64,000 bases of DNA, from positions 22,518 to 86,517 of the forward strand of contig NZ_JAGZRH010000009.1 of assembly GCF_018381775.1 (NCBI RefSeq), written 5' to 3'. The DNA comes from Veillonella sp. GTDB lineage: Bacteria > Bacillota > Negativicutes > Veillonellales > Veillonellaceae. This document shows, one piece after another, positions 1 through 64,000 of the stretch. A model generated the notes under the pieces. That model did no database searches. It was not told the origin of the DNA and saw only the letters and a list, made by a program, of their open reading frames with translations. Within the stretch, counting starts at the first letter, position 1. The number at the start of each line of letters is the position of its first letter. A program made the position numbers and the translations under genes.

Positions 1-747
1 TTTGAAAACTCCCCACACGGAGATGACTTTGTATTTAACAAAGAATGCAAAATTAATGAGATTAAAGCTGACAACTCTCAAAATTGGGACTTTGATACAT
101 CACCATCCCAGTATTATGATTTTTCATTCCAAAAGATAAAAGAGAAGTTCATTAATTACAACTGCAGTTACTTTGATCACATGTATTTCTCGTTCTTGCC
201 AATTTTAGCAATACCTGTGTATCAACAAATGGCTTCTAATGATTATATTTATAGTAAGTCTTATAATTTTAAATATAATGATTACATTACGGAAATGCTA
301 GCAAATAAAATGGGACTTAATTTATTTGTTCCTCCTGATGCGGCTCAGCGAAATAATGTAAAAACAATTCTTAAGACTAGCCACCATAAAAATGAAGGTG
401 ACTCTGAGGTAATTAAGGTAGATGCCTATTCTTATAGGGCCATCGAACACGTAGATCAAGTACCTGTACGAGCTGGTAATGGTAGAACCTATTATGTTCC
501 AGTCCGCTGGGACGAGTATGTTCCTGTTACAAAACACGAATTTATAGAGGTTTCAGAAATTAAATCTGCTGGAGAGGATTTTAATCATATTAAAGGTCTA
601 GATCAGTATCAAAAATCTGAAAATAATAGAGATAGGTCTTTTGCATACGATCACTTTATGGCAGGTAAACTATATCGACAAAATCAGTCTCTCGACGATT
701 TATTAAATACTATTTACAAAGAATTTGGAGGTACTCAAAATGGCTAA
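1..747 (+). CDS. hypothetical protein (5' partial; frame 1 is open from window position 1)
   Basis: No stop in frame 1 between nt 1 and the ATG at 181, so the ORF probably begins upstream of the window. AT-rich with no recognisable motif. Overlaps the LemA start by 8 nt. Confidence 0.45.
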   Translation, partial: FENSPHGDDFVFNKECKINEIKADNSQNWDFDTSPSQYYDFSFQKIKEKFINYNCSYFDHMYFSFLPILAIPVYQQMASNDYIYSKSYNFKYNDYITEMLANKMGLNLFVPPDAAQRNNVKTILKTSHHKNEGDSEVIKVDAYSYRAIEHVDQVPVRAGNGRTYYVPVRWDEYVPVTKHEFIEVSEIKSAGEDFNHIKGLDQYQKSENNRDRSFAYDHFMAGKLYRQNQSLDDLLNTIYKEFGGTQNG

Positions 748-1459
748 CCAACTCGACGAAATGAATCCGGAAATTATGTCTGAAGGCAGAGATGTGCATG
801 TTATCGCTAAGGTAATCCCTGTTGAAACTAGTGGCTTTGAAAAACTTCTTCCAACGATCCTTATGGCAGTTGGTGTTATCGGTATCGTTTTAGGCATAGT
901 TATAGACAAGTATCTAGTATCTATTATTGGCGCCATTGTATTGATTTATCCATGGTGGCGATTAAAACAAATTAGCTCAGAGTTTAATATGATGGAACAA
1001 AGAATTCAAAATGCTGCATCTGAAATTGATAACTATATGGAGCAACGTGTTGTGATTCTTTCTAATGCGGCTAAACTTGTGGAAAAATCTATTGAAGTTG
1101 ATAAGGATATCCTTGTAGACATTGCTAAGTATAGAAGTGGTAATTTCTCTGAAGAATCTAGAAGTGATGTGAATGCACAACTTAACAAGGCTACAAGAGC
1201 CCTCAACGTAGCTATAGAAAATTATCCTGAATTACAAAGCCAAGATACAATTCGTGATGCAATGCAACAAAATTCTTACTTACAAAAAGAAATTACGGCA
1301 GCTAGAACGTTGTATAATGATGCTGTAAATACTTGGAATAGAGAAATCTTTGAATTCCCATTTAAAAAGATTGTAGCTGCAAAAGAAGGTAGAACTACAA
1401 GAATTCCATTTATTGCAGATCAAGAAACTAAAGAAAAATCTAAGGGCGTTTTCTTCTAG
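740..1459 (+). CDS. lemA: LemA family protein
   Basis: N-terminal TM helix followed by a LemA-like C-terminal region (…YNDAVNTWNREIFEFPFKKIVAAKEG…). GGAGG RBS at 727-731 lies 8 nt before the ATG at 740. The ORF-track start at 725 is probably too far upstream. Confidence 0.8.
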   Translation: MANQLDEMNPEIMSEGRDVHVIAKVIPVETSGFEKLLPTILMAVGVIGIVLGIVIDKYLVSIIGAIVLIYPWWRLKQISSEFNMMEQRIQNAASEIDNYMEQRVVILSNAAKLVEKSIEVDKDILVDIAKYRSGNFSEESRSDVNAQLNKATRALNVAIENYPELQSQDTIRDAMQQNSYLQKEITAARTLYNDAVNTWNREIFEFPFKKIVAAKEGRTTRIPFIADQETKEKSKGVFF

Positions 1460-1499
1460 TGTGTAAAAAAGTTTGGCATTAGAATATGAAGGAGATTCT

Positions 1500-2846
1500 A
1501 TGAAGTCTTATGAAAAAGGGATTAGCTTATCTATCTGGACTTTGAGTTGGCCTATATTTATCGAAGTGTTCCTACAGCTGTTAGTAGGTAATATAGACCA
1601 AGTGATGATGAGCCATTACTCTCCTCAAGCGGTAGCAGCTGTGGCTAATGCCAATCAAATTCTAAATATATTTATTATGCTCATCATTGTAATGAGCACA
1701 GCTACGACGATTTTGATAGCTCAATATTTAGGGGCTCGGAATCAGTCGAAGTTATCAGAGGTATGTACGGTCAGTTTGGTGTTGAACTTCTTATTTTCAT
1801 CTGTTGCGGCCGTATTCTTTATTACCTGTCATGAATGGATTTTTACATGGTTAGGTGTACCTACCGAAACAATGAGTGATACGTCGATATATACGACCAT
1901 TGTGGCTGCAGGATTACCAATTCAGGCTATGTATTATGCGCTGGTTGCCGTATTTAGAGGCCATTCATTAACGCGTGTTACCATGTATATCGCGTTAGTT
2001 ATGAATGTTATCCATATCACAACTAACTATGTATTAATATTTGGTCATGGTCCCATACCAAGCCTTGGTGTACTAGGGGTATCAATTTCTACATGGTTAT
2101 CTAAGGTGGTTGGACTCGTAATTATCGGCTATACATTTAAGAGATTGCTTACTTTAGAGGTGAGCTTCAAATTTTTAAAACCATTCCCGTGGCATACGAT
2201 TAAGTCTTTATTGCATATCAGTGTTCCTTCTGGTGGTGAAACCTTAAGTTATCAGTTATCTCAGACAACGATTATGAAAATGGTCAACATCTTTGGGCTA
2301 GCTGTTATTAATACAAAGGTGTATGTATCGGTTATTGCCATGCTTTGCTATGTATATACAATAGCGTTAGCAAATGCATCTCAAGTTATTGTGGGATACC
2401 TGATGGGAGCTAAACGACAAGCTGAGGTGACAAATCGCGTATGGCATTCTATGTTGTTAGCCATTGCCATTAGTGTAGGTCTGGCTACGTTCTTTTATAG
2501 TACCAGTGATATTGTACTATCCATATTTACTACGGATCCAGAAATCCTATCATTAGCGCATAATGTATTATTGGTTGAGATTTTCCTTGAATTAGGACGC
2601 GCCGTTAATATTGTTATGGTTAGCTGTTTACAGGCGGCAGGGGATATTCGGACGCCGATGCTCGTGGGTGTCTTTGGCATGTGGCTATGTGCTGTACCAT
2701 TGTCCTACCTGTTTGGTATTTACTGGGGATGGGGCCTCGTAGGTATATGGATTGCCATGGCGGTAGATGAAATTTTACGAGGTTTATTATTTGTATATCG
2801 CTGGTATAGTGGGAAGTGGAAAAATAGACGTCTCATAGAGGCATAG
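1500..2846 (+). CDS. MATE family efflux transporter
   Basis: About 450 aa and polytopic (12 predicted TM), with MATE/NorM-like N-terminal sequence. The ATG at 1500 is preceded by GGAG at 1491-1494; the track's TTG at 1473 is the alternative start. Confidence 0.8.
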   Translation: MKSYEKGISLSIWTLSWPIFIEVFLQLLVGNIDQVMMSHYSPQAVAAVANANQILNIFIMLIIVMSTATTILIAQYLGARNQSKLSEVCTVSLVLNFLFSSVAAVFFITCHEWIFTWLGVPTETMSDTSIYTTIVAAGLPIQAMYYALVAVFRGHSLTRVTMYIALVMNVIHITTNYVLIFGHGPIPSLGVLGVSISTWLSKVVGLVIIGYTFKRLLTLEVSFKFLKPFPWHTIKSLLHISVPSGGETLSYQLSQTTIMKMVNIFGLAVINTKVYVSVIAMLCYVYTIALANASQVIVGYLMGAKRQAEVTNRVWHSMLLAIAISVGLATFFYSTSDIVLSIFTTDPEILSLAHNVLLVEIFLELGRAVNIVMVSCLQAAGDIRTPMLVGVFGMWLCAVPLSYLFGIYWGWGLVGIWIAMAVDEILRGLLFVYRWYSGKWKNRRLIEA

Positions 2847-2894
2847 TCTTATATTTACACGATTTCAATATATATTTAGTAGTTTGTAGATATA

Positions 2895-2933
2895 GTTAGC
2901 CTTACATTAGAGAGTGTAAGGCTAATTATTTGT
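2895..2933 (+). terminator. hairpin (TTAGCCTTACA…TGTAAGGCTAA) plus T-rich tail between the MATE gene and tyrA
   Basis: 11-bp perfect inverted repeat followed by TTATTTGTG. Probably a terminator or attenuator. Confidence 0.4.
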
Positions 2934-2947
2934 GAAAGTAGGTTTAT

Positions 2948-3835
2948 ATGAGTAAGACGGTAGGCATTATTGGCTTAGGTTTACTAGGTGGTTCGTTGGC
3001 GAAGGCTTTAAAGGCCTATACCGATTATGAGGTGGTAGGCTATGCTCGTCGCCAAGAGGTTTGTGATGCGGCTATTCAAGATGGTGTTGTGAAAACTGCT
3101 TGGACTGAGGTAGAACCATTGATTGATAATTCTGATATTGTCGTATTTTCATTGCCACCGGATACAAATGCAAGACTATTTACAGAAACGGCACATCTCT
3201 TCAGACCAGGACAAGTGGTGACGGATGTGTCTAGTGCAAAGGAAAACTTTGTACGAGCTGTATACAGATCCATTCCGAAAGGAACTATTTTTGTGTCTGT
3301 CCATCCTATGGCTGGCTCTGAAAAGGGTGGCTATGAAGTGTCTCATAAAAACCTATTTAAAGGTATGGGTTGGATTGTACTAGAGGATAAGGCCTCTGAT
3401 GTATATAGTGAAGAAGTAGCTCAAGAGCTAGCTGAAATGGGACGCGCTGTAGGATCACGTATTGAATTCGTCGATATCTATGCTCACGACGCGTATTTAG
3501 CTATGGTGAGTCATATGCCACATTTATTGGCATCTATTTTAACTCAAGTTTCCGGTGGTGATGAATTAGGCGAGTTGCGCATGAAATTATCTGCAGGAGG
3601 CTTTAGAGATTGTACACGTGTTGCCGGTGGTTTGCCATCTATGTGGCGTGAAATCATTTACGGTAATAGACACAATGTAATTGAAGGTCTTTCACAGATT
3701 GAATCCGAAATCAAACGGGTAAAAGAGATACTTTTACAAGAAGATGAAGGTCAAGCTTTAGAATCCTATCTTGAACGAGGAAGAGAAATTCGCGGTAAAT
3801 TACCATATTTAACAGGACAAATAAAGAATAGCTAA
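2948..3835 (+). CDS. tyrA: prephenate dehydrogenase
   Basis: N-terminal Rossmann motif GIIGLGLLGGSLAKAL plus the prephenate dehydrogenase core (HPMAGSE). Confidence 0.85.
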   Translation: MSKTVGIIGLGLLGGSLAKALKAYTDYEVVGYARRQEVCDAAIQDGVVKTAWTEVEPLIDNSDIVVFSLPPDTNARLFTETAHLFRPGQVVTDVSSAKENFVRAVYRSIPKGTIFVSVHPMAGSEKGGYEVSHKNLFKGMGWIVLEDKASDVYSEEVAQELAEMGRAVGSRIEFVDIYAHDAYLAMVSHMPHLLASILTQVSGGDELGELRMKLSAGGFRDCTRVAGGLPSMWREIIYGNRHNVIEGLSQIESEIKRVKEILLQEDEGQALESYLERGREIRGKLPYLTGQIKNS

Positions 3836-4025
3836 TGATAAATAATTATTAGCTAAGGCTATACATTGATTAGCACTCATAGAATACTAACAATGAATAA
3901 TTAACATTCATTTGAACTTGATGTATATTTATGTAGCTGAAGCAACGCGGTTTATGCAGTATAATGTGTATACTAGGGTTCGTAAAGAATATACATTTAA
4001 CATATTATTTAGTTAAGGAGATACC

Positions 4026-5063
4026 ATGAGTTTGTTACAAGAAACTTGTGACGCTATTAGAGGTCGCAGTCATGAGATTGAACAACATATAATTGATAGT
4101 TGGAATACAGCATCACCTGTAGAGCAATATGGTCGACTTGTAAATGTGGTAGCTCAATATGGGGCAGCTACCAATCAAGATCCTGTTACAATTCCTAAGC
4201 CATGCATGATTATTGCCTCTGCAGATCATGGTGTTGCTGATATGGGTGTCAGTGCGTATCCAAAGGAAACAACTATTGGAATGACACAAAACTACTTAAT
4301 TCCTAAAGGGGCGGGTGCCAATTCGTTAGCTAATTACTGTGGTGCTCAAATGGAAGTCATCGATATGGGCATTGATGCAGATATGAGCTGGGTACCAGGA
4401 CTCCGTAGTCATAAACTTGGTATGGGCACAAAAAACTTTGTTGAAGAACCGGCCATGACACGTGAACAAGCCATTGAAGGCATTGAAACAGGTATCCGCC
4501 TTGTAAAAGAGAAAATCGACGAAGGCTTTAATGTTTTCTTAGTAGGGGAAATGGGCATTTCCAATACTACTGCTAGTGCTCTTATGACTGCCAAGTTTGC
4601 AGGACTCACTGCAGAGGAAGCTACAGGGCGAGGCACTAATATTTCTGATGAGCGTCTAAAATTAAAGCAACGCATTGTGCATGATGTATTAGAAAAATAT
4701 AAAAATATTCCGAAAGATGATGCAATCGGAATTTTATCCTCTGTGGGCGGCTTTGAATTTACATGTATCGTAGGTGTTATTCTAGGTGCTGCAGCGAATA
4801 ATGCACTTGTTATTATTGATGGTTTTAATACATCTGCTTGTGCATTGGTTGCTAAAACATTAGTTCCACAGGCGATGGATTATGTAATGGCATCTCATTT
4901 ATCAGCTGAAAAAGCGGCTAAATCCTCTTTAGAAAATTTAGGCCTTGAAGCCTATGTTGATTTAGGTCTATGTCTCGGTGAGGCCTCTGGTGGCTCCATT
5001 CAAATGGGAATGCTAGATCTTGCCGTTCATATGTATTTGGCTGTTACAGGAGGTAAGGCATGA
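4026..5063 (+). CDS. cobT: nicotinate-nucleotide--dimethylbenzimidazole phosphoribosyltransferase (CobT family)
   Basis: Conserved CobT motif VGEMGISNTT and a length of about 345 aa. AAGGAG RBS. Confidence 0.9.
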   Translation: MSLLQETCDAIRGRSHEIEQHIIDSWNTASPVEQYGRLVNVVAQYGAATNQDPVTIPKPCMIIASADHGVADMGVSAYPKETTIGMTQNYLIPKGAGANSLANYCGAQMEVIDMGIDADMSWVPGLRSHKLGMGTKNFVEEPAMTREQAIEGIETGIRLVKEKIDEGFNVFLVGEMGISNTTASALMTAKFAGLTAEEATGRGTNISDERLKLKQRIVHDVLEKYKNIPKDDAIGILSSVGGFEFTCIVGVILGAAANNALVIIDGFNTSACALVAKTLVPQAMDYVMASHLSAEKAAKSSLENLGLEAYVDLGLCLGEASGGSIQMGMLDLAVHMYLAVTGGKA

Positions 5064-6163
5064 GAACTTTTACAATTGAACCATTACATGCGCCATCCAT
5101 GGAAGCATGCCGATTACGTATCGATAATTTAACAAAACCTATTTATAGCCTTGCAACATTAGAGTTAATAGCTGAGCGTTTTGCAGGCATTCTGGCAGAA
5201 CCTCAACCAAATCATTTGCGATATGGCGTACTTGTGGTGGCGTCGGACCACTTGGTAGATGGTCCTCAAAATAGTCAGCATGGTAGTGAAAGCTACGCCG
5301 CTATCAAGCGTTTCAATGAAGGTAGAACGGCTACGCAGGGGGCGGCATTTAAGTTAAATGCAGACGTACATGTTGTAAATGTAGGTCTTGAGCAAGATAC
5401 TAGTAATCTAGAATATATTGATCAACAAGTCATTCGTAAAGGATCTCATTTCTTTGGTGTAGAACCTGTCATTTCTCAAGATGAACTAGAGAGAGCTCTA
5501 GAGCTTGGCTTTACCTATGCTGATAAACTACATGCTGATGGATTACAAGTGGTCGCTATTGGCAACATAGGGGAGAGGGCGTTCCTTGACTCCCTCGTAA
5601 CGACGGCTACAATTACGGGCTGTGCCTATGATGATATTCTTGTTCATACTGAATGTGGACCTACGGTAGAGCAACGGGCTGCTCATATTCATTCCTTTGT
5701 AGATCGCTTTGATATCGCTGTTGATGATTGGTCTGCTTTGAGTGAAAGCGAGCGCCGTGATGCGGTATTGCATTTGCTTCATATTGCAGGCGGCTTAGAT
5801 ATTGCATTTTTAACAGGCTTTATTTTAGGTGCTGCCAGTCATCGTATGGCTATCGTTTTTGACAATGCTGTAACAGGTGCTGCTGTATTGGCTGCTGTTA
5901 CCATTGAACCATTGGTAAAAGACTATGTATTCCCATCGGCTGCCTATGAGGAACCAATTCATAAGGAACAATGCCGATTCCTTGGAATAAAACCATGTTT
6001 ACACTACAATTTACAAATTGATGAAGCATTGGGTTCGACCATGGGTCTATCTATTATCAATGCATCTATGCATATGTTAAATGATATGAAAACCTTCGTT
6101 GAAGCTGAAGTAAAAGCGGCAGAAGATGGTGCCGGTAAAGGTAGACAAAAGAATAAAGAGTAA
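5060..6163 (+). CDS. CobT-family paralog (ArsB/ArsA-like second subunit), translationally coupled to cobT by an ATGA overlap
   Basis: Aligns to the CobT fold but the GEMGIGNTT motif is degenerate (AIGNIGERAF). The start codon overlaps the cobT stop (ATGA). Confidence 0.7.
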   Translation: MRTFTIEPLHAPSMEACRLRIDNLTKPIYSLATLELIAERFAGILAEPQPNHLRYGVLVVASDHLVDGPQNSQHGSESYAAIKRFNEGRTATQGAAFKLNADVHVVNVGLEQDTSNLEYIDQQVIRKGSHFFGVEPVISQDELERALELGFTYADKLHADGLQVVAIGNIGERAFLDSLVTTATITGCAYDDILVHTECGPTVEQRAAHIHSFVDRFDIAVDDWSALSESERRDAVLHLLHIAGGLDIAFLTGFILGAASHRMAIVFDNAVTGAAVLAAVTIEPLVKDYVFPSAAYEEPIHKEQCRFLGIKPCLHYNLQIDEALGSTMGLSIINASMHMLNDMKTFVEAEVKAAEDGAGKGRQKNKE

Positions 6164-6171
6164 TCTATATA

Positions 6172-6200
6172 AAAGAGGGAATATTAAATCCCTCTTTTTA
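6172..6200 (+). terminator. rho-independent terminator after the CobT-paralog gene
   Basis: AGAGGGA-atattaaa-TCCCTCT followed by TTTT. Confidence 0.7.
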
Positions 6201-6253
6201 TATGTTTTATGCTCAATTATGCAAAATTAACTGAGATTTTCATGGAAAAACCA

Positions 6254-6282
6254 TTGACACTATATGTGTAAATTGATATTAT
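6254..6282 (+). promoter_or_regulatory. sigma-A-type promoter P1 of the tRNA array (TTGACA-17-TATTAT)
   Basis: Consensus -35 TTGACA at 6254-6259, a 17-nt spacer, and -10 TATTAT at 6277-6282. Confidence 0.55.
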
Positions 6283-6314
6283 TATAGGGCAGTCAGGACA
6301 GACTTAAATTCTTC

Positions 6315-6343
6315 TTGACGACAGATTGATGATTATGTTATAT
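6315..6343 (+). promoter_or_regulatory. possible second promoter P2 of the tRNA array (TTGACG-17-TTATAT)
   Basis: TTGACG at 6315-6320 and TTATAT at 6338-6343. Tandem promoters are typical of stable-RNA operons. Confidence 0.35.
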
Positions 6344-6361
6344 TAATTATCGGTTCTGTAT

Positions 6362-6436
6362 GCGGGAATAGCTCAGCGGTAGAGCACCGCCTTGCCAAGG
6401 CGGGGGTCGCGAGTTCGAATCTCGTTTCCCGCTCCA
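6362..6436 (+). tRNA. tRNA-Gly(GCC)
   Basis: 75 nt. Acceptor GCGGGAA/TTCCCGC, anticodon loop CTTGCCAAG, TTCGAAT T-loop, encoded CCA. Confidence 0.9.
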
Positions 6437-6441
6437 TACAT

Positions 6442-6517
6442 TCCTCGATAGCTCAGTTGGTAGAGCAATCGGCTGTTAACCGATCGGTCGTAGGTTCGAG
6501 TCCTACTCGAGGAGCCA
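6442..6517 (+). tRNA. tRNA-Asn(GTT)
   Basis: 76 nt. Acceptor TCCTCGA/TCGAGGA, anticodon loop CTGTTAA, encoded CCA. Confidence 0.9.
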
Positions 6518-6522
6518 TTTAT

Positions 6523-6598
6523 GACTCACTAGCTCAGTTGGCAGAGCACCTGACTTTTAATCAGGGTGTCCCGCGTTCGAGTCGCGGGTGAGTCACCA
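6523..6598 (+). tRNA. tRNA-Lys(TTT)
   Basis: 76 nt. Acceptor GACTCAC/GTGAGTC, anticodon loop CTTTTAA, encoded CCA. Confidence 0.9.
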
Positions 6599-6602
6599 TT
6601 CT

Positions 6603-6677
6603 GGCCCGTTGGTCAAGCGGTTAAGACACCGCCCTTTCACGGCGGTATCCCGGGTTCGATTCCCGGACGGGTCACCA
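6603..6677 (+). tRNA. tRNA-Glu(TTC)
   Basis: 75 nt. GGCCCGTTGGTCAAGCGG…, anticodon loop CTTTCAC, encoded CCA. Confidence 0.9.
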
Positions 6678-6682
6678 CATAT

Positions 6683-6758
<76 letters not shown>

Positions 6759-6761
6759 CAT

Positions 6762-6836
6762 GCGGGAATAGCTCAGCGGTAGAGCACCGCCTTGCCAAGG
6801 CGGGGGTCGCGAGTTCGAATCTCGTTTCCCGCTCCA
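6762..6836 (+). tRNA. tRNA-Gly(GCC), second copy
   Basis: Identical to the 6362-6436 copy. Confidence 0.9.
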
Positions 6837-6843
6837 TTAATAT

Positions 6844-6919
6844 TCCTCGATAGCTCAGTTGGTAGAGCAATCGGCTGTTAACCGATCGGTCGTAGGTTCG
6901 AGTCCTACTCGAGGAGCCA
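6844..6919 (+). tRNA. tRNA-Asn(GTT), second copy
   Basis: Identical to the 6442-6517 copy. Confidence 0.9.
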
Positions 6920-6928
6920 ATTTCATAT

Positions 6929-7003
6929 GGCCCGTTGGTCAAGCGGTTAAGACACCGCCCTTTCACGGCGGTATCCCGGGTTCGATTCCCGGACGGGTCA
7001 CCA
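6929..7003 (+). tRNA. tRNA-Glu(TTC), second copy
   Basis: Identical to the 6603-6677 copy. Confidence 0.9.
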
Positions 7004-7006
7004 CAT

Positions 7007-7082
<76 letters not shown>

Positions 7083-7086
7083 ACGC

Positions 7087-7118
7087 AAGCGGTTATCTTC
7101 GGATAACCGCTTTTTGTT
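7087..7118 (+). terminator. rho-independent terminator ending the tRNA array
   Basis: AAGCGGTTATC-ttcg-GATAACCGCTT followed by TTTTTGTT. Confidence 0.85.
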
Positions 7119-7135
7119 ATATAATACAATAGCTA

Positions 7136-7459
7136 TTAACGCGGCGCGTACATGATGATATAAACACCCACAAGGCAGACGAGACCGCCGATGATATCAT
7201 ATGTGTCTGGTCGTAAACCATCGATGAGCCAGCCCCATAGGATAGAAAGGGCAATAAATACGCCGCCGTAGGCTGCATAAACCTTACCGAAGCTTGCTTC
7301 TGGTTGGAAGGTAGGGATAATGCCGTATAAGAACAGGATGAAAGCACCAGCCAGTAAATATATAGGGCTTTTATCGTCGCGCATATAGAGCCATACTAAA
7401 TAGCCGCCACCGATTTCAGCTAAACCGGCTAATATAAAAAAGAAAATAGATAAGAGCAT
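7136..7459 (-). CDS. ynfA: YnfA/UPF0060 family small membrane protein
   Basis: 107 aa with 4 TM helices. The sequence pattern (…[12 protein letters not shown]…YAAYGGVFI…) is typical of the YnfA family. Confidence 0.75.
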
Positions 7460-7630
7460 AATAACCTCACAGTATTAATTGAAATCTATTCTCTATTGTA
7501 CAACTTGTTAGCGGAGAGGGCAATTATTTAATGACCAAGGTGAATCGTTACTAGTAGTAAAGAAAAGAATGTTAAAAGACAAAGATATTAAAAGATAAAA
7601 ATGTTAAATATAGATATTAATAGAGGATAT

Positions 7631-7672
7631 AATAAAATTAAAACCCCGTACACATATATGCGTACGGGGTTT
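7631..7672 (-). terminator. terminator after the LysR gene (hairpin AAACCCCGTAC…GTACGGGGTTT; U-rich on the minus strand)
   Basis: 11-bp stem. The downstream minus-strand sequence is TAATTTTATT. Confidence 0.65.
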
Positions 7673-7681
7673 GTTTCGTTC

Positions 7682-8581
7682 TTATAAACGAGCTGGTGAT
7701 TCGCTGTGTACATAATCCATGAAGGTATGCATTGTTTCCGATTTAGAGTTATTTTTCTTGAATGCGAAGCACACTTGTAGTTTAAATGGTTTTTCTAAAG
7801 GTATGTAGCCATCATTGATATTTAAAGAATTTAGAATTTGGCGTGCTACGATGCAGCCTGATTTATTTTTTTGACAGTAGTCGATCATTGTATATGGGTT
7901 AGATAAGCGGCTACCTCTAATGTGTAGATTTTGTTGACCGTTACCAACATAATTTTTCAATGTGCGATACATAAAGTACTTAGGTGGATACATAAGTAAT
8001 GGTTGTTGTTGAATTGCTTTCAAGCTAGCAACTTCCATATTATCGATGATGTTTGGTGCATAGTATACGAATTCGTCCTCGCGAAGGGCTGTAGATTCAT
8101 ATGCTGACATATCCTTGTTATTTGGTAAGTAGAGGAGGGCAATGTCGATACGATTTTCGCGTAAGTCGAGCATCAACTCTTCTTCTTCCATGTCATAAAT
8201 GCTGACAGAGAACTCAGGGTGATTTTGGAAGAAGTGAGATACATATCCGTTAAGGCGAATGTCCCCTAAACTACGCAATACACCAATATTTAAGATTGGA
8301 CGTTCTACCTTGCTGGCTAAACGAATCGATTGAATAGCGCGTTCCAATGTGTCGAGAACTTGTTCTGCTTCTGGTAGGAATAATTCACCTTCTGGTGTCA
8401 AACGGCTACCTCGTGTAGAGCGGGAAATTAATTTCACACCAACTAGACGCTCTAATTTTTTCATTTGAGCGCTGAAAGCTGATTGTGTAATGTTCATAGA
8501 TTGTGCAGCTAATGTAAAGCTTCCTGTTTTATTATAGGTAATAAAACTTTGTAGCTCTTGCATTGTAGGTAACTCTTTCAT
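7682..8581 (-). CDS. LysR family transcriptional regulator
   Basis: N-terminal HTH (…FTLAAQSMNITQSAFSAQMKKLE…) plus a LysR substrate-binding domain; 299 aa. Confidence 0.85.
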   Translation of the reverse strand: MKELPTMQELQSFITYNKTGSFTLAAQSMNITQSAFSAQMKKLERLVGVKLISRSTRGSRLTPEGELFLPEAEQVLDTLERAIQSIRLASKVERPILNIGVLRSLGDIRLNGYVSHFFQNHPEFSVSIYDMEEEELMLDLRENRIDIALLYLPNNKDMSAYESTALREDEFVYYAPNIIDNMEVASLKAIQQQPLLMYPPKYFMYRTLKNYVGNGQQNLHIRGSRLSNPYTMIDYCQKNKSGCIVARQILNSLNINDGYIPLEKPFKLQVCFAFKKNNSKSETMHTFMDYVHSESPARL

Positions 8582-8790
8582 AGTATTCCCCCAATATTGA
8601 CATAAAACTCCAATGATACCTATTACCTTTCTTACTAATATTGTAGCATACTATAATTGTTTTTTCATCTAAATCTATAAAATATGATGAAGCATGCACA
8701 ATCGATATAGTGAGCAATATTATCGCAAAAAAGTGTAATATAATTTCGCTATTATGCACTTATTTCAATAAGTTTCACAATTATCATTAA

Positions 8791-8819
8791 TTGACATAAG
8801 TAAATGAAAATGATATTAT
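8791..8819 (+). promoter_or_regulatory. rpsD promoter (TTGACA-17-TATTAT) followed by a leader hairpin GTACCT…AGGTAC
   Basis: Consensus -35 and -10 elements. The downstream hairpin at about 8830-8850 resembles an S4 autoregulatory leader. Confidence 0.5.
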
Positions 8820-8878
8820 ACATGAGTACCTTTATGTGTAGGTACAAGTTTATATTAATCTTATGAGGTGATAATCAC

Positions 8879-9466
8879 ATGGCAACGAGAAGAGAGGCTC
8901 GATTCAAACTTTGTCGTCGCTTTGGTGTGAACGTATTCGGTCACGCAAAAGCCTTGAATCGCGTCAAAAAAGACCAACGTCAGAAAAAAATGTCTGAGTA
9001 TGGCACACAATTATTAGAAAAACAAAAAGTTAAAGCTTACTACAACTTGCTAGAACGCCAGTTCGTACGCTATTATGATAAAGCGAAAAAAATGCAAGGT
9101 GTTACAGGTCAAAACATGTTGATCCTTTTGGAACAACGTCTTGATAACCTTGTATATCGCATCGGCTTCGGTAACTCCATTCGTCAAGCTCGTCAAATGG
9201 TAAACCATGGTCACATCTTGGTAAATGGTCGTCGTGTAGACATTCCATCCTACTCCTGTAAACCAGGTGATGTTATTGAACTTCGTGAAGCTTCCCGCGA
9301 CAACGAAATGTTCAAAACTAATTTCCAAGAACTTCGTTCTTTCGAACTTCCTTACATTGAAAAAGACTTGGAAGGCTTCAAAGCTACATTCACTCGTCTT
9401 CCTCAACGTGAAGAACTTCCTATCGAAGTTAACGAAACACTTATCGTCGAATTGTACTCCAAATAA
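8879..9466 (+). CDS. rpsD: 30S ribosomal protein S4
   Basis: The N-terminus [18 protein letters not shown] and length are classic for S4. Confidence 0.95.
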
Positions 9467-9482
9467 TTTGGCGCTTATGGGA

Positions 9483-9510
9483 AAACCACTCAGAATTGGG
9501 TGGTTTTTTC
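9483..9510 (+). terminator. rho-independent terminator after rpsD
   Basis: AACCACTC-agaatt-GGGTGGTT followed by TTTTTC. Confidence 0.7.
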
Positions 9511-9556
9511 TTTATGACATGTCACTGTTAAAGGGCTATAACAGTGTAAAAAACAA

Positions 9557-9585
9557 TTGACATAGAACACCAAAATCTGTATACT
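9557..9585 (+). promoter_or_regulatory. rplM-rpsI promoter (TTGACA-17-TATACT) with a roughly 95-nt leader
   Basis: Near-consensus sigma-A elements. The leader may correspond to an L13 autoregulatory leader (inference). Confidence 0.6.
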
Positions 9586-9681
9586 ATTTTGAGTAAGCTT
9601 TAGTCGTGTTTCCATTAGCCCCGGAAGCAAAGGACAAGCTGATTTTGGTAGAATTATGACGTTATTAGGAGGATATGCAGC

Positions 9682-10122
9682 ATGAAAACTACATTTATGG
9701 CCAATCCGAACACAATTGAACGGAAATGGTATGTTGTTGACGCTGAAGGTAAAACTTTAGGACGCCTTGCTGCCGAAGTTGCAAAAGTTCTTCGGGGCAA
9801 AAATAAACCAACTTTCACACCACACGTAGACACTGGTGACCATGTGATCGTTGTAAACGCAGAAAAAATTCGCGTAACTGGTAAAAAATTGGAACAAAAG
9901 GAATACTTCCGTCACTCTGGTTACCCAGGTGGTTCCCGTTTCACTAAATTGTCCATGATGCTTGAAAAACAACCTGAACGTGTTGTTGAAATGGCAGTTC
10001 GTGGTATGCTTCCAAAAAATAAATTGGGTGCACAACAATACCGTAAATTAAACGTATACGCTGGTCCTGAGCATCCACATGCAGCTCAAAAACCAGAAGT
10101 ATTAGAAATTTCCGTACGATAA
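9682..10122 (+). CDS. rplM: 50S ribosomal protein L13
   Basis: [21 protein letters not shown]…; 146 aa. Confidence 0.95.
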
Positions 10123-10142
10123 TCTAGAGGGAGGAACATATA

Positions 10143-10535
10143 ATGGCAGTAGCACAATATTACGGCACTGGTCGTAGAAAATCTTCCGTTGCTAGAGTTC
10201 GTCTGGTACCGGGCACAGGTAAAATCACTGTTAACAAACGTGAACTTAATGAATATTTCGGTCGCCAAACTTTGGAATTGATCGTAAAACAACCTTTGAA
10301 CTTGACTAACACAGTTGAACAATACGATGTAATCGCAACTGTAGCTGGTGGCGGTCCTTCCGGTCAAGCTGGTGCAATTCGTCACGGTATCTCCCGTGCG
10401 TTATTGGACGTAGATGGCGAACTTCGTCAATCTTTGAAAAAAGCTGGCTTCTTGACTCGTGACCCACGTATGAAAGAACGTAAAAAATACGGTCTTAAAA
10501 AAGCCCGCAAAGCAAGCCAATTCTCCAAACGTTAA
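10143..10535 (+). CDS. rpsI: 30S ribosomal protein S9
   Basis: …[12 protein letters not shown]… with the C-terminal [12 protein letters not shown]; 130 aa. Confidence 0.95.
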
Positions 10536-10556
10536 TATTTGGAATACAGGTTATTA

Positions 10557-10590
10557 CACCTGCAGACAATGTCTGCAGGTGTTTTTTGTT
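10557..10590 (+). terminator. rho-independent terminator after rpsI
   Basis: CACCTGCAGAC-aat-GTCTGCAGGTG followed by TTTTTTG. Confidence 0.9.
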
Positions 10591-10599
10591 GATTAGATT

Positions 10600-10797
10600 A
10601 TGGTGACACTAATAATTATCTGTTATGATGATAGTAATGATAAAAGAAAGCGTATTTATAGTGTATCCACTCTTGGACGAGAACAAGAGATTGAAGGTAA
10701 TGAAATCAGTGATGCTTTGAGTGATATTTTCTATGATGGATTCAGTGATGTTGATTCTGGTAAGAATGCAGGTAAAAAGGTAGTCGTTCTTTCATAA
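10600..10797 (+). CDS. small hypothetical ORF (65 aa); possibly a gene remnant
   Basis: Only ORF-level support. It sits where an ABC ATPase would be expected upstream of the permease-SBP fusion. Confidence 0.2.
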   Translation: MVTLIIICYDDSNDKRKRIYSVSTLGREQEIEGNEISDALSDIFYDGFSDVDSGKNAGKKVVVLS

Positions 10798-10824
10798 TAT
10801 ATTTACCTGTGTATAGGGGGTTGT

Positions 10825-12357
10825 ATGATAGAAAATATATATCATTTATTAGTGGAGAATTGGAGCTTTTTCTCAGGTCTATTATGGGAACATATTGGCA
10901 TAGCTTTGCTTTCTAGTATAATTGCTATTATTCTAGGAGTAGTTGCGGGTATTTTACTTAACGAGTATCGTCGAGCAGTTAATCCGACCATGATGGTTAT
11001 TAATTTCTTGTATACTATACCATCCATATCCATGCTGGGATTTTTGATTCCCTTTTCAGGAATTGGTAACGCAACGGCAGTGATTGCTCTTGTGATATAT
11101 GCATTATTGCCGATGGTGAGAAATACATATACTGGGTTAAGCAGTATTGACAAGGAAATGATTGAAGCAGCTATATCACTGGGGTTATCTCGTGTACAAC
11201 GTTTACGATATATTGAATTGCCTTTAGCCTTTCCAGTAATCATGGTCGGTATACGAAATATGCTAGTTATGACTATAGCGCTTACTGGGGTAGCATCATT
11301 TATTGGTGCCGGAGGTCTTGGTGTAGCTATTTATCGAGGTATTACTACAAATAATACGACTATGACTGTAGCCGGCAGTTTACTAATTGCTTTTTTAGCA
11401 TTGATTATGGATGGTGTATTGGGCTTTTTTGAGAAAATCATACTATATAGAGGGCATTGCAAACGTACTTTTAAACGTATTGGTATTGTATCCTCAATTG
11501 TGATAATTGGTGGCATTGGTGTGTTTATGTGGCCGTCGCAACAATCCAATGTAATTCATGTAGCTACAAAACCGATGACAGAACAGTTGATTTTGGGCGA
11601 TATGCTGAAACTTCTTATTGAACAAGATACAGATTTAACTGTTGAAGTAACAGCCGGAGTAGGCGGAGGAACCTCAAATATTCAACCGGCCATGGAGTCC
11701 GGTCAATTCGATATCTATCCTGAATATACAGGCACCGGTTGGAATGCAGTACTAAAACGAGACACGCAATATAGTGAAAATTTATTTGATGAATTACAGC
11801 GCGCTTACGAGGATACATATCAATTTAAATGGGTCGGTATGTATGGTTTCAATAATACATATGGAATGGCTGTACGTAAGGATATTGCTAACAAATATAA
11901 TTTAAAAACATATTCAGACTTAGCGAGGGTTTCGTCACAGTTGATTTTAGGTGGGGAATATGATTTCTTCGGGCGCCAAGATGGGTATTCGGGATTACAG
12001 CGAGTATACGGCATGGACTTTAAAGATACGAAGGATATGGATATAGGTTTGAAATATCAGGCTATTGAAAGCGGACATGTAGATGCTATGCCTATATTTA
12101 CTACTGACGGTCAGTTGAGCCATGCGTCTATTGTTGTTCTTGAGGACGATAAACATTTATATCCGTCGTATCTTTGTGGTAATGTCGTTAGAATGGATGT
12201 GTTAAAGAAGCATCCTGAGCTAGAAGCGGTATTACTAAAATTGACACATACGATTACGGATCAGGATATGTCATATATGAACTATGAGGTGGAATCGGAA
12301 GGACAGAAACCTCATGATGTTGCTGAGCGATACTTACGCACCAAAGGTTTGTTATAA
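10825..12357 (+). CDS. osmoprotectant (glycine betaine/choline/carnitine-type) ABC transporter, fused permease and substrate-binding protein (OpuCB-OpuCC/BusAB-like)
   Basis: N-terminal half has 6 TM with an ABC permease EAA-like loop (…EAAISLGLSRVQRLRYIELP…). C-terminal half is an OpuAC/ProX-type binding domain. Confidence 0.8.
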   Translation: MIENIYHLLVENWSFFSGLLWEHIGIALLSSIIAIILGVVAGILLNEYRRAVNPTMMVINFLYTIPSISMLGFLIPFSGIGNATAVIALVIYALLPMVRNTYTGLSSIDKEMIEAAISLGLSRVQRLRYIELPLAFPVIMVGIRNMLVMTIALTGVASFIGAGGLGVAIYRGITTNNTTMTVAGSLLIAFLALIMDGVLGFFEKIILYRGHCKRTFKRIGIVSSIVIIGGIGVFMWPSQQSNVIHVATKPMTEQLILGDMLKLLIEQDTDLTVEVTAGVGGGTSNIQPAMESGQFDIYPEYTGTGWNAVLKRDTQYSENLFDELQRAYEDTYQFKWVGMYGFNNTYGMAVRKDIANKYNLKTYSDLARVSSQLILGGEYDFFGRQDGYSGLQRVYGMDFKDTKDMDIGLKYQAIESGHVDAMPIFTTDGQLSHASIVVLEDDKHLYPSYLCGNVVRMDVLKKHPELEAVLLKLTHTITDQDMSYMNYEVESEGQKPHDVAERYLRTKGLL

Positions 12358-12410
12358 TAACGTGGGTTGATAGAGGGTACATAGTATTGTTTTGTGATTA
12401 TAAGATTACG

Positions 12411-12439
12411 TTTACATCTATAATTAATTCCCCTATAAT
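12411..12439 (+). promoter_or_regulatory. promoter TTTACA-17-TATAAT upstream of the crotonase gene, followed by the 10-bp palindrome TTTTCGAAAA
   Basis: Spacing and -10 fit the sigma-A consensus. The palindrome at about 12466-12480 is a possible operator. Confidence 0.4.
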
Positions 12440-12494
12440 AGATATATAATAATCGAATTTTTTCGAAAACAGATTTTCATATAGGAGAACTCAT

Positions 12495-13286
12495 ATGATT
12501 TATAATACAATTCAATACGTAGTGGACAACGGCATTGGTACGTTGACATTTAATCGCCCTACAGTGGCGAATGGTTTTAATATCGAGATGTGCAAGGAGA
12601 TCCTTGAGGTTTTAGATAACGCACATAATGATGATAGTGTTCGTGCATTGCTCATCAATGCTGAAGGCAAGGTATTCTCTGCTGGCGGTGATTTAACAGA
12701 AATGGAACGCGCTGTAAACGATGGTGATACAGAGTCTTTATTTGAAATCGTTGAGCTCGTAGCTCAAATTTCTATGGCTATGAAACGCTTACCTAAACCT
12801 GTTATCATGAGCCTTCAAGGCGCTGCAGCAGGTGCGGCGTTCAACATGGCGTTAGCTGCAGACTTTGTTGTAGCGGCTAACAATGTACGCTTTATCCAAG
12901 CTTTCGTAAACGTAGGTCTTGCTCCAGATGCAGGTGGTTTGTTCTTGTTAACTCGTTCCATTGGTATGAACCGTGCTATGCATATCGTTATGACTGGTGA
13001 AGCCGTTTCTGCTGAAAAAGGTAAAGAACTTGGCTTTGTATATAAAGTTTGTGAATTAGAAGATCTAGAAACTGCTACAAGACGTCTTGTAGAGAAATTA
13101 GCAAAAGGTCCTGCACAATCTTACCGCGTTATGAAAGAAATGATGTGGAATAGCTTCTTATCTGGCTGGGAAGAGTACAAGAAGTTTGAAGTAGAAAATC
13201 AATGCTCCTTAGGTCTTTCTGAAGACTTTAAGGAAGGTGTACGAGCTTTCACAGAACGCCGTCGCCCTAAATTTGGTCAAAAATAA
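12495..13286 (+). CDS. enoyl-CoA hydratase/isomerase (crotonase) family protein
   Basis: Crotonase fold motifs (…INAEGKVFSAGGDL…, …AAAGAAFNMALAADF…). Confidence 0.85.
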   Translation: MIYNTIQYVVDNGIGTLTFNRPTVANGFNIEMCKEILEVLDNAHNDDSVRALLINAEGKVFSAGGDLTEMERAVNDGDTESLFEIVELVAQISMAMKRLPKPVIMSLQGAAAGAAFNMALAADFVVAANNVRFIQAFVNVGLAPDAGGLFLLTRSIGMNRAMHIVMTGEAVSAEKGKELGFVYKVCELEDLETATRRLVEKLAKGPAQSYRVMKEMMWNSFLSGWEEYKKFEVENQCSLGLSEDFKEGVRAFTERRRPKFGQK

Positions 13287-13350
13287 TAATTATTCTCTTG
13301 TAATTCTTTGAAATATCATGTATTTTATAAGCAGTTACTAATATAATTCG

Positions 13351-13390
13351 AACCGATGTGGCTCTATATATTGAGTTACATCGGTTTTTG
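13351..13390 (+). terminator. terminator hairpin AACCGATGT…ACATCGGTT plus TTTT
   Basis: 9-bp stem, 18-nt loop, T-run. Confidence 0.55.
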
Positions 13391-13456
13391 CTTTTATAAA
13401 AAAGCAAAAGTGTATATAATAGTACTATTATAATAGTTTTAGGAGGTCATTATTAC

Positions 13457-14212
13457 ATGGCTCAAGATACAATTAAATGTTATGACGGTCCTAGTGATGT
13501 AGTCCAAGCATTGGCGGAGGATTTTATTGATTTTACTAATGATGAAATTAGCCGTACTGAAACGTGCATCGTTGGTATTACTGGGGGTACTGTTATAAAT
13601 GGTTTGTTAGAATTACTTAACTCTCCTGAATATATTGAGCGCCTTAATTGGGAACGGATATTCTTCTTGTGGACTGATGAGCGTTTCTTACCACAAGCGC
13701 ATGAGGATAATTACTTCAATCGCGTAAAACCTCATTTGCTATGCAAGGCAAAGGGGGCTGCTCATTTCTTGCCAATTAATACGGATTCTAAAACCGTACA
13801 TGAAGCGGCTGAAGAATATGAAAAAGAGGTTCGCAATGTCCTAAAGGCATGTAAAAAATCTGGTCTTGATTTAGCGTTGCTTGATTTAGGCGAGGATGGT
13901 CATACGGCAGGATTATTTGCAGGCTCTCACGCACTGCGTGTAGCTGATCAAGATGTAGTGGCCGTTGAAGATGGCAAGGTATGGGAACGCATTTCTATGA
14001 CATTTTCTTTCCTAGCAAAATCTGATGCTGTCTGGTTTACTGTGACTGGTGAAAGCAAGCGAACTGCATTGACAAAGGTATTATACCAACGCGAAGATTA
14101 CGAGGATTTAACGTGGGAAAAACGCATTGGTCGTACATTGCCTGGTGCTGTGCTTTCACAAGAAGCTGTGACCTGGTATGTGGACAAGGCAGCCTATAAT
14201 GATGTACACTAA
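13457..14212 (+). CDS. pgl: 6-phosphogluconolactonase (NagB/Pgl/DevB family)
   Basis: …GITGGT… plus the LWTDERFLP motif characteristic of Pgl. Confidence 0.75.
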   Translation: MAQDTIKCYDGPSDVVQALAEDFIDFTNDEISRTETCIVGITGGTVINGLLELLNSPEYIERLNWERIFFLWTDERFLPQAHEDNYFNRVKPHLLCKAKGAAHFLPINTDSKTVHEAAEEYEKEVRNVLKACKKSGLDLALLDLGEDGHTAGLFAGSHALRVADQDVVAVEDGKVWERISMTFSFLAKSDAVWFTVTGESKRTALTKVLYQREDYEDLTWEKRIGRTLPGAVLSQEAVTWYVDKAAYNDVH

Positions 14213-14248
14213 AAGATGTAAGTTTTAGTAAATATAAAGGAGATACAT

Positions 14249-14491
14249 ATGGGATCTATAGGAACACCTGAATTAATAGTTATATTAGTGATCGCTTTAG
14301 TTATCTTCGGACCTGGTAAATTACCTGAAGTAGGTAAAGCTATTGGTAAGGGCATCAATGAATTTAAAGATGCTATTTCGGGCCCTAAAAAAGCTGTTGA
14401 TGAAACGAAAGAAGCCGTTAAAAAGGCGACTACTATCGACGTAACAGCAGGGGCTAAAAACGACGATAAACATAAAGAATCTAATGATTAA
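14249..14491 (+). CDS. tatA: twin-arginine translocase subunit TatA/TatE
   Basis: [40 protein letters not shown] is the canonical TatA TM helix plus amphipathic helix. Confidence 0.85.
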
Positions 14492-14505
14492 TAGGAGGTA
14501 TCACT

Positions 14506-14814
14506 ATGTGTAAAGATTGTGGTTGCGGTGAAGATAATGGCGTTGTAACAAAGGTATTTACTGTACCTGGTATGATGTGCAATAACTGTAAAGAAACTGT
14601 TGAAGGTGCATCCCTTGGTTTACCTGGCGTTTTGAGCGCAGAGGTAAATTTGCCAGAGAAAACAGCGACTGTTTCTTTTGATCCAGCAAAAGCATCTGTT
14701 GATGTTATTACAAAAGCTATTGAACGTACAGGCTTTGAAGTAGAAAGCGTTGCAGATGGTGTACAAGAACATAGTCATGGTTTACTAGGAACATTGAAAC
14801 GTTTCTTCAAATAA
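14506..14814 (+). CDS. heavy-metal-associated (HMA) domain protein with a Cys-rich N-terminus (CopZ-like metallochaperone)
   Basis: HMA fold with a metal-binding motif GMMCNNC in place of the canonical GMxCxxC. N-terminal MCKDCGCGEDNG. Confidence 0.7.
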   Translation: MCKDCGCGEDNGVVTKVFTVPGMMCNNCKETVEGASLGLPGVLSAEVNLPEKTATVSFDPAKASVDVITKAIERTGFEVESVADGVQEHSHGLLGTLKRFFK

Positions 14815-14826
14815 TCGAACCCATAG

Positions 14827-14863
14827 GGCTGTATTGAAACACTGTTTCGATGCAGCCTTTTTT
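14827..14863 (+). terminator. rho-independent terminator after the tatA-HMA pair
   Basis: GGCTGTAT…ATGCAGCC stem with an internal GAAAC/GTTTC, followed by TTTTTT. Confidence 0.7.
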
Positions 14864-14880
14864 CATAAAGAGGTAATAAA

Positions 14881-15324
14881 ATGATACGCAAGTTTGATGC
14901 TAAAAATTTCAAGTGGGATGGCGTCGATACCTTGGTATATAAACAAGATGGTAGCCCTTTTAAAGATGTAACACGTCAAGTTTTATACGATGGGGCCTTT
15001 GATATTCCATGCCAATTCCGCTATTTTGAATGCTTGCCAGGTGGGTATTCTACGCTTGAATATCATGAACATACACATATGGTTATGATATTCCGTGGGA
15101 AGGGGCAAGTCTTATTAGGCGATGAAATCCATGATGTAGAAGCTGGTGATTTTATTGAAATTCCAGGTAAAACGATACATCAATTTCGGGCTAATAAAGG
15201 CGATTATATCGGGTTCCTTTGCTTAGTTAACCAAGATCGGGACAAGGTAAAATTATTAACCCCTGAAGAGATGGATACATTGCGCTCTAATCCAAAGATT
15301 AAAGAATTTTTGGAAAGTTGCTAA
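14881..15324 (+). CDS. cupin domain protein
   Basis: Cupin His/Glu metal motif (…LEYHEHTHMVMIFRGKG…HQF…). Confidence 0.65.
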   Translation: MIRKFDAKNFKWDGVDTLVYKQDGSPFKDVTRQVLYDGAFDIPCQFRYFECLPGGYSTLEYHEHTHMVMIFRGKGQVLLGDEIHDVEAGDFIEIPGKTIHQFRANKGDYIGFLCLVNQDRDKVKLLTPEEMDTLRSNPKIKEFLESC

Positions 15325-15326
15325 TT

Positions 15327-15366
15327 TATATGGCGGTTATGTGTGATGACCGCCATATAGTTTTTT
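15327..15366 (+). terminator. rho-independent terminator
   Basis: TATATGGCGG…CCGCCATATA followed by G and TTTTTT. Confidence 0.8.
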
Positions 15367-15413
15367 ATAATCAACAGTAACTATTGATATGTGTAGTTTG
15401 ATAGGGAGGTTCT

Positions 15414-16817
15414 ATGAATACCTTTACACGCGCCGCACTGACGGTACTGGTAGGACTTGTAATTTGGTTCTTGCCTCACACGGAGGCGATTAAGCCTGAA
15501 GGATGGCATTTATTAGCTATCTTCACGGCTACAATTGTAGGTTTTATTTTACGACCTTGGCCAACAGGTATTATGGCACTCTTTGGTATTGTTGCTGCGG
15601 TAGCAACAAATTCTATTACCATGGTGCAAGCATTAGGTGGTTACGCTGAAGCCAATGTATGGCTTATCGTAGCAGCTGTATTCTTTTCTAGAGGCATTAT
15701 TAATTCTGGCCTTGGTAAGCGTATCGCGTATACTTTGATTCGCTCCTTTGGTACTAGTTCCTTAAAGCTAGCTTATGCATTGGCTTGTACAGATCTTATT
15801 ATTTCTCCTGCCACGCCATCTAATACGGCTCGTGGAGGCGGTATTATTTTTCCAATTGTACAAAACATTTCGTTAGCCTTTGATTCTGAGCCAAATGGTA
15901 GTACGGCACGTCGTATTGGGGCATACTTGATGACAACGGCTCATACGATAAACACCATTACTGTAACAATCTTCTTAACTGCTTGTAGTGGTAACTTATT
16001 GATTACATCCTTAGGTGCAAAATTGTTTGGCTATGATATTTCATGGTGGGAATGGTTCCAAGCAGGTGTCATCCCTGGTGTAATTTGCATGATTTTGATG
16101 CCTTGGTTTATTTATAAAATCTATCCACCTGAAATTAAGGAGACACCTCAAGCAGCAGTAATGGCCCAAAAAGAGCTCGATATACTAGGTCCTATTACAA
16201 AGGCTGAAATATCTGTAGCTATTATTTTTGTACTTTGTATTTTGCTGTGGTCCACAGCGATTTGGACGAAGTTACATCCTACCGTAGTTGCTATGATGGG
16301 CGTGCTTGCATGCGTTGTAACAGGATCCCTTACCTGGGAAGATATTCTTGGTGAACGCACAGGTTGGGATATTCTAATCTGGATGGGTACCCTCGTTGGT
16401 ATGGCTGGTTTACTTGGCAAGCTCGGTGTTGTTGCAGTATTTGCTGATTTTGTAAGTCAACATCTTGTAGGTATTGATTGGTTCTGGGCATCCTTTATTA
16501 TCTCTGCAACCTTTGTATACTCTCAATATTTCTTTGCCAGTGGTACAGCTCGTATTACAGCGTTATTCTCCGCCTTTGCAGCTATCTTGGTAGCAATGGG
16601 CGCACCAATTCCATTTACCATCTTGCTCTTTGGTTTGATGAACAGCCCTGGCTGTACATTAACACATTATAGTTCTGGTGTAACGCCAATCTTCTTCGGT
16701 GCTGGTTATGTACCACAAGGCACATGGTGGCGCGTAGGCTTTGCTATTTCTGTGGTTAGCTTCTTAATTCACTTCTGGGGCGGTACCCTTGGCATGTGGC
16801 TATTCGGTATTCTATAA
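15414..16817 (+). CDS. DASS-family (divalent anion:Na+ symporter, 2-oxoglutarate/malate-translocator-like) anion transporter
   Basis: 467 aa and polytopic, with the DASS signature region …SPATPSNTARGGGIIFPI…. Paralog of the gene at 50884-52284. Confidence 0.8.
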   Translation: MNTFTRAALTVLVGLVIWFLPHTEAIKPEGWHLLAIFTATIVGFILRPWPTGIMALFGIVAAVATNSITMVQALGGYAEANVWLIVAAVFFSRGIINSGLGKRIAYTLIRSFGTSSLKLAYALACTDLIISPATPSNTARGGGIIFPIVQNISLAFDSEPNGSTARRIGAYLMTTAHTINTITVTIFLTACSGNLLITSLGAKLFGYDISWWEWFQAGVIPGVICMILMPWFIYKIYPPEIKETPQAAVMAQKELDILGPITKAEISVAIIFVLCILLWSTAIWTKLHPTVVAMMGVLACVVTGSLTWEDILGERTGWDILIWMGTLVGMAGLLGKLGVVAVFADFVSQHLVGIDWFWASFIISATFVYSQYFFASGTARITALFSAFAAILVAMGAPIPFTILLFGLMNSPGCTLTHYSSGVTPIFFGAGYVPQGTWWRVGFAISVVSFLIHFWGGTLGMWLFGIL

Positions 16818-16824
16818 TGCTTAT

Positions 16825-16858
16825 AAATCCCTCACTACGGTGAGGGATTTTCTATTTG
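16825..16858 (+). terminator. rho-independent terminator
   Basis: AAATCCCTCAC-tacg-GTGAGGGATTT followed by TC. Confidence 0.8.
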
Positions 16859-16992
16859 TTCTACCTATTTACTAGTTTGTTATCGATTTATTTTCTATGT
16901 GTATTAGATAGGTAGTGTATTATTTATTATTGCTATAGTTTTTATATATGGTAAACTTTAAAAATTTATATAATAAATCTATAGAATATTTA

Positions 16993-17021
16993 TTGCACGA
17001 CATTATATAAAGTGTTATTAT
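16993..17021 (+). promoter_or_regulatory. candidate promoter (TTGCAC-17-TATTAT) of the ilv leader
   Basis: Spacing is consistent with the consensus, but the background is AT-rich so specificity is low. Confidence 0.3.
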
Positions 17022-17055
17022 TATTTTATGATTACAGATTACTTTAGGAGGAAAC

Positions 17056-17187
17056 ATGTTGGGTTTAGTCATTAGCTTGTTGATTATCGCGCTCGTCGTG
17101 ATTATTAAAGACATTCGAATTATGAACAACAACTTAACACGTTTTTGTCTTAGAAGTTCCACGAATGGTTTAATATACAATCAATAA
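17056..17187 (+). CDS. candidate ilv leader peptide (43 aa; MLGLVISLLIIALVVII…), Ile/Leu/Val-rich attenuation peptide
   Basis: AGGAGG RBS 6 nt upstream. 13 of the first 17 residues are I/L/V. It lies directly upstream of ilvDABN-C and is followed by an intrinsic terminator. Confidence 0.55.
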   Translation: MLGLVISLLIIALVVIIKDIRIMNNNLTRFCLRSSTNGLIYNQ

Positions 17188-17296
17188 GATTTGACTATAC
17201 GGTTTGTTTCTTATGTGTATTTATTCCAAGGGATGCATAGGTCGTTTATGTATATAGGAATTCTGTAAACAAAAGGAATATCATTTGTAAACTTTT

Positions 17297-17327
17297 AAGA
17301 CGATTCATAAGAATCGTCTTTTTTTAT
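17297..17327 (+). terminator. attenuator/terminator hairpin AAGACGATTC-ataa-GAATCGTCTT plus T7, about 50 nt upstream of ilvD
   Basis: Perfect 10-bp stem and 7 U. The 5' arm (TTAAGAC) is complementary to GTCTTAG at the 3' end of the leader ORF, which could form an antiterminator. Confidence 0.65.
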
Positions 17328-17379
17328 TAAGTTGAAAAGTGTCCAAGTGGATGCTTTCAAGAAAAGTGAGGAGATTAAC

Positions 17380-19050
17380 ATGAGTTGTAGAAGTGACAAT
17401 TTAAAAACAGGCGTAGCACGTGCACCACACAGATCTTTGCTAAAAGCTCTTGGTTTTGTTGATGAAGAAATGGGCAGACCAGTCATTGGTATTGCGAACT
17501 CTTTCAACGAAATTATCCCTGGTCACGTGGGCTTGAAAAATATTGTACAAGCCGTAAAAGACGGCATTCGCAACGCAGGTGGTGTGCCAATCGAGTTCAA
17601 TACAATTGGTATTTGTGACGGCTTGGCGATGAACCACATCGGTATGAAATACTCCTTGGTAACTCGTAATATCATCGCTGATTCCATCGAAGCAACAGCT
17701 ATGGCAACACCATTTGATGCTATGGTATTCATTCCAAACTGCGATAAAGTAGTACCTGGTATGTTGATTGCTGCAGCTCGTCTAAACATTCCATCCGTAT
17801 TCGTGTCTGGTGGTGCTATGCTTGCAGGCGTACATAATGGCAAAAAAATAGGTTTGTCTGATGTATTCGAAGCAGTAGGTAAACATCAAACTGGTGAAAT
17901 GGGTGATGCTGAGTTAGCTGAAATCGAAAATACAGCATGTCCTACATGTGGTTCTTGCTCTGGCATGTACACAGCTAATACAATGAACTGCTTAACAGAA
18001 GCTCTTGGTATGGGCCTTCCTGGCAATGGTACAATTCCAGCAGTATACTCTGAACGTTTACGTCTTGCTAAATTAGCAGGTATGCAAGCAGTAGAGGTAT
18101 TGAAAGCAAATCTTCGTCCTAAAGACATTATGACACGCGAAGCCTTTGAAAATGCAGTAGCTCTAGATATGGCTTTGGGTGGTTCCTCTAATACAGCACT
18201 TCATTTGCCAGCTATCGCTCATGAAGCAGGTGTACCATTGTCCTTGGACGACTTCGATCGCATTGCACAAAACACACCTCAATTGTCTAAACTTTCTCCA
18301 TCTGGTAAATACTTCATCGAAGACTTGTATGCTGCCGGCGGCGTATCTGCTGTGTTGAAACGTTTAGCAGAAAATGGTCGTTTGCATACAGATTGCAAAA
18401 CTGTAGCTCTTAAAACACAAGGTGAAATTGCAGCGGCAGCTCATGTTGTGGATGAAGATGTTATCCATCCATGGAATAATCCTGTTCATGAAACAGGTGG
18501 TATTGCCGTTCTTAAAGGTAACCTTGCTCTAGACGGTTCCGTTGTAAAAGCAGGTGCCGTAGATGATGATATGCTCGTTCACTCTGGCCCAGCAAAAGTA
18601 TTTAACAGCGAAGAAGAAGCTGTTGAAGCTATTACAGGCGGTAAAATCGTAAAAGGTGATGTTGTAGTTATCCGTTACGAAGGTCCTAAAGGTGGTCCTG
18701 GCATGCGCGAAATGTTGACACCAACATCCATGATCGCTGGTATGGGTCTTGATAAAGACGTAGCATTGTTGACTGACGGTCGTTTCTCAGGTGCTACACG
18801 TGGTGCATCCATCGGTCACGTATCTCCAGAAGCAGCAGCAGGTGGCACAATTGCTATTGTTGAAGATGGTGATATCATCAACATCGACATTCCGAACGGC
18901 AAATTGGAATTGGCTGTATCTGACGATGAAATCGCTCGCCGTAAAGCAGCATTGAAACCATTCAAATCCAATGTAACTGGATACCTTAAAAAATACGCTC
19001 TTCACGTATCCTCTGCAGCACAAGGTGCTATTGAAGTATTGGAAGACTAA
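17380..19050 (+). CDS. ilvD: dihydroxy-acid dehydratase
   Basis: …[12 protein letters not shown]…, the CDGLAMNH motif and Cys ligands for the Fe-S cluster. GAGGAG RBS. The track's upstream start at 17332 was rejected. Confidence 0.95.
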
Positions 19051-19092
19051 TATTAGACTTTAATTTAATACTATCAATAGGAGATGGTACAC

Positions 19093-20316
19093 ATGCATAA
19101 GTTGTATGATTTTATGGAGGCTCGTGAGAGACTTAGCACAATTACTGTAAAAACAAAACTTCTTCACAGTGATGTGTTCTCCGATGAAAGTGGCAATGAT
19201 GTATATATCAAGCCAGAAAACTTGCAAATAACAGGATCTTTTAAGGTTCGTGGTGCTTATAATAAAATTGCAAAATTAACAGAAGAAGAAAAGGCGCGCG
19301 GCGTTATTGCCGCGTCTGCCGGTAATCATGCGCAAGGTGTAGCGCTTGCTGCAAAACGCCTCGGCATTAAAGCGACAATCGTGATGCCAAAGCATACACC
19401 TCTCATCAAGGTTAATGCTACAAAACAATATGGTGCCGAAGTCGTTCTACATGGTGAGATTTATGATGAAGCTTACCAAAAAGCGATGGAATTACAACAA
19501 GAGCACGGATATGTGTTCGTCCATCCTTTTGATGACGAAGATGTCATCGAAGGGCAAGGTACAATTGCATTAGAAGTTCTTGAGGAATTGCCTGATGCGG
19601 ATGTATTGCTAGTTCCTGTTGGTGGAGGCGGTATTGTTTCTGGTATCGCAGCTGCTGCAAAATTAAAAAATCCTAGCATTAAAATTATCGGTGTAGAACC
19701 AGAAGGCGCGGCTAGTGCAATAGCTGCGTTAAAAGCAGATCATCCTGTACCACTCAGTGAGGTGGCAACTATCGCAGATGGTACAGCTGTACGCCAAATC
19801 GGCGAAACTACATTAGAATATATTAAGAAATATGTAGATGAAATTATTACTGTCTCTGACTATGAATTGATGGAAGCATTTTTGTTGCTTGTAGAAAAAC
19901 ATAAATTAGTAGCAGAAAACTCTGGTATTTTACCATTAGCAGGTCTAAAAAAATTAGACTGTAAAGGCAAAAAGGCAGTAGCCATTGTTAGTGGTGGTAA
20001 TATCGATGTACTTACGATTTCCTCTATGATCAATAAAGGCCTCGTATTGCGTGGTCGTATCTTCACTTTCTCTGTAAACCTTCCTGATAAACCAGGTCAA
20101 TTGGTTGCTGTATCTCAAATGCTTGCAGATGCGGATGCAAACGTTATTAAACTTGATCATAATCAGTTTAAAAACCTTGACCGCTTCCATGAAGTGGAAT
20201 TGCAAGTGACTGTAGAAACAAATGGTGAAGAACACATTCAACACATTATTGATACTTTCAAAAATAATGGTTACATTATTAAACGGTTAAATTCCAGCGA
20301 GATTTTATCTGAATAG
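19093..20316 (+). CDS. ilvA: threonine ammonia-lyase (biosynthetic; PLP domain plus C-terminal ACT-like domain)
   Basis: PLP-lysine motif GSFKVRGA and a glycine loop GGGGI. AGGAG RBS 10 nt upstream. Confidence 0.9.
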   Translation: MHKLYDFMEARERLSTITVKTKLLHSDVFSDESGNDVYIKPENLQITGSFKVRGAYNKIAKLTEEEKARGVIAASAGNHAQGVALAAKRLGIKATIVMPKHTPLIKVNATKQYGAEVVLHGEIYDEAYQKAMELQQEHGYVFVHPFDDEDVIEGQGTIALEVLEELPDADVLLVPVGGGGIVSGIAAAAKLKNPSIKIIGVEPEGAASAIAALKADHPVPLSEVATIADGTAVRQIGETTLEYIKKYVDEIITVSDYELMEAFLLLVEKHKLVAENSGILPLAGLKKLDCKGKKAVAIVSGGNIDVLTISSMINKGLVLRGRIFTFSVNLPDKPGQLVAVSQMLADADANVIKLDHNQFKNLDRFHEVELQVTVETNGEEHIQHIIDTFKNNGYIIKRLNSSEILSE

Positions 20317-20334
20317 CTGGTCGAAAGGGTTCCT

Positions 20335-22044
20335 ATGAGCGCAGAAACAATCAATGGGGCACGCATTGTCCTTGAAACATTGCATCGCCTTGGTGTAACC
20401 GAGATGTTCGGTTATCCAGGTGGCGCAGTAATTCCAATTTATGATGAAATTTATAGCTTCCCTGAAATTAAACATTATTTTGTTCGTCATGAACAAGGTG
20501 CTGCCCATGCAGCAGATGGTTATGCACGCGTATCTGGAAAAGTAGGCGTATGCCTTGCTACGTCCGGTCCTGGTGCAACTAATCTTGTTACCGGTATTAT
20601 GACTGCTTACATGGATTCTGTACCTATGGTGGCCATTACTGGTCAGGTTGGTCGTCCGTTTATTGGTAAGGATTCTTTCCAAGAAGCAGATATCCAAGGT
20701 ATTACCATGCCGATTACAAAACATAACTACCTTGTTCAAGATATTCGCGATTTACCTCGCATCATTAAAGAAGCGTATTTTATTGCTAGTACAGGTCGTC
20801 CAGGTCCTGTTCTTATTGATATTCCTAAGGATATTCAAACAGAAAAAATATCCATGACAGAATACAATAAATTATATGAAGTACCTATCCATCTTGAAGG
20901 TTATGATCCTACATATAAAGGTCATCAAGGGCAAATTAAGAAAGCGGCTACGCTTATTAAAAATGCGAAACGTCCGCTCATCATTGCCGGTGCCGGTGTA
21001 TTGAAATCTGGCGCTATGGATGAGTTAAAGGAATTGGCAGAAAAGGCTCAAATTCCTGTAACAAATACATTAGTTGGCCTTGGTGGGTTCCCAGGTAACC
21101 ATGAGCTTGCTCTTGGTATGGTGGGTATGCATGGATCTGTAGCGGCTAACAACTGCACAGAAGAAGCTGACCTTGTTATTGCTGCAGGTATTCGTTTCCA
21201 CGACCGCATTACAGGCCATCCAGATTTCTTCTGTAAAAAAGCTAAAATCATTCATATTGATATCGACCCAGCAGAAATTGATAAAAACGTTACTATTAAC
21301 GTACCAATCGTAGGTGATTTAAAGAGAGTTTTAACGGAACTTAATACGCTTGTAGAACCTACAACTCATGAAGCGTGGATCGGACAAATTCGTGAATGGC
21401 AAGCGGAATATCCTATGGTAATTCCTGAATCTAAAGATGGTGTATTACATCCACAATACGTATTATCTGAACTTAACAAGATTGCCAAAGAGGATGCAGT
21501 TATTGTAACTGACGTAGGCCAACATCAAATGTGGGCAGCTCAATTCTTAACTCATAAAAAACCTCATACCATTGTTACATCTGGTGGTGCAGGTACTATG
21601 GGCTATGGTTTACCAGCTGCAATTGGGGCTCAAGTGGGGGCACCTCATAAACAAGTTATCCTTGTTGTTGGTGATGGTGGATTCCAAATGACCTTTGAAG
21701 AACTCATGATGGTTCGTCAATATAATTTGCCAATTAAAATTCTAATCATCAACAATGGTTACCTTGGCATGGTTCGTCAATGGCAACAAATCTTTAATAA
21801 TCGCCGCTACTCCTATGTAGATTTGGAAGTGAGTCCAGACTTCTTGAAATTGGCAGATGCCTTTGATTTGAAAGCTGCTCGTATCGATAATGTAGAGGAT
21901 TTCAATAAAGAATTTAAATCTTTCATTACATCTGATGAAAGTATCATCTTGGATTGCCGTGTAGCAAGAGAAGATAATGTATTGCCGATGATTCCAGCTG
22001 GCGGTACCGTAAGTGGTATGATGGGCAAGAAAGGGGTGCTATAA
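20335..22044 (+). CDS. ilvB: acetolactate synthase large subunit
   Basis: ThDP-binding motif GDGGFQM; about 569 aa. Confidence 0.9.
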   Translation: MSAETINGARIVLETLHRLGVTEMFGYPGGAVIPIYDEIYSFPEIKHYFVRHEQGAAHAADGYARVSGKVGVCLATSGPGATNLVTGIMTAYMDSVPMVAITGQVGRPFIGKDSFQEADIQGITMPITKHNYLVQDIRDLPRIIKEAYFIASTGRPGPVLIDIPKDIQTEKISMTEYNKLYEVPIHLEGYDPTYKGHQGQIKKAATLIKNAKRPLIIAGAGVLKSGAMDELKELAEKAQIPVTNTLVGLGGFPGNHELALGMVGMHGSVAANNCTEEADLVIAAGIRFHDRITGHPDFFCKKAKIIHIDIDPAEIDKNVTINVPIVGDLKRVLTELNTLVEPTTHEAWIGQIREWQAEYPMVIPESKDGVLHPQYVLSELNKIAKEDAVIVTDVGQHQMWAAQFLTHKKPHTIVTSGGAGTMGYGLPAAIGAQVGAPHKQVILVVGDGGFQMTFEELMMVRQYNLPIKILIINNGYLGMVRQWQQIFNNRRYSYVDLEVSPDFLKLADAFDLKAARIDNVEDFNKEFKSFITSDESIILDCRVAREDNVLPMIPAGGTVSGMMGKKGVL

Positions 22045-22532
22045 TGGCGAGAGAACATCAAGTCTTAGTAATTGCAAAAAATACAGCAGGCATTGGTGCA
22101 CGTATATTGGCACTCTTTAACCGTCGTGGTTTTAATGTTACAAAGATGACATCTGGCATTACAAATACACCAGGCTACGCTCGTATTACCCTCACCGTTG
22201 AGGCAGATGATCGCATCTTAGACCAAATTCAAAAACAAATTTACAAGCTCATTGATGTGGTAAAGGTTAAAGTTTTTGAAGATCATGATGTGGTATGCCG
22301 TGAGTTAATGCTTATTAAGGTAAAAGCAACTGCTGCAACACGCTCTCAAATTGTACAAATTGCCGATGTATATCGTGGCAATGTGCTCGATATTTCTCCT
22401 ACTTCTATGATTATTGAAGTAATTGGTAGCGTAGAAAAATTACGCGGTTTCATTCAAATTATGGAAACTTATGGTGTCCTTGAAATTGCCAAAACTGGCA
22501 TTACCGCAATGAGCCGTGGAGAAAAGATTTAG
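22044..22532 (+). CDS. ilvN: acetolactate synthase small (regulatory) subunit
   Basis: ACT domain N-terminus. Start overlaps the ilvB stop (TAATG). Confidence 0.9.
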   Translation: MAREHQVLVIAKNTAGIGARILALFNRRGFNVTKMTSGITNTPGYARITLTVEADDRILDQIQKQIYKLIDVVKVKVFEDHDVVCRELMLIKVKATAATRSQIVQIADVYRGNVLDISPTSMIIEVIGSVEKLRGFIQIMETYGVLEIAKTGITAMSRGEKI

Positions 22533-22543
22533 GAGATGGTTGT

Positions 22544-23329
22544 GTGAGTAGTGAATTACTCCATTATGAAGACGTCAAGTTTCGTCGTGAAGGTCGCGAA
22601 ATTTTAAAAGGCATTAATTGGCATGTTGAAGAAGGGGAAAATTGGGCCTTATTAGGTCTCAATGGGGCTGGTAAATCGACAATGCTCAGCATGATTCCAG
22701 CTTACCAAATTCCTACAACAGGACTATTACGCGTATTTGGTCATGAATTTGGTAAATATGCGTGGCCTAAGATCAAGGCCCGATTAGGCTTTGTTAGTTC
22801 GGCGCTTGGACAATTCCAGTCCACCTTGGATAAACAAGTCGTAGAAGATGTTGTTATTTCTGGTGCTTTTAATAGTATTGGTATTTATCAACAGGTAGAG
22901 CCTGAAGTACGTGAACGAGGACTGCAATTATTGTCTGAGTTTGGTTTGGCCTATTTGGAAGGCCATAGATTTCATACACTATCTGCTGGTGAACAGCGCC
23001 GCGTATTATTAGCACGTGCTATTATGGCTAATCCAGATTTGCTCATTTTAGATGAGCCTTGCTCTGGTCTTGATTTGCCTGCTCGCGAGCAATTCTTAGC
23101 AACTGTTGAGAATATGGCACGAGAGGAACATAAGCCTTTTGTTTATGTATCTCATCAAATTGAAGAGATTATGCCCAGTATTACACATGTAGCTATTATT
23201 AAAGATGGCCTCATTGTGTATAAAGGCAAGAAGCGGGACATCTTAACAGATGAAATTCTCAGCGACGTATTTGGTATTGATGTATCTGTTGTATGGGAGA
23301 AAAATCGCCCATGGATTATAGTTAAATAA
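22544..23329 (+). CDS. ABC transporter ATP-binding protein (orphan; embedded in the ilv operon)
   Basis: Walker A GLNGAGKST, signature LSAGEQRR, Walker B LLILDEP. GTG start with AGGAG 8 nt upstream. No permease is adjacent. Confidence 0.8.
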   Translation: MSSELLHYEDVKFRREGREILKGINWHVEEGENWALLGLNGAGKSTMLSMIPAYQIPTTGLLRVFGHEFGKYAWPKIKARLGFVSSALGQFQSTLDKQVVEDVVISGAFNSIGIYQQVEPEVRERGLQLLSEFGLAYLEGHRFHTLSAGEQRRVLLARAIMANPDLLILDEPCSGLDLPAREQFLATVENMAREEHKPFVYVSHQIEEIMPSITHVAIIKDGLIVYKGKKRDILTDEILSDVFGIDVSVVWEKNRPWIIVK

Positions 23330-23405
23330 GAGCTAAAATTAGGGTAATTCATTTTTTCTTAATACAAAAAGGGTACAAATTTAAGTTGTAGATTAGTCTA
23401 TTTGA

Positions 23406-24521
<1,116 letters not shown>

Positions 24522-24560
24522 GAGTATTATATAGTAATCTCTTGTAAGATAAAGCATACC

Positions 24561-24590
24561 AAAGCGACTCCTAAGGGGGTCGCTTTTTTA
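24561..24590 (+). terminator. rho-independent terminator after ilvC
   Basis: AAAGCGAC-tcctaagggg-GTCGCTTT followed by TTTTA. Confidence 0.85.
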
Positions 24591-24689
24591 TCGTTTTATA
24601 ATATATTTCTTGGTACTATACATTGTTATATCGAAAATATTGGCATAAGGTATGGTATAATAAAAAGTAATCTATGAAAGGAGAACGAT

Positions 24690-25151
24690 ATGGATTTCTA
24701 CACATTATCCTATGTTGAAAGTTTGGCTGTAGGGGGCCAAACATGGGGCTTTATTATCTTTGTTGCTGTTTTATTAGCACTACTCGTTTTGGGCATACAA
24801 GTTCTGCGAAATGGCTTTACCAGTCGTTATCGTGACCTAATGGTCATCTTGTCTTTGATAGTGGTATTTTTCTTAGGCCTTGAGTATCAAGAGTATAATC
24901 GAATGAAAACATATTCTGAAGACTCTTCTCGTATGGCTCAATTTTTACATTCTTTTAGTGCTGATCGTTCTGTACCAAGTGAGCAATTAGCAGTCAACTC
25001 CTTAAAAATTCGCAATGGTATGATTTTAAAGGTAAGTGATGATTATTATGAGGTTCAGTTTAATCCAGAATTTTCAACCTATACAATTACTCGTGTGTAT
25101 AAGGTGAGCCCAACAGAGCGTATTCATGATAAAGCGGACGTATTACCATAA
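24690..25151 (+). CDS. small membrane protein (DUF3290-like; assignment uncertain)
   Basis: Two N-terminal TM helices followed by a soluble domain. Precedes a YetF-like gene by 12 nt, a recurrent DUF3290/DUF421 pairing (recalled, not searched). Confidence 0.5.
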   Translation: MDFYTLSYVESLAVGGQTWGFIIFVAVLLALLVLGIQVLRNGFTSRYRDLMVILSLIVVFFLGLEYQEYNRMKTYSEDSSRMAQFLHSFSADRSVPSEQLAVNSLKIRNGMILKVSDDYYEVQFNPEFSTYTITRVYKVSPTERIHDKADVLP

Positions 25152-25163
25152 GGAGGAGCGTAA

Positions 25164-25883
25164 ATGACAGAAGCTATGGCCGTCTATGGAATGGTCTTTG
25201 CCAAACTCGCCATCGGTCTCTTGGCGATTATCTTACAAATCAACTTAATGGGGAAGGGCAACTTAGCGCCAACCTCTGCTTTGGACCAATTACAAAACTA
25301 TGTACTTGGTGGTATTATCGGTGCCATTATTTACAATGACCAAATCGGTATTTTACAGTTTATGTTAGTCCTCATTTTATGGACTATACTTGTAATGACG
25401 CTTAAGTTCTTAAAAGGAAATTTCCGATTCTTTAAAACTATTTTGGATGGACATCCTGTAATTGTTATTGAAAATGGTCATATCTTAACAGAAGAATGTA
25501 TGCGTTATGGCATTCAAGCGGCGGAGCTTAAGTTAAAGCTTCGTACAGCAGGTGTTCAATATGTTACGGATGTTAAGCGTGCTGTATTGGAGCAAAATGG
25601 TCAGCTCAGCGTAGTTCAATTTGGTGATGAGAATATTAAATTTGACCTTATTGATGATGGTCAAATTAACCATTTTACATTAGATATAATTGAAAAAGGC
25701 CAGGATTGGCTAGAAGAAGAAGTTGAAAAGCAAGGCTATAAAATTAAGGATGTATACATTGCAGAATACAAAGATGGGGAAGTTGTTATTTACCCTTATG
25801 AAAAAAAACATCGCCCTCAAATTGTAAAAACACTTAAAGATAAGACCTCTCATACAAAGGATAAATTGAAATCTAAATTGTAA
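25164..25883 (+). CDS. DUF421/YetF-family membrane protein
   Basis: N-terminal 3-TM region plus a YetF-like C-terminal domain with a Lys-rich tail. Confidence 0.6.
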   Translation: MTEAMAVYGMVFAKLAIGLLAIILQINLMGKGNLAPTSALDQLQNYVLGGIIGAIIYNDQIGILQFMLVLILWTILVMTLKFLKGNFRFFKTILDGHPVIVIENGHILTEECMRYGIQAAELKLKLRTAGVQYVTDVKRAVLEQNGQLSVVQFGDENIKFDLIDDGQINHFTLDIIEKGQDWLEEEVEKQGYKIKDVYIAEYKDGEVVIYPYEKKHRPQIVKTLKDKTSHTKDKLKSKL

Positions 25884-26020
25884 TGTTTCTTGGTCTTATA
25901 GTATAGTTAAGATAAGTATTATATACTACTCTTATAGACATACAAATATAGACATACAAACGATATATAAAATGTTTTTAAGCCCACTATTCGTAGTGGG
26001 CTTATATAGAAAGGAAATTA

Positions 26021-27748
26021 GTGAACCGTAAAGATTTAATTGATCGATTACAAGAACTTTATAAAGATGAAGATAGCCGCGTAACTATTAACCCGCATGC
26101 AGGGCAGAAGGTAGCAATCGTCTATCCTAATACATATTTTGTAGGCATGAGTAATCTTGGTCTCCACATTATTTATGAGGAAATCAACTTACGCAATGAT
26201 AGCGTATGTGAACGTATCTTCTTGCCTGAGAAAAAGGAATTAGAAGCATACGATAAGACTAAGACGCCATTGATGAGTGTTGAAACACAGCGGCCTATGC
26301 ATCAATTTGATGTGGTGGCCTTTGACGTGACCTTTGAAATGGACTATTTTCATATTCCGTTGATGTTACGTCATGGACGCGTACCTATTATGGGGAAAGA
26401 CCGCACAGAATTTGATCCTATCGTCATTGCCGGTGGCCCATGTGCTACCTTTAATCCAGAGCCTTTTGCAGACTTTATCGATGCTTTCATCATCGGAGAA
26501 GGGGAAGGTATCGTTAGTCGCGTTCTAGATATCATTCGCGATGGCAAAATGGAGGGCCTAGATCGACATGCTATTTTGCGTCAATTAGCGAATATATCTG
26601 GGGTGTATGTACCATCATTGTACGTGCCAATTTACAGCGACGACGGCGAATTTAAAGGTTATGATATTGCTGAAGGCGCACCAACAACGATTAAACGCCA
26701 CTTTGAAATGCTTACTAGTGGCGGCGAAACCGTAGTAGCAACAAACTATACAGAATTTGGCGCTATGTACATCATCGAGGTTGCGCGTGGTTGTGGTCGT
26801 CATTGTCGATTCTGTATGGCCGGCTATTGTTTCCGTGTACCGCGCGTACGACCTTTAGAAATATTAAAAGAAGGCGTAGATAGAGCAGAGAAATTAGGTA
26901 AAAAGGTAGGCCTTATGGGGGCCGCTATTTCTGATTATCCAGAGGTAGATGAGTTAGTTACTTATATTCGTTCTAAAGATATGCGTTATTCTTGCGCATC
27001 CTTGCGGGCAGACTCCTTAACACAAGCCGTTGTAGATGGCTTGGCAGATAGTGGGCAAAAGACGATTACCATTGCGCCAGAAACGGGCAGTGAACGATTG
27101 CGGCGCGTAATTAATAAGGGTATTAGCGAAGAGCATTTACAAAATGCTGCCACCTTATCTGCTAAGTCTGGCATCCAGCATATGCGTCTCTATATTATGA
27201 TTGGCCTTCCAACGGAAACAGACGAAGATATCGAGGCAATCGTAGGCCTGGCAGAAAGGACGCAAGCCCATATGGCAGAGGTAGGCTGTAAAGGTCGTTT
27301 AACGCTCAGTATCAATCCATTTATTCCAAAGCCTTTTACACCATTCCAATGGATGGCTATGGATCATCAAAAAACGGTGGAGAAAAAACTTCAATATATT
27401 AAAAAAGCATTGCAAAAGAACCGTCGTATAGAGGTGCTCGTTGAATCACCTAAAGAGGCGTATATCCAAGGCGTACTAGCTCGTGGTGATCGCCGTCTTG
27501 GTGCTGTTCTTGCGGCATGTGCAGCAGATCGTGGCAGTAAGTCCTTTAAGTCTGAAATGAAGGCTGCCGGCCTCGACATGGACGAGATGAACTATCGTGA
27601 ACGCAGCTTTGATGAATTTTTACCATGGAGTCACCTCGACATGGGGATGGACGATGGATATCTTGAAATGGAATGGAAACGTTCTGTGGATGAAGCGTAT
27701 ACACCGCCATGTGTACAAGGCTGTAAGCGATGTGGTGTATGTAAATAG
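26021..27748 (+). CDS. radical SAM protein with an N-terminal B12-binding-like domain (TIGR03960-like)
   Basis: CxxxCxxC motif ARGCGRHCRFCMAGY, a C-terminal Cys cluster CVQGCKRCGVC, and a GTG start. Confidence 0.8.
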   Translation: MNRKDLIDRLQELYKDEDSRVTINPHAGQKVAIVYPNTYFVGMSNLGLHIIYEEINLRNDSVCERIFLPEKKELEAYDKTKTPLMSVETQRPMHQFDVVAFDVTFEMDYFHIPLMLRHGRVPIMGKDRTEFDPIVIAGGPCATFNPEPFADFIDAFIIGEGEGIVSRVLDIIRDGKMEGLDRHAILRQLANISGVYVPSLYVPIYSDDGEFKGYDIAEGAPTTIKRHFEMLTSGGETVVATNYTEFGAMYIIEVARGCGRHCRFCMAGYCFRVPRVRPLEILKEGVDRAEKLGKKVGLMGAAISDYPEVDELVTYIRSKDMRYSCASLRADSLTQAVVDGLADSGQKTITIAPETGSERLRRVINKGISEEHLQNAATLSAKSGIQHMRLYIMIGLPTETDEDIEAIVGLAERTQAHMAEVGCKGRLTLSINPFIPKPFTPFQWMAMDHQKTVEKKLQYIKKALQKNRRIEVLVESPKEAYIQGVLARGDRRLGAVLAACAADRGSKSFKSEMKAAGLDMDEMNYRERSFDEFLPWSHLDMGMDDGYLEMEWKRSVDEAYTPPCVQGCKRCGVCK

Positions 27749-27757
27749 GAGGCACTT

Positions 27758-28612
27758 ATGAATCAATCTGTAAAACGTATAGATGTTAAAGGACCTCATG
27801 GTACTTGGTCTTATGAAACTCCTAATTGGGCAGACCATTTTCCTATTACAATAGGTGATACGTACCGTCATGGTGGTGTATCTCAAGAGCCCTATGAATC
27901 ACTAAATTTAGCCTTTCACGTAGGGGATAAGCCGCAGCATGTTCGTGAAAACCGTGCTATTGTTGCTGAATATTTAGGTGTTGAACCAGAGCGAATCTCT
28001 TGTGGTAATCAAGTACATGGTTTAAAGGCTGTGGAAATCACAGAAGGCCTCATAGGGGCAGGTGCCTTTGGAGAGGATACAGCTATAGCCGATTGTGATG
28101 CTGTATTTACAAAATTACCGAATGTACCACTATTTTTATTTACTGCTGATTGTGTAGCTGTAGGTATTTATGATGCTAAGCATCACGCTATCGCTACGGT
28201 ACATGCAGGCTGGCGCGGGGCGATAGGCCATTTGCCTGTACTTACCATTGAGGCTATGAAAGAGGCGTATGGTACGGAGTTCAAAGATTGTTATGTATAT
28301 CTTGGGCCTAGCATTGGGCCAGAATCCTTTGAAGTCGATGTAGAGTTAGGGAAACGTTTTGAAATAGCTTGGCGTGGTATGACCGACCGTAGTGTGGCTG
28401 ATATTGTAAACTATCCAGGTGATAAACTAGATAAAGCCTATATCAACTTATGGAACTTTATCGCCGAAGGCCTTATGGTGAATGGTGTGCCTAAAGAAAA
28501 TATCGCTATTGGCGGTACCGATACAGTAACAGATAAAGATTGTTATTCCTATCGTCGGGAATCTGGTAAAACAGGTCGCATGGCTTTATTTGGTATGCTA
28601 CAAGAACGGTAG
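27758..28612 (+). CDS. pgeF: peptidoglycan editing factor PgeF (YfiH/YlmD/DUF152 laccase-domain family)
   Basis: …NQVHG…, …FTADCVAV…, …HAGWRG… conserved His/Cys residues. Confidence 0.85.
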   Translation: MNQSVKRIDVKGPHGTWSYETPNWADHFPITIGDTYRHGGVSQEPYESLNLAFHVGDKPQHVRENRAIVAEYLGVEPERISCGNQVHGLKAVEITEGLIGAGAFGEDTAIADCDAVFTKLPNVPLFLFTADCVAVGIYDAKHHAIATVHAGWRGAIGHLPVLTIEAMKEAYGTEFKDCYVYLGPSIGPESFEVDVELGKRFEIAWRGMTDRSVADIVNYPGDKLDKAYINLWNFIAEGLMVNGVPKENIAIGGTDTVTDKDCYSYRRESGKTGRMALFGMLQER

Positions 28613-28742
28613 TATATACATACATAGATTTATAGGCTTTATAAGACCTAAATGATGTACAATCAATAATAAATACTATATAATAGAATAGTCTATACAA
28701 ATATATTTTATGGTTTTTAAATATAGATTGAAGGGGAATCAC

Positions 28743-29429
28743 ATGATTGAAGAATCCCTACACGCTATACAGCAGCGCATGGCAGATGCTATGGCGCGCG
28801 TTGGTCGCGTAGATACAGCATTATTAGTAGCTGTTACTAAGAACCACCCTGTATCAGCGGTGGAAGAGGTCGCACGTCTCGGTGTTACTCATGTGGGGGA
28901 AAATCGAGTACAAGAGGCTAAAGAAAAACAGCTTACCTATAAAGGTCCACAATTGACATGGCATTTGATTGGTCATTTACAGGTCAATAAGGTGCGTCAA
29001 GCGGTGCCTATGTTTGATTTAATTCATTCTGTAGACAGCCGTAAATTATTAGATGAAATCGAAAAGGTTGCAGCCAAGCACGATAAGGTGCAAGATGTGT
29101 TATTGCAAGTTAATGTAGCTCGTGAAGCATCTAAAACAGGCATGACCGTTGAAGAGTTTCCAGAAATACGAGACTATGCAAAGACATTACCTCATGTCCG
29201 TGTTCGGGGCTTAATGTGTATGGCACCATTTTTCGATGATTCAGAGGAAGCACGTCCAATCTTCCGCGTAGCAAACGCCTTGTATGAGGATATGAAGGGC
29301 TACTTTGAAGAAGGGCAGATTCAATATTTATCTATGGGGATGACTCACGACTTTGAAGTCGCTTTAGAAGAAGGGGCTAACATCGTTCGTGTAGGCACAG
29401 CAATTTTTGGGGAACGTGTGTATTATTAA
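28743..29429 (+). CDS. yggS: YggS/YlmE family PLP-homeostasis protein
   Basis: Alanine-racemase-N-like fold (…LVAVTKNHP…, …HLIGHLQVNK…). Confidence 0.85.
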   Translation: MIEESLHAIQQRMADAMARVGRVDTALLVAVTKNHPVSAVEEVARLGVTHVGENRVQEAKEKQLTYKGPQLTWHLIGHLQVNKVRQAVPMFDLIHSVDSRKLLDEIEKVAAKHDKVQDVLLQVNVAREASKTGMTVEEFPEIRDYAKTLPHVRVRGLMCMAPFFDDSEEARPIFRVANALYEDMKGYFEEGQIQYLSMGMTHDFEVALEEGANIVRVGTAIFGERVYY

Positions 29430-29480
29430 GGCTCGGGTTGCCTAGTAATCGGTAGCGTTATGTATTAGGAGGAAATCCAA

Positions 29481-29978
29481 ATGGCATTGGGAGATTATTT
29501 AGACAAAGCAAAAAACTTATTCTTAGGCAAAAATGATGATGACTATGAATATGATGATTATGACTATGAAGATGAAGAGGAATACGAAGCGGAACCTACA
29601 CCAGTAGCTCCAGTAGCTCCAGTATCCGGCGCATCTGAATTTCATCCACGCAAGGTAGGAGGCCAATCTACGATGACACAACGTCCAACAGCTATGAAAG
29701 TAGTTGTAATTGAACCAAAAGTATTTGAAGATTCTGAAAATATTACACATCAATTACGCGACATGCGTCCTGTATTGATTAACTTTGAAAATACAGATCC
29801 TCATGAAGCAGCACGTATTGTGGACTTCGTATCTGGTGCGACTTTTGCATTGGATGGTAAATTGGAAAAGGTGGGTAAGGACATTTTCATGTGCGTACCT
29901 GTAAATATTTCCATTGATTATTCTGATAATGAAAGTAACAAAACTGAGCAAAACGAATACGCTTGGGAAAACAAATAA
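29481..29978 (+). CDS. sepF: cell division protein SepF
   Basis: Acidic low-complexity N-terminus plus a conserved SepF C-terminal domain (…VVVIEPKVFEDSENITHQLRDMRPVLINFENTD…). Confidence 0.85.
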   Translation: MALGDYLDKAKNLFLGKNDDDYEYDDYDYEDEEEYEAEPTPVAPVAPVSGASEFHPRKVGGQSTMTQRPTAMKVVVIEPKVFEDSENITHQLRDMRPVLINFENTDPHEAARIVDFVSGATFALDGKLEKVGKDIFMCVPVNISIDYSDNESNKTEQNEYAWENK

Positions 29979-29992
29979 TTTCTCTATAAACG

Positions 29993-30799
29993 GTGGTGAC
30001 AACGATGTTAGGTAAAACCTTATGTATTGGCGTTGGCTCGATGGGGGGCGCTTTATTGCGCGGTGCATTACAGCATGGCGTGTTGAAAGCAAGTGATACG
30101 CACATTCTAGTACGTCGCGAAGAACAATGTAAGGCTCTTACAGAGGAGCTTGGTGTAGTAGGTTTTACGACTATGCCTAATGTGCATGAGTACAATACTA
30201 TTCTCTTGGCTGTAAAACCACAAGTGTTACCATCTGTATTAGAGGCGTTAAAAGAAGTACCTTATGGGACTGTTATGATTTCCGTTGCTGCAGGTATCAC
30301 CTTAGATACTCTAGATGCAGCGATTCCGCAAGCTAACTGGTTTAGAGCTATGCCAAATACACCGGCTTCTATCGGTGCAGGCATGACGGCTCTTGCAGGG
30401 GATGATGTACATACAGACCTTGGTCGTGATGTTCAAGCCTTGTTTGAGGCTGTCGGCGAAGTGGCCGTGGTAAGCGAAGCCGATTTAGACCGCTTAGGCG
30501 CTTTATCTGGTGCGGGCCCTGGCTATATGTTCGTCATCCTCGATGCCTTAGCTGATGCGGGCGTTCGCATTGGTTTGCCTCGTCACTTGGCAATCAAGGC
30601 AGCGGCTCAAACAATGTACGGTGCTGGTAAGATGGCTCTTGAAAGTGGCAATCATCCAGCAGTACTACGAGATCAAGTAACAAGTCCAGGTGGCACGACC
30701 ATTGCCGGTATTGGTGCTATGGAAAAAGGTGGACTTCGCAGTGCTCTCCAAGACGGCGTAGTAGCATGTCTTGCTCGGTCGAATGAATTGGGGAAATAA
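29993..30799 (+). CDS. proC: pyrroline-5-carboxylate reductase
   Basis: NAD(P)-binding N-terminus plus ProC C-terminal dimerisation motif (…SPGGTTIAGI…). GTG start; the ATG at 30005 is an alternative. Confidence 0.85.
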   Translation: MVTTMLGKTLCIGVGSMGGALLRGALQHGVLKASDTHILVRREEQCKALTEELGVVGFTTMPNVHEYNTILLAVKPQVLPSVLEALKEVPYGTVMISVAAGITLDTLDAAIPQANWFRAMPNTPASIGAGMTALAGDDVHTDLGRDVQALFEAVGEVAVVSEADLDRLGALSGAGPGYMFVILDALADAGVRIGLPRHLAIKAAAQTMYGAGKMALESGNHPAVLRDQVTSPGGTTIAGIGAMEKGGLRSALQDGVVACLARSNELGK

Positions 30800-30801
30800 T
30801 T

Positions 30802-31587
30802 TTGGCAGATACTAGTAAATTAATTCGATATTTTGAAGCCAGTGGCAGTGGTGAGGAAGCTCGTCGCATGCTTGACTTGGCTGAGCAGGTTGTAAAAGGT
30901 CGCCCCTATCGCGTGGCGGACTTTACGAGCCCTGCAGGCCTTGTTATTGCAGACGCAATCAAGGCTAATTACCCACAGCTTATGGTTAAGACAGACGGTG
31001 GCTATGAAGGGGCGGAACGCATCCGCATTGCCTTTGTAGACAGCGACTTTAACGGTACTGTGGACATGGGCATTCGCGCCCTTAAGGTAAATTGGGACCC
31101 ACGGTTCCGATTGCTTACCCATCGCGATGTGCTTGGCTCATTAATGGGCCTTGGCATTGATCGCTCCAAATTTGGGGACGTCATCGTTCAACAAGGGGGC
31201 GCTCAAATTATGGTGGATGAAAGTGTAGCAGACTTTGTGATTCAAAACTTTACAAAAATTGCTATGGTTTCCGTATCTGTAGAGGCTATTGACCTATCAG
31301 ATATTGCACCAAAAGAAGAAAAAATTAAAGAGGTCCGCACTACAGTTGCTTCTTTGCGCTTAGATGCGGTAGCAAGTTCTGGTTTTAGCGTATCTCGTAC
31401 CAAATTGGTAAGCGCTATTAATGCAGGATTATTGCAAGTAAACTGGCAACCCGCTAAAGGGGCATCCCAAGAAGTTAAAGAAGGGGATATTATCTCTATG
31501 CGTGGTCGTGGCCGAATGAAGGTAGAAGCCATTACAGGTACATCTCGTAAGGGGCGTATCGGCGTATATCTGAAACGATTCATGTAG
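30802..31587 (+). CDS. ylmH: YlmH-like RNA-binding protein (S4 domain)
   Basis: C-terminal S4 domain (…LRLDAVASSGFSVSRTKLVSAINAGLLQVNW…). Probable TTG start. Confidence 0.65.
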   Translation: MADTSKLIRYFEASGSGEEARRMLDLAEQVVKGRPYRVADFTSPAGLVIADAIKANYPQLMVKTDGGYEGAERIRIAFVDSDFNGTVDMGIRALKVNWDPRFRLLTHRDVLGSLMGLGIDRSKFGDVIVQQGGAQIMVDESVADFVIQNFTKIAMVSVSVEAIDLSDIAPKEEKIKEVRTTVASLRLDAVASSGFSVSRTKLVSAINAGLLQVNWQPAKGASQEVKEGDIISMRGRGRMKVEAITGTSRKGRIGVYLKRFM

Positions 31588-31594
31588 GCAATTG

Positions 31595-31627
31595 AAAATC
31601 GGCTTGACCATCAAGCCGATTTTTTTA
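31595..31627 (+). terminator. rho-independent terminator after the ylm cluster
   Basis: AAAATCGGCTTG-accat-CAAGCCGATTTT followed by TTTTT. Confidence 0.85.
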
Positions 31628-31644
31628 TATATAGTAGGACAGCC

Positions 31645-32292
31645 ATGGTATCTATAACATTTCAACCTACAACTGAAGATACAATCCTATTCGTAGGCGG
31701 CGGGGAGGTCGCAGAGCGACGAATGCAGCTCTTTATTGATGAGCCGTGCAACATTGTCTTGATTGCTCCTACTGTAACAGATAAGATTTGCCAATGGGCA
31801 AAGGATGAGCGTATCACTTGGTACGACCGTGCTTTCACAATGGACGATGAAAATCTCATTATAACGGGCAGTTTGTTCTTTATCTGCACAGATAATGGTG
31901 AATTAAACGATATGTTATATGAGCTGGGGAAAAAACACCGCGTCTGGACTAATCGCAGTGATGACCCTAGGGCGTGCAGATTTACTGTGCCTTCATCCCT
32001 TGAACTAGGTGATCTTCACATCGCAATCAGTGCCAATAACGTAGGCCCTCGTATCAATCGTCTAGTAAGGCAAGATATGATGAATCGTTATGGTCAGTTG
32101 CAAAAGGCTATGCCTAGACTTAAAATATTTAGAGAAGAAGTAAAGTTACTACTTCCTACTCCAGAGGCTCGACAGAAATTTTGGCGAGACCATCTGACCG
32201 TAGAAACTTTTGAGGCCATTCTCAAGGGAGAGTGGACGACTATAGAGGAGAAACTTGACCATGAAATTAGTGGTATTAGGCCTAAATCATAG
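31645..32292 (+). CDS. sirC: precorrin-2 dehydrogenase / sirohydrochlorin ferrochelatase (siroheme synthase N-terminal domain family)
   Basis: Rossmann motif ILFVGGGEVAERR; about 215 aa. Located at the head of the hem cluster. Confidence 0.75.
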   Translation: MVSITFQPTTEDTILFVGGGEVAERRMQLFIDEPCNIVLIAPTVTDKICQWAKDERITWYDRAFTMDDENLIITGSLFFICTDNGELNDMLYELGKKHRVWTNRSDDPRACRFTVPSSLELGDLHIAISANNVGPRINRLVRQDMMNRYGQLQKAMPRLKIFREEVKLLLPTPEARQKFWRDHLTVETFEAILKGEWTTIEEKLDHEISGIRPKS

Positions 32293-33532
32293 AAGTGCCG
32301 CTGTTGAGGTACGTGAACGTTTCTCGTTTGATAAGGACGAGGTAGCTTCAGCACTAAACCGCCTCTATGAATTCGACTGTGTAGCAGAATGTGTTATTTT
32401 GTCTACATGCAATAGAACTGAAATTTATGCGGCCTTAGAAGGTGTAGAGTTCCCTAAAGAATATATGCTGGCTGTGTTAAAGGATTTAAAAGGTGCCGAC
32501 CACATCGATGAAGATGCCTTTTTCTTCTATGAAGAACGAGATTGTATTGAACATCTATTCCGTGTGTCTGCAAGCCTTGATTCCCTTGTGTTGGGGGAAG
32601 GTCAAATTTTGAGCCAATTAAAAGGGGCTTATATTCAGGCTTATAGCGCAGGTTGCACAGGCACAATTTTTAATATCTTATTCCAACGCGCTATTAGTGT
32701 TGGTAAAAAGGTACGGACGAACACAGGCATTGCTAATACGCCTGTATCTGTTAGCTACACTGCTGTTAATCTTGCTGAGGACAGCCTAGATAAACCATTA
32801 TCTGAAGCGACGGTACTCATCTTAGGTGCTGGTACCATGAGTGAGTTGACCGCAACGCACTTACAAGCAAAGGGCGTAAAAACGATTTTTGTATCCAATA
32901 GAACCTTTACGAAGGCAGAGGCTTTAGCAGAGCGATTTAATGGTAAAGCTGTTAAGCTAGATAACTTTGTAGATTACGCTAAAGATGCGGATATCCTCAT
33001 CACATCTACAGGGGCGCCGCACTATATTATTACTGAACGTGAAGCAAAGAAAATTACCTCCCTTCGCAAGGGTGAGCCAATCGTTATGATTGATATTGCG
33101 GTACCACGCGATATCGATCCTGCTGTAGCAGATATGGATGGTATTTATTTATTCAATATTGACTCCCTTGAAAGTGTAGTAGAAGAGAATAAGGCACAGC
33201 GCGAAGAGGAAGCTCGTCGTGCAGAGCCTATCATTCACGATGCTATTGAAGAATTATTGGATAAATTGAGCTATTTAACGGTGCGCCCTATGATGGCATT
33301 GCTTACTGAAAAAGCAGAACGCATTCGCCGTCGTGAATTGCATCGGGCATTAGCGAAATTACCTGATATTTCTGATAAAGAGCGTCGCATTATGGACTCT
33401 ATGAGTCGCATGATCATCCGCAAGATGTTGCGTGAACCGATGATTCACTTCAACGAAATCGCTGGTACAGAGGAAGAAGGTTTGTACTGGGATTTATTCA
33501 AAGATATGTTTAATCTTGAGAAAGAAGGCTAA
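32255..33532 (+). CDS. hemA: glutamyl-tRNA reductase
   Basis: …VLGLNHRSAAVEVRE…ILSTCNRTEIY… conserved catalytic Cys region. Overlaps the sirC 3' end. Confidence 0.9.
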   Translation: MTMKLVVLGLNHRSAAVEVRERFSFDKDEVASALNRLYEFDCVAECVILSTCNRTEIYAALEGVEFPKEYMLAVLKDLKGADHIDEDAFFFYEERDCIEHLFRVSASLDSLVLGEGQILSQLKGAYIQAYSAGCTGTIFNILFQRAISVGKKVRTNTGIANTPVSVSYTAVNLAEDSLDKPLSEATVLILGAGTMSELTATHLQAKGVKTIFVSNRTFTKAEALAERFNGKAVKLDNFVDYAKDADILITSTGAPHYIITEREAKKITSLRKGEPIVMIDIAVPRDIDPAVADMDGIYLFNIDSLESVVEENKAQREEEARRAEPIIHDAIEELLDKLSYLTVRPMMALLTEKAERIRRRELHRALAKLPDISDKERRIMDSMSRMIIRKMLREPMIHFNEIAGTEEEGLYWDLFKDMFNLEKEG

Positions 33533-33536
33533 TGCC

Positions 33537-34475
33537 ATGAGAGACCATATTCGAATCGGCACGCGAAAAAGTGCCCTTGCCCTATGGCAGGCTGAACATA
33601 TTAGTGCAGAGTTACAACGTCTGTACCCAAACATTACAGTAGAGCTTGTTCACTTTAATACAAAGGGTGACCGCATCTTAGAAAAACCACTAGCTCAAGT
33701 TGGTGGTAAAGGTTTATTTACTGCTGAGCTAGAAGAGGCAATGCATAAAGGCGATATCGATATCGCTGTACATAGCTTGAAAGATATGCCTACAGAGTTG
33801 CCAGAAGGTCTTACTTTAGGCGCTATTTCAGCCCGTGAAGTGCCTTACGATGCACTTGTAAGCCCTGTGTATAAAACATTAGATAAATTGCCTGAAGGGG
33901 CTCGCGTCGGTACAAGTAGCTTGCGTCGTCAAGCGCAATTATTGCATGTGAGACCAGATCTTCAGGTCGAGGTGATTCGCGGTAATGTACAAACTCGTTT
34001 AAGCAAGATTGAAACAGAAAAACTAGATGGCGTTATCTTGGCGCAAGCTGGTCTTAAACGATTGGGCTTAGATGACCAAATTACACAAGTGTTTAAAGCT
34101 GATGAAATGATTCCTGCCGTTGGTCAAGGCGCTCTCGCTATCGAGTGCCGCGCTAACGATACGGAAATGCTTGAAATGCTAGCTCCTATTAACGACGTAG
34201 ATACTCGCTATGCCGTTGAAGGGGAGCGCAGCTTCTTGCGTCAGCTAAATGGTGGTTGCCAAGTGCCGATGGGGGTACATGGTACTATCAATAAAGGTCA
34301 ATTGACCTTAAAGGCCATGATTGCGTCCCTCGACGGTAAAACGGTATACGAAGGAGAAATTTCTGGCCCAGCGAAAAAAGCTGAAATTCTTGGTAAAAAC
34401 CTTGCAAAAGCCTTATATGAAGAAGGTGGCAAACATATTGTGGATGCTCTCATAGAGGAAGGAATCATAAAATGA
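33537..34475 (+). CDS. hemC: hydroxymethylbilane synthase (porphobilinogen deaminase)
   Basis: …IRIGTRKSALALWQAE…; about 312 aa. The ATG at 33537 is preceded by AAGAAGG; the track's upstream TTG was rejected. Confidence 0.9.
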   Translation: MRDHIRIGTRKSALALWQAEHISAELQRLYPNITVELVHFNTKGDRILEKPLAQVGGKGLFTAELEEAMHKGDIDIAVHSLKDMPTELPEGLTLGAISAREVPYDALVSPVYKTLDKLPEGARVGTSSLRRQAQLLHVRPDLQVEVIRGNVQTRLSKIETEKLDGVILAQAGLKRLGLDDQITQVFKADEMIPAVGQGALAIECRANDTEMLEMLAPINDVDTRYAVEGERSFLRQLNGGCQVPMGVHGTINKGQLTLKAMIASLDGKTVYEGEISGPAKKAEILGKNLAKALYEEGGKHIVDALIEEGIIK

Positions 34476-35980
34476 CAGGTATGGTATATCTAATTGGTGC
34501 AGGCCCTGGCGATGTTAAGCTCATCACTGTAAAAGGTCGCGAATGCATTGAAAAAGCAGATGTAATTGTATATGACTATTTAGCAGATGCTCATTTGTTA
34601 GAATGGGCTCGCCCAGATGCAGAGTTGATCTACGCTGGTAAACAATGTAAAGATCACACAATGCACCAATGGGAAATCAACGAGTTATTAGTTCAAAAAG
34701 GTAAAGAAGGCAAAATCGTGGCTCGCTTAAAAGGCGGAGATCCACTCGTATTTGGCCGTGGTGGTGAAGAGGCTATGGCCCTTGGTGAAGCTGGTGTACC
34801 ATTTGAATTTGTACCTGGTGTAACCTCTCCAATTGCAGCACCTGCTTATGCTGGTATTCCTGTAACACAACGTGCTATGGCTACATCCTTTGCGGTTGTA
34901 ACAGGCCATGAAGATCCAACTAAAGCCGTATCTGGCATTCATTGGGAAGGCCTTGCCACAGCAGTTGATACACTTTGCTTTGTTATGGGTGTTGGCAATT
35001 TGCCTACCATTGCAGAAAAATTGATGGCTCACGGTCGCCCAGCTAATACACCGGTAGCGCTTGTTCGTTGGGGTACAAAAACAGTTCAGGAGGTTCTCGT
35101 ATCTACTCTTGAACATGTAGTAGAAGACGTAGAAAAGGCACAACTAAAAGCGCCAGCTATTATCGTAGTAGGCGATGTAGTTAACCTTCGTGAAAAATTA
35201 CAATGGTTCGATAACAAACCGCTATTTGGTAAAACTGTTGTTGTGACACGCGCTCGCTCCCAAGCTAGTGCATTCCGCGAAAAATTAGCAGCTCAAGGTG
35301 CTAATGTAGTAGAAGCGGCAGCAATTAAGACATCTCCATTAGAGTTGTTTGATGAAGATCGTCGCATCATCAATAATACAAAACAATACCAATGCATCGT
35401 ATTCACATCTGGTGAAGGGGTTCGTTACTTCTTCGATGCTCTTTATAAAGAGGGCAAGGATACACGTGCTTTAGGTAACTCTAAAGTGGCAGCTATCGGC
35501 TGTGCTACGGCTCGTGAGCTTCAAAAATATGGTATCGTTCCAGATATTATTCCTACAGATTACAAAGCTGAATCTGCTGTAGAGGCTCTTGAAGAAGAAC
35601 TCAAAGCAGGCGATTCCGTATTGCTCATCCAACCAAAAGTAGCTCGAGATGTAATTCCGCGCTCTTTGCGTCATCACGATATAGATGTAGATATTTTGCG
35701 TTTATATGAAACGACACAAGATACATCTCAACAAGAAGCATTAATCAATGCATTAACTGCAGGTACTGTAGACTACATTACGTTTACAAGTTCCTCTACA
35801 GTAACTAATACAATCCAATTATTGGGCGATGATGCATTGAAACTATTAGGCAATACTAAGATTGCTTGCATCGGACCTATCACAGCTGCTACAGCTATGA
35901 GTGCAGGTCTTAAACCAGCTGTTATCAGCGATGTATATACAACTGATGGCTTGGTAAATGCTATTGTAAAGGACATTTAG
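34472..35980 (+). CDS. cobA: bifunctional uroporphyrinogen-III C-methyltransferase / uroporphyrinogen-III synthase
   Basis: N-terminal SAM methyltransferase motif VYLIGAGPGD, C-terminal HemD domain, and an ATGA overlap with hemC. Confidence 0.9.
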   Translation: MTGMVYLIGAGPGDVKLITVKGRECIEKADVIVYDYLADAHLLEWARPDAELIYAGKQCKDHTMHQWEINELLVQKGKEGKIVARLKGGDPLVFGRGGEEAMALGEAGVPFEFVPGVTSPIAAPAYAGIPVTQRAMATSFAVVTGHEDPTKAVSGIHWEGLATAVDTLCFVMGVGNLPTIAEKLMAHGRPANTPVALVRWGTKTVQEVLVSTLEHVVEDVEKAQLKAPAIIVVGDVVNLREKLQWFDNKPLFGKTVVVTRARSQASAFREKLAAQGANVVEAAAIKTSPLELFDEDRRIINNTKQYQCIVFTSGEGVRYFFDALYKEGKDTRALGNSKVAAIGCATARELQKYGIVPDIIPTDYKAESAVEALEEELKAGDSVLLIQPKVARDVIPRSLRHHDIDVDILRLYETTQDTSQQEALINALTAGTVDYITFTSSSTVTNTIQLLGDDALKLLGNTKIACIGPITAATAMSAGLKPAVISDVYTTDGLVNAIVKDI

Positions 35981-35989
35981 GAGGATTAC

Positions 35990-36964
35990 ATGTACGATTT
36001 AACATACCGTCCTCGCCGCTTGCGTATCAATCCAGAAATGCGTGATTTGGTACGGGAAACGACACTCGACGTAACTGATTTAATTTATCCATTATTTATC
36101 GTTCCTGGTGAAGGTATCAAAAAGGAAATCGATACGTTGCCAGGCCAATACCACTTATCCGTTGATGAAGCTGTAAAAATGGCTCAACAGGTATATGATC
36201 TTGGTATTCTTGGCGTAGAAATCTTCGGTATTCCTACATATAAGGACGAACAAGGTTCCTCTGCATGGGATATGTCCCAACCTGTACAACAAGCTATCAA
36301 AGCCATCCGTGCAGCTGTGCCAAACCTATTGGTGGTAGCTGATGTGTGCTTGTGCCAATACACAACAACAGGCCATTGTGGCATGATTGATGATCATGAA
36401 ATCTTAAATGATGAAACATTGCCATTGCTTTGTAAAGTAGCGGTAAGCCAAGCAGAAGCAGGTGCTCATATGGTGGCTCCATCCGATATGATGGATGGCC
36501 GTGTAGGTGCTATCCGTGAAGCCCTTGATGCGGCAGGCTATACTAATGTATCTATTATGAGCTATGCTGCAAAATACGCATCTGCATACTATGGTCCGTT
36601 CCGTGGTGCCGTTAACTCTGCACCTAAATTTGGGGACCGCAAATCCTATCAAATGGACCCAGCTAATCGATTGGAAGCTTTCAGAGAAATCGAACTCGAT
36701 ATCGCTGAAGGTGCAGATATTATCATGATTAAACCAGCCTTGTCCTATTTGGATATCGTTCGTGAAACACGTGACCGCTATGAATTACCTGTAGCTGTAT
36801 ACAATGTATCTGGCGAATATGCGATGGTTAAATCCGCTGCTGCAGCTGGTCTTATCGACGAAGAACGCCTCGTTATGGAAACAATGCTTTCTATGAAGCG
36901 CGCCGGTGCTAAAATTATCATTACGTACCATGCTATAGATATTGCTAAATGGTTACAAAAGTAA
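35990..36964 (+). CDS. hemB: porphobilinogen synthase (delta-aminolevulinate dehydratase)
   Basis: …YRPRRLR…, an active-site Lys region and the Cys-rich Zn site DVCLCQYTTTGHCG. Confidence 0.95.
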   Translation: MYDLTYRPRRLRINPEMRDLVRETTLDVTDLIYPLFIVPGEGIKKEIDTLPGQYHLSVDEAVKMAQQVYDLGILGVEIFGIPTYKDEQGSSAWDMSQPVQQAIKAIRAAVPNLLVVADVCLCQYTTTGHCGMIDDHEILNDETLPLLCKVAVSQAEAGAHMVAPSDMMDGRVGAIREALDAAGYTNVSIMSYAAKYASAYYGPFRGAVNSAPKFGDRKSYQMDPANRLEAFREIELDIAEGADIIMIKPALSYLDIVRETRDRYELPVAVYNVSGEYAMVKSAAAAGLIDEERLVMETMLSMKRAGAKIIITYHAIDIAKWLQK

Positions 36965-36973
36965 GGAGAAACC

Positions 36974-38278
36974 ATGTTCCAACTCGGTAAATCTGAAAAG
37001 GCCTTTGAAGAGGCTAAACGTTATATGCCAGGCGGCGTAAACAGTCCAGTTCGTTCCTACCGCAGTGTAGGTTCTAACCCTCCGTTTATTAGCAGCGCTA
37101 GCGGTAGCCGTATTTATGATATCGACAACAACGAATACATTGACTATGTGTTGAGCTGGGGCCCTATGATTTTGGGCCATGCGAACCCTGAAGTTATTGC
37201 TAGCTTGCAAGAGGCGATTCCTCGCGGCACTAGTTATGGTGCGCCTACACTACTAGAAACAGAATTGGCTAAAAAGGTACAAGCCTTCATGCCATCTATG
37301 GAGGTTATCCGCCTCGTTAACTCTGGTACAGAGGCGACTATGAGTGCTTTGCGCGTGGCTCGTGGCTATACTGGTCGCGATCGTATCGTGAAATTCGTTG
37401 GCTGTTACCATGGTCATAGCGATGCACTTTTGGTAAAAGCTGGCTCTGGCCTTGCTACCTTCGGTGTACCAGATAGCCCTGGCGTTCCACAAGGTGTAGC
37501 AGAAAATACAATTACTTTGCCGTACAATGACTCTGATGCGGTTCGCAAGCTATTCGACGAGATCGGCGATACTATTGCGGCTATCATCGTAGAACCTGTA
37601 GCAGGTAATATGGGCTGTGTGCCTCCAGAACCAGGCTTCCTTGAAACCTTGCGCGAAGTGACTAAGGCTCATGGCGCAGTGTTGATCTTTGACGAAGTTA
37701 TGTGTGGTTTCCGCGCTAGCAGTGGCGGTGCACAAAAACGTTATAACATCAAACCTGACCTTACATGTTTAGGTAAAATCGTTGGCGGTGGCATGCCACT
37801 TGCTGTATTTGGTGGCTCTCGTGAGATTATGAACCAAATTGCGCCAGCTGGTCCTATTTACCAAGCCGGTACATTAAGCGGTAACCCGATTGCCGTTACC
37901 TCTGGTCTTGCAACTCTTTCTATTTTGCAACGGGATCCAACTATTTTCAAACAAGTAGAAGATGCAACTATTGCCCTTTGTGAAGGATTTGAACGCTTGG
38001 CAGCTCAATACAATGTGCCTGTTGTAGTACAACGGGTAGGCTCCATGTTCACAATCTTCTTCACTGATAAACCAGTTAAGAACTTTGATGATGCAGCAGC
38101 GTGCAACGAAGAACAATTCAAAATGTTCTTCCATCATAACTTGAGCCATGGTATTTACTATGCGCCAAGCCCTTATGAAAGTAACTTTGTATCTATCTGT
38201 CATAAGAGCAGTGAAATCGAACGCACATTAGCCGTAGCTGATGAAGCTTTCAAAAAAATCAGTGATACACTACTATAA
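36974..38278 (+). CDS. hemL: glutamate-1-semialdehyde 2,1-aminomutase
   Basis: Class-III aminotransferase with …LIFDEVMCGFR… (PLP-Lys region); 434 aa. Confidence 0.95.
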   Translation: MFQLGKSEKAFEEAKRYMPGGVNSPVRSYRSVGSNPPFISSASGSRIYDIDNNEYIDYVLSWGPMILGHANPEVIASLQEAIPRGTSYGAPTLLETELAKKVQAFMPSMEVIRLVNSGTEATMSALRVARGYTGRDRIVKFVGCYHGHSDALLVKAGSGLATFGVPDSPGVPQGVAENTITLPYNDSDAVRKLFDEIGDTIAAIIVEPVAGNMGCVPPEPGFLETLREVTKAHGAVLIFDEVMCGFRASSGGAQKRYNIKPDLTCLGKIVGGGMPLAVFGGSREIMNQIAPAGPIYQAGTLSGNPIAVTSGLATLSILQRDPTIFKQVEDATIALCEGFERLAAQYNVPVVVQRVGSMFTIFFTDKPVKNFDDAAACNEEQFKMFFHHNLSHGIYYAPSPYESNFVSICHKSSEIERTLAVADEAFKKISDTLL

Positions 38279-38327
38279 AAATGAGTGATACTCTACTATA
38301 AAAATCAGTGATACATTATTATAAAAT
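38260..38327 (+). repeat. three tandem copies (23/23/22 bp) of the hemL 3' terminus, each keeping (I/M)SDTLL-stop coding capacity
   Basis: R1 38260-38282 overlaps the last hemL codons and stop; R2 38283-38305; R3 38306-38327. Differences between copies are synonymous only (aca/act, cta/tta). Confidence 0.75.
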
Positions 38328-38369
38328 ATATAGTTTGTAGTTGTTTATGTATCGATGTAGGTGATGAAC

Positions 38370-38831
38370 ATGCAGTTTTATAAGAACTTAAAGCGTGCTC
38401 GCGTGCGCATGGGCAAAAGCCAAATCGAAGTAGCAAAGGCCGTAGGTATCAGTAATGCGGCGCTTTCAAATTACGAAACAGGGTATCGCGAACCAGATTT
38501 AGATACACTCTGTGCCCTGTCTCGCTATTATGGATTGACCTTGGATGAGCTGCTAGATGTAAATGGAGAACAACATGAGCCCATCTATGATCTCAGTCCT
38601 GTACTCAAAAATAAATACATCGCCTATAAAGGTGAAGTATTTGAGTTGAAAGACTCACAAAAACGTGCGCTCTTGCGCGAGCTAGATAATTTATTTACTA
38701 AATTTGAGAAATCAAAGGTAGAAGATAAAAGTAGTAAGCCAAAAACGTACAAACATGGAAACCCACATATCAATCGGGCTGGCCTAGCGAGCAGTGCTGG
38801 TAGTTTAGCGGCACGACGGAATATAAAGTAG
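38370..38831 (+). CDS. XRE-family helix-turn-helix transcriptional regulator
   Basis: HTH …MGKSQIEVAKAVGISNAALSNYETGYREP… AGGTGA RBS 6 nt before the ATG at 38370; the track's GTG at 38361 is an alternative. Confidence 0.75.
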   Translation: MQFYKNLKRARVRMGKSQIEVAKAVGISNAALSNYETGYREPDLDTLCALSRYYGLTLDELLDVNGEQHEPIYDLSPVLKNKYIAYKGEVFELKDSQKRALLRELDNLFTKFEKSKVEDKSSKPKTYKHGNPHINRAGLASSAGSLAARRNIK

Positions 38832-38886
38832 TTTAATATATTACTTTGTATATTGAGGGCTTTCCTTAACTCACACAATTTAAAAC

Positions 38887-38950
38887 AAAAGCACCATCTA
38901 TCTTAGGGGAAACGATACATACGTTGGATCCAGGTAGATGGTGCTTTTTA
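38887..38950. terminator. long hairpin (GCACCATCTA…TAGATGGTGC) with a nested stem and flanking A/T runs; a bidirectional-terminator-like element at the island edge
   Basis: 10-bp perfect stem around a 34-nt loop that contains AACG…CGTT, followed by TTTTTATT. Confidence 0.55.
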
Positions 38951-39113
38951 TTATATTCATTTAAATACTTAAGTTATAGACTAAGTCGTTTTATTCTCAA
39001 AAAATAAATAAAAGATAACAATATTAAAATATCAGTTGGTGATATAAGTTGGTTTAATATATAATTAAAATATAGAAGTAAATTGAATATTTAGTGGTCT
39101 TATAGGAGACATT

Positions 39114-39542
39114 ATGAAAGTATGGAGCGGTGTAAAATCTATATTAGATCGAACACCTTTTAGGGTTAAATTTTATATTGGTTTTATCTTGATGGCATTC
39201 TTCATAATGGGACTTGTTACTTTACTTGCGTATATTAATAGACCGGGACAAATACAAAAACTAACAGTATATGAGCAAAAGTTAGCAGCTATATCGACGT
39301 ATAAAGTAAGTGAAGAGCATTTTGCTACAGGTAGAAACGGGCAAATTTATGTTTTTAAAAATACATATAAACGTGTTACTTTGGAATCGGTAAAGAATAT
39401 ACTTTCAGAAGAAAAGATAAACTGGCGTGAAGTAAATAAGAGTCACATTATAGGATATGATTTAGATGATAATATTTGGGTTGATATTACTCATGATATA
39501 AACACAAAGGCTATCATCGTTAAATTAGAAAAAGACCGATAA
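39114..39542 (+). CDS. hypothetical membrane-anchored protein (N-terminal TM, about 100-aa extracytoplasmic domain)
   Basis: AGGAG RBS. AT-rich (low-GC island). No recognisable domain. Confidence 0.5.
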   Translation: MKVWSGVKSILDRTPFRVKFYIGFILMAFFIMGLVTLLAYINRPGQIQKLTVYEQKLAAISTYKVSEEHFATGRNGQIYVFKNTYKRVTLESVKNILSEEKINWREVNKSHIIGYDLDDNIWVDITHDINTKAIIVKLEKDR

Positions 39543-39597
39543 TTAAAGCTTGTATTTATTATGTATTATCTAAACTATAAGGAGATTCAGTATATAA

Positions 39598-39846
39598 ATG
39601 GAGTTCATTGATTCTTTACTAAATTTATATAATACAAATTATGAGGTTAGCGGTGCAATTCAAGCTATAGGTCTTACTATTGCGTTTATTTGTATTCCTG
39701 AGTTGATTGGGAATCATGATAGCATAGAATCTTTTGCTCCTGCTAAGCCTATAGTGAGACGTGTAGTAAGGATTATTTTGTGTATCTTATTATTTTTCGA
39801 AATATTTACTTTGTTGGGATTGCTGATGGATAATGGACTATTATAG
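39598..39846 (+). CDS. hypothetical small membrane protein (82 aa, 2 TM)
   Basis: AAGGAG RBS and two hydrophobic helices. Confidence 0.4.
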   Translation: MEFIDSLLNLYNTNYEVSGAIQAIGLTIAFICIPELIGNHDSIESFAPAKPIVRRVVRIILCILLFFEIFTLLGLLMDNGLL

Positions 39847-40057
39847 TCTGAATTTAATGAGTCAAATTAAATTTAATATAGGGCGAGACTATTGTATTTA
39901 GTGGATGAAATTAATTAAGTCTATCAATGTAGTTGTGACTCACGTGGTTTTTACCTTTATTATATACATTAACTTCTAGTGGTGAGGTATCTTTGGAGCT
40001 AACTTATGTAGATAAATGATTTTAAGTTCGTTGATGAAATTGATTGGATGAGCTTTC

Positions 40058-40930
40058 ATGCAGATAGGGAAAAATTCAAAAAAATGGCTTGAGAGAATAG
40101 GTCTTTCTTGTTTAATAGTAGTAAGTATTATTTTGGGTGTTTGGCTTTTCTTTGCTACAAATTTTATACACCCATTTATCCACTATTTGGATCTAAGGGG
40201 AAGTATAATATATTACAAAGAGCCAACTAATATAATTGCTTCTAATGTTCTTGGTTTTGATGAAGTACGAGGGAAAATATATTATATAACTACAAATGGT
40301 ATTGGTGTATATAATGAATTAAACAACGATCATGTATTTATATTACATAAAGAGCCACCTAATGAAATCAGAATAGATGACATTACTAATGTATATCCGG
40401 AATTTAGTCGTTTCTCTGATGCGGAACAGGAGGTTTGGAAAAGTAAATTTTATGCTGACTTTAGGGAAAGAATTCCTATAGAGGAAGGCAATATAATTAG
40501 ATTTCCATTCTTTTTCTCTTACGAAACCCGTGGGATTTATAATTTAGCTACAGGTTCTAAATTATCGAAAATTGATACGTATAAAATTTCTAATAATATA
40601 TTCTATAATGTTGATTTTGGAAGCATTACTAAGATAGATTTAGAAACTGGTATAGTATGGAAGTACTATTCTAATAACTTATTAGATTATAATTTTATTA
40701 ATGAAACGGTTTTTAGTAAATCAAAAGAGTTTAGTATTAATGAATTAATCAAAGAACGAAATCATGATAAACAATTAAAAGATAAAATTATAATTATAGA
40801 TCATTATAGTCAATTTAGTCAGGATGATAAGAACGTTATAGAAGAATTGTTTATTAAGTTAGTTACTGCACGAAAGAGTATGAGTTTAAAGCCAGAACAT
40901 AAAATGGGGTTAGAAAACTATTTGGAATGA
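40058..40930 (+). CDS. hypothetical protein with an N-terminal signal-anchor (290 aa)
   Basis: Hydrophobic segment LSCLIVVSIILGVWLFFA. Tyr/Asn/Ile-rich with very low GC. Confidence 0.5.
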   Translation: MQIGKNSKKWLERIGLSCLIVVSIILGVWLFFATNFIHPFIHYLDLRGSIIYYKEPTNIIASNVLGFDEVRGKIYYITTNGIGVYNELNNDHVFILHKEPPNEIRIDDITNVYPEFSRFSDAEQEVWKSKFYADFRERIPIEEGNIIRFPFFFSYETRGIYNLATGSKLSKIDTYKISNNIFYNVDFGSITKIDLETGIVWKYYSNNLLDYNFINETVFSKSKEFSINELIKERNHDKQLKDKIIIIDHYSQFSQDDKNVIEELFIKLVTARKSMSLKPEHKMGLENYLE

Positions 40931-40954
40931 ATGAAAGTAGAGGTTGATTAGCAG

Positions 40955-41443
40955 ATGTGGAAAAAACGATTACTAATAATTAGCCTATTAGGAAATATTT
41001 TTTCTCTGTTTTTAATTGGAATCTATTTTCTAGTGAATTCCTGGTTTTTTCATGCTGAATTAGGTAGTGTGGTCGGTATAAAGCCTGATTATTTAGTTCA
41101 GTTAAATAATGAAGGTGTTTTGTATGATTATAGACAAATGATTAGAATAGCATCTGGTATAAAGTCATATAAACTGATAAACTCCTTAGAATCAGATAAT
41201 TATCATATATACAAATCAATTAATAATCATCAAATTTTTATTGGTCAAGTAGACCCTGTTCAACAAAAATATATTATTTATGATGGATATTTAGATCACT
41301 ATATATTTGTAAATCTTAAATTTAATATAGATGAAAAACAATATGATGATTTTATTGGAAGAATAAAGGTAATAGATGGTTATGAGAATGTACCTATAAG
41401 ATATCGGCGTTTAATTGAAAGTGACAACTGGGAATATCTTTAA
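40955..41443 (+). CDS. hypothetical protein with an N-terminal TM anchor (162 aa)
   Basis: TM LLIISLLGNIFSLFLIGIYFLV; no known motif. Confidence 0.5.
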   Translation: MWKKRLLIISLLGNIFSLFLIGIYFLVNSWFFHAELGSVVGIKPDYLVQLNNEGVLYDYRQMIRIASGIKSYKLINSLESDNYHIYKSINNHQIFIGQVDPVQQKYIIYDGYLDHYIFVNLKFNIDEKQYDDFIGRIKVIDGYENVPIRYRRLIESDNWEYL

Positions 41444-41502
41444 TTCTTTAGCTGCTCTACTCAATAGAACTAGTATATAGGCTGTATAAAGGACTTTGAG
41501 GG

Positions 41503-41649
41503 ATGAAAGTTAAAACAATTTATTCTGTTGGTTGGTATATATTTATAGGCTGTTTTAGCGTATGGCTAATTTGTGGACTAAGCTATAAGTTTTTATTTAA
41601 TGATGCTGTTGAGCAGTCTAGAATGGAATTGACGCAAGCCTTAAATTGA
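41503..41649 (+). CDS. possible small membrane protein (48 aa; not in the ORF track)
   Basis: GAGGGA RBS 4 nt upstream. Hydrophobic core YSVGWYIFIGCFSVWLICGL. Fills a 250-bp gap in the island. Confidence 0.25.
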   Translation: MKVKTIYSVGWYIFIGCFSVWLICGLSYKFLFNDAVEQSRMELTQALN

Positions 41650-41694
41650 TGGGCTTAAGAATTTAGACATTCCATTACGATAAAGGTAGAAATT

Positions 41695-42435
41695 ATGAAT
41701 ATAACTATTAGTGAAAGACGAAATATTGAGTTTTATTTTTTATTAATTGCCCTAGGTACATTAGAGGCTTATAGATATAATTGTATTGATTTAGATACAT
41801 TAGAATCATTAATCTATCGAATGAAGATGTTGAGTATTATTGATAAGAATAATTTATCTTCGGAATTAGAAGAAATTGTTTTACGTGGTATGGGACTAGA
41901 AGATGTTGAAGCATGGGTTAAAGGTGTTTTTCCAAGTATGGTGTTAGTTGATACGATAGATACCATTGATATAGACTGTAAGACTTTGTTGATGGATCCT
42001 AAATATTATTCTTGTTTTACTGATTTTAAATTGTTTGAATCTATAGCTGATGCTGACTTGAATTTAGAAATTGATTATGTTTCATTAGTAAACTTTGAGT
42101 TTAATATGATGATATTTCTGTTAGGATTTACATTATTACTAAGAGAAATTGATGATGAGCTTATTCAGGTACTATTATCTTTTAAGGATAATGTTTTAAG
42201 TAAAATTAAAAATCTAGGCTATAAATATTCTGAGTCATTTAAAGATGCTATTGAACTTTTTGATTTAATTGATTTCCATGAGAATAGATTTAATCCTAAA
42301 CGTCAACAGTTACTTTTGAAGAAAATTAGTATTAAACTAAGAGTGTATTTTGTCTCTGCTACTAAGGAGAAGATTGAGGCTGGTATCGATTTCTATAAAT
42401 CAGATGGTTTACTATATTATGTAGAAGCAAAATAA
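41695..42435 (+). CDS. hypothetical protein (246 aa, predicted all-alpha, acidic)
   Basis: AAAGGTAG RBS and no TM anchor. Immunity-protein-like composition (inference only). Confidence 0.45.
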   Translation: MNITISERRNIEFYFLLIALGTLEAYRYNCIDLDTLESLIYRMKMLSIIDKNNLSSELEEIVLRGMGLEDVEAWVKGVFPSMVLVDTIDTIDIDCKTLLMDPKYYSCFTDFKLFESIADADLNLEIDYVSLVNFEFNMMIFLLGFTLLLREIDDELIQVLLSFKDNVLSKIKNLGYKYSESFKDAIELFDLIDFHENRFNPKRQQLLLKKISIKLRVYFVSATKEKIEAGIDFYKSDGLLYYVEAK

Positions 42436-42726
42436 AATATCTTTATTTAAATTAGTAAATTAACTAAATTAAATCCAAGTATCCTAATAAGCTATATTAT
42501 GTATTTTATTACATAATATGGCTTATTTTATGTAGAGCTTATTTTAGAGAAGCTATAATATAAAAATAAAACTACTATATTGTGCAAACGCATATTTAAA
42601 GGTATGAAGTGCTAGAATTTTTTATTATATAATACTAAAAATTAGTGTTGCTTAAAATCTAAGTAGTTCTATTAAAATTACTAGAATTTTACGATTTTAT
42701 GAGTGTTTTATGATAAAATAAAAGGT

Positions 42727-43470
42727 ATGAATACTTCAACAACTAGGTCTATTACCTATAATGGCGACAGAATTGAATATGAGTTAACCATCAAGCGTGT
42801 GAAAAACATGAACATGCGCATTACAAAGGATGGTGTGATCCATGTGTCGGCGAATGCCTATGTGCCGGATTATAGGGTGGACAAGTTTGTTATCGAGAAT
42901 ATGCCCTTCATTGAGCGGGCTCGTTACAAGATTGATGCATTGAATGCCAAGCGCGTCGATGCGTTGCAGTATGTGAATGGTGAAAGCTTATCAATTCTCG
43001 GCATTCCCGTTACATTGCGCCTAGTTGAGCAGGATGGCAAGCCTCACATTGGCTTTGACGGAAAAGCAATCCTTACTATGGTAGTGCCTCGTGGTACGAC
43101 CTTTGATGCTAAGCATAAATTAATGCAAAGCTATTGGCGTAATTTAGGGGAGAAGGTCTTTGTTCATTGGGCAAAGGTCGTGTATCAACGCTACCACAAG
43201 CAAGGTATTGATGTGCCTATGCCAACCATAAAACAGCAGCGTATGAAGAGTCGTTGGGGTTCTTGTACGCCAGCCAAGCAGCTCATCAAGATGAACACCC
43301 GTTTATTAGAGGGGCCACAGGCGTATATTGAGTACGTTATGGTCCATGAGTTTGCTCATTTTAAATATTTAGACCATTCCAAGAACTTTCACAATCTAGT
43401 GGCACAGTTTTTGCCAGATTGGAAGGCTCGTAAGAAGTCATTGAACGTGTATTTTGCTCATCGCACTTAA
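42727..43470 (+). CDS. YgjP/DUF45-family metal-dependent hydrolase (M48/SprT-like HExxH)
   Basis: C-terminal motif VMVHEFAHFKYLDHSKNFHNLVAQFLPDWKARKK. The ATG at 42727 is preceded by AAAAGG; the track's start at 42703 is an alternative. Confidence 0.75.
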   Translation: MNTSTTRSITYNGDRIEYELTIKRVKNMNMRITKDGVIHVSANAYVPDYRVDKFVIENMPFIERARYKIDALNAKRVDALQYVNGESLSILGIPVTLRLVEQDGKPHIGFDGKAILTMVVPRGTTFDAKHKLMQSYWRNLGEKVFVHWAKVVYQRYHKQGIDVPMPTIKQQRMKSRWGSCTPAKQLIKMNTRLLEGPQAYIEYVMVHEFAHFKYLDHSKNFHNLVAQFLPDWKARKKSLNVYFAHRT

Positions 43471-43482
43471 AGGAGGTGTACC

Positions 43483-46400
43483 ATGCAGCCATTTGTGCAT
43501 TTACATAGTCATACAGAGTTTAGTTTGCTTGACGGCATCAGTCGCTTGCCTGACATGGTACGTCGTGCGAAGGAGTTAAATCAGCCAGCCCTTGCCATTA
43601 CGGATCATGGCAATATGTACGCAGCCATTTATTTTTATAAGGAATGTGTAGCACAAGGTATTAAACCGATTATTGGGTGTGAAGTATATGTAACGGAACA
43701 TAGTCGCCTTGATAAACCGGAAGGTCGTAGCCGTGAAAGACTAAAACACCTTATCTTGTTGGCGGAGACCATGGAAGGGTATCGTAACCTTGTAAAAATC
43801 GTGTCTAAAGCGTCTACGGAAGGCATGTTATATCGTCCTCGTGCAGACCGCGATTTATTGCGCCAATACAGCAAGGGGATTATTGCCCTCAGTGCGTGTA
43901 TTCAAGGGGAAATTCCACAGTATATCTTGCAAGATAATATGGACGCCGCGAAGCGTTCCATCGAATGGTATATTGAGACCTACGGGAAAGATAATTTCTT
44001 CTTAGAAATCCAAAATCATGGACTACCAGAGGAGGCAAAGGCTCAAGAGGAGCTCATTAAGCTCAGTAAGGAATACGGTCTTGGCATCGTAGCGTCTAAT
44101 GACTTTCACTATGTTTTAAAGGAGGATGCAGACGCACAAGATATAAAGGTATGTATTTCTACAGGCCGTCGCCGTGCTGAGGTAGACCGCTTAAAATTCC
44201 CGAATGATGAGTTTTATCTAAAATCTGGGGATGAGATGGCGGAGCTATTTGGACATATTCCAGGGGCCATGGAAAATACATTAAAAATTGCAGACCGCTG
44301 TAACGTAGAATTCAATTTTGACGAACATCACTTGCCACACTTTGATGTACCAGAAGGGGAAACGTCTAAGACCTATTTACGTAAGGTTTGTGAGCGAGAA
44401 ATTCCGCGTCTTTATGGTGAAACCTCTGAAGAGTTACAAAAACGTTTAGACTACGAGTTAGATGTAATTGGTACCATGGGTTTTGAGGATTACTTCCTCA
44501 TCGTATGGGACTATGTACGCTATGCCCGTGAGCATGACATTTTAGTAGGTCCTGGTCGTGGTTCGGCGGCCGGTTCTGTAGTTGCCTATCTACTTGGTAT
44601 TACAGGCCTTGATCCATTAAAATACGATTTGCTCTTTGAACGGTTCTTAAATCCAGAGCGGGTAAGCATGCCCGATATCGATATTGACTTCTGCTATGAA
44701 AAGCGTGGTCAAGCTATCGAATATGTAACGCGAAAATACGGACAGGAGCGAGTATCTCAGATTATTACCTTTGGTACTGAGGCGGCTCGTGCGGTAATTC
44801 GTGACGTAGGTCGTGTGCTGGACTTACCACTGGCGGAAGTAAACCGCATTGCTAAGATGATTCCCAACGAACTAGGGATTACCTTAGATAAGGCTCTACA
44901 AGGTAAAGAGTTAAAGGCTTTATACGAAGCCGATCCAAATGTTAAAGAGTTATTTGATTTTGGTAAAAAGCTAGAAGGCATAGCGCGAAATTCGTCCACT
45001 CATGCAGCGGGCGTCGTAATTTCTGCGGACCCTCTCGATGATCACGTACCAGTACAAAATGCCAATGATGAAGGCTTTGTAACGCAGTACGACAAGGATA
45101 ATATCGAGGAATTAGGTCTTTTAAAGATGGACTTCTTGGGTCTCCGTACTTTGACGGTTATGGGGGATGCTTTAAAGCTCATCAAGGCGAACCGTGGTAT
45201 TGATCTCGATTTAGATGCAATACCGCTCGATGATAAAGCGGCTTGTGATATCCTCACAAAAGGTGATACGTCTGGTGTATTCCAGCTCGAATCAGAAGGT
45301 ATCACCAAGCTTGTTATGGACCTTAAGCCTGAACATTTTGAAGACTTAATTCCATTGGTAGCCTTGTACCGTCCAGGCCCATTGGGCTCTGGCATGGTAG
45401 CGGACTTTATCGACCGCCGTCATGGGAAAAAAGAGGTTACCTATTTACATCCTATTTTGGAGCCGATTTTGAAAGATACCTTTGGTGTAATCTTGTATCA
45501 AGAGCAGGTTATGCAGATTGCATCTGCTATGGGCGGGTTCTCCCTTGGTCAAGCGGACTTGATGCGCCGCGCCATGGGTAAGAAAAAGGAATCTGTTCTA
45601 AAAGCGCAGCGCGAGTCCTTTATTCAAGGTTCCATAAATAATGGTATAGAAGAGTCCATTGCAAACGAAGTATTCGACTTGCTCGTATACTTTGCTGGCT
45701 ATGGCTTTAATAAATCACATAGTGCGGCCTATGCGTATATCGCGTACCAAACAGCATACTTGAAAGCCCACTATTTCCCTGAATTCATGGCGGCTACCAT
45801 GACTAGTTTCATGCAGAATATGCAAAAATTGACGTACTATATCAATGCCTGCAAGAAGCATAATGTTAAGGTATTGGGGCCAGATATTAACTATTCTGAA
45901 CGTAGCTTTGCCGTACAAGGTGATGCTATTCGCTTCGGCCTTGGCGGTATCAAGAACGTAGGGGATAATGCCATTGATCGCTTGATTCGTGAGCGCAATG
46001 AGCACGGCCTTTATACAGATATCGTAGATTTCTGTAAACGAGTGGACAACAAGGTTGTTAATAAACGACTTCTTGAAAGTCTCATTCGATGCGGTGCCAT
46101 GGATGGTTTCAAGGAAAACCGTAATCAATTATTGCACATGTATGAAAGTGCTCAAGCCGTTGGTGCTAAAGAGCAAAAGGATGCCGCTATGGGCACCATG
46201 AGTCTCTTTGGAGATATAGAAAAATCCGTAGATTTCATTCCTGTACCGAATGTGGAGGATTTATCGGAAGACGATAAACTAAAGGATGAAAAGGAATATA
46301 CAGGCTTTTACATTACAGGCCATCCATTGCAAGGCTATGCGAAGGAGCTAGAGGGCCTATTTGAACTGGGCGCTCTCGTAGAAAATCCAGAGCAATATGA

Positions 46401-46890
46401 CGGTCAAACCATTACCTTTGGCGGTTTGATTGAAAATAAGACGGACCGCATGACGAGACGGAATGAGGTTATGTCCATTCTTCGTATCGAAGATTATTCT
46501 GGTGCGGCTAATGTCGTAGCATTCCCTAAGGTCTTTAGTCAAAGTCAACAATTCCTTGCGGTCGATATGATCGTTAAGGTAAAAGGCCGCGTTGATGCGG
46601 ATGAAAAGGGTGTGCAAATTATTGCAGACCGCATTATGCCGTTAAAGGTAAACTATAGTCAGGCAAAACATGTGGCCATCCACATTTATAGTCAATATGA
46701 CACGCCAGAAAATAGTGAAGCCTTAAAACGGCTGTTAACGAACACCGCAGGCTCTGTGCCAACATCGCTATATTTGCACCGTCAACGGAAGCGCATTAAC
46801 TTGCCACCGAACATGTGCTTTAATCCTAGTGATGAATCCATCAAGGCTATTGAAGCTATCTTAGGGGATGGCTCTGTAGAGGTGCAATAA
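43483..46890 (+). CDS. dnaE: DNA polymerase III alpha subunit
   Basis: PHP domain N-terminus HLHSHTEFSLLDG, the pol-III alpha core and an OB fold; 1135 aa. AGGAGG RBS. Confidence 0.95.
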   Translation: MQPFVHLHSHTEFSLLDGISRLPDMVRRAKELNQPALAITDHGNMYAAIYFYKECVAQGIKPIIGCEVYVTEHSRLDKPEGRSRERLKHLILLAETMEGYRNLVKIVSKASTEGMLYRPRADRDLLRQYSKGIIALSACIQGEIPQYILQDNMDAAKRSIEWYIETYGKDNFFLEIQNHGLPEEAKAQEELIKLSKEYGLGIVASNDFHYVLKEDADAQDIKVCISTGRRRAEVDRLKFPNDEFYLKSGDEMAELFGHIPGAMENTLKIADRCNVEFNFDEHHLPHFDVPEGETSKTYLRKVCEREIPRLYGETSEELQKRLDYELDVIGTMGFEDYFLIVWDYVRYAREHDILVGPGRGSAAGSVVAYLLGITGLDPLKYDLLFERFLNPERVSMPDIDIDFCYEKRGQAIEYVTRKYGQERVSQIITFGTEAARAVIRDVGRVLDLPLAEVNRIAKMIPNELGITLDKALQGKELKALYEADPNVKELFDFGKKLEGIARNSSTHAAGVVISADPLDDHVPVQNANDEGFVTQYDKDNIEELGLLKMDFLGLRTLTVMGDALKLIKANRGIDLDLDAIPLDDKAACDILTKGDTSGVFQLESEGITKLVMDLKPEHFEDLIPLVALYRPGPLGSGMVADFIDRRHGKKEVTYLHPILEPILKDTFGVILYQEQVMQIASAMGGFSLGQADLMRRAMGKKKESVLKAQRESFIQGSINNGIEESIANEVFDLLVYFAGYGFNKSHSAAYAYIAYQTAYLKAHYFPEFMAATMTSFMQNMQKLTYYINACKKHNVKVLGPDINYSERSFAVQGDAIRFGLGGIKNVGDNAIDRLIRERNEHGLYTDIVDFCKRVDNKVVNKRLLESLIRCGAMDGFKENRNQLLHMYESAQAVGAKEQKDAAMGTMSLFGDIEKSVDFIPVPNVEDLSEDDKLKDEKEYTGFYITGHPLQGYAKELEGLFELGALVENPEQYDGQTITFGGLIENKTDRMTRRNEVMSILRIEDYSGAANVVAFPKVFSQSQQFLAVDMIVKVKGRVDADEKGVQIIADRIMPLKVNYSQAKHVAIHIYSQYDTPENSEALKRLLTNTAGSVPTSLYLHRQRKRINLPPNMCFNPSDESIKAIEAILGDGSVEVQ

Positions 46891-46989
46891 TATATGCATA
46901 AGAACCGCAATAGGGGTTAAGGTAATAATAAATATATTCACTACTTAATCACTCATGTTGCGTGAAGCACAGACGGCTTTCACAAACAT

Positions 46990-46998
46990 TGATATAAT
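46990..46998 (+). promoter_or_regulatory. extended -10 promoter element (TGaTATAAT) upstream of pyk
   Basis: TGnTATAAT about 40 nt before the pyk ATG; no good -35. Confidence 0.4.
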
Positions 46999-47038
46999 AC
47001 ATGAACATCCAAATGGGATGGTTTTCATAGGAGGAAAG

Positions 47039-48787
47039 ATGAAACGAACAAAAATCGTATGTACTGTAGGTCCGGGAACGGATAAATTTGGTATCTTAGA
47101 AGATATGATGCGAGCTGGCATGAATGTAGCTCGTTTCAACTTCTCCCACGGATCTCATGAAGAGCAAGCAGAGCGCATGCAAATGGTGCGTGATGCGGCG
47201 ATGATTGTAAATAAACCAATCGCTTTATTGCTCGATACAAAAGGCCCAGAGGTGCGCCTTGGTCTATTCAAAGAGGGCAAAGTATTCCTCGAAGCAGGTC
47301 AACAATTCACGTTGACTACAGATGATGTGGAAGGCACAAAAGAGATTAGCTCTGTTAACCACAAAGGTCTTGTAGGCGATGTATCTGTAGGGGATAAAAT
47401 TTTATTGGCCGATGGCCTTGTAACCCTTACTATCGATTCCATCGAAGGTAATAATATCATTACCACAGTTCAAAATAGCGGTGAAATCGGCAACCGTAAA
47501 CGCGTAGCAGTGCCAGGCGTAGCACTTAGCTTGCCACCTGTATCTGAACAAGACGAAGCGGATTTGCGCTTTGGCTGTCAACAAGGTGTAGACTTTGTAG
47601 CAGCATCCTTCATGCAACGCGGTAAAGATATCGTAGCCATCCGTCGTATTCTTGAATCTGAACAAAAGGACATCAAGATTATTGCGAAAATTGAAAATGC
47701 AGAAGGCGTTAAAAACATCGATGAAATCTTAGAAGTAGCAGATGGTCTCATGGTGGCTCGTGGTGACCTCGGTGTAGAAATTCCTGCAGAAGAGGTGCCA
47801 GTACTTCAAAAGATGATGATCGAAAAATGTAACAACTTGGGTAAACCAGTTATTACGGCTACACAAATGCTTGAATCTATGATTCAAAATCCACGTCCTA
47901 CACGTGCGGAAGCAAGTGACGTAGCTAATGCTATTTTGGACGGCACAGATGCCATCATGTTATCTGGTGAAACGGCAAATGGCGCTTACCCTGTAGAAGC
48001 AGTTACGACTATGACACGTATTGCAGAGGTAACAGAAAAAGCGTCTATTTACGACAGCAAGAGCCGTGCTCGCCAAGATGATGACATGACTACTACAAGT
48101 GCCGTATGTTTAGCGAGTGTGCGCATCGCTCAAAACCTTGGGGCTGCTGCAATTTTGACATGTACTGAATCTGGTCATACTGCACTTAGTGTGGCACGTC
48201 ATCGTCCAGATTGTAAAATTATTGCTGTTACACCTCATGAAGAAACAATTCGTCGTATGCAATTGTGCTGGGGCGTAGAGGCTATCAAAGGCCATGAAAT
48301 CATCAACTCTGATGAAATGGTAAAACAAGCTATTACAGGTGCTCTTGGCACTGGTGCTATCGAGTCTGGTGATCTTGTAGTTGTTACCGCTGGTGTGCCA
48401 TCCGGTGCAACTGGTACTACAAACATGATTCGCGTTCACATCGCGGGCCAAGTGCTCTTGTCTGGTAATGGTATTTTACGTAAATCCGTAACAGGTAATG
48501 TATTCGTTGCGGCTAATCATAAAGGTAATTATGAAAGCTTCAAAGACGGCGACATCCTCGTTGTAGGTACTATGGAACCTGAATTGATGGCTGTTGCAAA
48601 ACGTGCAGGTGGCATTATCGCTGTTGAAGATGGTTATACCTCTGATAGTGCTATTGCGGGCATTACCTATGGTATCCCCGTTATCTTAGGCGCTAAAAAT
48701 GCTCATGAAGTACTTTTAGAAGGTCAAGAAGTAACAATCGACGGTGAACGTGGCAAGGTATTTGCAGGCATTGCAAATGCTCGATAA
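47039..48787 (+). CDS. pyk: pyruvate kinase (with C-terminal PEP-utilisers mobile domain)
   Basis: MKRTKIVCTVGPGTD…NFSHG… core plus a C-terminal phosphohistidine-like domain. GGAGGA RBS; the track's upstream start was rejected. Confidence 0.9.
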   Translation: MKRTKIVCTVGPGTDKFGILEDMMRAGMNVARFNFSHGSHEEQAERMQMVRDAAMIVNKPIALLLDTKGPEVRLGLFKEGKVFLEAGQQFTLTTDDVEGTKEISSVNHKGLVGDVSVGDKILLADGLVTLTIDSIEGNNIITTVQNSGEIGNRKRVAVPGVALSLPPVSEQDEADLRFGCQQGVDFVAASFMQRGKDIVAIRRILESEQKDIKIIAKIENAEGVKNIDEILEVADGLMVARGDLGVEIPAEEVPVLQKMMIEKCNNLGKPVITATQMLESMIQNPRPTRAEASDVANAILDGTDAIMLSGETANGAYPVEAVTTMTRIAEVTEKASIYDSKSRARQDDDMTTTSAVCLASVRIAQNLGAAAILTCTESGHTALSVARHRPDCKIIAVTPHEETIRRMQLCWGVEAIKGHEIINSDEMVKQAITGALGTGAIESGDLVVVTAGVPSGATGTTNMIRVHIAGQVLLSGNGILRKSVTGNVFVAANHKGNYESFKDGDILVVGTMEPELMAVAKRAGGIIAVEDGYTSDSAIAGITYGIPVILGAKNAHEVLLEGQEVTIDGERGKVFAGIANAR

Positions 48788-48822
48788 TCTCTATAAGTCA
48801 TAATTAAATAAGGAGGGATAGT

Positions 48823-49566
48823 ATGAATCCATATAATGTAACAGGACCTACTGCAGCTGAGGTTGCACAGGTTGAAAGTATCGTATCCCAACGATTAAAA
48901 GGCTCTTTCTTGTGGATGGTTGTAGGCTTACTTACGACTATCGGCGTTGGTATAGCGGCATTGGCAAATCCTGATTGGCTACGCTTTGCGTACCAAAACT
49001 TTAATATTATCCTATTAGTTGAGCTTGGCGTAGTATTCCTATTCAGTGCGCGTGCGTATGCGGCTAATGTTATGACCTTGAAAGGAATGTTCTTCCTCTA
49101 TAGTGCATTGAATGGTCTTACGTTGACACTTATATCCTTGCGATATAATGTGTTTGAAGTAGTTATTCCTGCGCTAATCGGTACGCTTGCCTTCTTCATT
49201 GGTTTTGCTATCGTAGGGGCTACGACGAAACGTAATTTGTCATCCCTAACACCATATGTAATGGCTGCCTTACTTGGTATGATCATCGTATCTTTTGTGA
49301 TGATAGGGGCTCGTTATTTTAACTGGGCTGTACTCAGTGGCTTTAGTGACACTGTTAGCTTAGTTCTAGGTTATGTAGGGGTTGTAGTATTCTCCATCTT
49401 TACAGCTATCGATGTGAACCGCATTAAAAACAATGTGACACAAGTAGCGCTCTTGGAGGATGAAACCATTTTAGATCGCATTGAAATCACAGGTGCTTTG
49501 AGCCTATACTTAGATTTCATTAACTTATTCTTATCCTTATTGCGCATCTTTGGTAATAAGCGATAA
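48823..49566 (+). CDS. Bax inhibitor-1/YccA family membrane protein
   Basis: 7 TM and 247 aa; BI-1-like composition. AAGGAGGG RBS. Confidence 0.75.
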   Translation: MNPYNVTGPTAAEVAQVESIVSQRLKGSFLWMVVGLLTTIGVGIAALANPDWLRFAYQNFNIILLVELGVVFLFSARAYAANVMTLKGMFFLYSALNGLTLTLISLRYNVFEVVIPALIGTLAFFIGFAIVGATTKRNLSSLTPYVMAALLGMIIVSFVMIGARYFNWAVLSGFSDTVSLVLGYVGVVVFSIFTAIDVNRIKNNVTQVALLEDETILDRIEITGALSLYLDFINLFLSLLRIFGNKR

Positions 49567-49577
49567 AAGGAGATTGT

Positions 49578-50489
49578 ATGGATAATAGAGAATGGCAAAC
49601 CTTTGTAACCGTTGTCGATGAAGGCAATATTACAAGGGCTGCAGAAAAATTATTTTTATCGCAACCGGCGTTAAGCTATCGGTTGCGCCATATGGAAAAA
49701 GCCTTGGGCCATTCTCTGTTGTTGCGAACTGCTGAAGGGATTGCTCTTACCGCGCAAGGCGAGATTTTCTATGATTACTGTAAAAGAATGATGCAAGATC
49801 ATGAAGCCTTAGAAAATGCTATGAACTCCGCTTCTGGTAAGATTCAAGGGACCTTAAAAATTGCGTCATCCATCAACTTTGCAGACTATGAATTGCCCGC
49901 CTTGTTACGATCTTTCCGGGAGCAATATCCAGATGTGCATATACAAGTAAAGACGGCTTTCAGTCATCAAGTGGTGAAGATGTTCAATGCCGGGGACTGT
50001 ATGGTAGGATTCGCCCGTGGCGGTTATGCAGTATCTGGTAAGTCTGAGCTACTATTAGAGGAACCGTATTGTTTGGTTTATAAAGAATTAGTACCGCCTG
50101 AATCCCTTGAGAAGGTACCGTTTATCAAGTATCAGACTGATGCATCCGTAGCCAATATCATCGAAACATGGTGTGCTGAACATTTTGAAGAACCACCTAG
50201 TGTTGCCATGGATGTAAATTCTATGAGTACGTGCCGCCACTTTGTGCGCGCCGGGCTCGGCTGGTCCATCTTGACCTATATGGGTCTTGGATCTTGTAAG
50301 GATAGAGATATTTATGTAAGTCCATTGCGTAGTAAAGATGGTACGTATATTACCCGTGATACCAACATGGTGTACACAAAGGATGCAGAAAATCTTGTAG
50401 TAGTTAAGACCTTTATCGAGTATGTTCGGGATTACTATAAAAAACATACTGTAGTAGATAATAGTATTTTTAGAGAATATAAAGCATAG
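49578..50489 (+). CDS. LysR family transcriptional regulator
   Basis: HTH …ITRAAEKLFLSQPALSYRLRHMEKALG… and a substrate-binding domain. It lies upstream of the citrate locus, so it may be the locus regulator (inference). Confidence 0.85.
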   Translation: MDNREWQTFVTVVDEGNITRAAEKLFLSQPALSYRLRHMEKALGHSLLLRTAEGIALTAQGEIFYDYCKRMMQDHEALENAMNSASGKIQGTLKIASSINFADYELPALLRSFREQYPDVHIQVKTAFSHQVVKMFNAGDCMVGFARGGYAVSGKSELLLEEPYCLVYKELVPPESLEKVPFIKYQTDASVANIIETWCAEHFEEPPSVAMDVNSMSTCRHFVRAGLGWSILTYMGLGSCKDRDIYVSPLRSKDGTYITRDTNMVYTKDAENLVVVKTFIEYVRDYYKKHTVVDNSIFREYKA

Positions 50490-50612
50490 ATTTATAAATA
50501 GAACCTATATAAAAATTTGAAACTGCCTATTCATGCTATTTCAGTATTAGACTTTTTCGATATAATAAGTCATAATAAAGGTGTCTCGAAAGAGCCAGGC
50601 AGGACCATGTAA

Positions 50613-50655
50613 GTGCATGTATACCCCCTTTGGGGACGTATACATGCATTTTTTT
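50613..50655 (+). terminator. strong rho-independent terminator (GCATGTATACCCCC-ttt-GGGGacGTATACATGC plus T7)
   Basis: 14-bp interrupted stem and a 7-T run. Confidence 0.85.
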
Positions 50656-50883
50656 CATTTGGGGCTGCTATTCTATGCTCAAAATGCATAAAAAGTATGA
50701 ATAGTAGATATAAAAGTTTTTATAACCCCTATAAAGGTAATCTATTATTCATAATTCTTTTAAGCATATATAATGAGTGTAGACAAAAACTCCTAGAGTT
50801 CAATAGCTGATAGTCGCGTATCACGAATTTCTGGGGTAGTGTTAGGATGATTACATGCCTATGTTTTTAAGAAAGGAAGAAAC

Positions 50884-52284
50884 ATGGAAAAATTCTTAAA
50901 ACTAGCACTTATTGTGCTAATCCCAATTATCCTCTGGTTTACAACTCCGCCAGCAGGACTTTCTGCGGAAGCGTGGCGCCTCTTAGGCTTCTACATTGCA
51001 GGTATCGTAGGTTTGATTTTAAAACCATACCCAATTCAAATTATTTTATTAGCTGTATTATCTGCTTCTGCATTATTCTTAGACAATGCAAAAGATATCT
51101 TGGTAGGTTACGGCTCCACTGCATTATGGATGATCATTGCAGCCTTCTCCTTGAGCGTTGCCTTTGGTAAAACTGGTCTTGGTCATCGCGTTGCTTACCA
51201 TTTGATTAATGCATTCGGTTCTACTGTATTACGTCTTGGTTATGTAACAGCACTCCTTGATTTAGTATTATCTCCAGCAACACCTTCTAACACAGCACGT
51301 GCAGCTGGTATCGTATATCCTATTAACTTATCCATTGCAGAATCTATCGGTTCTTATCCTGGTGATACTGCTAAACGCGGCGGTTCCTTCATCTTGATGA
51401 ATGGTTACTTCGTAACAAAGATTACGTCCTTCATGTTCTTAACAGCTATGGCTCCTAATGTGTTGGCTTTGGACTTTGTTACTAAAATCACTGGTCTAAA
51501 CATGACTTGGGCTGAATGGGCTTTGGCTTTAGCTCTTCCTGGCCTTGTAATGTTGATTTTCGTACCACTTGTAGGTTACTGGATCGACCGTCCTGAAGCA
51601 GTAAAAATTGATAATAAAAAATTAGCTGCTGACGGTCTTGCAAAATTAGGACCTATGAAAATGTCTGAAAAAATCTTGGCTGTTGTATTTATTCTTGCTC
51701 TTATCGGTTGGGCATTACCTTCCATCGGTTTTGACTTGAGTCCAACAGCAGTAGCTTTAGTAGCTATGACTGTTGTATTCTTTGCTGGTATCATTACTTG
51801 GGATGATATGGTTCAAACTAAAGCTGTTTGGAATACATTCATCTGGTTTGGTGCTATCCTTGGTTTATCCACTGCTTTGACAAAAGCTAAATTCTTTGCT
51901 TGGCTTGCAGCATACATGCAAGCAAACTTGGCACTTGATGTGTCTCCACTCGTAGTAGTATTGATTCTTTCCGCTATTAGCGTTGTAATTCGTTACTTAT
52001 TCGCTTCCAGTACTGCATACATTGCGTCTATGCTTCCAGTATTCTTAACGGTAGGTATGGCAGCCGGTGTTAACCCAGTTATGTTTGGTCTTGTATTACT
52101 TGCAACAAATGCATTTGGTGGTCTCGTAACTCACTACGGTGCATCCCCTGGTCCAATCATCTACTCTGCAGGTTATAACAACTTGAAAGATTGGTGGACT
52201 GCTGGTGCTATCTTAGCGGTATTGAGTTGGATTCTACTCTTTGTAGTAGGTATTCCTTGGTGGACTTTCATCGGTATGATTTAA
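50884..52284 (+). CDS. citT: DASS-family anion transporter, probable citrate transporter (CitT-like) for the adjacent citrate lyase
   Basis: Paralog of the gene at 15414-16817 with the same SPATPSNTARAAGIVYPI signature. Context: immediately upstream of citDEF. Confidence 0.7.
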   Translation: MEKFLKLALIVLIPIILWFTTPPAGLSAEAWRLLGFYIAGIVGLILKPYPIQIILLAVLSASALFLDNAKDILVGYGSTALWMIIAAFSLSVAFGKTGLGHRVAYHLINAFGSTVLRLGYVTALLDLVLSPATPSNTARAAGIVYPINLSIAESIGSYPGDTAKRGGSFILMNGYFVTKITSFMFLTAMAPNVLALDFVTKITGLNMTWAEWALALALPGLVMLIFVPLVGYWIDRPEAVKIDNKKLAADGLAKLGPMKMSEKILAVVFILALIGWALPSIGFDLSPTAVALVAMTVVFFAGIITWDDMVQTKAVWNTFIWFGAILGLSTALTKAKFFAWLAAYMQANLALDVSPLVVVLILSAISVVIRYLFASSTAYIASMLPVFLTVGMAAGVNPVMFGLVLLATNAFGGLVTHYGASPGPIIYSAGYNNLKDWWTAGAILAVLSWILLFVVGIPWWTFIGMI

Positions 52285-52387
52285 TCACCATATAATTTTA
52301 TAATCATCATTGTTTTTACGGCTTAGGCCAGACTTCGCGACGGTCTGGTCTTTGCCATTTGATATATTTTTAGTGAAAGGATGCAAC

Positions 52388-52657
52388 ATGGCACAATTAG
52401 TAAAAGCTGCACAAGCTGGCTTCGACGAAAAAAATGATGCATTAGTAACGGTTGAACCGATTGCTAGCGGTATCGAAATTGAATTAACATCCAAAGTTAT
52501 CCGTCAATACGGCGACCAAATTAAATCAGTTATCTTGAACACAGTGAAAGAAGCTGGTTTTGATGGCGTGAAAGTAATCGTACAAGATAAAAATGCTTGG
52601 GATTACACAATTAAAGCTCGCGTATTAGGCGCATTGGAAAGGGGGAGCAAAGCATAA
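52388..52657 (+). CDS. citD: citrate lyase acyl carrier protein (gamma subunit)
   Basis: 89 aa; …AGFDEKNDALVTVEP…ESG… with the prosthetic-group serine region. AAAGGA RBS; the track's upstream start was rejected. Confidence 0.85.
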   Translation: MAQLVKAAQAGFDEKNDALVTVEPIASGIEIELTSKVIRQYGDQIKSVILNTVKEAGFDGVKVIVQDKNAWDYTIKARVLGALERGSKA

Positions 52658-53622
52658 TGGCTAACGATAAAACATTCCCAGAAGTTAAAACAAACCCATT
52701 AACAGAGGCTGCTAAAAAACGCTTGTCTCGTTCCATGATGTTCGTACCAGGTAATACACCTAAAATGATTAACAGTGCTGACATTCACGGCTCTGACTCC
52801 ATCATGATCGATATTGAAGATTCCGTGCCTATTACAGAAAAAGATACAGCTCGTCTTTTAACTGCAGAAGCATTGAAATCCCGTAAATTCCGTGCAGAAA
52901 CAGTTGTTCGTATCAACCATCCTACACAAACTCCTTATGGCTATGACGATCTCGATGTAATCGTTCCAGCTAAACCTGATATGATTCGTTTACCTAAAAC
53001 TGAAGATGTTTCTGAAGTTGAAATCGTAGCGAAGAAAATTGAAGAAGTAGAAAAAGCTAACGGCTGGCCAGAAGGTACAATCAACATTATCGTAGCTATC
53101 GAATCCGTTCGTGGCTTGTACAATGTTCGTGAAATCTGTCACGGCCCTCGCGTAGTAGCTATCGCTCTTGGCGCTGAAGACTACCGTGCTGACCTTCGTA
53201 CAGGTAAACATAAACCAGCTGTTGAATTGTTGTTCGCTCGTCAAACAATCCTTCATGCAGCACGCGAAGCAGGTATCCGCGTAATCGATACTGTATTCTC
53301 CGACGTGAAAGACCCTCAAGGTTTCCGCGAAGAAGTTGAATTCATTAAAGCTTTGGGCTACGATGGCAAATCTTGTATCCACCCAAGCCAAATCAAAATT
53401 ATCCACGAAGTATTCACTCCTGACGAAAAAGAAATCGCTCATTCTGTTAAAGTATTGAACAGCTATGCAGATGCATTGCGCAATAATAAAGGCGTAATCT
53501 CCGTAGATGGTAAAATGATCGATGGTCCTATCGTAGTTCGTGCACAACGCGTAGTTGATAAAGCACGTGCAGCAGGCATTAAAGTTGAATTAGAGGAAGG
53601 AGCAGAATACGATGTTAAATAA
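52657..53622 (+). CDS. citE: citrate lyase beta subunit (citryl-CoA lyase)
   Basis: HpcH/HpaI aldolase-like fold, …RSMMFVPGN…; TAATG overlap with citD. Confidence 0.9.
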   Translation: MANDKTFPEVKTNPLTEAAKKRLSRSMMFVPGNTPKMINSADIHGSDSIMIDIEDSVPITEKDTARLLTAEALKSRKFRAETVVRINHPTQTPYGYDDLDVIVPAKPDMIRLPKTEDVSEVEIVAKKIEEVEKANGWPEGTINIIVAIESVRGLYNVREICHGPRVVAIALGAEDYRADLRTGKHKPAVELLFARQTILHAAREAGIRVIDTVFSDVKDPQGFREEVEFIKALGYDGKSCIHPSQIKIIHEVFTPDEKEIAHSVKVLNSYADALRNNKGVISVDGKMIDGPIVVRAQRVVDKARAAGIKVELEEGAEYDVK

Positions 53623-55159
53623 AGTAGGTCGCGATATCCCAACAAATATCCCAGCACTAGAAGGTCGCGAAGTATATCAAGGTGAATTCGCAATTGAACC
53701 TAAAGCTCATCGCGCAGGTAAACCTGTACACATGAGCCGTGTTGGTACAAATAAAGTACTTGCTTCTATCGATGAAGCAATCGAAAAAGCTGGCGTAAAA
53801 GATGGCATGACATTGTCCTTCCATCATCACTTGCGCAATGGCGACTATGTAATGAAAATGGTTATGGAACGCGTTCAAGCAAAAGGCATTAAAGACATTA
53901 CAATCGCGTCTTCTTCCTTGTCCCCATGCCATGAATTCTTGGTAGAAATGATTCAAGATGGTACTGTAACAGCTATCGAAACATCTGGCTTGCGCGATCG
54001 TCTTGGTAAATTCTTAACTCAAAACCCAGGCGTATTAAAACGCCCTGTAGTAATTCGTTCCCACGGTGGTCGTGCTCGTGCTATCGAATCTGGCGAAGTT
54101 CATATTGACGTAGCTTTCATGGGCGCTCCTACAGCTGACCCTCGCGGTAATGCTACTGGTCGTTTGGGTAAATCCGCATGTGGTGCTCTTGGCTATGCTA
54201 AAGTTGATTCCCACTATGCAGACACAACTGTTATCATCACTGATAACTTAGTTGACTATGTACACAACTATGCAATTCCTCAAACTGATGTAGATTATGT
54301 TGTTGAGGTTGAAAGCATTGGTGATCCAGAAGGTATCGCTTCTGGTGCGGTAGGTTTCACTAAAAACCCTATCCAAATCAAAATTGCTGAATTAGCTGGT
54401 GAATTCCTTGATCAAGCTGGCATTATTAAAGATGGTTTCGTATTCCAATTGGGCGCTGGTGGTGCACCATTGACTGTAGCGAAATTCATTGCTGAAAAAC
54501 TTCGCAAACGTGGTGAAGTAGGTGGCTTCGCTATCGGCGGTGCTACTGGTATCTTGACTGGTATGCTTGAAGAAGGCTTGATTCGTGCTATTTACGATAC
54601 TCAAACATTCGATACTACTGCAGCTGCATCCTTGGATAAAAACCCTGCACACATCGAAATGTCCGCTTCCATGTACGCTAACCCATGGACTGACTGCACT
54701 ACAAACTACCTAGACGTAGTATTCCTTGGTGCTACTGAAATCGACCTTGATTTCAACGTAAACGTAATGACTGACTCCAACGGTGTATTGATGGGCGCTT
54801 CTGGCGGTCACTCCGATACAGCAGCAGGTGCTAAATGCACAGTTATTACTTGCCCATTGATCCGCGGCCGCTTGCCAATGATCCGTGACAAAGTTGCAAC
54901 TGTAATTACACCAGGCTCCTCCGTTGACGTACTCGTTACTGAATACGGTATCGCAATCAACCCAGCTCGTACTGATTTGATTGAACGCTTCAAAGATAGC
55001 AACTTGCCTATCTACACAATTGAAGAATTACAACAATTAGCATTCGACTTAGTTGGTAAACCACAAGATATCCCTGTATCTGACAAAGACGAAGACATCA
55101 TCGCAATCGTAGAATACCGCGATGGCTCTATCATCGACGTGGTTCGCAAACCTCTATAA
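53612..55159 (+). CDS. citF: citrate lyase alpha subunit (citrate CoA-transferase)
   Basis: 515 aa with a CitF-family N-terminus; 11-nt overlap with citE. Confidence 0.9.
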   Translation: MLNKVGRDIPTNIPALEGREVYQGEFAIEPKAHRAGKPVHMSRVGTNKVLASIDEAIEKAGVKDGMTLSFHHHLRNGDYVMKMVMERVQAKGIKDITIASSSLSPCHEFLVEMIQDGTVTAIETSGLRDRLGKFLTQNPGVLKRPVVIRSHGGRARAIESGEVHIDVAFMGAPTADPRGNATGRLGKSACGALGYAKVDSHYADTTVIITDNLVDYVHNYAIPQTDVDYVVEVESIGDPEGIASGAVGFTKNPIQIKIAELAGEFLDQAGIIKDGFVFQLGAGGAPLTVAKFIAEKLRKRGEVGGFAIGGATGILTGMLEEGLIRAIYDTQTFDTTAAASLDKNPAHIEMSASMYANPWTDCTTNYLDVVFLGATEIDLDFNVNVMTDSNGVLMGASGGHSDTAAGAKCTVITCPLIRGRLPMIRDKVATVITPGSSVDVLVTEYGIAINPARTDLIERFKDSNLPIYTIEELQQLAFDLVGKPQDIPVSDKDEDIIAIVEYRDGSIIDVVRKPL

Positions 55160-55237
55160 TTGAGTAGTGATGAGAGTCCGGTAGAAACCGTAACGGTTTC
55201 GCTGCTGTCTCATATCCCATGCTGATTAGATAATATA

Positions 55238-55281
55238 AAGACCCTCTCTATAGTCTTTGGACTCATAGAGAGGGTCTTTTA
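55238..55281 (+). terminator. rho-independent terminator after citF
   Basis: AAGACCCTCTCTAT…ATAGAGAGGGTCTT followed by TTTA. An upstream GAAACCG-taa-CGGTTTC hairpin at about 55181-55199 sits within a larger inverted repeat. Confidence 0.8.
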
Positions 55282-55386
55282 TGTATATAAAATGTTGCTT
55301 GAGTAATTGTAGTATAGATGAATATACGATATACTATAAGGTAAAGGAGGTGTTTTATATTACGTTTTATCTATAGGAGAGAGCAT

Positions 55387-56262
55387 ATGAGCCAAGTATT
55401 TAAACAGGATTTAACAGATAATTCAGTTCGTCCTGGCGGTTTGTTTTTCGTTGAGTTATTAATGCCGGAGCAGTGTGATATGCCTAATCGAGATACAATG
55501 GTAGAGGTATTCACAAAGCATTTAGGAACTATTGATTGCTTTAGTTATGGCACTGAATCTGCTGGTTTTGCGCCTCAGAATTATAAGGTTCATTATGAGG
55601 ATAATGATGCTGATGTTCCACCGACTTTAATGGTGACGAATTGTGAGAAAATCGATAAACCTGTACTCGATGATTTTGAACGTAGCCAGGTGTGGGATTG
55701 TCCAAATGTAGACGAGTTGCTAGATGAGTGCCAATATAGAGTATTTGCTACCGATATGTTAGCGTCTGGTTTAGAGCCTAAAGAACGAGCTGATATGCTC
55801 GTGAAATATGTAGATGCACTATTAGAGTTATATCCATCCTGCAAGGCTGTTGTCTTTGGGCCAGCTCGAAAGTTATTAAGTCGTGAAACCATTGAAAATC
55901 ATCCAGATAAAGAGGTAACACGTTTTATTTATTATGCTGTAAATGTGCGATATTTTAGCATTCAAGGCACAGATGACATGATGGTTGATACGTTAGGTAT
56001 GAGTACCTTATTCTACCCTGATTTGCAGTACCATTTTCATGGTATGAACCCCGATGAGATCGTAAATCATGCGTATAGTGTACTGTACTATATCTTTGAG
56101 CACGATAATCCTATTGATGATGGGCAAACGATTGCAGGGTTAGCAAATGGAGATTTGAGTCCAGATATCAAATGGGCGGTTCAGTATGAGGACTCCTTAA
56201 TTCAACCGGTTCGAACTGTTATAGATATTAATATGGGTGAATATGCATCAGGAACACGTTAG
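55387..56262 (+). CDS. hypothetical acidic protein (291 aa)
   Basis: AGGAGAG RBS; soluble with no recognisable motif. Confidence 0.55.
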   Translation: MSQVFKQDLTDNSVRPGGLFFVELLMPEQCDMPNRDTMVEVFTKHLGTIDCFSYGTESAGFAPQNYKVHYEDNDADVPPTLMVTNCEKIDKPVLDDFERSQVWDCPNVDELLDECQYRVFATDMLASGLEPKERADMLVKYVDALLELYPSCKAVVFGPARKLLSRETIENHPDKEVTRFIYYAVNVRYFSIQGTDDMMVDTLGMSTLFYPDLQYHFHGMNPDEIVNHAYSVLYYIFEHDNPIDDGQTIAGLANGDLSPDIKWAVQYEDSLIQPVRTVIDINMGEYASGTR

Positions 56263-56290
56263 TTGTTAATCGATGAAAGGTGTGAGCATT

Positions 56291-56647
56291 ATGAGTGATC
56301 AACGTATTTTTGATATGGAACTTGTGAAAGTTGAAAGCTTGGAGAAAGCTGTTAGGACACCATTTTATGAAACTGATTCCACAGGTGGTTCAGTATGGGT
56401 TATTAAACCTGGTCAAACCTTACCGAAACACTACCATCATCACTCTGATGATATATGGGTTATATTGCAAGGCAAGGGGGTATTTTATCCAACGCCTGAT
56501 ACAGAGGTGCCTTTTACAAAGGGGCAAGTTATAGTATCTAAAAAGGGTGAATGTCATGGTGCAAAAAATACTGGGACAGAAGATATTGTATTTGTGAGTA
56601 TCGTTGCTCCTGTGCCTGCTGATTATGATCCTGTTAGTACAAATTAA
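56291..56647 (+). CDS. cupin domain protein
   Basis: Cupin motifs …PKHYHHHSDDIWVILQGKG… and …GECHGAKN…; the track's start at 56273 is an alternative. Confidence 0.65.
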   Translation: MSDQRIFDMELVKVESLEKAVRTPFYETDSTGGSVWVIKPGQTLPKHYHHHSDDIWVILQGKGVFYPTPDTEVPFTKGQVIVSKKGECHGAKNTGTEDIVFVSIVAPVPADYDPVSTN

Positions 56648-56651
56648 TATG

Positions 56652-56716
56652 AAAGCACTTTATAGTATTTTGCTATCTTATGATAGAGATATATTTATAC
56701 TATAAAGTGCTTTTTT
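56652..56716 (+). terminator. long-stem terminator (AAAGCACTTTATAGTAT…ATACTATAAAGTGCTTT plus TTT)
   Basis: 17-bp stem with a nested small hairpin in the loop. Confidence 0.7.
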
Positions 56717-56889
56717 ATTTTATATAGTCATTCCTAGAGAATATATCTTTTTTTATTTAATATGCCATTATTTAGGTTCCACTATTCCTATTTAGCATCT
56801 CTATATTCTATATAATTCCATTGACAGAGGACTTTTGTTTTCTTAAGATAATAGGGTATGTAATATCTTAAGTAGTAGAAAGGAATTAT

Positions 56890-58203
56890 ATGAGCTCATC
56901 TACACCAGAGCCTCAAAGTGGGGTTATTGATTTTAAAGACTTTACGAAGCGTCGTATGCTACACGTAGTCTTGCCATTATTTATTGTTTCTATTATTGCC
57001 TTTTTGGACCGTGTAAATATTGCCTATGCTGGCTTGACCATGAAGGAGAATTTACCATGGTTGACACCAGAGGTATTTGGTATGGGCGCCGGTATCTTCT
57101 TTATAGGCTATGTTTTATTTGAAGTCCCTGCATCCCTAATCGCTGCTCGCTGTAATGCTATGCATTGGGTAGCGCGTATTATGTTTAGTTGGGGCCTAGT
57201 ATGTATTCTTATGACAACGATGACCACAGAGTTGGAGTTTTATATTTATCGATTCCTTCTTGGTCTATGTGAAGCCTCTTTATATCCTGTAATTTATTCG
57301 TTACTCATTCCAAATTGGTTCTTGCCAAAGGAACGTGCAAAGGCAATCTCCTTGATGTTAACATCTTTATTGTTCTCAAACATCATCGGTGGCCCATTGG
57401 CAGGTATCTTGCTAGATACAACCTTCTTTGGTTTACATGGTTGGCGTACACTCTTTATTGTTGAAGCCATTCCAGCCGTTATCTTTGCTTTCATTTTCGC
57501 ATTCTGGATGAAAGAACGTCCAGATCATGCATCTTGGGTAACTGATGCAGAAAAAGCGTATATCAAGGCTGAACTTGAAAAAGAAGAGCAACAAAAGCAA
57601 GCTGTAAAGAAATATACGACATGGCAAGCTTTAAAAGATCCAAAGGTATTGCGTTTAGCGTTAATTTACTTCTTATGGGTTATTGGTTTCTGGGGCTTTA
57701 GCTTCTGGATGCCTCAAGTGCTTAAAAGCTTATCTGGTTGGCCACCTAGCGTAGTAGCATGGTCTATTGCGATTCCCATGTCTGCTGCATTACTTGTACA
57801 AGTATATTGTGGTTATTCCTCTGAAAAGCGCAATGAAAAACGTTGGCATGTTGCTACAACCTTGTTCATTGGTACTATTGGTTTCTTAGCAACACCACAT
57901 AGTCCATCCCCAGAAATTAGTTTATTCTTTATCTGCTTAACTGCTGTAGGCGTTTACGGTGGCATGGGTGTATGGTGGACAATGCCAACAACCTTCTTAT
58001 CTGGTGCTGCTGCGGCAGGGGCGATGGGCCTTATTAACTCCTCTGGTAACATGGGGGGCTGGGTAGGTCCTTACATGCTTGGTTTCATCAATGGTCATAC
58101 AGGTAGCTTTACTTACGGTTACTATGTAATGGGGGCCTGCATGTTCCTTGCAGCTCTATTGATTTTGACATTACCAAAATCTATGGAACACAAAGACGAC
58201 TAA
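56890..58203 (+). CDS. MFS transporter (anion:cation symporter-like subfamily)
   Basis: 12 TM and 437 aa; MFS signature region (…AFLDRVNIAYAG…). Confidence 0.85.
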   Translation: MSSSTPEPQSGVIDFKDFTKRRMLHVVLPLFIVSIIAFLDRVNIAYAGLTMKENLPWLTPEVFGMGAGIFFIGYVLFEVPASLIAARCNAMHWVARIMFSWGLVCILMTTMTTELEFYIYRFLLGLCEASLYPVIYSLLIPNWFLPKERAKAISLMLTSLLFSNIIGGPLAGILLDTTFFGLHGWRTLFIVEAIPAVIFAFIFAFWMKERPDHASWVTDAEKAYIKAELEKEEQQKQAVKKYTTWQALKDPKVLRLALIYFLWVIGFWGFSFWMPQVLKSLSGWPPSVVAWSIAIPMSAALLVQVYCGYSSEKRNEKRWHVATTLFIGTIGFLATPHSPSPEISLFFICLTAVGVYGGMGVWWTMPTTFLSGAAAAGAMGLINSSGNMGGWVGPYMLGFINGHTGSFTYGYYVMGACMFLAALLILTLPKSMEHKDD

Positions 58204-58359
58204 GTTAAATATTAAAATTACAAATTTAAAAGAGCTATATTTTTTATTCTTTTCTATGACGGATATTGAATAAATATATAGCTCTTTTTCTTTTAGTAAA
58301 TATATTGTTTTATGTATAATAAGAGTAATGTAATCTACAGTAAATAGAGAGAGGATACT

Positions 58360-59256
58360 ATGTATAGAACGTTATTATTAGCAACCGTATTAACAACTTT
58401 CACAATAGGTGTATCTGTAAGTGCCATATCATTACATGATCCGACTGGTGAAGGTAGAGCTGCCTTTGAGAAAATTGCAGTATACAACCGTGACGTTGTT
58501 AAAGTTTCAGGTCCTTATGATTCATGGGAATCAGCTGTTAAGAATTTAGGGCGCGCTAAATATATTAGTGATATAGAACAACGTAAGACGATAGATAAGT
58601 TGCAGAGTCAATTGAAGCCTATATTAGGCGGTTATTATGTATCAGCATATTACGTAGATTCTAATATCCTTACTCATGACGAGGGTACCATTAAAATCAA
58701 ATCGACTACTGATGCGGTAGGTGAAAGTAAATATATTGTAGAGTATAAAACACAAGAGCATTATATTGATTCTGTCTTATGGAATCCATTTGTAGAGAAA
58801 ATTATTACAGTAGCAGATCCGATTATTTCTTATGAGAATCAGTATGGAACGGGAAAACTTATAGTTGTGACAGCCTTTGAATATCAAGAGGATGTTCAAG
58901 GTTTTCCAGATAAGGGACTTATAGCTGCAAATAAAGCTTATAAGGCTGCTGAAGATACGTTGGTTAGTAGAGTATTGGAATTAGGCTGGGTTGATACATC
59001 TCGTGAAGCAGAGTTACGAGATTATTTAAATACAAATGATGGTATTCATAAGGGGTACACTTTGGACGCGATGGGCTTTGGTGTTATGGCTCAAAAAGAT
59101 CTCTTTCTTTATATAGATAATAAAGGTAATTTCCATCATAGGCACTACTCTGTTGTGAGTGAATGGGAAAAATCCTATAATAAGAATTTCAGTTTATATA
59201 AGCGCATTCCCCTTGATAAAAAGATAAAAGCTATTACTGTGGTTCAAACGGATTAA
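58360..59256 (+). CDS. hypothetical secreted protein (signal peptide; 298 aa)
   Basis: N-terminal MYRTLLLATVLTTFTIGVSVSA looks like a signal peptide. AGGA RBS. Confidence 0.5.
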   Translation: MYRTLLLATVLTTFTIGVSVSAISLHDPTGEGRAAFEKIAVYNRDVVKVSGPYDSWESAVKNLGRAKYISDIEQRKTIDKLQSQLKPILGGYYVSAYYVDSNILTHDEGTIKIKSTTDAVGESKYIVEYKTQEHYIDSVLWNPFVEKIITVADPIISYENQYGTGKLIVVTAFEYQEDVQGFPDKGLIAANKAYKAAEDTLVSRVLELGWVDTSREAELRDYLNTNDGIHKGYTLDAMGFGVMAQKDLFLYIDNKGNFHHRHYSVVSEWEKSYNKNFSLYKRIPLDKKIKAITVVQTD

Positions 59257-59269
59257 GGCAGATATAACA

Positions 59270-59328
59270 AAAAGCCAGATACAATGTAAATACTTTTTAG
59301 TATGTATTGTATCTGGCTTTTATTTATT
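59270..59328. terminator. bidirectional terminator between convergent genes (AAAAGCCAGATACAAT…ATTGTATCTGGCTTTT)
   Basis: 16-bp stem with a nested ATACT/AGTAT stem, T-run on the + strand and A-run upstream (U-run on the - strand). Confidence 0.8.
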
Positions 59329-59743
59329 TTTTTACATCCGGTACTTTCCCAGGGTTCATATCGAGGTTTAAATCCGTCGATTTGAATGGGGAAGGGTTAG
59401 CTTCTGGCGGTTGTACTTTAAGCTCTGGGTGCAACCATTGTAGTTGTTTCAGTTCCCAGTCGTACTTGGCACCGTCGTTTTGTAATTGACGAATGTCTTT
59501 AAAGATACCATCCAGTTGGTCGCTATGTTTATTAGCCATCCCTTCTAGGATGTAAAGGCGACCAGCTACACTATCAACGGAAGAACCATCGTGGTCTTCA
59601 TCGACACGCCATTGTAGTTCTGAAATTTGTATTTGCTGGAAGATTATAACAATGACCAGCACGATGATAACGCCCCACATGGGTGTTTCTTTAGCTTTCA
59701 AAAGGGCCCGCAATTTAGATGCGAGCCCAGATGGTTTATTCAT
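59324..59743 (-). CDS. hypothetical single-TM protein with a C-terminal coiled coil, translationally coupled to the upstream LysR (TAATG)
   Basis: Start ATG (59743-59741) overlaps the LysR stop. TM WGVIIVLVIVIIF. The track's longer ORF to 59845 was rejected because it would overlap LysR. Confidence 0.45.
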   Translation of the reverse strand: MNKPSGLASKLRALLKAKETPMWGVIIVLVIVIIFQQIQISELQWRVDEDHDGSSVDSVAGRLYILEGMANKHSDQLDGIFKDIRQLQNDGAKYDWELKQLQWLHPELKVQPPEANPSPFKSTDLNLDMNPGKVPDVKK

Positions 59744-60666
59744 TATTGACGATCCTCGAGTTGTAATCCAGGTAATGGTAATTTGGAATTTACAAAGTCT
59801 AACCACAAGCGAGAAGCGTGGGAGAGGTAATGACCTTTTTTCCAAATAACATAAAGTGTATGAATAATTTCTGGTACAAGTGGACGTACAACGACCTTGG
59901 AACCAACCTCTGTATTTTCACCTGCCTCAGGGCAGAGACGAGATGGTAACAATGCGATGGCAAGGTCTGCACTAACTGTTTGCAACATAAGATCACGTTG
60001 GCTTGTTTCAAATACGATATGAGGTTGAAAACCTGTATGTTTACAAGCTTTGATGATTTCGTCATGCAAATTAAAGTCATCTTTGTGTAATACGAAAGAC
60101 TCGTCAGCTAACATTTCTAAACGAATCTCTTTTTCTTTCGCAAGAGGGCTAGATATTGGAACGATAACGGAAAGCGGATCACTAGTGAGGTAGAAGGACT
60201 CAAATTCTTTTGGATTTGGTTTCGTACAAATGATACCAATATCAATCAAGCCTTCTTGAACACTAATCTCAACTTTTTTAGAACCTTGTTCATAAAGTTC
60301 TAATTCAATTTGTGGATATACTTTTTTGAACTCCCCTAAAAGCTGAGCGAAGATAGGTGCATCGGTAATTGGTGGAATACCAATTCTAATGGAACCTTGC
60401 TCCAAACGAAACTCGTTTTCAAAATCAGTTTTTAGATGTTCAAACATGAATACTACGCGTTTTGCGTGGGTTAAGAAGATGGTACCCCCATCAGTAAGTT
60501 CTACAGATTTAGCATTACGCATGAAGAGAACAACACCAAGTTCGTCTTCTAAAGCTTTAATAGTACGGCTGATAGCGGATTGGGAGATGTGCAAATTCCG
60601 CGCAGCTTTACTAAAGCTTTTTTGATCAGCTACTTCAACGAAGTATTTCAAATGATGAAAATCCAT
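59743..60666 (-). CDS. LysR family transcriptional regulator (divergent from PFOR)
   Basis: HTH …FSKAARNLHISQSAISRTIKALEDELG… and a substrate-binding domain. Confidence 0.85.
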   Translation of the reverse strand: MDFHHLKYFVEVADQKSFSKAARNLHISQSAISRTIKALEDELGVVLFMRNAKSVELTDGGTIFLTHAKRVVFMFEHLKTDFENEFRLEQGSIRIGIPPITDAPIFAQLLGEFKKVYPQIELELYEQGSKKVEISVQEGLIDIGIICTKPNPKEFESFYLTSDPLSVIVPISSPLAKEKEIRLEMLADESFVLHKDDFNLHDEIIKACKHTGFQPHIVFETSQRDLMLQTVSADLAIALLPSRLCPEAGENTEVGSKVVVRPLVPEIIHTLYVIWKKGHYLSHASRLWLDFVNSKLPLPGLQLEDRQ

Positions 60667-61051
60667 AATTAACCCCCTAAAAATAAAATCTGGTTATGGG
60701 AAGTGACCTATACTAAATGAGAATAGTTATTACTATAACGCAATTAGCTATTACTTTATGTAAAGCATGGATAGCAATATTGGCAAAGCGACAGTCACTG
60801 TATGTGTTGCGTTGATAGGGCCCAGCACGTTATAATGTGCATATAGGGCTATATCAAGTTATGATATTAGGAATTATGGTTGTGCCCAATACAAAAGTAT
60901 GTTCACACATAATGCCATATTATATATAACATATATATTATTGCATTATTTTTTCATGTGCGCAAGTTTGTAATGGTTGTTATTCCTAAACATAATGATA
61001 GATTAAGCAAGTGTTCTATTTTTGCTAAATGCTTAAGGAGGCAATAATCAC

Positions 61052-64000
61052 ATGAGTCGTAAATTTAAAACTATGGACGGCAACCAAGCGGCTGCTCACG
61101 TTTCTTATGGTTTTACAGAAGTTGCTGCGATTTACCCAATCACTCCATCTTCCCCAATGCCAGAACACATTGACGAATGGGCTGCGTCTGGTCGTAAAAA
61201 CATCTTCGGCAACACTGTTCAAGTTGTAGAAATGCAATCTGAAGCAGGTGCTGCTGCCGCAACTCACGGTTCTTTACAAGCTGGTGCATTAACAACAACT
61301 TTCACATCTTCCCAAGGTTTGTTATTGATGCTTCCTAACTTATACAAAGTAGCAGGCGAATTACTTCCAGGTGTATTCCAAGTAGCTGCTCGTGCATTGG
61401 CTGCACACGCTTTGGCTATCTTCGGTGACCATCAAGACGTAATGGCTGCTCGTGCAGCTGGCTGCGCTATGCTTGCTGAATCCTCCGTACAAGAAGTAAT
61501 GGACTTGTCCGCTGTAGCTCACTTGACAGCTATTAAAACTCGTGTACCATTCATCAACTTCTTCGACGGTTTCCGTACATCCCATGAAATTCAAAAAATT
61601 GAAATCTGGGACTATGAAGATTTGAAACCATTAGTAGATATGGACGCTGTTAAAGCTTTCCGTAAAAATGCTTTGAACCCAGATGCTCCTGTAACTCGTG
61701 GTACTGCAGAAAACCCTGACGTTTACTTCCAACATCGCGAAGCATCCAACAAATTCTACTTGAACGTTCCTGACGTTGTAGAACATTACATGAACGAAGT
61801 TAACAAATTGGCTGGTACTAACTACCAATTGTTCAACTACCATGGTGCTCCTGATGCAACTGACGTAATCGTAACTATGGGTTCCTCCGCTCAAGTAGTT
61901 CAATCCACTGTTGACTACTTAAACAAATTGGGCCGTAAAGTTGGTTTCATCAACGTTCACTTGTTCCGTCCATTCGCAACAGATCGTTTGTTGAAAGCTC
62001 TTCCTCAAACAGTAGAACGCATTGCAGTTCTTGACCGTACTAAAGAACCAGGCGCTTTGGCTGAACCATTGTTCTTGGACGTACAAGCTGCTGTAATCGA
62101 CGGTGGCCGTAACGTAAAAGTTATCGCTGGTCGTTATGGTTTGAGCTCCAAAGACGTTATCCCTGCAGACATCGTATCTGTATTCGATAACTTGGCTGCT
62201 GAAAACGGCAAGAAATTCTTCACATTGGGTATCAATGATGATGTTACATTCTTGTCCTTAGATCGTGCTGAAGGCGTAGAAGTTGAAACTCCTGGTTTGA
62301 CTGAATGTAAATTCTGGGGCTTCGGTTCTGACGGTACTGTAGGTGCGAACAAATCCGCTATCAAAATCATCGGTGACCACACTGATATGTATGCTCAAGC
62401 ATACTTCGACTACGACTCCAAAAAATCTGGTGGCGTAACAATGTCTCACCTTCGTTTTGGTAAAAACCCAATCAACTTGCCATACTTGGTAACTGAACCT
62501 CAATTCGTAGCATGTCACCGTCAATCTTACGTACATGAATACGACTTGATCCGCGGTATCAAAAAAGGCGGTACATTCTTGTTGAACTGTACTTGGTCTC
62601 CTGAAGAATTGAACGAACATTTACCTGCTAAATTACGTCGTCAAATCGCAGAAAAAGAATTGAACTTCTACATCATCAACGCTGCGAAAATCGCTTCCGA
62701 AATCGGTTTGGGCGGCCGTATCAACATGGTAACTCAAGCTGCATTCTTCAAATTGACTGAAATCATCCCTGTAGATGACGCTGTTAAATACCTTAAAGAA
62801 TCCGTAGTAACTTCTTACGGTAAAAAAGGTCAAAATATCGTTGACATGAACAACGCTGCTATCGATCAAGGCGTTAACGCTTTGGTAAAAGTAGATGTTC
62901 CTGCTGACTGGAAAAACGCTGTTGATGAAGGCGGCCACGCAGTTAAACCTGGTTGCGAATCTTGCCCATCCTTCGTTCAAAACATTGCACAACCAATCAA
63001 TGCACAAGCTGGTTATGATCTTCCTGTATCCACATTCGCTGGTTACGAAGATGGTACATTACCTGCTGGTACTGCTAAATTCGAAAAACGCGGTCCTGCA
63101 TTGTTCGTTCCAAAATGGTTACCAGAAAACTGTATCCAATGTAACCAATGTTCCTTCGTATGTCCACATGCTACAATTCGTCCAATCTTGGCAACTGAAG
63201 CAGAAGTGGCTGCAGCTCCAGAACATTTCGATACAATCCCTGCATTGGGCGCTAAAGACCTTCAATTCCGTATCGCAGTATCCCCATTAGATTGCTTGGG
63301 TTGCGGTAACTGTGTTGATATCTGTCCAGCTCCTAAAGGCAAAGCTATCGTAATGACTTCCATCGATTCCGAAATCGAACAAGCTGAAGCATGGAACTAC
63401 GGTGTTAACCTTCCTGTAAAAGAAAACCCTATGAAGAAGGAAACTGTTAAAGGTTCCCAATTCGAACAACCATTGTTCGAGTTCTCCGGTGCTTGCGCAG
63501 GTTGTGGTGAAACTCCTTACGCTAAATTGTTAACTCAATTATTCGGCGACCGCATGATGATTGCCAATGCAACTGGTTGTTCCTCCATCTGGGGTGCTTC
63601 CATGCCTGCATCTCCATACACAACTAACCAACAAGGTCAAGGTCCTTCTTGGGCAAACTCCTTGTTCGAAGACAATGCTGAGTATGGTTATGGTATGTAC
63701 ATCGGCGTTAAGAAAATTCGTCAACAATTAGTAGAATTAGCTGCTAAAGCTGTAGAAACTGCTACAGGCGAATTGAAAGAAGCTTTGGAACAATGGATCG
63801 AATTCGCTAACCTTGGTGCAGCAACTCGTCAACGTTCCGAACGTTTAGTAGCAGCTATCGAAGCTGAAGGTGCTACAACTCCAGAATTGAAAGAAATTCT
63901 TGAGAAAAAACAATTCTTGATCAAACGTTCCCACTGGATCTTCGGTGGTGACGGCTGGGCATACGATATCGGCTTCGGCGGTGTTGACCATGTATTAGCT
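61052..64000 (+). CDS. nifJ: pyruvate:ferredoxin (flavodoxin) oxidoreductase, 3' partial (continues past the window end)
   Basis: MSRKFKTMDGNQAAAHVSY…, 2x[4Fe-4S] motifs CIQCNQCSFVCPH and CLGCGNCVDICP, and the TPP domain GGDGW. No stop codon before nt 64000. Confidence 0.95.
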   Translation, partial: MSRKFKTMDGNQAAAHVSYGFTEVAAIYPITPSSPMPEHIDEWAASGRKNIFGNTVQVVEMQSEAGAAAATHGSLQAGALTTTFTSSQGLLLMLPNLYKVAGELLPGVFQVAARALAAHALAIFGDHQDVMAARAAGCAMLAESSVQEVMDLSAVAHLTAIKTRVPFINFFDGFRTSHEIQKIEIWDYEDLKPLVDMDAVKAFRKNALNPDAPVTRGTAENPDVYFQHREASNKFYLNVPDVVEHYMNEVNKLAGTNYQLFNYHGAPDATDVIVTMGSSAQVVQSTVDYLNKLGRKVGFINVHLFRPFATDRLLKALPQTVERIAVLDRTKEPGALAEPLFLDVQAAVIDGGRNVKVIAGRYGLSSKDVIPADIVSVFDNLAAENGKKFFTLGINDDVTFLSLDRAEGVEVETPGLTECKFWGFGSDGTVGANKSAIKIIGDHTDMYAQAYFDYDSKKSGGVTMSHLRFGKNPINLPYLVTEPQFVACHRQSYVHEYDLIRGIKKGGTFLLNCTWSPEELNEHLPAKLRRQIAEKELNFYIINAAKIASEIGLGGRINMVTQAAFFKLTEIIPVDDAVKYLKESVVTSYGKKGQNIVDMNNAAIDQGVNALVKVDVPADWKNAVDEGGHAVKPGCESCPSFVQNIAQPINAQAGYDLPVSTFAGYEDGTLPAGTAKFEKRGPALFVPKWLPENCIQCNQCSFVCPHATIRPILATEAEVAAAPEHFDTIPALGAKDLQFRIAVSPLDCLGCGNCVDICPAPKGKAIVMTSIDSEIEQAEAWNYGVNLPVKENPMKKETVKGSQFEQPLFEFSGACAGCGETPYAKLLTQLFGDRMMIANATGCSSIWGASMPASPYTTNQQGQGPSWANSLFEDNAEYGYGMYIGVKKIRQQLVELAAKAVETATGELKEALEQWIEFANLGAATRQRSERLVAAIEAEGATTPELKEILEKKQFLIKRSHWIFGGDGWAYDIGFGGVDHVLA

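Follow-up and report, generated by a model that had tools for sequence, protein, structure and literature searches.

A probable ribosome-mediated attenuator with an isoleucine-, leucine- and valine-rich leader peptide upstream of the ilvD operon of Veillonella

The window analysed here, a stretch of 64,000 nucleotides taken as a whole, belongs to the Veillonella parvula/dispar group. On its forward strand it carries ilvD, ilvA, ilvB and ilvN, followed by a gene for an ABC-type ATPase and by ilvC, which together form a putative regulated operon (Table 1). This gene order, already proposed in the initial annotation, was verified with NCBIfam models, and its ilvD-ilvA-ilvB-ilvN part is syntenic at most related loci. 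Upstream of ilvD lies a leader region composed of a candidate promoter, a short ORF, a variable spacer and an intrinsic terminator.

Table 1. Features of the ilvD leader region and of the downstream genes (positions in the window)
Feature	Position	Strand	Basis and details
Candidate sigma-70 promoter	16993-17021	+	sequence reading; -35 TTGCAC 16993-16998, 17-nt spacer, extended -10 TGnTATTAT 17013-17021
Shine-Dalgarno (SD) sequence of the leader ORF	17046-17051	+	AGGAGG, 4 nt 5′ of the ATG at 17056
Leader ORF, 43 codons	17056-17187	+	translation; MLGLVISLLIIALVVIIKDIRIMNNNLTRFCLRSSTNGLIYNQ, then stop
Regulatory codons 2-22	17059-17121	+	7 Ile + 5 Leu + 3 Val = 15/21
Tentative segment 1:2 hairpin (anti-antiterminator or pause hairpin)	17103-17175	+	MFE
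Segment 2, antiterminator 5′ strand, inside the leader ORF (codons 30-38)	17145-17169	+	complementarity
Variable spacer, ORF stop to segment 3 (antiterminator loop)	17188-17279	+	alignment
Segment 3, antiterminator 3′ strand, sharing the first 7 nt of the terminator 5′ arm	17280-17303	+	complementarity
Intrinsic terminator, 10-bp stem, 4-nt loop, U-tract	17297-17325	+	folding, sequence
Putative regulated operon ilvD-ilvA-ilvB-ilvN-ABC-ilvC	17380-24521	+	
ilvD	17380-19050	+	NCBIfam above curated cutoff; GAGGAG RBS 17368-17373
ilvA	19084-20316	+	NCBIfam above curated cutoff
ilvB	20335-22044	+	NCBIfam above curated cutoff
ilvN	22044-22532	+	NCBIfam above curated cutoff
ABC-type ATPase	22544-23329	+	
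ilvC	ends 24521	+	NCBIfam above curated cutoff

The leader ORF and its ribosome-binding site are present as the initial annotation had described them, and the reported content in Ile, Leu and Val (ILV), 13 of the 17 N-terminal residues and 19 of 43 for the whole ORF, was verified. A GGAG or AGGAGG motif precedes the ORF in nearly all of the 21 leaders compared in this work, one of which (L044) ends at a contig edge. The candidate promoter would place the start of transcription at about 17028-17030, that is ~25 nt before the ORF. A consensus promoter scan returned a weaker, overlapping match at 16997-17024, and a TTGC..-17-(TGn)TAnnAT pattern can be recognized by eye at the equivalent position in V. 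absiana, V. intestinalis, R32 and the Veillonellaceae lineage L038.

The codon bias of the leader ORF exceeds both chance and membrane-helix composition. Of the 424 ATG ORFs of 20-80 aa that the six reading frames of the window contain, no other starts with 13 ILV residues out of 17; the runners-up reach 11/17 and have no SD sequence. In the 50 long ORFs of the window, the maximum for any 17-residue stretch is 12/17, and the neighbouring DASS membrane transporter does not go beyond 9/17. With ILV residues at their local frequency of 0.25, at least 13 among 16 would arise with a probability of 3.9e-6; an assumed frequency of 0.45 still gives 3.5e-3. Two other candidates were discarded as artefacts: the only other 13/17 ILV stretch (29523-29753, minus strand) is the antisense image of an acidic repeat in a plus-strand gene, and an antisense ORF of 86 aa at 16920-17180, AT-rich, has no Pfam match.

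The leader peptide itself has no match in Pfam. When three leader peptides were compared to NCBIfam, the sole match was E. coli IlvL (NF007744), below threshold: E = 0.02 and 14.4 bits against a family cutoff of 59, over residues 4-17 only. This resemblance is compositional and denotes neither homology nor family membership.

Downstream of the ORF, the perfect 10-bp terminator hairpin reported initially is found at 17297-17320 (AAGACGATTC/ATAA/GAATCGTCTT), with a folding energy of -12.3 kcal/mol and a z-score of -5.5 relative to shuffled sequences. The hairpin had been described as followed by U7; a run of seven T does occur (17319-17325), but it includes the last two bases of the stem, so that five U follow the stem, and then AUU. 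In an alignment of 17 sequences, 98% of the cells of the terminator stem are paired, with changes on both sides in three pairs, and the stem sequence is almost identical between Veillonella and Fusobacteriota. The gap between the terminator and the ilvD ATG is about 54-55 nt in the window and 140-320 nt in some other lineages.

The short ORF and its ILV run, first noted in this one genome, are conserved at orthologous ilvD loci. In all sampled Veillonellaceae lineages but one, ilvD is preceded by a short ILV-rich ORF and, after it, a terminator; the exception is a Veillonella lineage (L020/L021) in which the terminator is kept and no ILV-rich ORF is present. ORF, SD sequence and terminator occur together in the V. 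parvula group, V. absiana, four further Veillonella lineages, V. intestinalis and V. ratti, and the same layout precedes ilvD in a Veillonellaceae MAG, Leptotrichia, Fusobacterium and Sebaldella. Veillonella lineages with the conserved leader have IlvD proteins 76-99% identical to that of the window. The leader peptides diverge, with I, L and V in varying order; each lineage with the ORF has 13-19 ILV codons within codons 2-25, in ORFs of 30-52 codons. At more distant ilvD loci (Ilyobacter, Psychrilyobacter, Clostridia, Syntrophomonadaceae), where ilvD is in several cases operon-internal, no ILV-rich leader was found. An Rfam search of 14 more distant ilvD loci returned a T-box in one of them (L068).

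The initial annotation had pointed out that a GTCTTAG sequence near the end of the leader ORF is complementary to the 5′ arm of the terminator. This complementarity is real and larger than claimed: 17145-17158 can pair with 17290-17303 over 14 bp, and 17161-17169 with 17280-17288 over a further 9 bp. We call the two strands segment 2 and segment 3. The duplex between terminator arm and ORF has a z-score of -4.8 in the window and was equalled by none of 200 shuffles. We then used RNAduplex to search the whole upstream leader, in 21 leaders and with shuffle controls, for the best partner of the terminator 5′ flank and arm. In 19 of the 21 leaders, this partner is located at ORF nt 67-119, directly 3′ of the ILV run. 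For 12 of the 21, no more than 1% of shuffles gave a duplex as good, and z-scores go down to -5; these leaders are phylogenetically related, and the shuffle statistics overstate independence because of this kinship. The complementarity of segments 2 and 3 is also found in Sebaldella and in the divergent Fusobacterium L057, where the sequences are unrelated. Two leaders (L026 and L044) gave no significant 2:3 duplex.

The same pairing was examined on a MAFFT alignment (A1, 17 sequences). In the antiterminator register, 85% of the cells are paired, compared to 39-53% in registers slid by 1-3 columns. One column pair (120/311) is C-G in eight sequences and U-A in eight, and the covariation score of the antiterminator was reached by no shuffle. 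The spacer between the stop codon and segment 3 is the least conserved part of the leader, with a mean pairwise identity of 0.20 and 37% gaps among 11 lineages, the terminator having an identity of 0.75. The distance from stop codon to terminator varies from 23 to 120 nt across lineages, and the stop codon itself lies 1-68 nt past segment 2. The loop closed by the 2:3 helix is unusually long throughout, measuring 60-145 nt depending on the lineage.

Nine alleles of the V. parvula group were compared codon by codon. Changes in codons 2-17 are synonymous in five cases out of six; those in codons 18-43 are non-synonymous in six out of seven. The changes falling in segment 2 are non-synonymous yet preserve pairing (AGA to AAA, AGT to GGT). 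The synonymous changes of the ILV run, taken with the pair-preserving changes of segment 2, argue that codon identity and not the peptide is selected, and this pattern of substitutions indicates that selection on codon identity is confined to the ILV run.

These results bear on another reading of the ORF, as a genuine gene for a small hydrophobic membrane peptide equipped with its own terminator, ilvD being transcribed independently. Seventeen mostly aliphatic N-terminal residues followed by charged ones do resemble a single-pass membrane helix, the SD sequence is strong and a terminator lies downstream, and the 140-320 nt that separate terminator and ilvD in some lineages leave space for a second promoter. 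In the window, however, promoter prediction found no site in the 54 nt between the terminator and the ilvD ATG, and the 13/17 ILV start is above all real membrane segments, those of the DASS transporter included. The C-terminal half shows no conservation at the peptide level and accumulates non-synonymous changes, pairing with the terminator arm constrains part of the ORF, and the ORF is always directly 5′ of ilvD, in two phyla. The peptide has no protein family match save the sub-threshold one to E. coli IlvL. We consider an independent membrane peptide very improbable.

We consider it likely, on the contrary, that the region is a ribosome-mediated transcription attenuator in which the short ORF, as leader peptide, controls ilvD-ilvA-ilvB-ilvN-ABC-ilvC. 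The peptide-based attenuation proposed in the initial annotation is supported by the conservation of the ORF, by the compensatory change in the antiterminator and by the substitution pattern of the ILV run. The following course of events can be proposed. Transcription would begin ~25 nt before the 43-codon leader ORF, and the first ribosome would read 15 Ile, Leu or Val codons within codons 2-22. If charged tRNA-Ile, -Leu or -Val is scarce, this ribosome would be held in the ILV run and would leave segment 2, further downstream in the ORF, bare. As segment 3 emerges from the polymerase, it could pair with segment 2 to form a long-range antiterminator, which would take 7 of the 10 nt of the terminator 5′ arm and allow the polymerase to continue into ilvD. 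With Ile, Leu and Val in plentiful supply, the ribosome would pass segment 2 and reach the stop codon. Segment 2 would then be blocked, whether because the ribosome covers or unwinds it or because it pairs again with upstream sequence; the hairpin at 17297-17320 and its U-tract could form and transcription would stop.

The way in which segment 2 is neutralised was approached by folding, which the initial annotation had put forward as a test for alternative structures. The 2:3 antiterminator is conserved; equilibrium folding gave no switch, and no conserved 1:2 helix was obtained. The whole leader (17030-17335) folds better than its shuffles (z = -3.25). Its MFE structure includes a hairpin at 17103-17175, of -12.0 kcal/mol with a z-score of only -1.4, which may be a segment 1:2 element. 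RNAduplex comparison of segments 1 and 2 with shuffles across the leaders was not significant outside Fusobacterium, and RNAalifold returned no consensus helix inside the leader ORF.

To include translation, a ribosome occupying 30 nt was positioned on codon 10, on the stop codon or where the ILV run ends. With such masks on the full leader, the terminator forms with a probability of ~0.9 at every ribosome position in most leaders, and thermodynamics alone therefore shows no switch. When transcripts were truncated ahead of segment 4, antiterminator formation in V. parvula was 0.74 irrespective of ribosome position, and ribosome-dependent change was seen in some lineages only. In predicted pre-terminator transcripts, the pairing probability of segment 2 goes from 0.72 to 0.38 only with a ribosome at Ile22.

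A variant of the attenuator with three elements would do without the 1:2 hairpin: the translating ribosome alone would block 2:3 pairing, and the long spacer would time the polymerase relative to the first ribosome. The position of segment 2 within the ORF in 19 of the 21 leaders is in its favour, as are the distance of 60-145 nt between segments 2 and 3 in every lineage and the lack of significant or conserved pairing between segments 1 and 2 outside Fusobacterium. Four leaders (L019, L022, L024 and L025) in which the stop codon abuts segment 2 also speak for it: with the ribosome at the stop codon, predicted 2:3 pairing is 0.00-0.06, and stalling where the ILV run ends gives 0.69-0.85. In V. 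parvula, V. intestinalis, Leptotrichia and Sebaldella, by contrast, the stop codon lies 20-68 nt past segment 2, too far for a terminating ribosome to cover this segment. Moreover, folding of pre-terminator transcripts predicts 55-85% pairing for segment 2, with partial release solely when a ribosome occupies the last ILV codons, which fits a classical 1:2 element. The three-element variant is thus possible, and we hold it to be rather doubtful.

Other known regulators of BCAA genes were looked for. As stated in the initial annotation, the leader has no T-box: Rfam RF00230 gave no match in the window at the gathering threshold, nor in 14000-28000 at E <= 10. In neither search was a riboswitch or amino-acid leader (Leu, Thr, His, Trp, Phe) found over 16993-17379, the only matches at E <= 10 overlapping this region being chance snoRNA-like ones on the minus strand. 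A weak match to Phe_leader was seen elsewhere at this E-value limit, at 24519-24590. A CodY-box scan of the 64 kb gave five matches with three mismatches, against a chance mean of 7.3, and none at the ilvD promoter region. The contrast drawn initially with Firmicutes, most of which were said to use T-boxes for these genes, holds as regards the present leader and was overstated as regards the phylum, in which BCAA leader peptides have been supported by experiment or predicted (PMC5794164). Like the T-box of B. subtilis ilv-leu, the Veillonella leader would place a terminator/antiterminator pair before BCAA genes under the control of tRNA charging, in Firmicutes; the T-box binds tRNA directly, whereas the Veillonella leader is proposed to sense it via the translating ribosome.

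Our search of the literature for ilv leader peptides of Veillonella or Fusobacterium yielded nothing beyond one paper, on the ‘ilvD motif’, and no description of ilv regulation was found for Negativicutes or Fusobacteriota. The ilvD motif (WRC-18-2) was presented as a weak riboswitch candidate, possibly a sRNA or a protein-binding RNA (Brewer et al. 2021, PMC8632094). It was found in V. parvula NC_013520, in Veillonella only, before a terminator and with ‘uncharacteristically long stems’; ligands such as ppGpp or BCAA intermediates were suggested, little covariation was reported and no leader peptide was mentioned (PMC8632094). The leader of the window is most likely this published motif, which it matches by genus, gene, position before the terminator and long stems. 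Our reading differs from the published one in that the element is interpreted as a leader-peptide attenuator, extended to Fusobacteriota, and in that covariation was found in the antiterminator.

The published proposal amounts to a cis-regulatory RNA binding a metabolite, ppGpp or a protein, in which the short ORF would be incidental. That a structured element with long stems is always found before Veillonella ilvD, followed by a terminator (Brewer et al. 2021, PMC8632094), is in keeping with such an RNA, and so is the z-score of -3.25 of the whole leader. What is conserved, however, is an ORF with its SD sequence, and the changes in its ILV run are mostly synonymous (5/6). The sole non-coding stretch of aptamer length, 17188-17279, is the least conserved (identity 0.20, gaps 37%), and such poor conservation of the spacer speaks against an aptamer of the riboswitch type; no Rfam family or aptamer was matched either. 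In Sebaldella and Fusobacterium L057, what is retained is the ILV run and the complementarity of segments 2 and 3, with no common fold, and the authors of the motif themselves note its little covariation and atypically long stems (PMC8632094). A riboswitch-like element with an incidental ORF therefore seems to us unlikely, with a small chance of being correct.

The preferred reading, a leader-peptide attenuator, can be compared with several described systems. In S. aureus, an attenuator peptide rich in Ile and Leu upstream of ilvD is backed by suppressor mutants and reporters (Kaiser et al. 2018, PMC5794164). As in Veillonella, the host is a member of the Firmicutes, the short ORF and terminator precede ilvD as first gene of the ilv operon, and no functional T-box is present (PMC5794164). 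The S. aureus peptide differs in its 26 aa with just three Ile and five Leu, the sequences being unrelated; its proposed antiterminator sequesters the poly-U tail, whereas that of Veillonella takes the 5′ arm; and CodY is a dominant second input (PMC5794164), whereas no CodY-box was seen near the Veillonella ilvD promoter. BCAA leader peptides have also been predicted for Lactococcus lactis leu-ilv, Streptococcus spp. and Corynebacterium glutamicum ilvBNC (PMC5794164). By citation and general knowledge, these Gram-positive leaders are the same kind of element, before other genes and in other lineages.

The mechanism of leader-peptide attenuation is established for ilvGMEDA (ilvL) and ilvBN (ivbL) of E. 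coli and Salmonella. The Veillonella leader shares with E. coli ilvL and ivbL a short ORF, preceded by a SD sequence, in which Ile, Leu and Val codons are intermingled across some 17-20 positions (multivalent sensing), as well as an intrinsic terminator before the first biosynthetic gene and an antiterminator that shares the 5′ arm of the terminator. It differs by the lack of sequence homology (14.4 bits vs 59) and by its hosts, Negativicutes and Fusobacteriota. Its organization also departs from that of the E. coli leaders: the ORF is longer (30-52 codons) and includes segment 2, the ILV run occupies its extreme N-terminus, the loop of the antiterminator measures 60-145 nt instead of being short, and no 1:2 hairpin could be demonstrated.

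Leader-peptide attenuation has been textbook knowledge since the 1970s. The principle is thus not new, the attenuation being of the classical type; what is new here is an explanation for a published possible riboswitch. The Veillonella ilvD motif, until now an orphan among conserved RNAs, gains a concrete mechanism that can be tested; if this mechanism is true, ligand screens on the motif would be futile and assays of codons or tRNA charging would be appropriate. The distribution of the leader suggests that the operon and its cis-regulator have moved jointly between phyla. A more inclusive scheme is tentative as a whole: in it the ribosome would act as anti-antiterminator, the spacer would provide the timing, the cassette would have moved with ilvD-A-B-N between Negativicutes and Fusobacteriota, and the orphan riboswitch candidate would be a uORF-based sensor. 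The unusual layout of the leader, with its N-terminal ILV run, intra-ORF segment 2, very long loop and no clear 1:2 hairpin, makes it a natural test of what the classical four-segment arrangement needs. The attenuator proposed here would extend BCAA leader-peptide attenuation to Negativicutes and Fusobacteriota, abundant anaerobes of the oral cavity and gut.

All elements that the initial annotation had described upstream of ilvD, i.e. the short ORF with its ribosome-binding site and Ile/Leu/Val (ILV) content, the hairpin and the order of the ilv genes, are present as stated. ILV residues make up 13 of the 17 N-terminal residues of the leader peptide, 15 of codons 2–22 (7 Ile, 5 Leu, 3 Val) and 19/43 in total. 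The hairpin (-12.3 kcal/mol, z = -5.5) was scored as an intrinsic terminator; its 10-bp stem was correctly described, but not the U7 said to follow it, since the seven T (17319–17325) include the last two stem bases. The gene row reads ilvD, ilvA, ilvB, ilvN, an ABC-type ATPase gene and ilvC (NCBIfam).

Features of the ilvD leader region (window positions)
Feature	Position	Strand	Remark
Upstream DASS transporter gene	ends 16817		own terminator 16825–16850
Promoter-like TTGCAC-17 nt-TGnTATTAT	16993–17021	+	5′ of leader ORF
AGGAGG (Shine-Dalgarno, SD)	17046–17051	+	5′ of leader ORF
Leader ORF, 43 codons	17056–17187	+	translation MLGLVISLLIIALVVIIKDIRIMNNNLTRFCLRSSTNGLIYNQ, then stop
Antiterminator, first helix	17145–17158 with 17290–17303		14 bp
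Antiterminator, second helix	17161–17169 with 17280–17288		9 bp
Intrinsic terminator	17297–17320	+	perfect 10-bp hairpin AAGACGATTC-ATAA-GAATCGTCTT, then five more U
ilvD	ATG at 17380	+	NCBIfam

The ATPase gene (22544–23329) has no adjacent permease gene in the operon; in NCBIfam it comes closest to ModF-like and heme-ABC-like models, both below cutoff, and loci of Veillonella and Fusobacterium (L020, L025, L031, L038) retain it after ilvN. Directly after the ilvC stop, a weak Rfam Phe_leader match (24519–24590, 22.8 bits against a cutoff of 55) is probably the terminator hairpin of the operon and not a leader. Elsewhere in the window, 6362–7082 carries a nine-tRNA array (Gly-Asn-Lys-Glu-Val-Gly-Asn-Glu-Val) whose same-type repeats have identical Rfam scores.

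The ILV richness of the leader ORF exceeds chance. Among 424 ATG-initiated ORFs of 20–80 aa in the six frames of the window, it is the only one starting with 13/17 ILV; the next-ranked start with 11/17 and lack an SD. The 50 long ORFs reach at most 12/17 over any 17-residue window, and the adjacent DASS membrane transporter peaks at 9/17. A second 13/17 stretch, in a 76-aa minus-strand ORF (29523–29753) ending in an I/F/V run, was rejected as a leader peptide: it lies opposite an acidic part, rich in D/E/Y, of the plus-strand gene 29481–29978 and is a mirror-image artefact.

An IlvD scan with one genome per species yielded 80 loci, and the IlvD of the window is 97–99% identical to those of the Veillonella parvula/dispar group. 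The short ORF and its ILV run proved to be conserved at orthologous ilvD loci across Veillonella lineages and in some Fusobacteriota. An SD, an ORF with an ILV-rich N-terminus and a terminator precede ilvD in the V. parvula group, V. absiana and several further Veillonella lineages; the same ORF and terminator layout is found in V. intestinalis, V. ratti, strain R32 and a Veillonellaceae MAG, and an ILV-rich, SD-preceded ORF with terminator in Leptotrichia, Fusobacterium and Sebaldella. Between lineages the leader peptides cannot be aligned as proteins (e.g. MVLLAILVLVLFILVNVIRTNNSIEVAFSSVELPS, MLLFILILILVILLINTDKQTNNKISLKKFLEL, MKILVLLVILLVGIIELIE...), and each leader ORF keeps 13–19 ILV codons within codons 2–25. 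No ILV-rich leader ORF was found at more distant ilvD loci (Ilyobacter, Psychrilyobacter, Clostridia, Syntrophomonadaceae), and among 14 further ilvD loci Rfam detected a T-box in one only (L068).

Two uncultured Veillonella lineages (L020, UMGS1291, and L021, UMGS1231; IlvD 85–86%; positions 3800–4000 in both) have no ILV-rich ORF, though the terminator is kept; it belongs to the same sequence family, GGACGATTCC-TAGG-AATCGTCC. The leader is short, and a different gene lies immediately 5′ of it. These lineages may have lost the attenuator or remodelled it. A contig binned as 'Sutterella' (L059, 3469–5657), with a Veillonella-like ilvD (82%) in two frames and GC-rich sequence 5′ of the gene, is probably a chimeric assembly or mis-binned.

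The ilvD-ilvA-ilvB-ilvN(-ABC) row with its leader ORF is common to Veillonella (Negativicutes) and to Leptotrichia, Fusobacterium and Sebaldella (Fusobacteriota) (window 17380–23329; L026, L029, L030, L031, L036, L039). IlvD and IlvA are 71–80% identical between the Veillonella and Fusobacteriota loci, and the terminator stem AAGRCGATT...AATCGYCTT is nearly identical in most of them, which together suggests that oral/gut anaerobes have exchanged the operon and its cis-regulator across phyla.

The leader ORF had been proposed to be complementary to the 5′ arm of the terminator, and this holds over two helices that take up 7/10 nt of that arm. Segment 2 (17145–17169, inside the ORF) pairs with segment 3 (17280–17303, overlapping the arm) to form the antiterminator. 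For 21 leaders, the terminator 5′ flank and arm were run with RNAduplex against the whole upstream leader, partner position not being presupposed. The best partner lay at ORF nt 67–119, directly 3′ of the ILV run, in 19/21 leaders. Sebaldella (z = -3.7) and one divergent Fusobacterium (z = -3.9) are among these 19, with segment sequences that bear no relation to the Veillonella ones. In 12/21 leaders, at most 1% of dinucleotide shuffles were as good (z-scores down to -5). When 17 leaders were aligned with plain MAFFT, the terminator was 98% paired and three of its pairs differed in both bases, and antiterminator cells were paired at 85%, compared to 39–53% when the 3′ strand was slid by 1–3 columns. 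At one antiterminator pair, eight sequences have U-A and another eight C-G, and no shuffle reached the observed covariation score. The same column covaries three ways, between segments 2, 3 and 4 (the 3′ part of the terminator), as expected when one strand has to serve two helices.

Substitutions were counted in nine distinct V. parvula-group alleles. Five of the six changes in codons 2–17 are synonymous (TTA/TTG, ATC/ATT, CTC/CTG/CTA); of seven variable codons among 18–43, six are non-synonymous. The two changes in segment 2 (AGA to AAA, AGT to GGT) turn an antiterminator G-U into A-U or A-U into G-U. Such a pattern would be expected of a leader whose peptide as such does not matter, selection apparently acting on codons and not on the peptide: on codon identity in the upstream half, on RNA pairing in the downstream half. 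In another, unlikely reading, the ORF encodes a genuine membrane micro-protein and has a terminator of its own. Against this, its ILV content exceeds that of any real hydrophobic segment of the window, its C-terminal half is unconserved, part of it is under constraint to keep its pairing with the terminator, and it is invariably coupled to ilvD in two phyla; moreover, only 54 nt separate the terminator from the ilvD ATG, and a sequence scan of the window found no promoter-like site between them.

The leader-peptide attenuator would act by classical ribosome-mediated attenuation, as in enterobacterial ilvGMEDA and ilvBN. Equilibrium folding reproduced no switch: for every placement of a 30-nt ribosome footprint, the terminator prevailed at a probability of about 0.9. 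In the trp attenuator, no other helix is as stable as the terminator, and the choice between terminator and antiterminator is kinetic; since this classical attenuator behaves likewise, the result is uninformative, not contrary. When the transcript ended before segment 4, the antiterminator of V. parvula stood at 0.74 whatever the ribosome position. For an anti-antiterminator, the candidate hairpin between segments 1 and 2 (17103–17175) has z = -1.4, duplexes of these segments were better than shuffles in Fusobacterium only, and RNAalifold found no consensus helix within the ORF. In predicted pre-terminator transcripts segment 2 is 55–85% paired; it is freed only by a ribosome on the last ILV codons, which is Ile22 in V. 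parvula (pairing falls from 0.72 to 0.38), or, in Fusobacterium, on Asn16–Asp18, just beyond the ILV run. Release near the end of the run would fit the classical model weakly. In some lineages the stop codon abuts segment 2, and a terminating ribosome is predicted to abolish 2:3 pairing by itself. The design may therefore comprise four segments, or only three if the ribosome itself does the occluding. The block 17122–17139, ATGAACAAxAACTTAACA (codons MNNNLT), is conserved at the nucleotide level, third codon positions included, in six Veillonella lineages, amid variable flanking peptide. No pairing partner was found for it; the AACTT within it looks like the 5′ end of segment 3 and might act as a weak segment 1.

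The sole family match of the leader peptide is E. coli IlvL (14.4 bits against a cutoff of 59), a resemblance of composition and not of homology. Concerning regulation by other means, the promoter has no CodY-box nearby, and across the window such boxes are about as frequent as chance predicts. No Rfam family matches the leader, and the initial annotation had likewise seen no T-box; its presentation of peptide attenuation as exceptional for Firmicutes was overstated, since an Ile/Leu-rich attenuator peptide upstream of ilvD has experimental support in S. aureus and branched-chain amino acid (BCAA) leaders are predicted in Lactococcus, Streptococcus and Corynebacterium (PMC5794164). In the literature searched, no ilv leader peptide is described in Veillonella or Fusobacterium. 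Brewer et al. (2021), analysing V. parvula (NC_013520), reported an 'ilvD motif' whose 73 representatives all come from Veillonella and all lie upstream of ilvD, with a terminator after the motif. Its stems are unusually long and it shows little covariation; it was classed as a weak riboswitch candidate, with BCAA-pathway compounds or ppGpp as suggested ligands and no mention of a leader peptide (PMC8632094). By its published description, not by coordinates, this motif is most likely the present element. A riboswitch would need a ligand-binding aptamer, yet the sole non-coding stretch of aptamer length, 17188–17279, is the least conserved (pairwise identity 0.20, gaps 37%), the stop codon lies anywhere from 23 to 120 nt ahead of the terminator, depending on the leader, and the Rfam result likewise argues against it.

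ORF conservation, antiterminator covariation and the substitution pattern support the attenuator interpretation, and we consider the element likely to be a multivalent Ile/Leu/Val leader-peptide attenuator, in Negativicutes and Fusobacteriota. Its layout is somewhat unusual, with an N-terminal ILV run, segment 2 within a 30–52-codon ORF and a long-range antiterminator closing a 60–145 nt loop. The main value of this reading is that a published orphan riboswitch candidate is reinterpreted as a leader-peptide attenuator.

Follow-up and report, generated by a model that had tools for sequence, protein, structure and literature searches.

The window analysed here is a 64-kb stretch of DNA containing a block of low GC content (38832-42702) between hemL, followed by an XRE regulator gene, and ygjP-dnaE. 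All relatives of its ygjP are from Veillonella, which identifies the organism as a member of this genus (parvula group). The block has a GC content of 27.5%, about 16 points under its flanks (43-46%): in 400-nt windows the values are 0.23-0.31 over 38800-42800, compared with 0.42-0.50 in hemL and 0.43-0.46 in ygjP/dnaE. Third-codon-position GC departs likewise, being 0.17-0.27 in the cassette genes and 0.39-0.48 in hemL, dnaE and ygjP. The initial annotation, made from the letters of the sequence, had estimated such a drop by eye, and both measures bear it out. The ORFs it had listed are all present, with coordinates and + strand correctly given, and an independent ENA gene call on an identical contig (L001) returned the same genes. 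The features are listed below, F denoting cassette families and CT the classes of CdiA C-terminal toxin region.

38254..38326, no strand assigned: tandem repeat, period 23 nt, 3.2 copies, spanning the hemL stop codon (TRF 88% matches, score 118)
38370..38831, + strand: XRE-family HTH regulator (HTH_3, E = 2e-17; GC 0.42)
38887..38948, + strand: intrinsic-terminator-like hairpin after the XRE gene (arms 38887-38903 and 38932-38948, 17 nt, 94% complementary)
39000..39095, + strand: conserved leader, presumed promoter region (82-97% identical copies in 13 other alleles)
39114..39542, + strand: cassette F8, 142 aa, N-terminally membrane-anchored (TM-like segment at residues 16-43)
39598..39846, + strand: cassette F6, 82 aa, two hydrophobic segments (present in 15 of 63 arrays)
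40058..40930, + strand: cassette F4, 290 aa, N-terminally anchored (TM-like segment at residues 10-41)
40931..40954, + strand: 3'-end scar of a cdiA-CT13 toxin gene (translates as 'MKVEVD' and stop, against '...MEVEVDK' and stop at the CT13 end)
40955..41443, + strand: cassette F13, 162 aa, N-terminally anchored, predicted CdiI-type for class CT13 (match to the L066 gene)
41503..41649, + strand: cassette F7 remnant, 48 of 143 codons, the N-terminus of a CT7-linked immunity gene
41645..41683, + strand: scar of a cdiA-CT2 toxin gene, last 12 codons and stop (100% match to residues 1629-1640 of the L018 CdiA, 'IDGLKNLDIPLR')
41695..42435, + strand: cassette F0, 246 aa, soluble acidic DUF3969 protein (PF13108), predicted CdiI-type for class CT2
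42486..42527, + strand: terminator-like hairpin closing the array upstream of ygjP (18-nt arms, 94% complementary, 6-nt loop)

A Kyte-Doolittle scan found one N-terminal hydrophobic segment in each of the 142-, 290-, 162- and 48-aa products, two segments in the 82-aa product, and a soluble 246-aa product of net charge -13, in agreement with the topologies first proposed. Domain profile searches revealed no integrase or transposase domains, no tRNA was found in the 30-50 kb region, and no direct repeats flank the block. No cassette protein matched PADLOC or PHROG, and none of those in the window matched a curated Imm family. The original description of the block, as accessory DNA of aberrant composition coding for small, mostly membrane-anchored proteins with no enzymatic motif and with no integrase, transposase or tRNA alongside, stands.

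The reading of the left flank had to be revised. The XRE-family call itself was right, but the gene had been counted as part of the island; its GC is normal and every Veillonella locus has it in the same place behind hemL (64-100% identity), with either cdiB or an immunity cassette as the next gene, which makes it the conserved left flank. Its product is a candidate regulator of the locus. The 23-nt repeat, previously taken for scars of the hemL 3' end at the left boundary, sits between hemL and the XRE gene, off the low-GC edge, and the hemL-XRE spacing is 50, 72, 95 or 118 nt in 25, 6, 10 and 2 loci, respectively, that is, 1-4 repeat copies. It is a copy-number-variable VNTR, and neither an island boundary nor an insertion scar. 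The large hairpin noticed after the XRE gene is well supported (dG -30.4 kcal/mol, z = -7.4, 0 of 200 shuffles as low), is followed by a U-run, and lies in a region kept up to ~38949 in other alleles. In the 13 other alleles with a copy, the leader stands before whichever cassette is first (F8, F13, F5, F3, F11 or F6); in L005 the conserved segment reaches 39066, in front of cdiB. We presume this leader to be the promoter of the locus. A U-rich tail comes after the hairpin that closes the array, for which dG is -21 kcal/mol (z = -5.5). The block boundaries are fixed, at ~38949 on the left and at 42618 or 42669 on the right.

All the Veillonella genomes retrieved have a hypervariable stretch of low-GC cassettes, 1.6 to >10 kb long, in the slot between hemL-XRE and ygjP-dnaE. 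Wherever both anchors are visible, the XRE gene is present together with 1.6-9.5 kb of low-GC DNA, and an empty site, with hemL-XRE abutting ygjP, occurs in none of these 42 loci. The slot content is reshuffled from a genus-wide pool of cassettes whose order differs across species, and strains with identical YgjP differ in slot genes. Because there is no empty site and the content is drawn from this pool, the slot is a resident hotspot of recombination rather than an island acquired by one strain. The initial annotation had expected an island missing in close relatives, with hemL directly before ygjP, and no relative has this arrangement; it had also named presence in all relatives as evidence to the contrary, which holds for the slot, a core feature, and not for its variable content. 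About one third of the informative genomes carry cdiB and cdiA in the slot, and the most frequent type, at 27 of 48 informative genome loci, is an immunity-only allele. The arrangement in the window is found again in further metagenomes (L082 and L086), and other alleles have arrays both upstream and downstream of cdiBA. The low GC is a trait of the cassette pool, shared by the toxin tips and the immunity genes of cdiBA-bearing alleles. One allele, L030, has an AAA_21 and RloB pair inside the slot.

The cdiB product in the allelic loci (F12) matches ShlB (2e-81), POTRA_2 and POTRA_3, and that of cdiA (F1) matches the TPS domain (2e-44), Fil_haemagg_2 (1e-29) and TIGR01901 (6.5e-18), giving a protein of ~2000 aa with a TPS domain and hemagglutinin repeats. 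The toxins are two-partner-secretion CdiA proteins (T5SS) and not the LXG, RHS or WXG toxins suggested earlier. The swappable toxin region, 115-418 residues in length, is the C-terminal part of CdiA that lies behind a conserved SYATKWN(E/D) motif; across 10 CT classes, CdiA identity drops from 75% over the 45 aa ahead of the motif to 9% over the 30 aa that follow. Full-length CdiA had no Pfam pre-toxin domain (e.g. PT-VENN) at E <= 0.01. Each toxin class is paired with a downstream family without discordance: CT0-F10 (12 instances), CT1-F0 of 260 aa (4), CT2-F0 of 246 aa (2), CT3-F8, CT6-F11, CT7-F7, CT13-F13, CT14-F2 and CT9/CT12-F21. The immunity gene mostly lies 1-24 nt behind cdiA; in a few cases it overlaps the end of cdiA, and for CT3-F8 the distance is 210 nt. 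In L068, CT14 is an Endonuclea_NS_2 domain (8e-25) and the F2 gene downstream matches the Pfam family 'Immunity protein YezG-like' (6e-11), which validates the toxin/immunity logic of the locus. Purifying selection acts on every cassette family (dN/dS 0.18-0.39).

The toxin-gene scars in the window, 21-39 nt long, come from two cdiA-CT genes. Nucleotide homology to L066 begins at 40930, which corresponds to 25 nt before the L066 cdiA stop. The F13 product is 92% identical over 162 aa to that of the L066 gene lying 1 nt after a full-length 1968-aa CdiA (CT13), and in L103 an orphan CT13 tail is directly followed by F13. From these matches F13 (family dN/dS 0.18) is predicted to be the CdiI-type immunity protein for class CT13. 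The F7 remnant is 85% identical to the N-terminus of a 143-aa gene found 3 nt after CdiA (CT7) in L043; homology to full-length F7 genes ends at 41646 in eight alleles, and the stop codon of the remnant was made at the recombination joint. The F7 end and the CT2 scar have a common breakpoint at 41645/41646, and 41645-42800 (to ygjP) is collinear with L018 and L004 (96-97%). There, a gene 12 nt after CdiA (CT2) encodes a protein 93-96% identical to F0, and in four genomes an F0 paralogue of 260 aa (~25% identical) stands behind CT1, a related toxin class; F0 (family dN/dS 0.28) is accordingly placed, by sequence and position, as the putative CdiI-type protein for class CT2.

F8 has no Pfam, PADLOC or PHROG match; its identity to the F8 product encoded 210 nt downstream of a full-length cdiA of class CT3 in L012 is 40% (E = 4e-37), and it is probably a CdiI-type immunity protein (family dN/dS 0.39). 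For F6, which was seen at this locus only (family dN/dS 0.23), no CdiA-CT was found directly upstream among the 125 other loci examined, the CdiA piece before it in L101 being an internal fragment (residues 670-713); an immunity role is assigned to it by association. F4 is present in 19 of 63 arrays (family dN/dS 0.24), has just 14 matches among 1.84 billion representative proteins, and was never directly after an intact CdiA-CT among the same 125 loci. Its AF2 model, of moderate confidence (pLDDT 68), is mainly beta-stranded with interspersed helices and has no significant PDB fold match; the structure models as a whole were of too low quality to inform the assignments. In eight other alleles F4 is preceded within ~30 nt by a 126-aa ORF, whose database copies are orphan fragments only. 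F4 is probably an immunity protein, again by association, with this orphan ORF as its candidate toxin partner.

The block is allelic with the cdiBA-bearing loci, and we consider it very probable that it is an immunity-only allele of the Veillonella CDI locus between hemL-XRE and ygjP-dnaE. An orphan immunity-protein array from polymorphic-toxin systems was among the roles proposed at the outset, and the pairing, the identities and the scars back it. The full form of the locus, present in other Veillonella genomes, encodes CdiB, a TpsB outer-membrane transporter, and a ~2000-aa CdiA with a swappable toxin tip, each toxin followed by its cognate small immunity gene and often by extra orphan immunity cassettes. 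In the window allele, cdiB and cdiA would have been lost through recombination, leaving a co-oriented array between two terminator hairpins with intact F8, F6, F4, F13 and F0 and the truncated F7. Each product is expected to bind and neutralise one CdiA-CT class from neighbouring Veillonella, so that the strain would be shielded from several toxins while lacking this weapon at this site. The anchored (N-in/C-out) F8, F4 and F13 may work at the cytoplasmic membrane or periplasm against envelope-acting toxins, and the soluble F0 in the cytoplasm. Transcription of the array would start from the conserved leader, which is found in front of cdiB too in alleles that carry cdiBA, and the XRE protein may control this transcription. 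Nowhere in the window is there a coding remnant of CdiA or CdiB of >12 codons, a result that covers these 64 kb of the genome, so a matching cdiBA elsewhere in it is possible; in V. parvula DSM 2008 there are two TPS pairs (PMC5491611).

Other readings of the block were weighed. The composition and the variation between strains with identical YgjP would suit a strain-specific island, acquired horizontally, of unknown function and with its insertion point between hemL and ygjP, but the missing empty sites, the recurrence of the same cassettes in differing order across the species of the genus, the fixed boundaries, the lack of integrase, tRNA and direct repeats, and a low GC that belongs to the cassette pool itself make this highly improbable. 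Even less probable is a membrane-based anti-phage module (abortive infection or exclusion) under XRE control, a role entertained initially. It could draw on small membrane proteins beside an HTH regulator, on weak matches of the HTH to PADLOC regulator models (HTH_VI 1e-9 and RmrA N-termini) and on the L030 pair; the HTH matches, however, are generic XRE-domain similarity, the cassette proteins themselves have no PADLOC or PHROG counterpart, and their families co-vary one-to-one with CdiA toxin classes.

That the ORFs are non-functional leftovers of a dead CDI locus, in the course of being lost, is very unlikely: cdiBA is absent, toxin-gene scars are present and one cassette is cut to 48 codons, but five cassettes are full-length, each family is under purifying selection across species, the leader and terminator are kept, and immunity-only arrays are the majority state in Veillonella species, with the same haplotype in independent samples. 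There is somewhat more room, though still a minor chance, for some cassettes, notably F4 and F6, to be hotspot cargo with another role, for instance surface or envelope proteins or accessories of CdiA delivery or resistance. Neither was found directly 3' of an intact CdiA-CT, neither has homology to other cassette families, and at 290 aa F4 exceeds the usual size of CdiI proteins. Against this, among the sequences examined both families occur only inside this locus, interleaved with immunity-position families and under purifying selection, and the conserved orphan ORF abutting F4 in eight alleles is what is expected of a toxin-tip/immunity module.

An immunity array without its weapon is a known arrangement, here in an organism where it had not been studied before. 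Polymorphic toxins linked to T5SS/TpsB have previously been noted in this genus (PMC3482391), and orphan cdiA-CT/cdiI modules have been described (Poole et al. 2011, PMC3150448; CDI reviewed in PMC9086364). The allelic Veillonella forms resemble proteobacterial cdiBAI loci (E. coli EC93/EC869) in having TpsB and a TpsA with TPS domain and FHA repeats, a sharply bounded polymorphic toxin tip with a class-specific small gene immediately after it, orphan toxin-tip/immunity modules, low-GC cassettes, and recombination breakpoints within toxin-gene 3' ends. They differ in the demarcation motif SYATKWN(E/D), in the host, a diderm Firmicute, in the arrays on both sides of cdiBA in other alleles and in the membrane anchoring of most immunity families; the window allele, moreover, lacks cdiB/cdiA and has 21-39-nt scars instead of orphan CT fragments with upstream homology.

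The T6SS orphan immunity arrays of gut Bacteroidales, known as acquired interbacterial defence clusters (PMC12247911, PMC13080023), are similar in that immunity genes persist in the absence of the cognate weapon, differ from strain to strain in a human-associated commensal, presumably protect against neighbours' toxins and, in one case, have a transcriptional regulator at their head. The secretion system is T5SS/CDI here and T6SS there, and the Veillonella array sits at one fixed chromosomal position, where the weapon itself is an alternative allele. Some Bacteroides immunity clusters are recombinase-associated or on mobile elements, whereas the window array has neither. The L068 allele, with its Endonuclea_NS_2 tip and then a YezG-like gene, recalls the YeeF/YezG pair, although the YezG-like cassette F2 is absent from the window. 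In Bacillus the YeeF-type toxin is an LXG/T7SS substrate, not a CdiA.

The F0 match to Pfam DUF3969 (PF13108) is above the gathering threshold (5e-8, 33.3 bits, cut-off 25) and corresponds to the N-terminal 70 residues. The family has no assigned function, and our literature search for DUF3969 found no paper mentioning it. Here its members stand where CdiI is expected, behind two related classes of CdiA-CT, which points to an annotation for the family.

The stretch between the hem operon and ygjP-dnaE stood out by its composition, as the initial annotation had held. In each 400-nt window from 38800 to 42800 the GC content was 0.23-0.31, compared with 0.42-0.50 in hemL and 0.43-0.46 in ygjP and dnaE; the block as a whole (38832-42702) had 27.5% GC against 40% for the whole window, and third-codon-position GC was 0.17-0.27 in the block genes and 0.39-0.48 in hemL, dnaE and ygjP. 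The six same-strand ORFs were present, and an independent gene call on L001, a public contig with 100% identity over the 9 kb compared, returned the same genes as the block. The XRE regulator ahead of the array and the large hairpin after it were likewise recovered, and the membrane topologies proposed for the cassette proteins agreed with a hydropathy scan. Basic residues close to the N-terminus of F8, F4 and F13 precede a single TM segment, which indicates a predicted N-in/C-out orientation with the ectodomain in the periplasm. The features of the region are listed here, where F numbers denote ORF families from the XRE-to-ygjP interval, CT numbers classes of CdiA C-terminal toxin tip, and L numbers the same locus in other Veillonella genomes or metagenome contigs.

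Features of the block and the XRE gene ahead of it
38370-38831, + strand: XRE/Cro-C1 HTH regulator (PF01381; HTH_3, E = 2e-17, residues 10-64)
38887-38948: hairpin 5' of the array (dG -30.4 kcal/mol, z = -7.4), with a U-run after it
39000-39095: 95-nt leader, conserved ahead of whichever cassette is first
39114-39542: F8, with 40% identity to the F8 gene behind CT3
39598-39846: F6 (82 aa)
40058-40930: F4 (290 aa)
40955-41443: F13, 92% identical to the gene 1 nt after full-length CdiA-CT13 in L066
41503-41649: F7 remnant (48 aa), the first third of F7, partner of CT7
41695-42435: F0 (DUF3969), 93-96% identical to the L018 and L004 genes that lie 12 nt downstream of CdiA-CT2
42486-42527: second hairpin, closing the block (dG -21 kcal/mol, z = -5.5)

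The intergenic gaps of the array are short, there is no strong internal terminator, and a hairpin lies at each end; from this layout of gaps and terminators we infer a single transcription unit. Both real hairpins escaped the terminator scan because of its loop limit and were confirmed by folding, and the promoter scan, which gave fewer promoter-like sites than shuffled sequence, was uninformative. In another Veillonella locus, L005, the conserved upstream segment sits in front of cdiB.

The block had also been taken for a horizontally acquired module, and its reading as a strain-specific island absent from relatives did not survive the comparison with other genomes. Searching with the ygjP product gave matches from Veillonella genomes only, and the window is 95-99% identical to the V. 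parvula/dispar/rogosae group. An XRE gene (64-100% identity) follows hemL in 42/42 loci showing hemL or XRE plus ygjP, and in all of them the XRE-to-ygjP interval is occupied by low-GC DNA (1.6-9.5 kb, GC 0.26-0.37), with no empty site among these two-anchor loci; nine further genomes have an interval of >10 kb. The sister strain L002, whose YgjP is identical, has the first two cassettes in common with the window (92% nucleotide identity) but five other genes beyond them. The low-GC interval in all 42 loci, the lack of an empty site and the divergence of L002 argue that the region is a resident hypervariable hotspot and not a strain-specific insertion. The search for the features of a mobile genomic island (integrase or transposase domains, a tRNA target, flanking direct repeats, an empty site in relatives) found none of them, and the initial observation that no integrase, transposase or tRNA is adjacent stands, with no tRNA and no recombinase domain found. 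The presumed island boundary, described as tandem scars of the hemL 3' end, proved to be a 23-nt VNTR across the hemL stop (38254-38326), present in 1-4 copies depending on the allele; hemL and XRE are 50, 72, 95 or 118 nt apart in 25, 6, 10 and 2 loci, respectively. The repeat unit, also seen in the loci L002, L009, L025 and L116, holds the last hemL codons and the stop, and it slightly changes the HemL C-terminus in some alleles (the HemL of L002 has 435 aa).

All interval ORFs were clustered into families, and gene-order maps were drawn. Two large proteins recur in many of the alleles. Family F12 (565-584 aa) matches ShlB/FhaC (2e-81) and has two POTRA domains, while F1 (up to 2169 aa) contains a TPS domain (2e-44), hemagglutinin repeats (Fil_haemagg_2, 1e-29) and a match to TIGR01901; by these domains they are a CdiB/CdiA-type two-partner secretion pair. 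Such pairs have already been noted in Veillonella by comparative genomics (PMC3482391), and V. parvula DSM 2008 has two TpsA/TpsB pairs (PMC5491611). The CdiA body is conserved up to a SYATKWN(E/D) motif, after which come variable tips of 115-418 aa: over the 45 residues leading up to the motif the 10 CT classes share 75% identity, a value that drops to 9% over the 30 that follow it. Thus these allelic loci encode a polymorphic CdiA-CT behind a conserved pre-toxin motif. Directly 3' of cdiA lies a small gene that covaries with the toxin class, the pairing being one-to-one with zero discordance; the gaps from cdiA to this gene are mostly 1-24 nt, and a few genes overlap the cdiA end.

Toxin tip classes and the families that follow them
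CT0: F10, 12 instances (114-aa orphan toxin fragments included)
CT1: F0 (260 aa), 4 instances
CT2: F0 (246 aa), 2 instances
CT3: F8, 210-nt gap
CT6: F11
CT7: F7
CT13: F13
CT14: F2
CT9 and CT12: F21

CT14 is a DNA/RNA non-specific endonuclease (Endonuclea_NS_2, 8e-25), and its partner F2 matches 'Immunity protein YezG-like' (6e-11). Together with the CdiBA pair, the switch of tips behind the motif and the strict class pairing, this gives the locus the hallmarks of a polymorphic CDI toxin/immunity locus. CT14 was the only CT class recognised by Pfam, and CT2 and CT13 had no match among PDB sequences. In the loci L021, L034 and L098 an orphan 114-aa CT0 fragment is followed by F10, and these are examples of alleles with tandem modules downstream of an intact cdiBAI, the feature described by Poole 2011; no such modules occur in the window, which has no cdiBAI.

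The F13, F0, F7-remnant and F8 genes of the window all belong to families found in the cdiI position. F0 is only ~25% identical to its paralogue behind the related toxin CT1, and its pattern of identity across CT2 and CT1 is that expected of toxin/immunity co-divergence. It matches DUF3969 (PF13108) over residues 8-76 with 33.3 bits (cut-off 25, E = 5e-8), and its homologues carry the same Pfam domain in precomputed annotation. The position of its members behind CT1 and CT2 suggests that DUF3969 may function as a CdiI-type immunity protein; our literature search found no paper on DUF3969. Scanning the six cassette proteins against Pfam, PADLOC, PHROGs and NCBIfam gave DUF3969 for F0 alone above threshold, and the PADLOC-DB defence models gave zero matches at E <= 1. 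The predicted structure of F0 was unusable (pLDDT 57), and its profile had no match among PDB sequences.

The assignments of F4 and F6 as immunity genes are less secure than those of the other cassettes. Among the sequences examined, both were found only in these arrays. In eight alleles a conserved 126-aa ORF borders F4, and we considered this ORF as a route to a CdiA partner; in a set of 5.8 billion proteins it matched solely orphan fragments of 200 aa or less, so that it is at most a candidate link to a full CdiA. No toxin tip lies upstream of F6 in any locus examined, and the CdiA piece ahead of F6 in the locus L101, a candidate partner, was rejected as an internal fragment (residues 670-713) with no toxin tip. 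A 'YYITxxGIGxY' motif that F3, F4 and F10 seemed by eye to share was also discarded, since hhalign gave a probability of 0.6% for F3 against F4 and 5% for the best F4 pair when all families were compared with one another. The predicted structure of F4 had a pLDDT of 68, and Foldseek against PDB returned vague matches, mostly beta-propeller proteins (best E-value 5e-3, TM-score 0.16).

How did the window come to carry these genes? A tblastn search of the window with all F12 proteins found no CdiB at E <= 1, a large CdiA (TPS plus hemagglutinin repeats) is absent save for a 12-codon 3' scar, and no further CdiA or CdiB coding sequence occurs anywhere in the 64 kb. Nucleotide mapping resolved the block into cassettes with discrete breakpoints, common to many alleles. 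The F7 frame breaks off at 41645/41646, where it is joined to the last 36 nt of cdiA-CT2 ('...GLKNLDIPLR*') and F0, and from this point the collinearity of the window with L018 and L004 (96-97%) extends to ygjP. The spacer ahead of F13 reads 'MKVEVD*', compared with the CT13 end '...MEVEVDK*', and is evidently a decayed CT13 end. The toxin remains in the window are these 21-39-nt tails of CT13 and CT2, with no CT fragment before F8, F6 or F4. Such scars, with no other CdiA or CdiB sequence, indicate that the allele in the window is an immunity-only one, produced by recombination inside a CDI locus. Judged by its sequence, it is a derivative of that locus and not a complete system: cdiB and cdiA are missing, but its genes are tied to cdiI positions elsewhere.

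The orphan genes appear to be maintained. Median pairwise dN/dS across alleles was 0.18-0.39 for F8, F6, F4, F13, F7, F0, F2 and F10, which points to purifying selection on the cassette families, and the exact arrangement of the window, truncated F7 included, was also present in the metagenome contigs L082 and L086. A census of 48 informative genome loci, taking one genome per species cluster, gave 27 loci with a complete interval holding immunity-type genes only (7 of which keep a short orphan toxin fragment), 15 with cdiA, 2 with an N-terminally truncated cdiA and no cdiB, and 4 with an interval of >10 kb and no cdiBA seen within it.

These comparisons establish that the block is allelic with cdiBA, that pairing is specific to the toxin class, that toxin-gene scars remain and that the cassette families are under selection. 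In the mechanism that we propose, each cassette product would neutralise one CdiA-CT class delivered by neighbouring Veillonella, and the strain, lacking this weapon at this site, would be shielded against CT13, CT2 and a CT3-like toxin at the least. The tips CT7, CT3, CT9 and CT6 are glycine-rich and hydrophobic, and with the anchored cassette proteins this makes it plausible that the toxins act on the envelope or membrane. A much broader picture is conceivable, although we consider it rather unlikely as a whole: a genus-wide, fixed-position toxin/shield hotspot where most lineages have dropped the CDI weapon and keep and reshuffle multi-toxin shields, mostly N-in/C-out membrane-anchored proteins, with the conserved XRE protein coordinating the expression of both. 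New CdiI families would then include DUF3969 and five or more unannotated families, and CT2, CT13, CT7 and CT3 would be new toxin folds. If true, many Veillonella CdiA toxins would act in the periplasm or at the cytoplasmic membrane and not in the cytoplasm, which is rarely documented for CDI.

Among known systems the nearest are the cdiBAI loci with orphan cdiA-CT/cdiI modules (PMC3150448, PMC9086364); an analogous case is that of the orphan T6SS immunity arrays in gut Bacteroidales (PMC12247911, PMC13080023). The Veillonella pre-toxin motif differs from VENN and ELYN. In Proteobacteria the orphans usually lie downstream of cdiBAI, whereas in four metagenome loci (L112, L119, L122 and L102) immunity-type cassettes are located between XRE and cdiB, upstream of the latter. 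Orphan immunity genes at polymorphic-toxin loci are an established principle, and the value of the present results is therefore in the extension to a new clade and in annotation. New here are the diderm Firmicute clade, the pre-toxin motif, the suggested function for DUF3969, several unannotated immunity and toxin families, and the predominance of membrane-anchored immunities and of immunity-only alleles at a fixed slot; our literature search found no paper on CDI immunity arrays in Veillonella. This genus settles early and abundantly in the human mouth and gut, and its strain competition is largely uncharted, and the locus offers a concrete, testable CDI map in a diderm Firmicute, with ~10 toxin classes and ~20 candidate immunity families. 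That immunity-only alleles outnumber armed ones suggests widespread defensive 'cheating' or herd immunity, in parallel to the Bacteroides T6SS immunity arrays.

Several individual loci deserve mention. The interval of L052 is only 1.6 kb long and has two minus-strand ORFs (L052:823-1881) of 141 and 177 aa, which lack a Pfam match and show no relationship to the remaining cassette families. V. parvula strain f34 has no cdiB; between XRE and an N-terminally truncated cdiA it carries genes for an AAA_21 ATPase (4e-23) and a protein similar to RloB (5e-9) (L030:2118-4013), a pair that resembles an anti-phage defence system and looks to have entered this hotspot too. In L088 and L094 the cdiA body is joined directly to an F4 cassette remnant. 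Profile-profile comparison suggested remote kinship between F5 and F11 (probability 83%) and between F18 and F21 (58%); L009:6622-7002 and L006:143-520 are example loci of these families. V. hominis NSJ-78 (L051:2006-6878) and V. parvula UMB0371 (L062, same coordinates) carry a segment of a Tn916-like conjugative element in the AT-rich cassette region upstream of ygjP; its genes, each on the minus strand, encode TcpE, ArdA, an HTH plus Rep_trans protein, two DUF961 proteins and one that is FtsK-like. Fragments of an IS200-type transposase (Y1_Tnp, 1e-21) occur at the ygjP-proximal end of the array in L019:9513-9800, L060:59-346 and L014. Finally, many MAG contigs stop a short way upstream of ygjP, among them L003, L006, L008, L011, L017, L037, L041, L045 and L057, where ygjP lies 100-800 nt from the contig end, which suggests that the hypervariable array routinely breaks Veillonella metagenome assemblies and flags the locus as a slot at which MAG assemblies appear to break.
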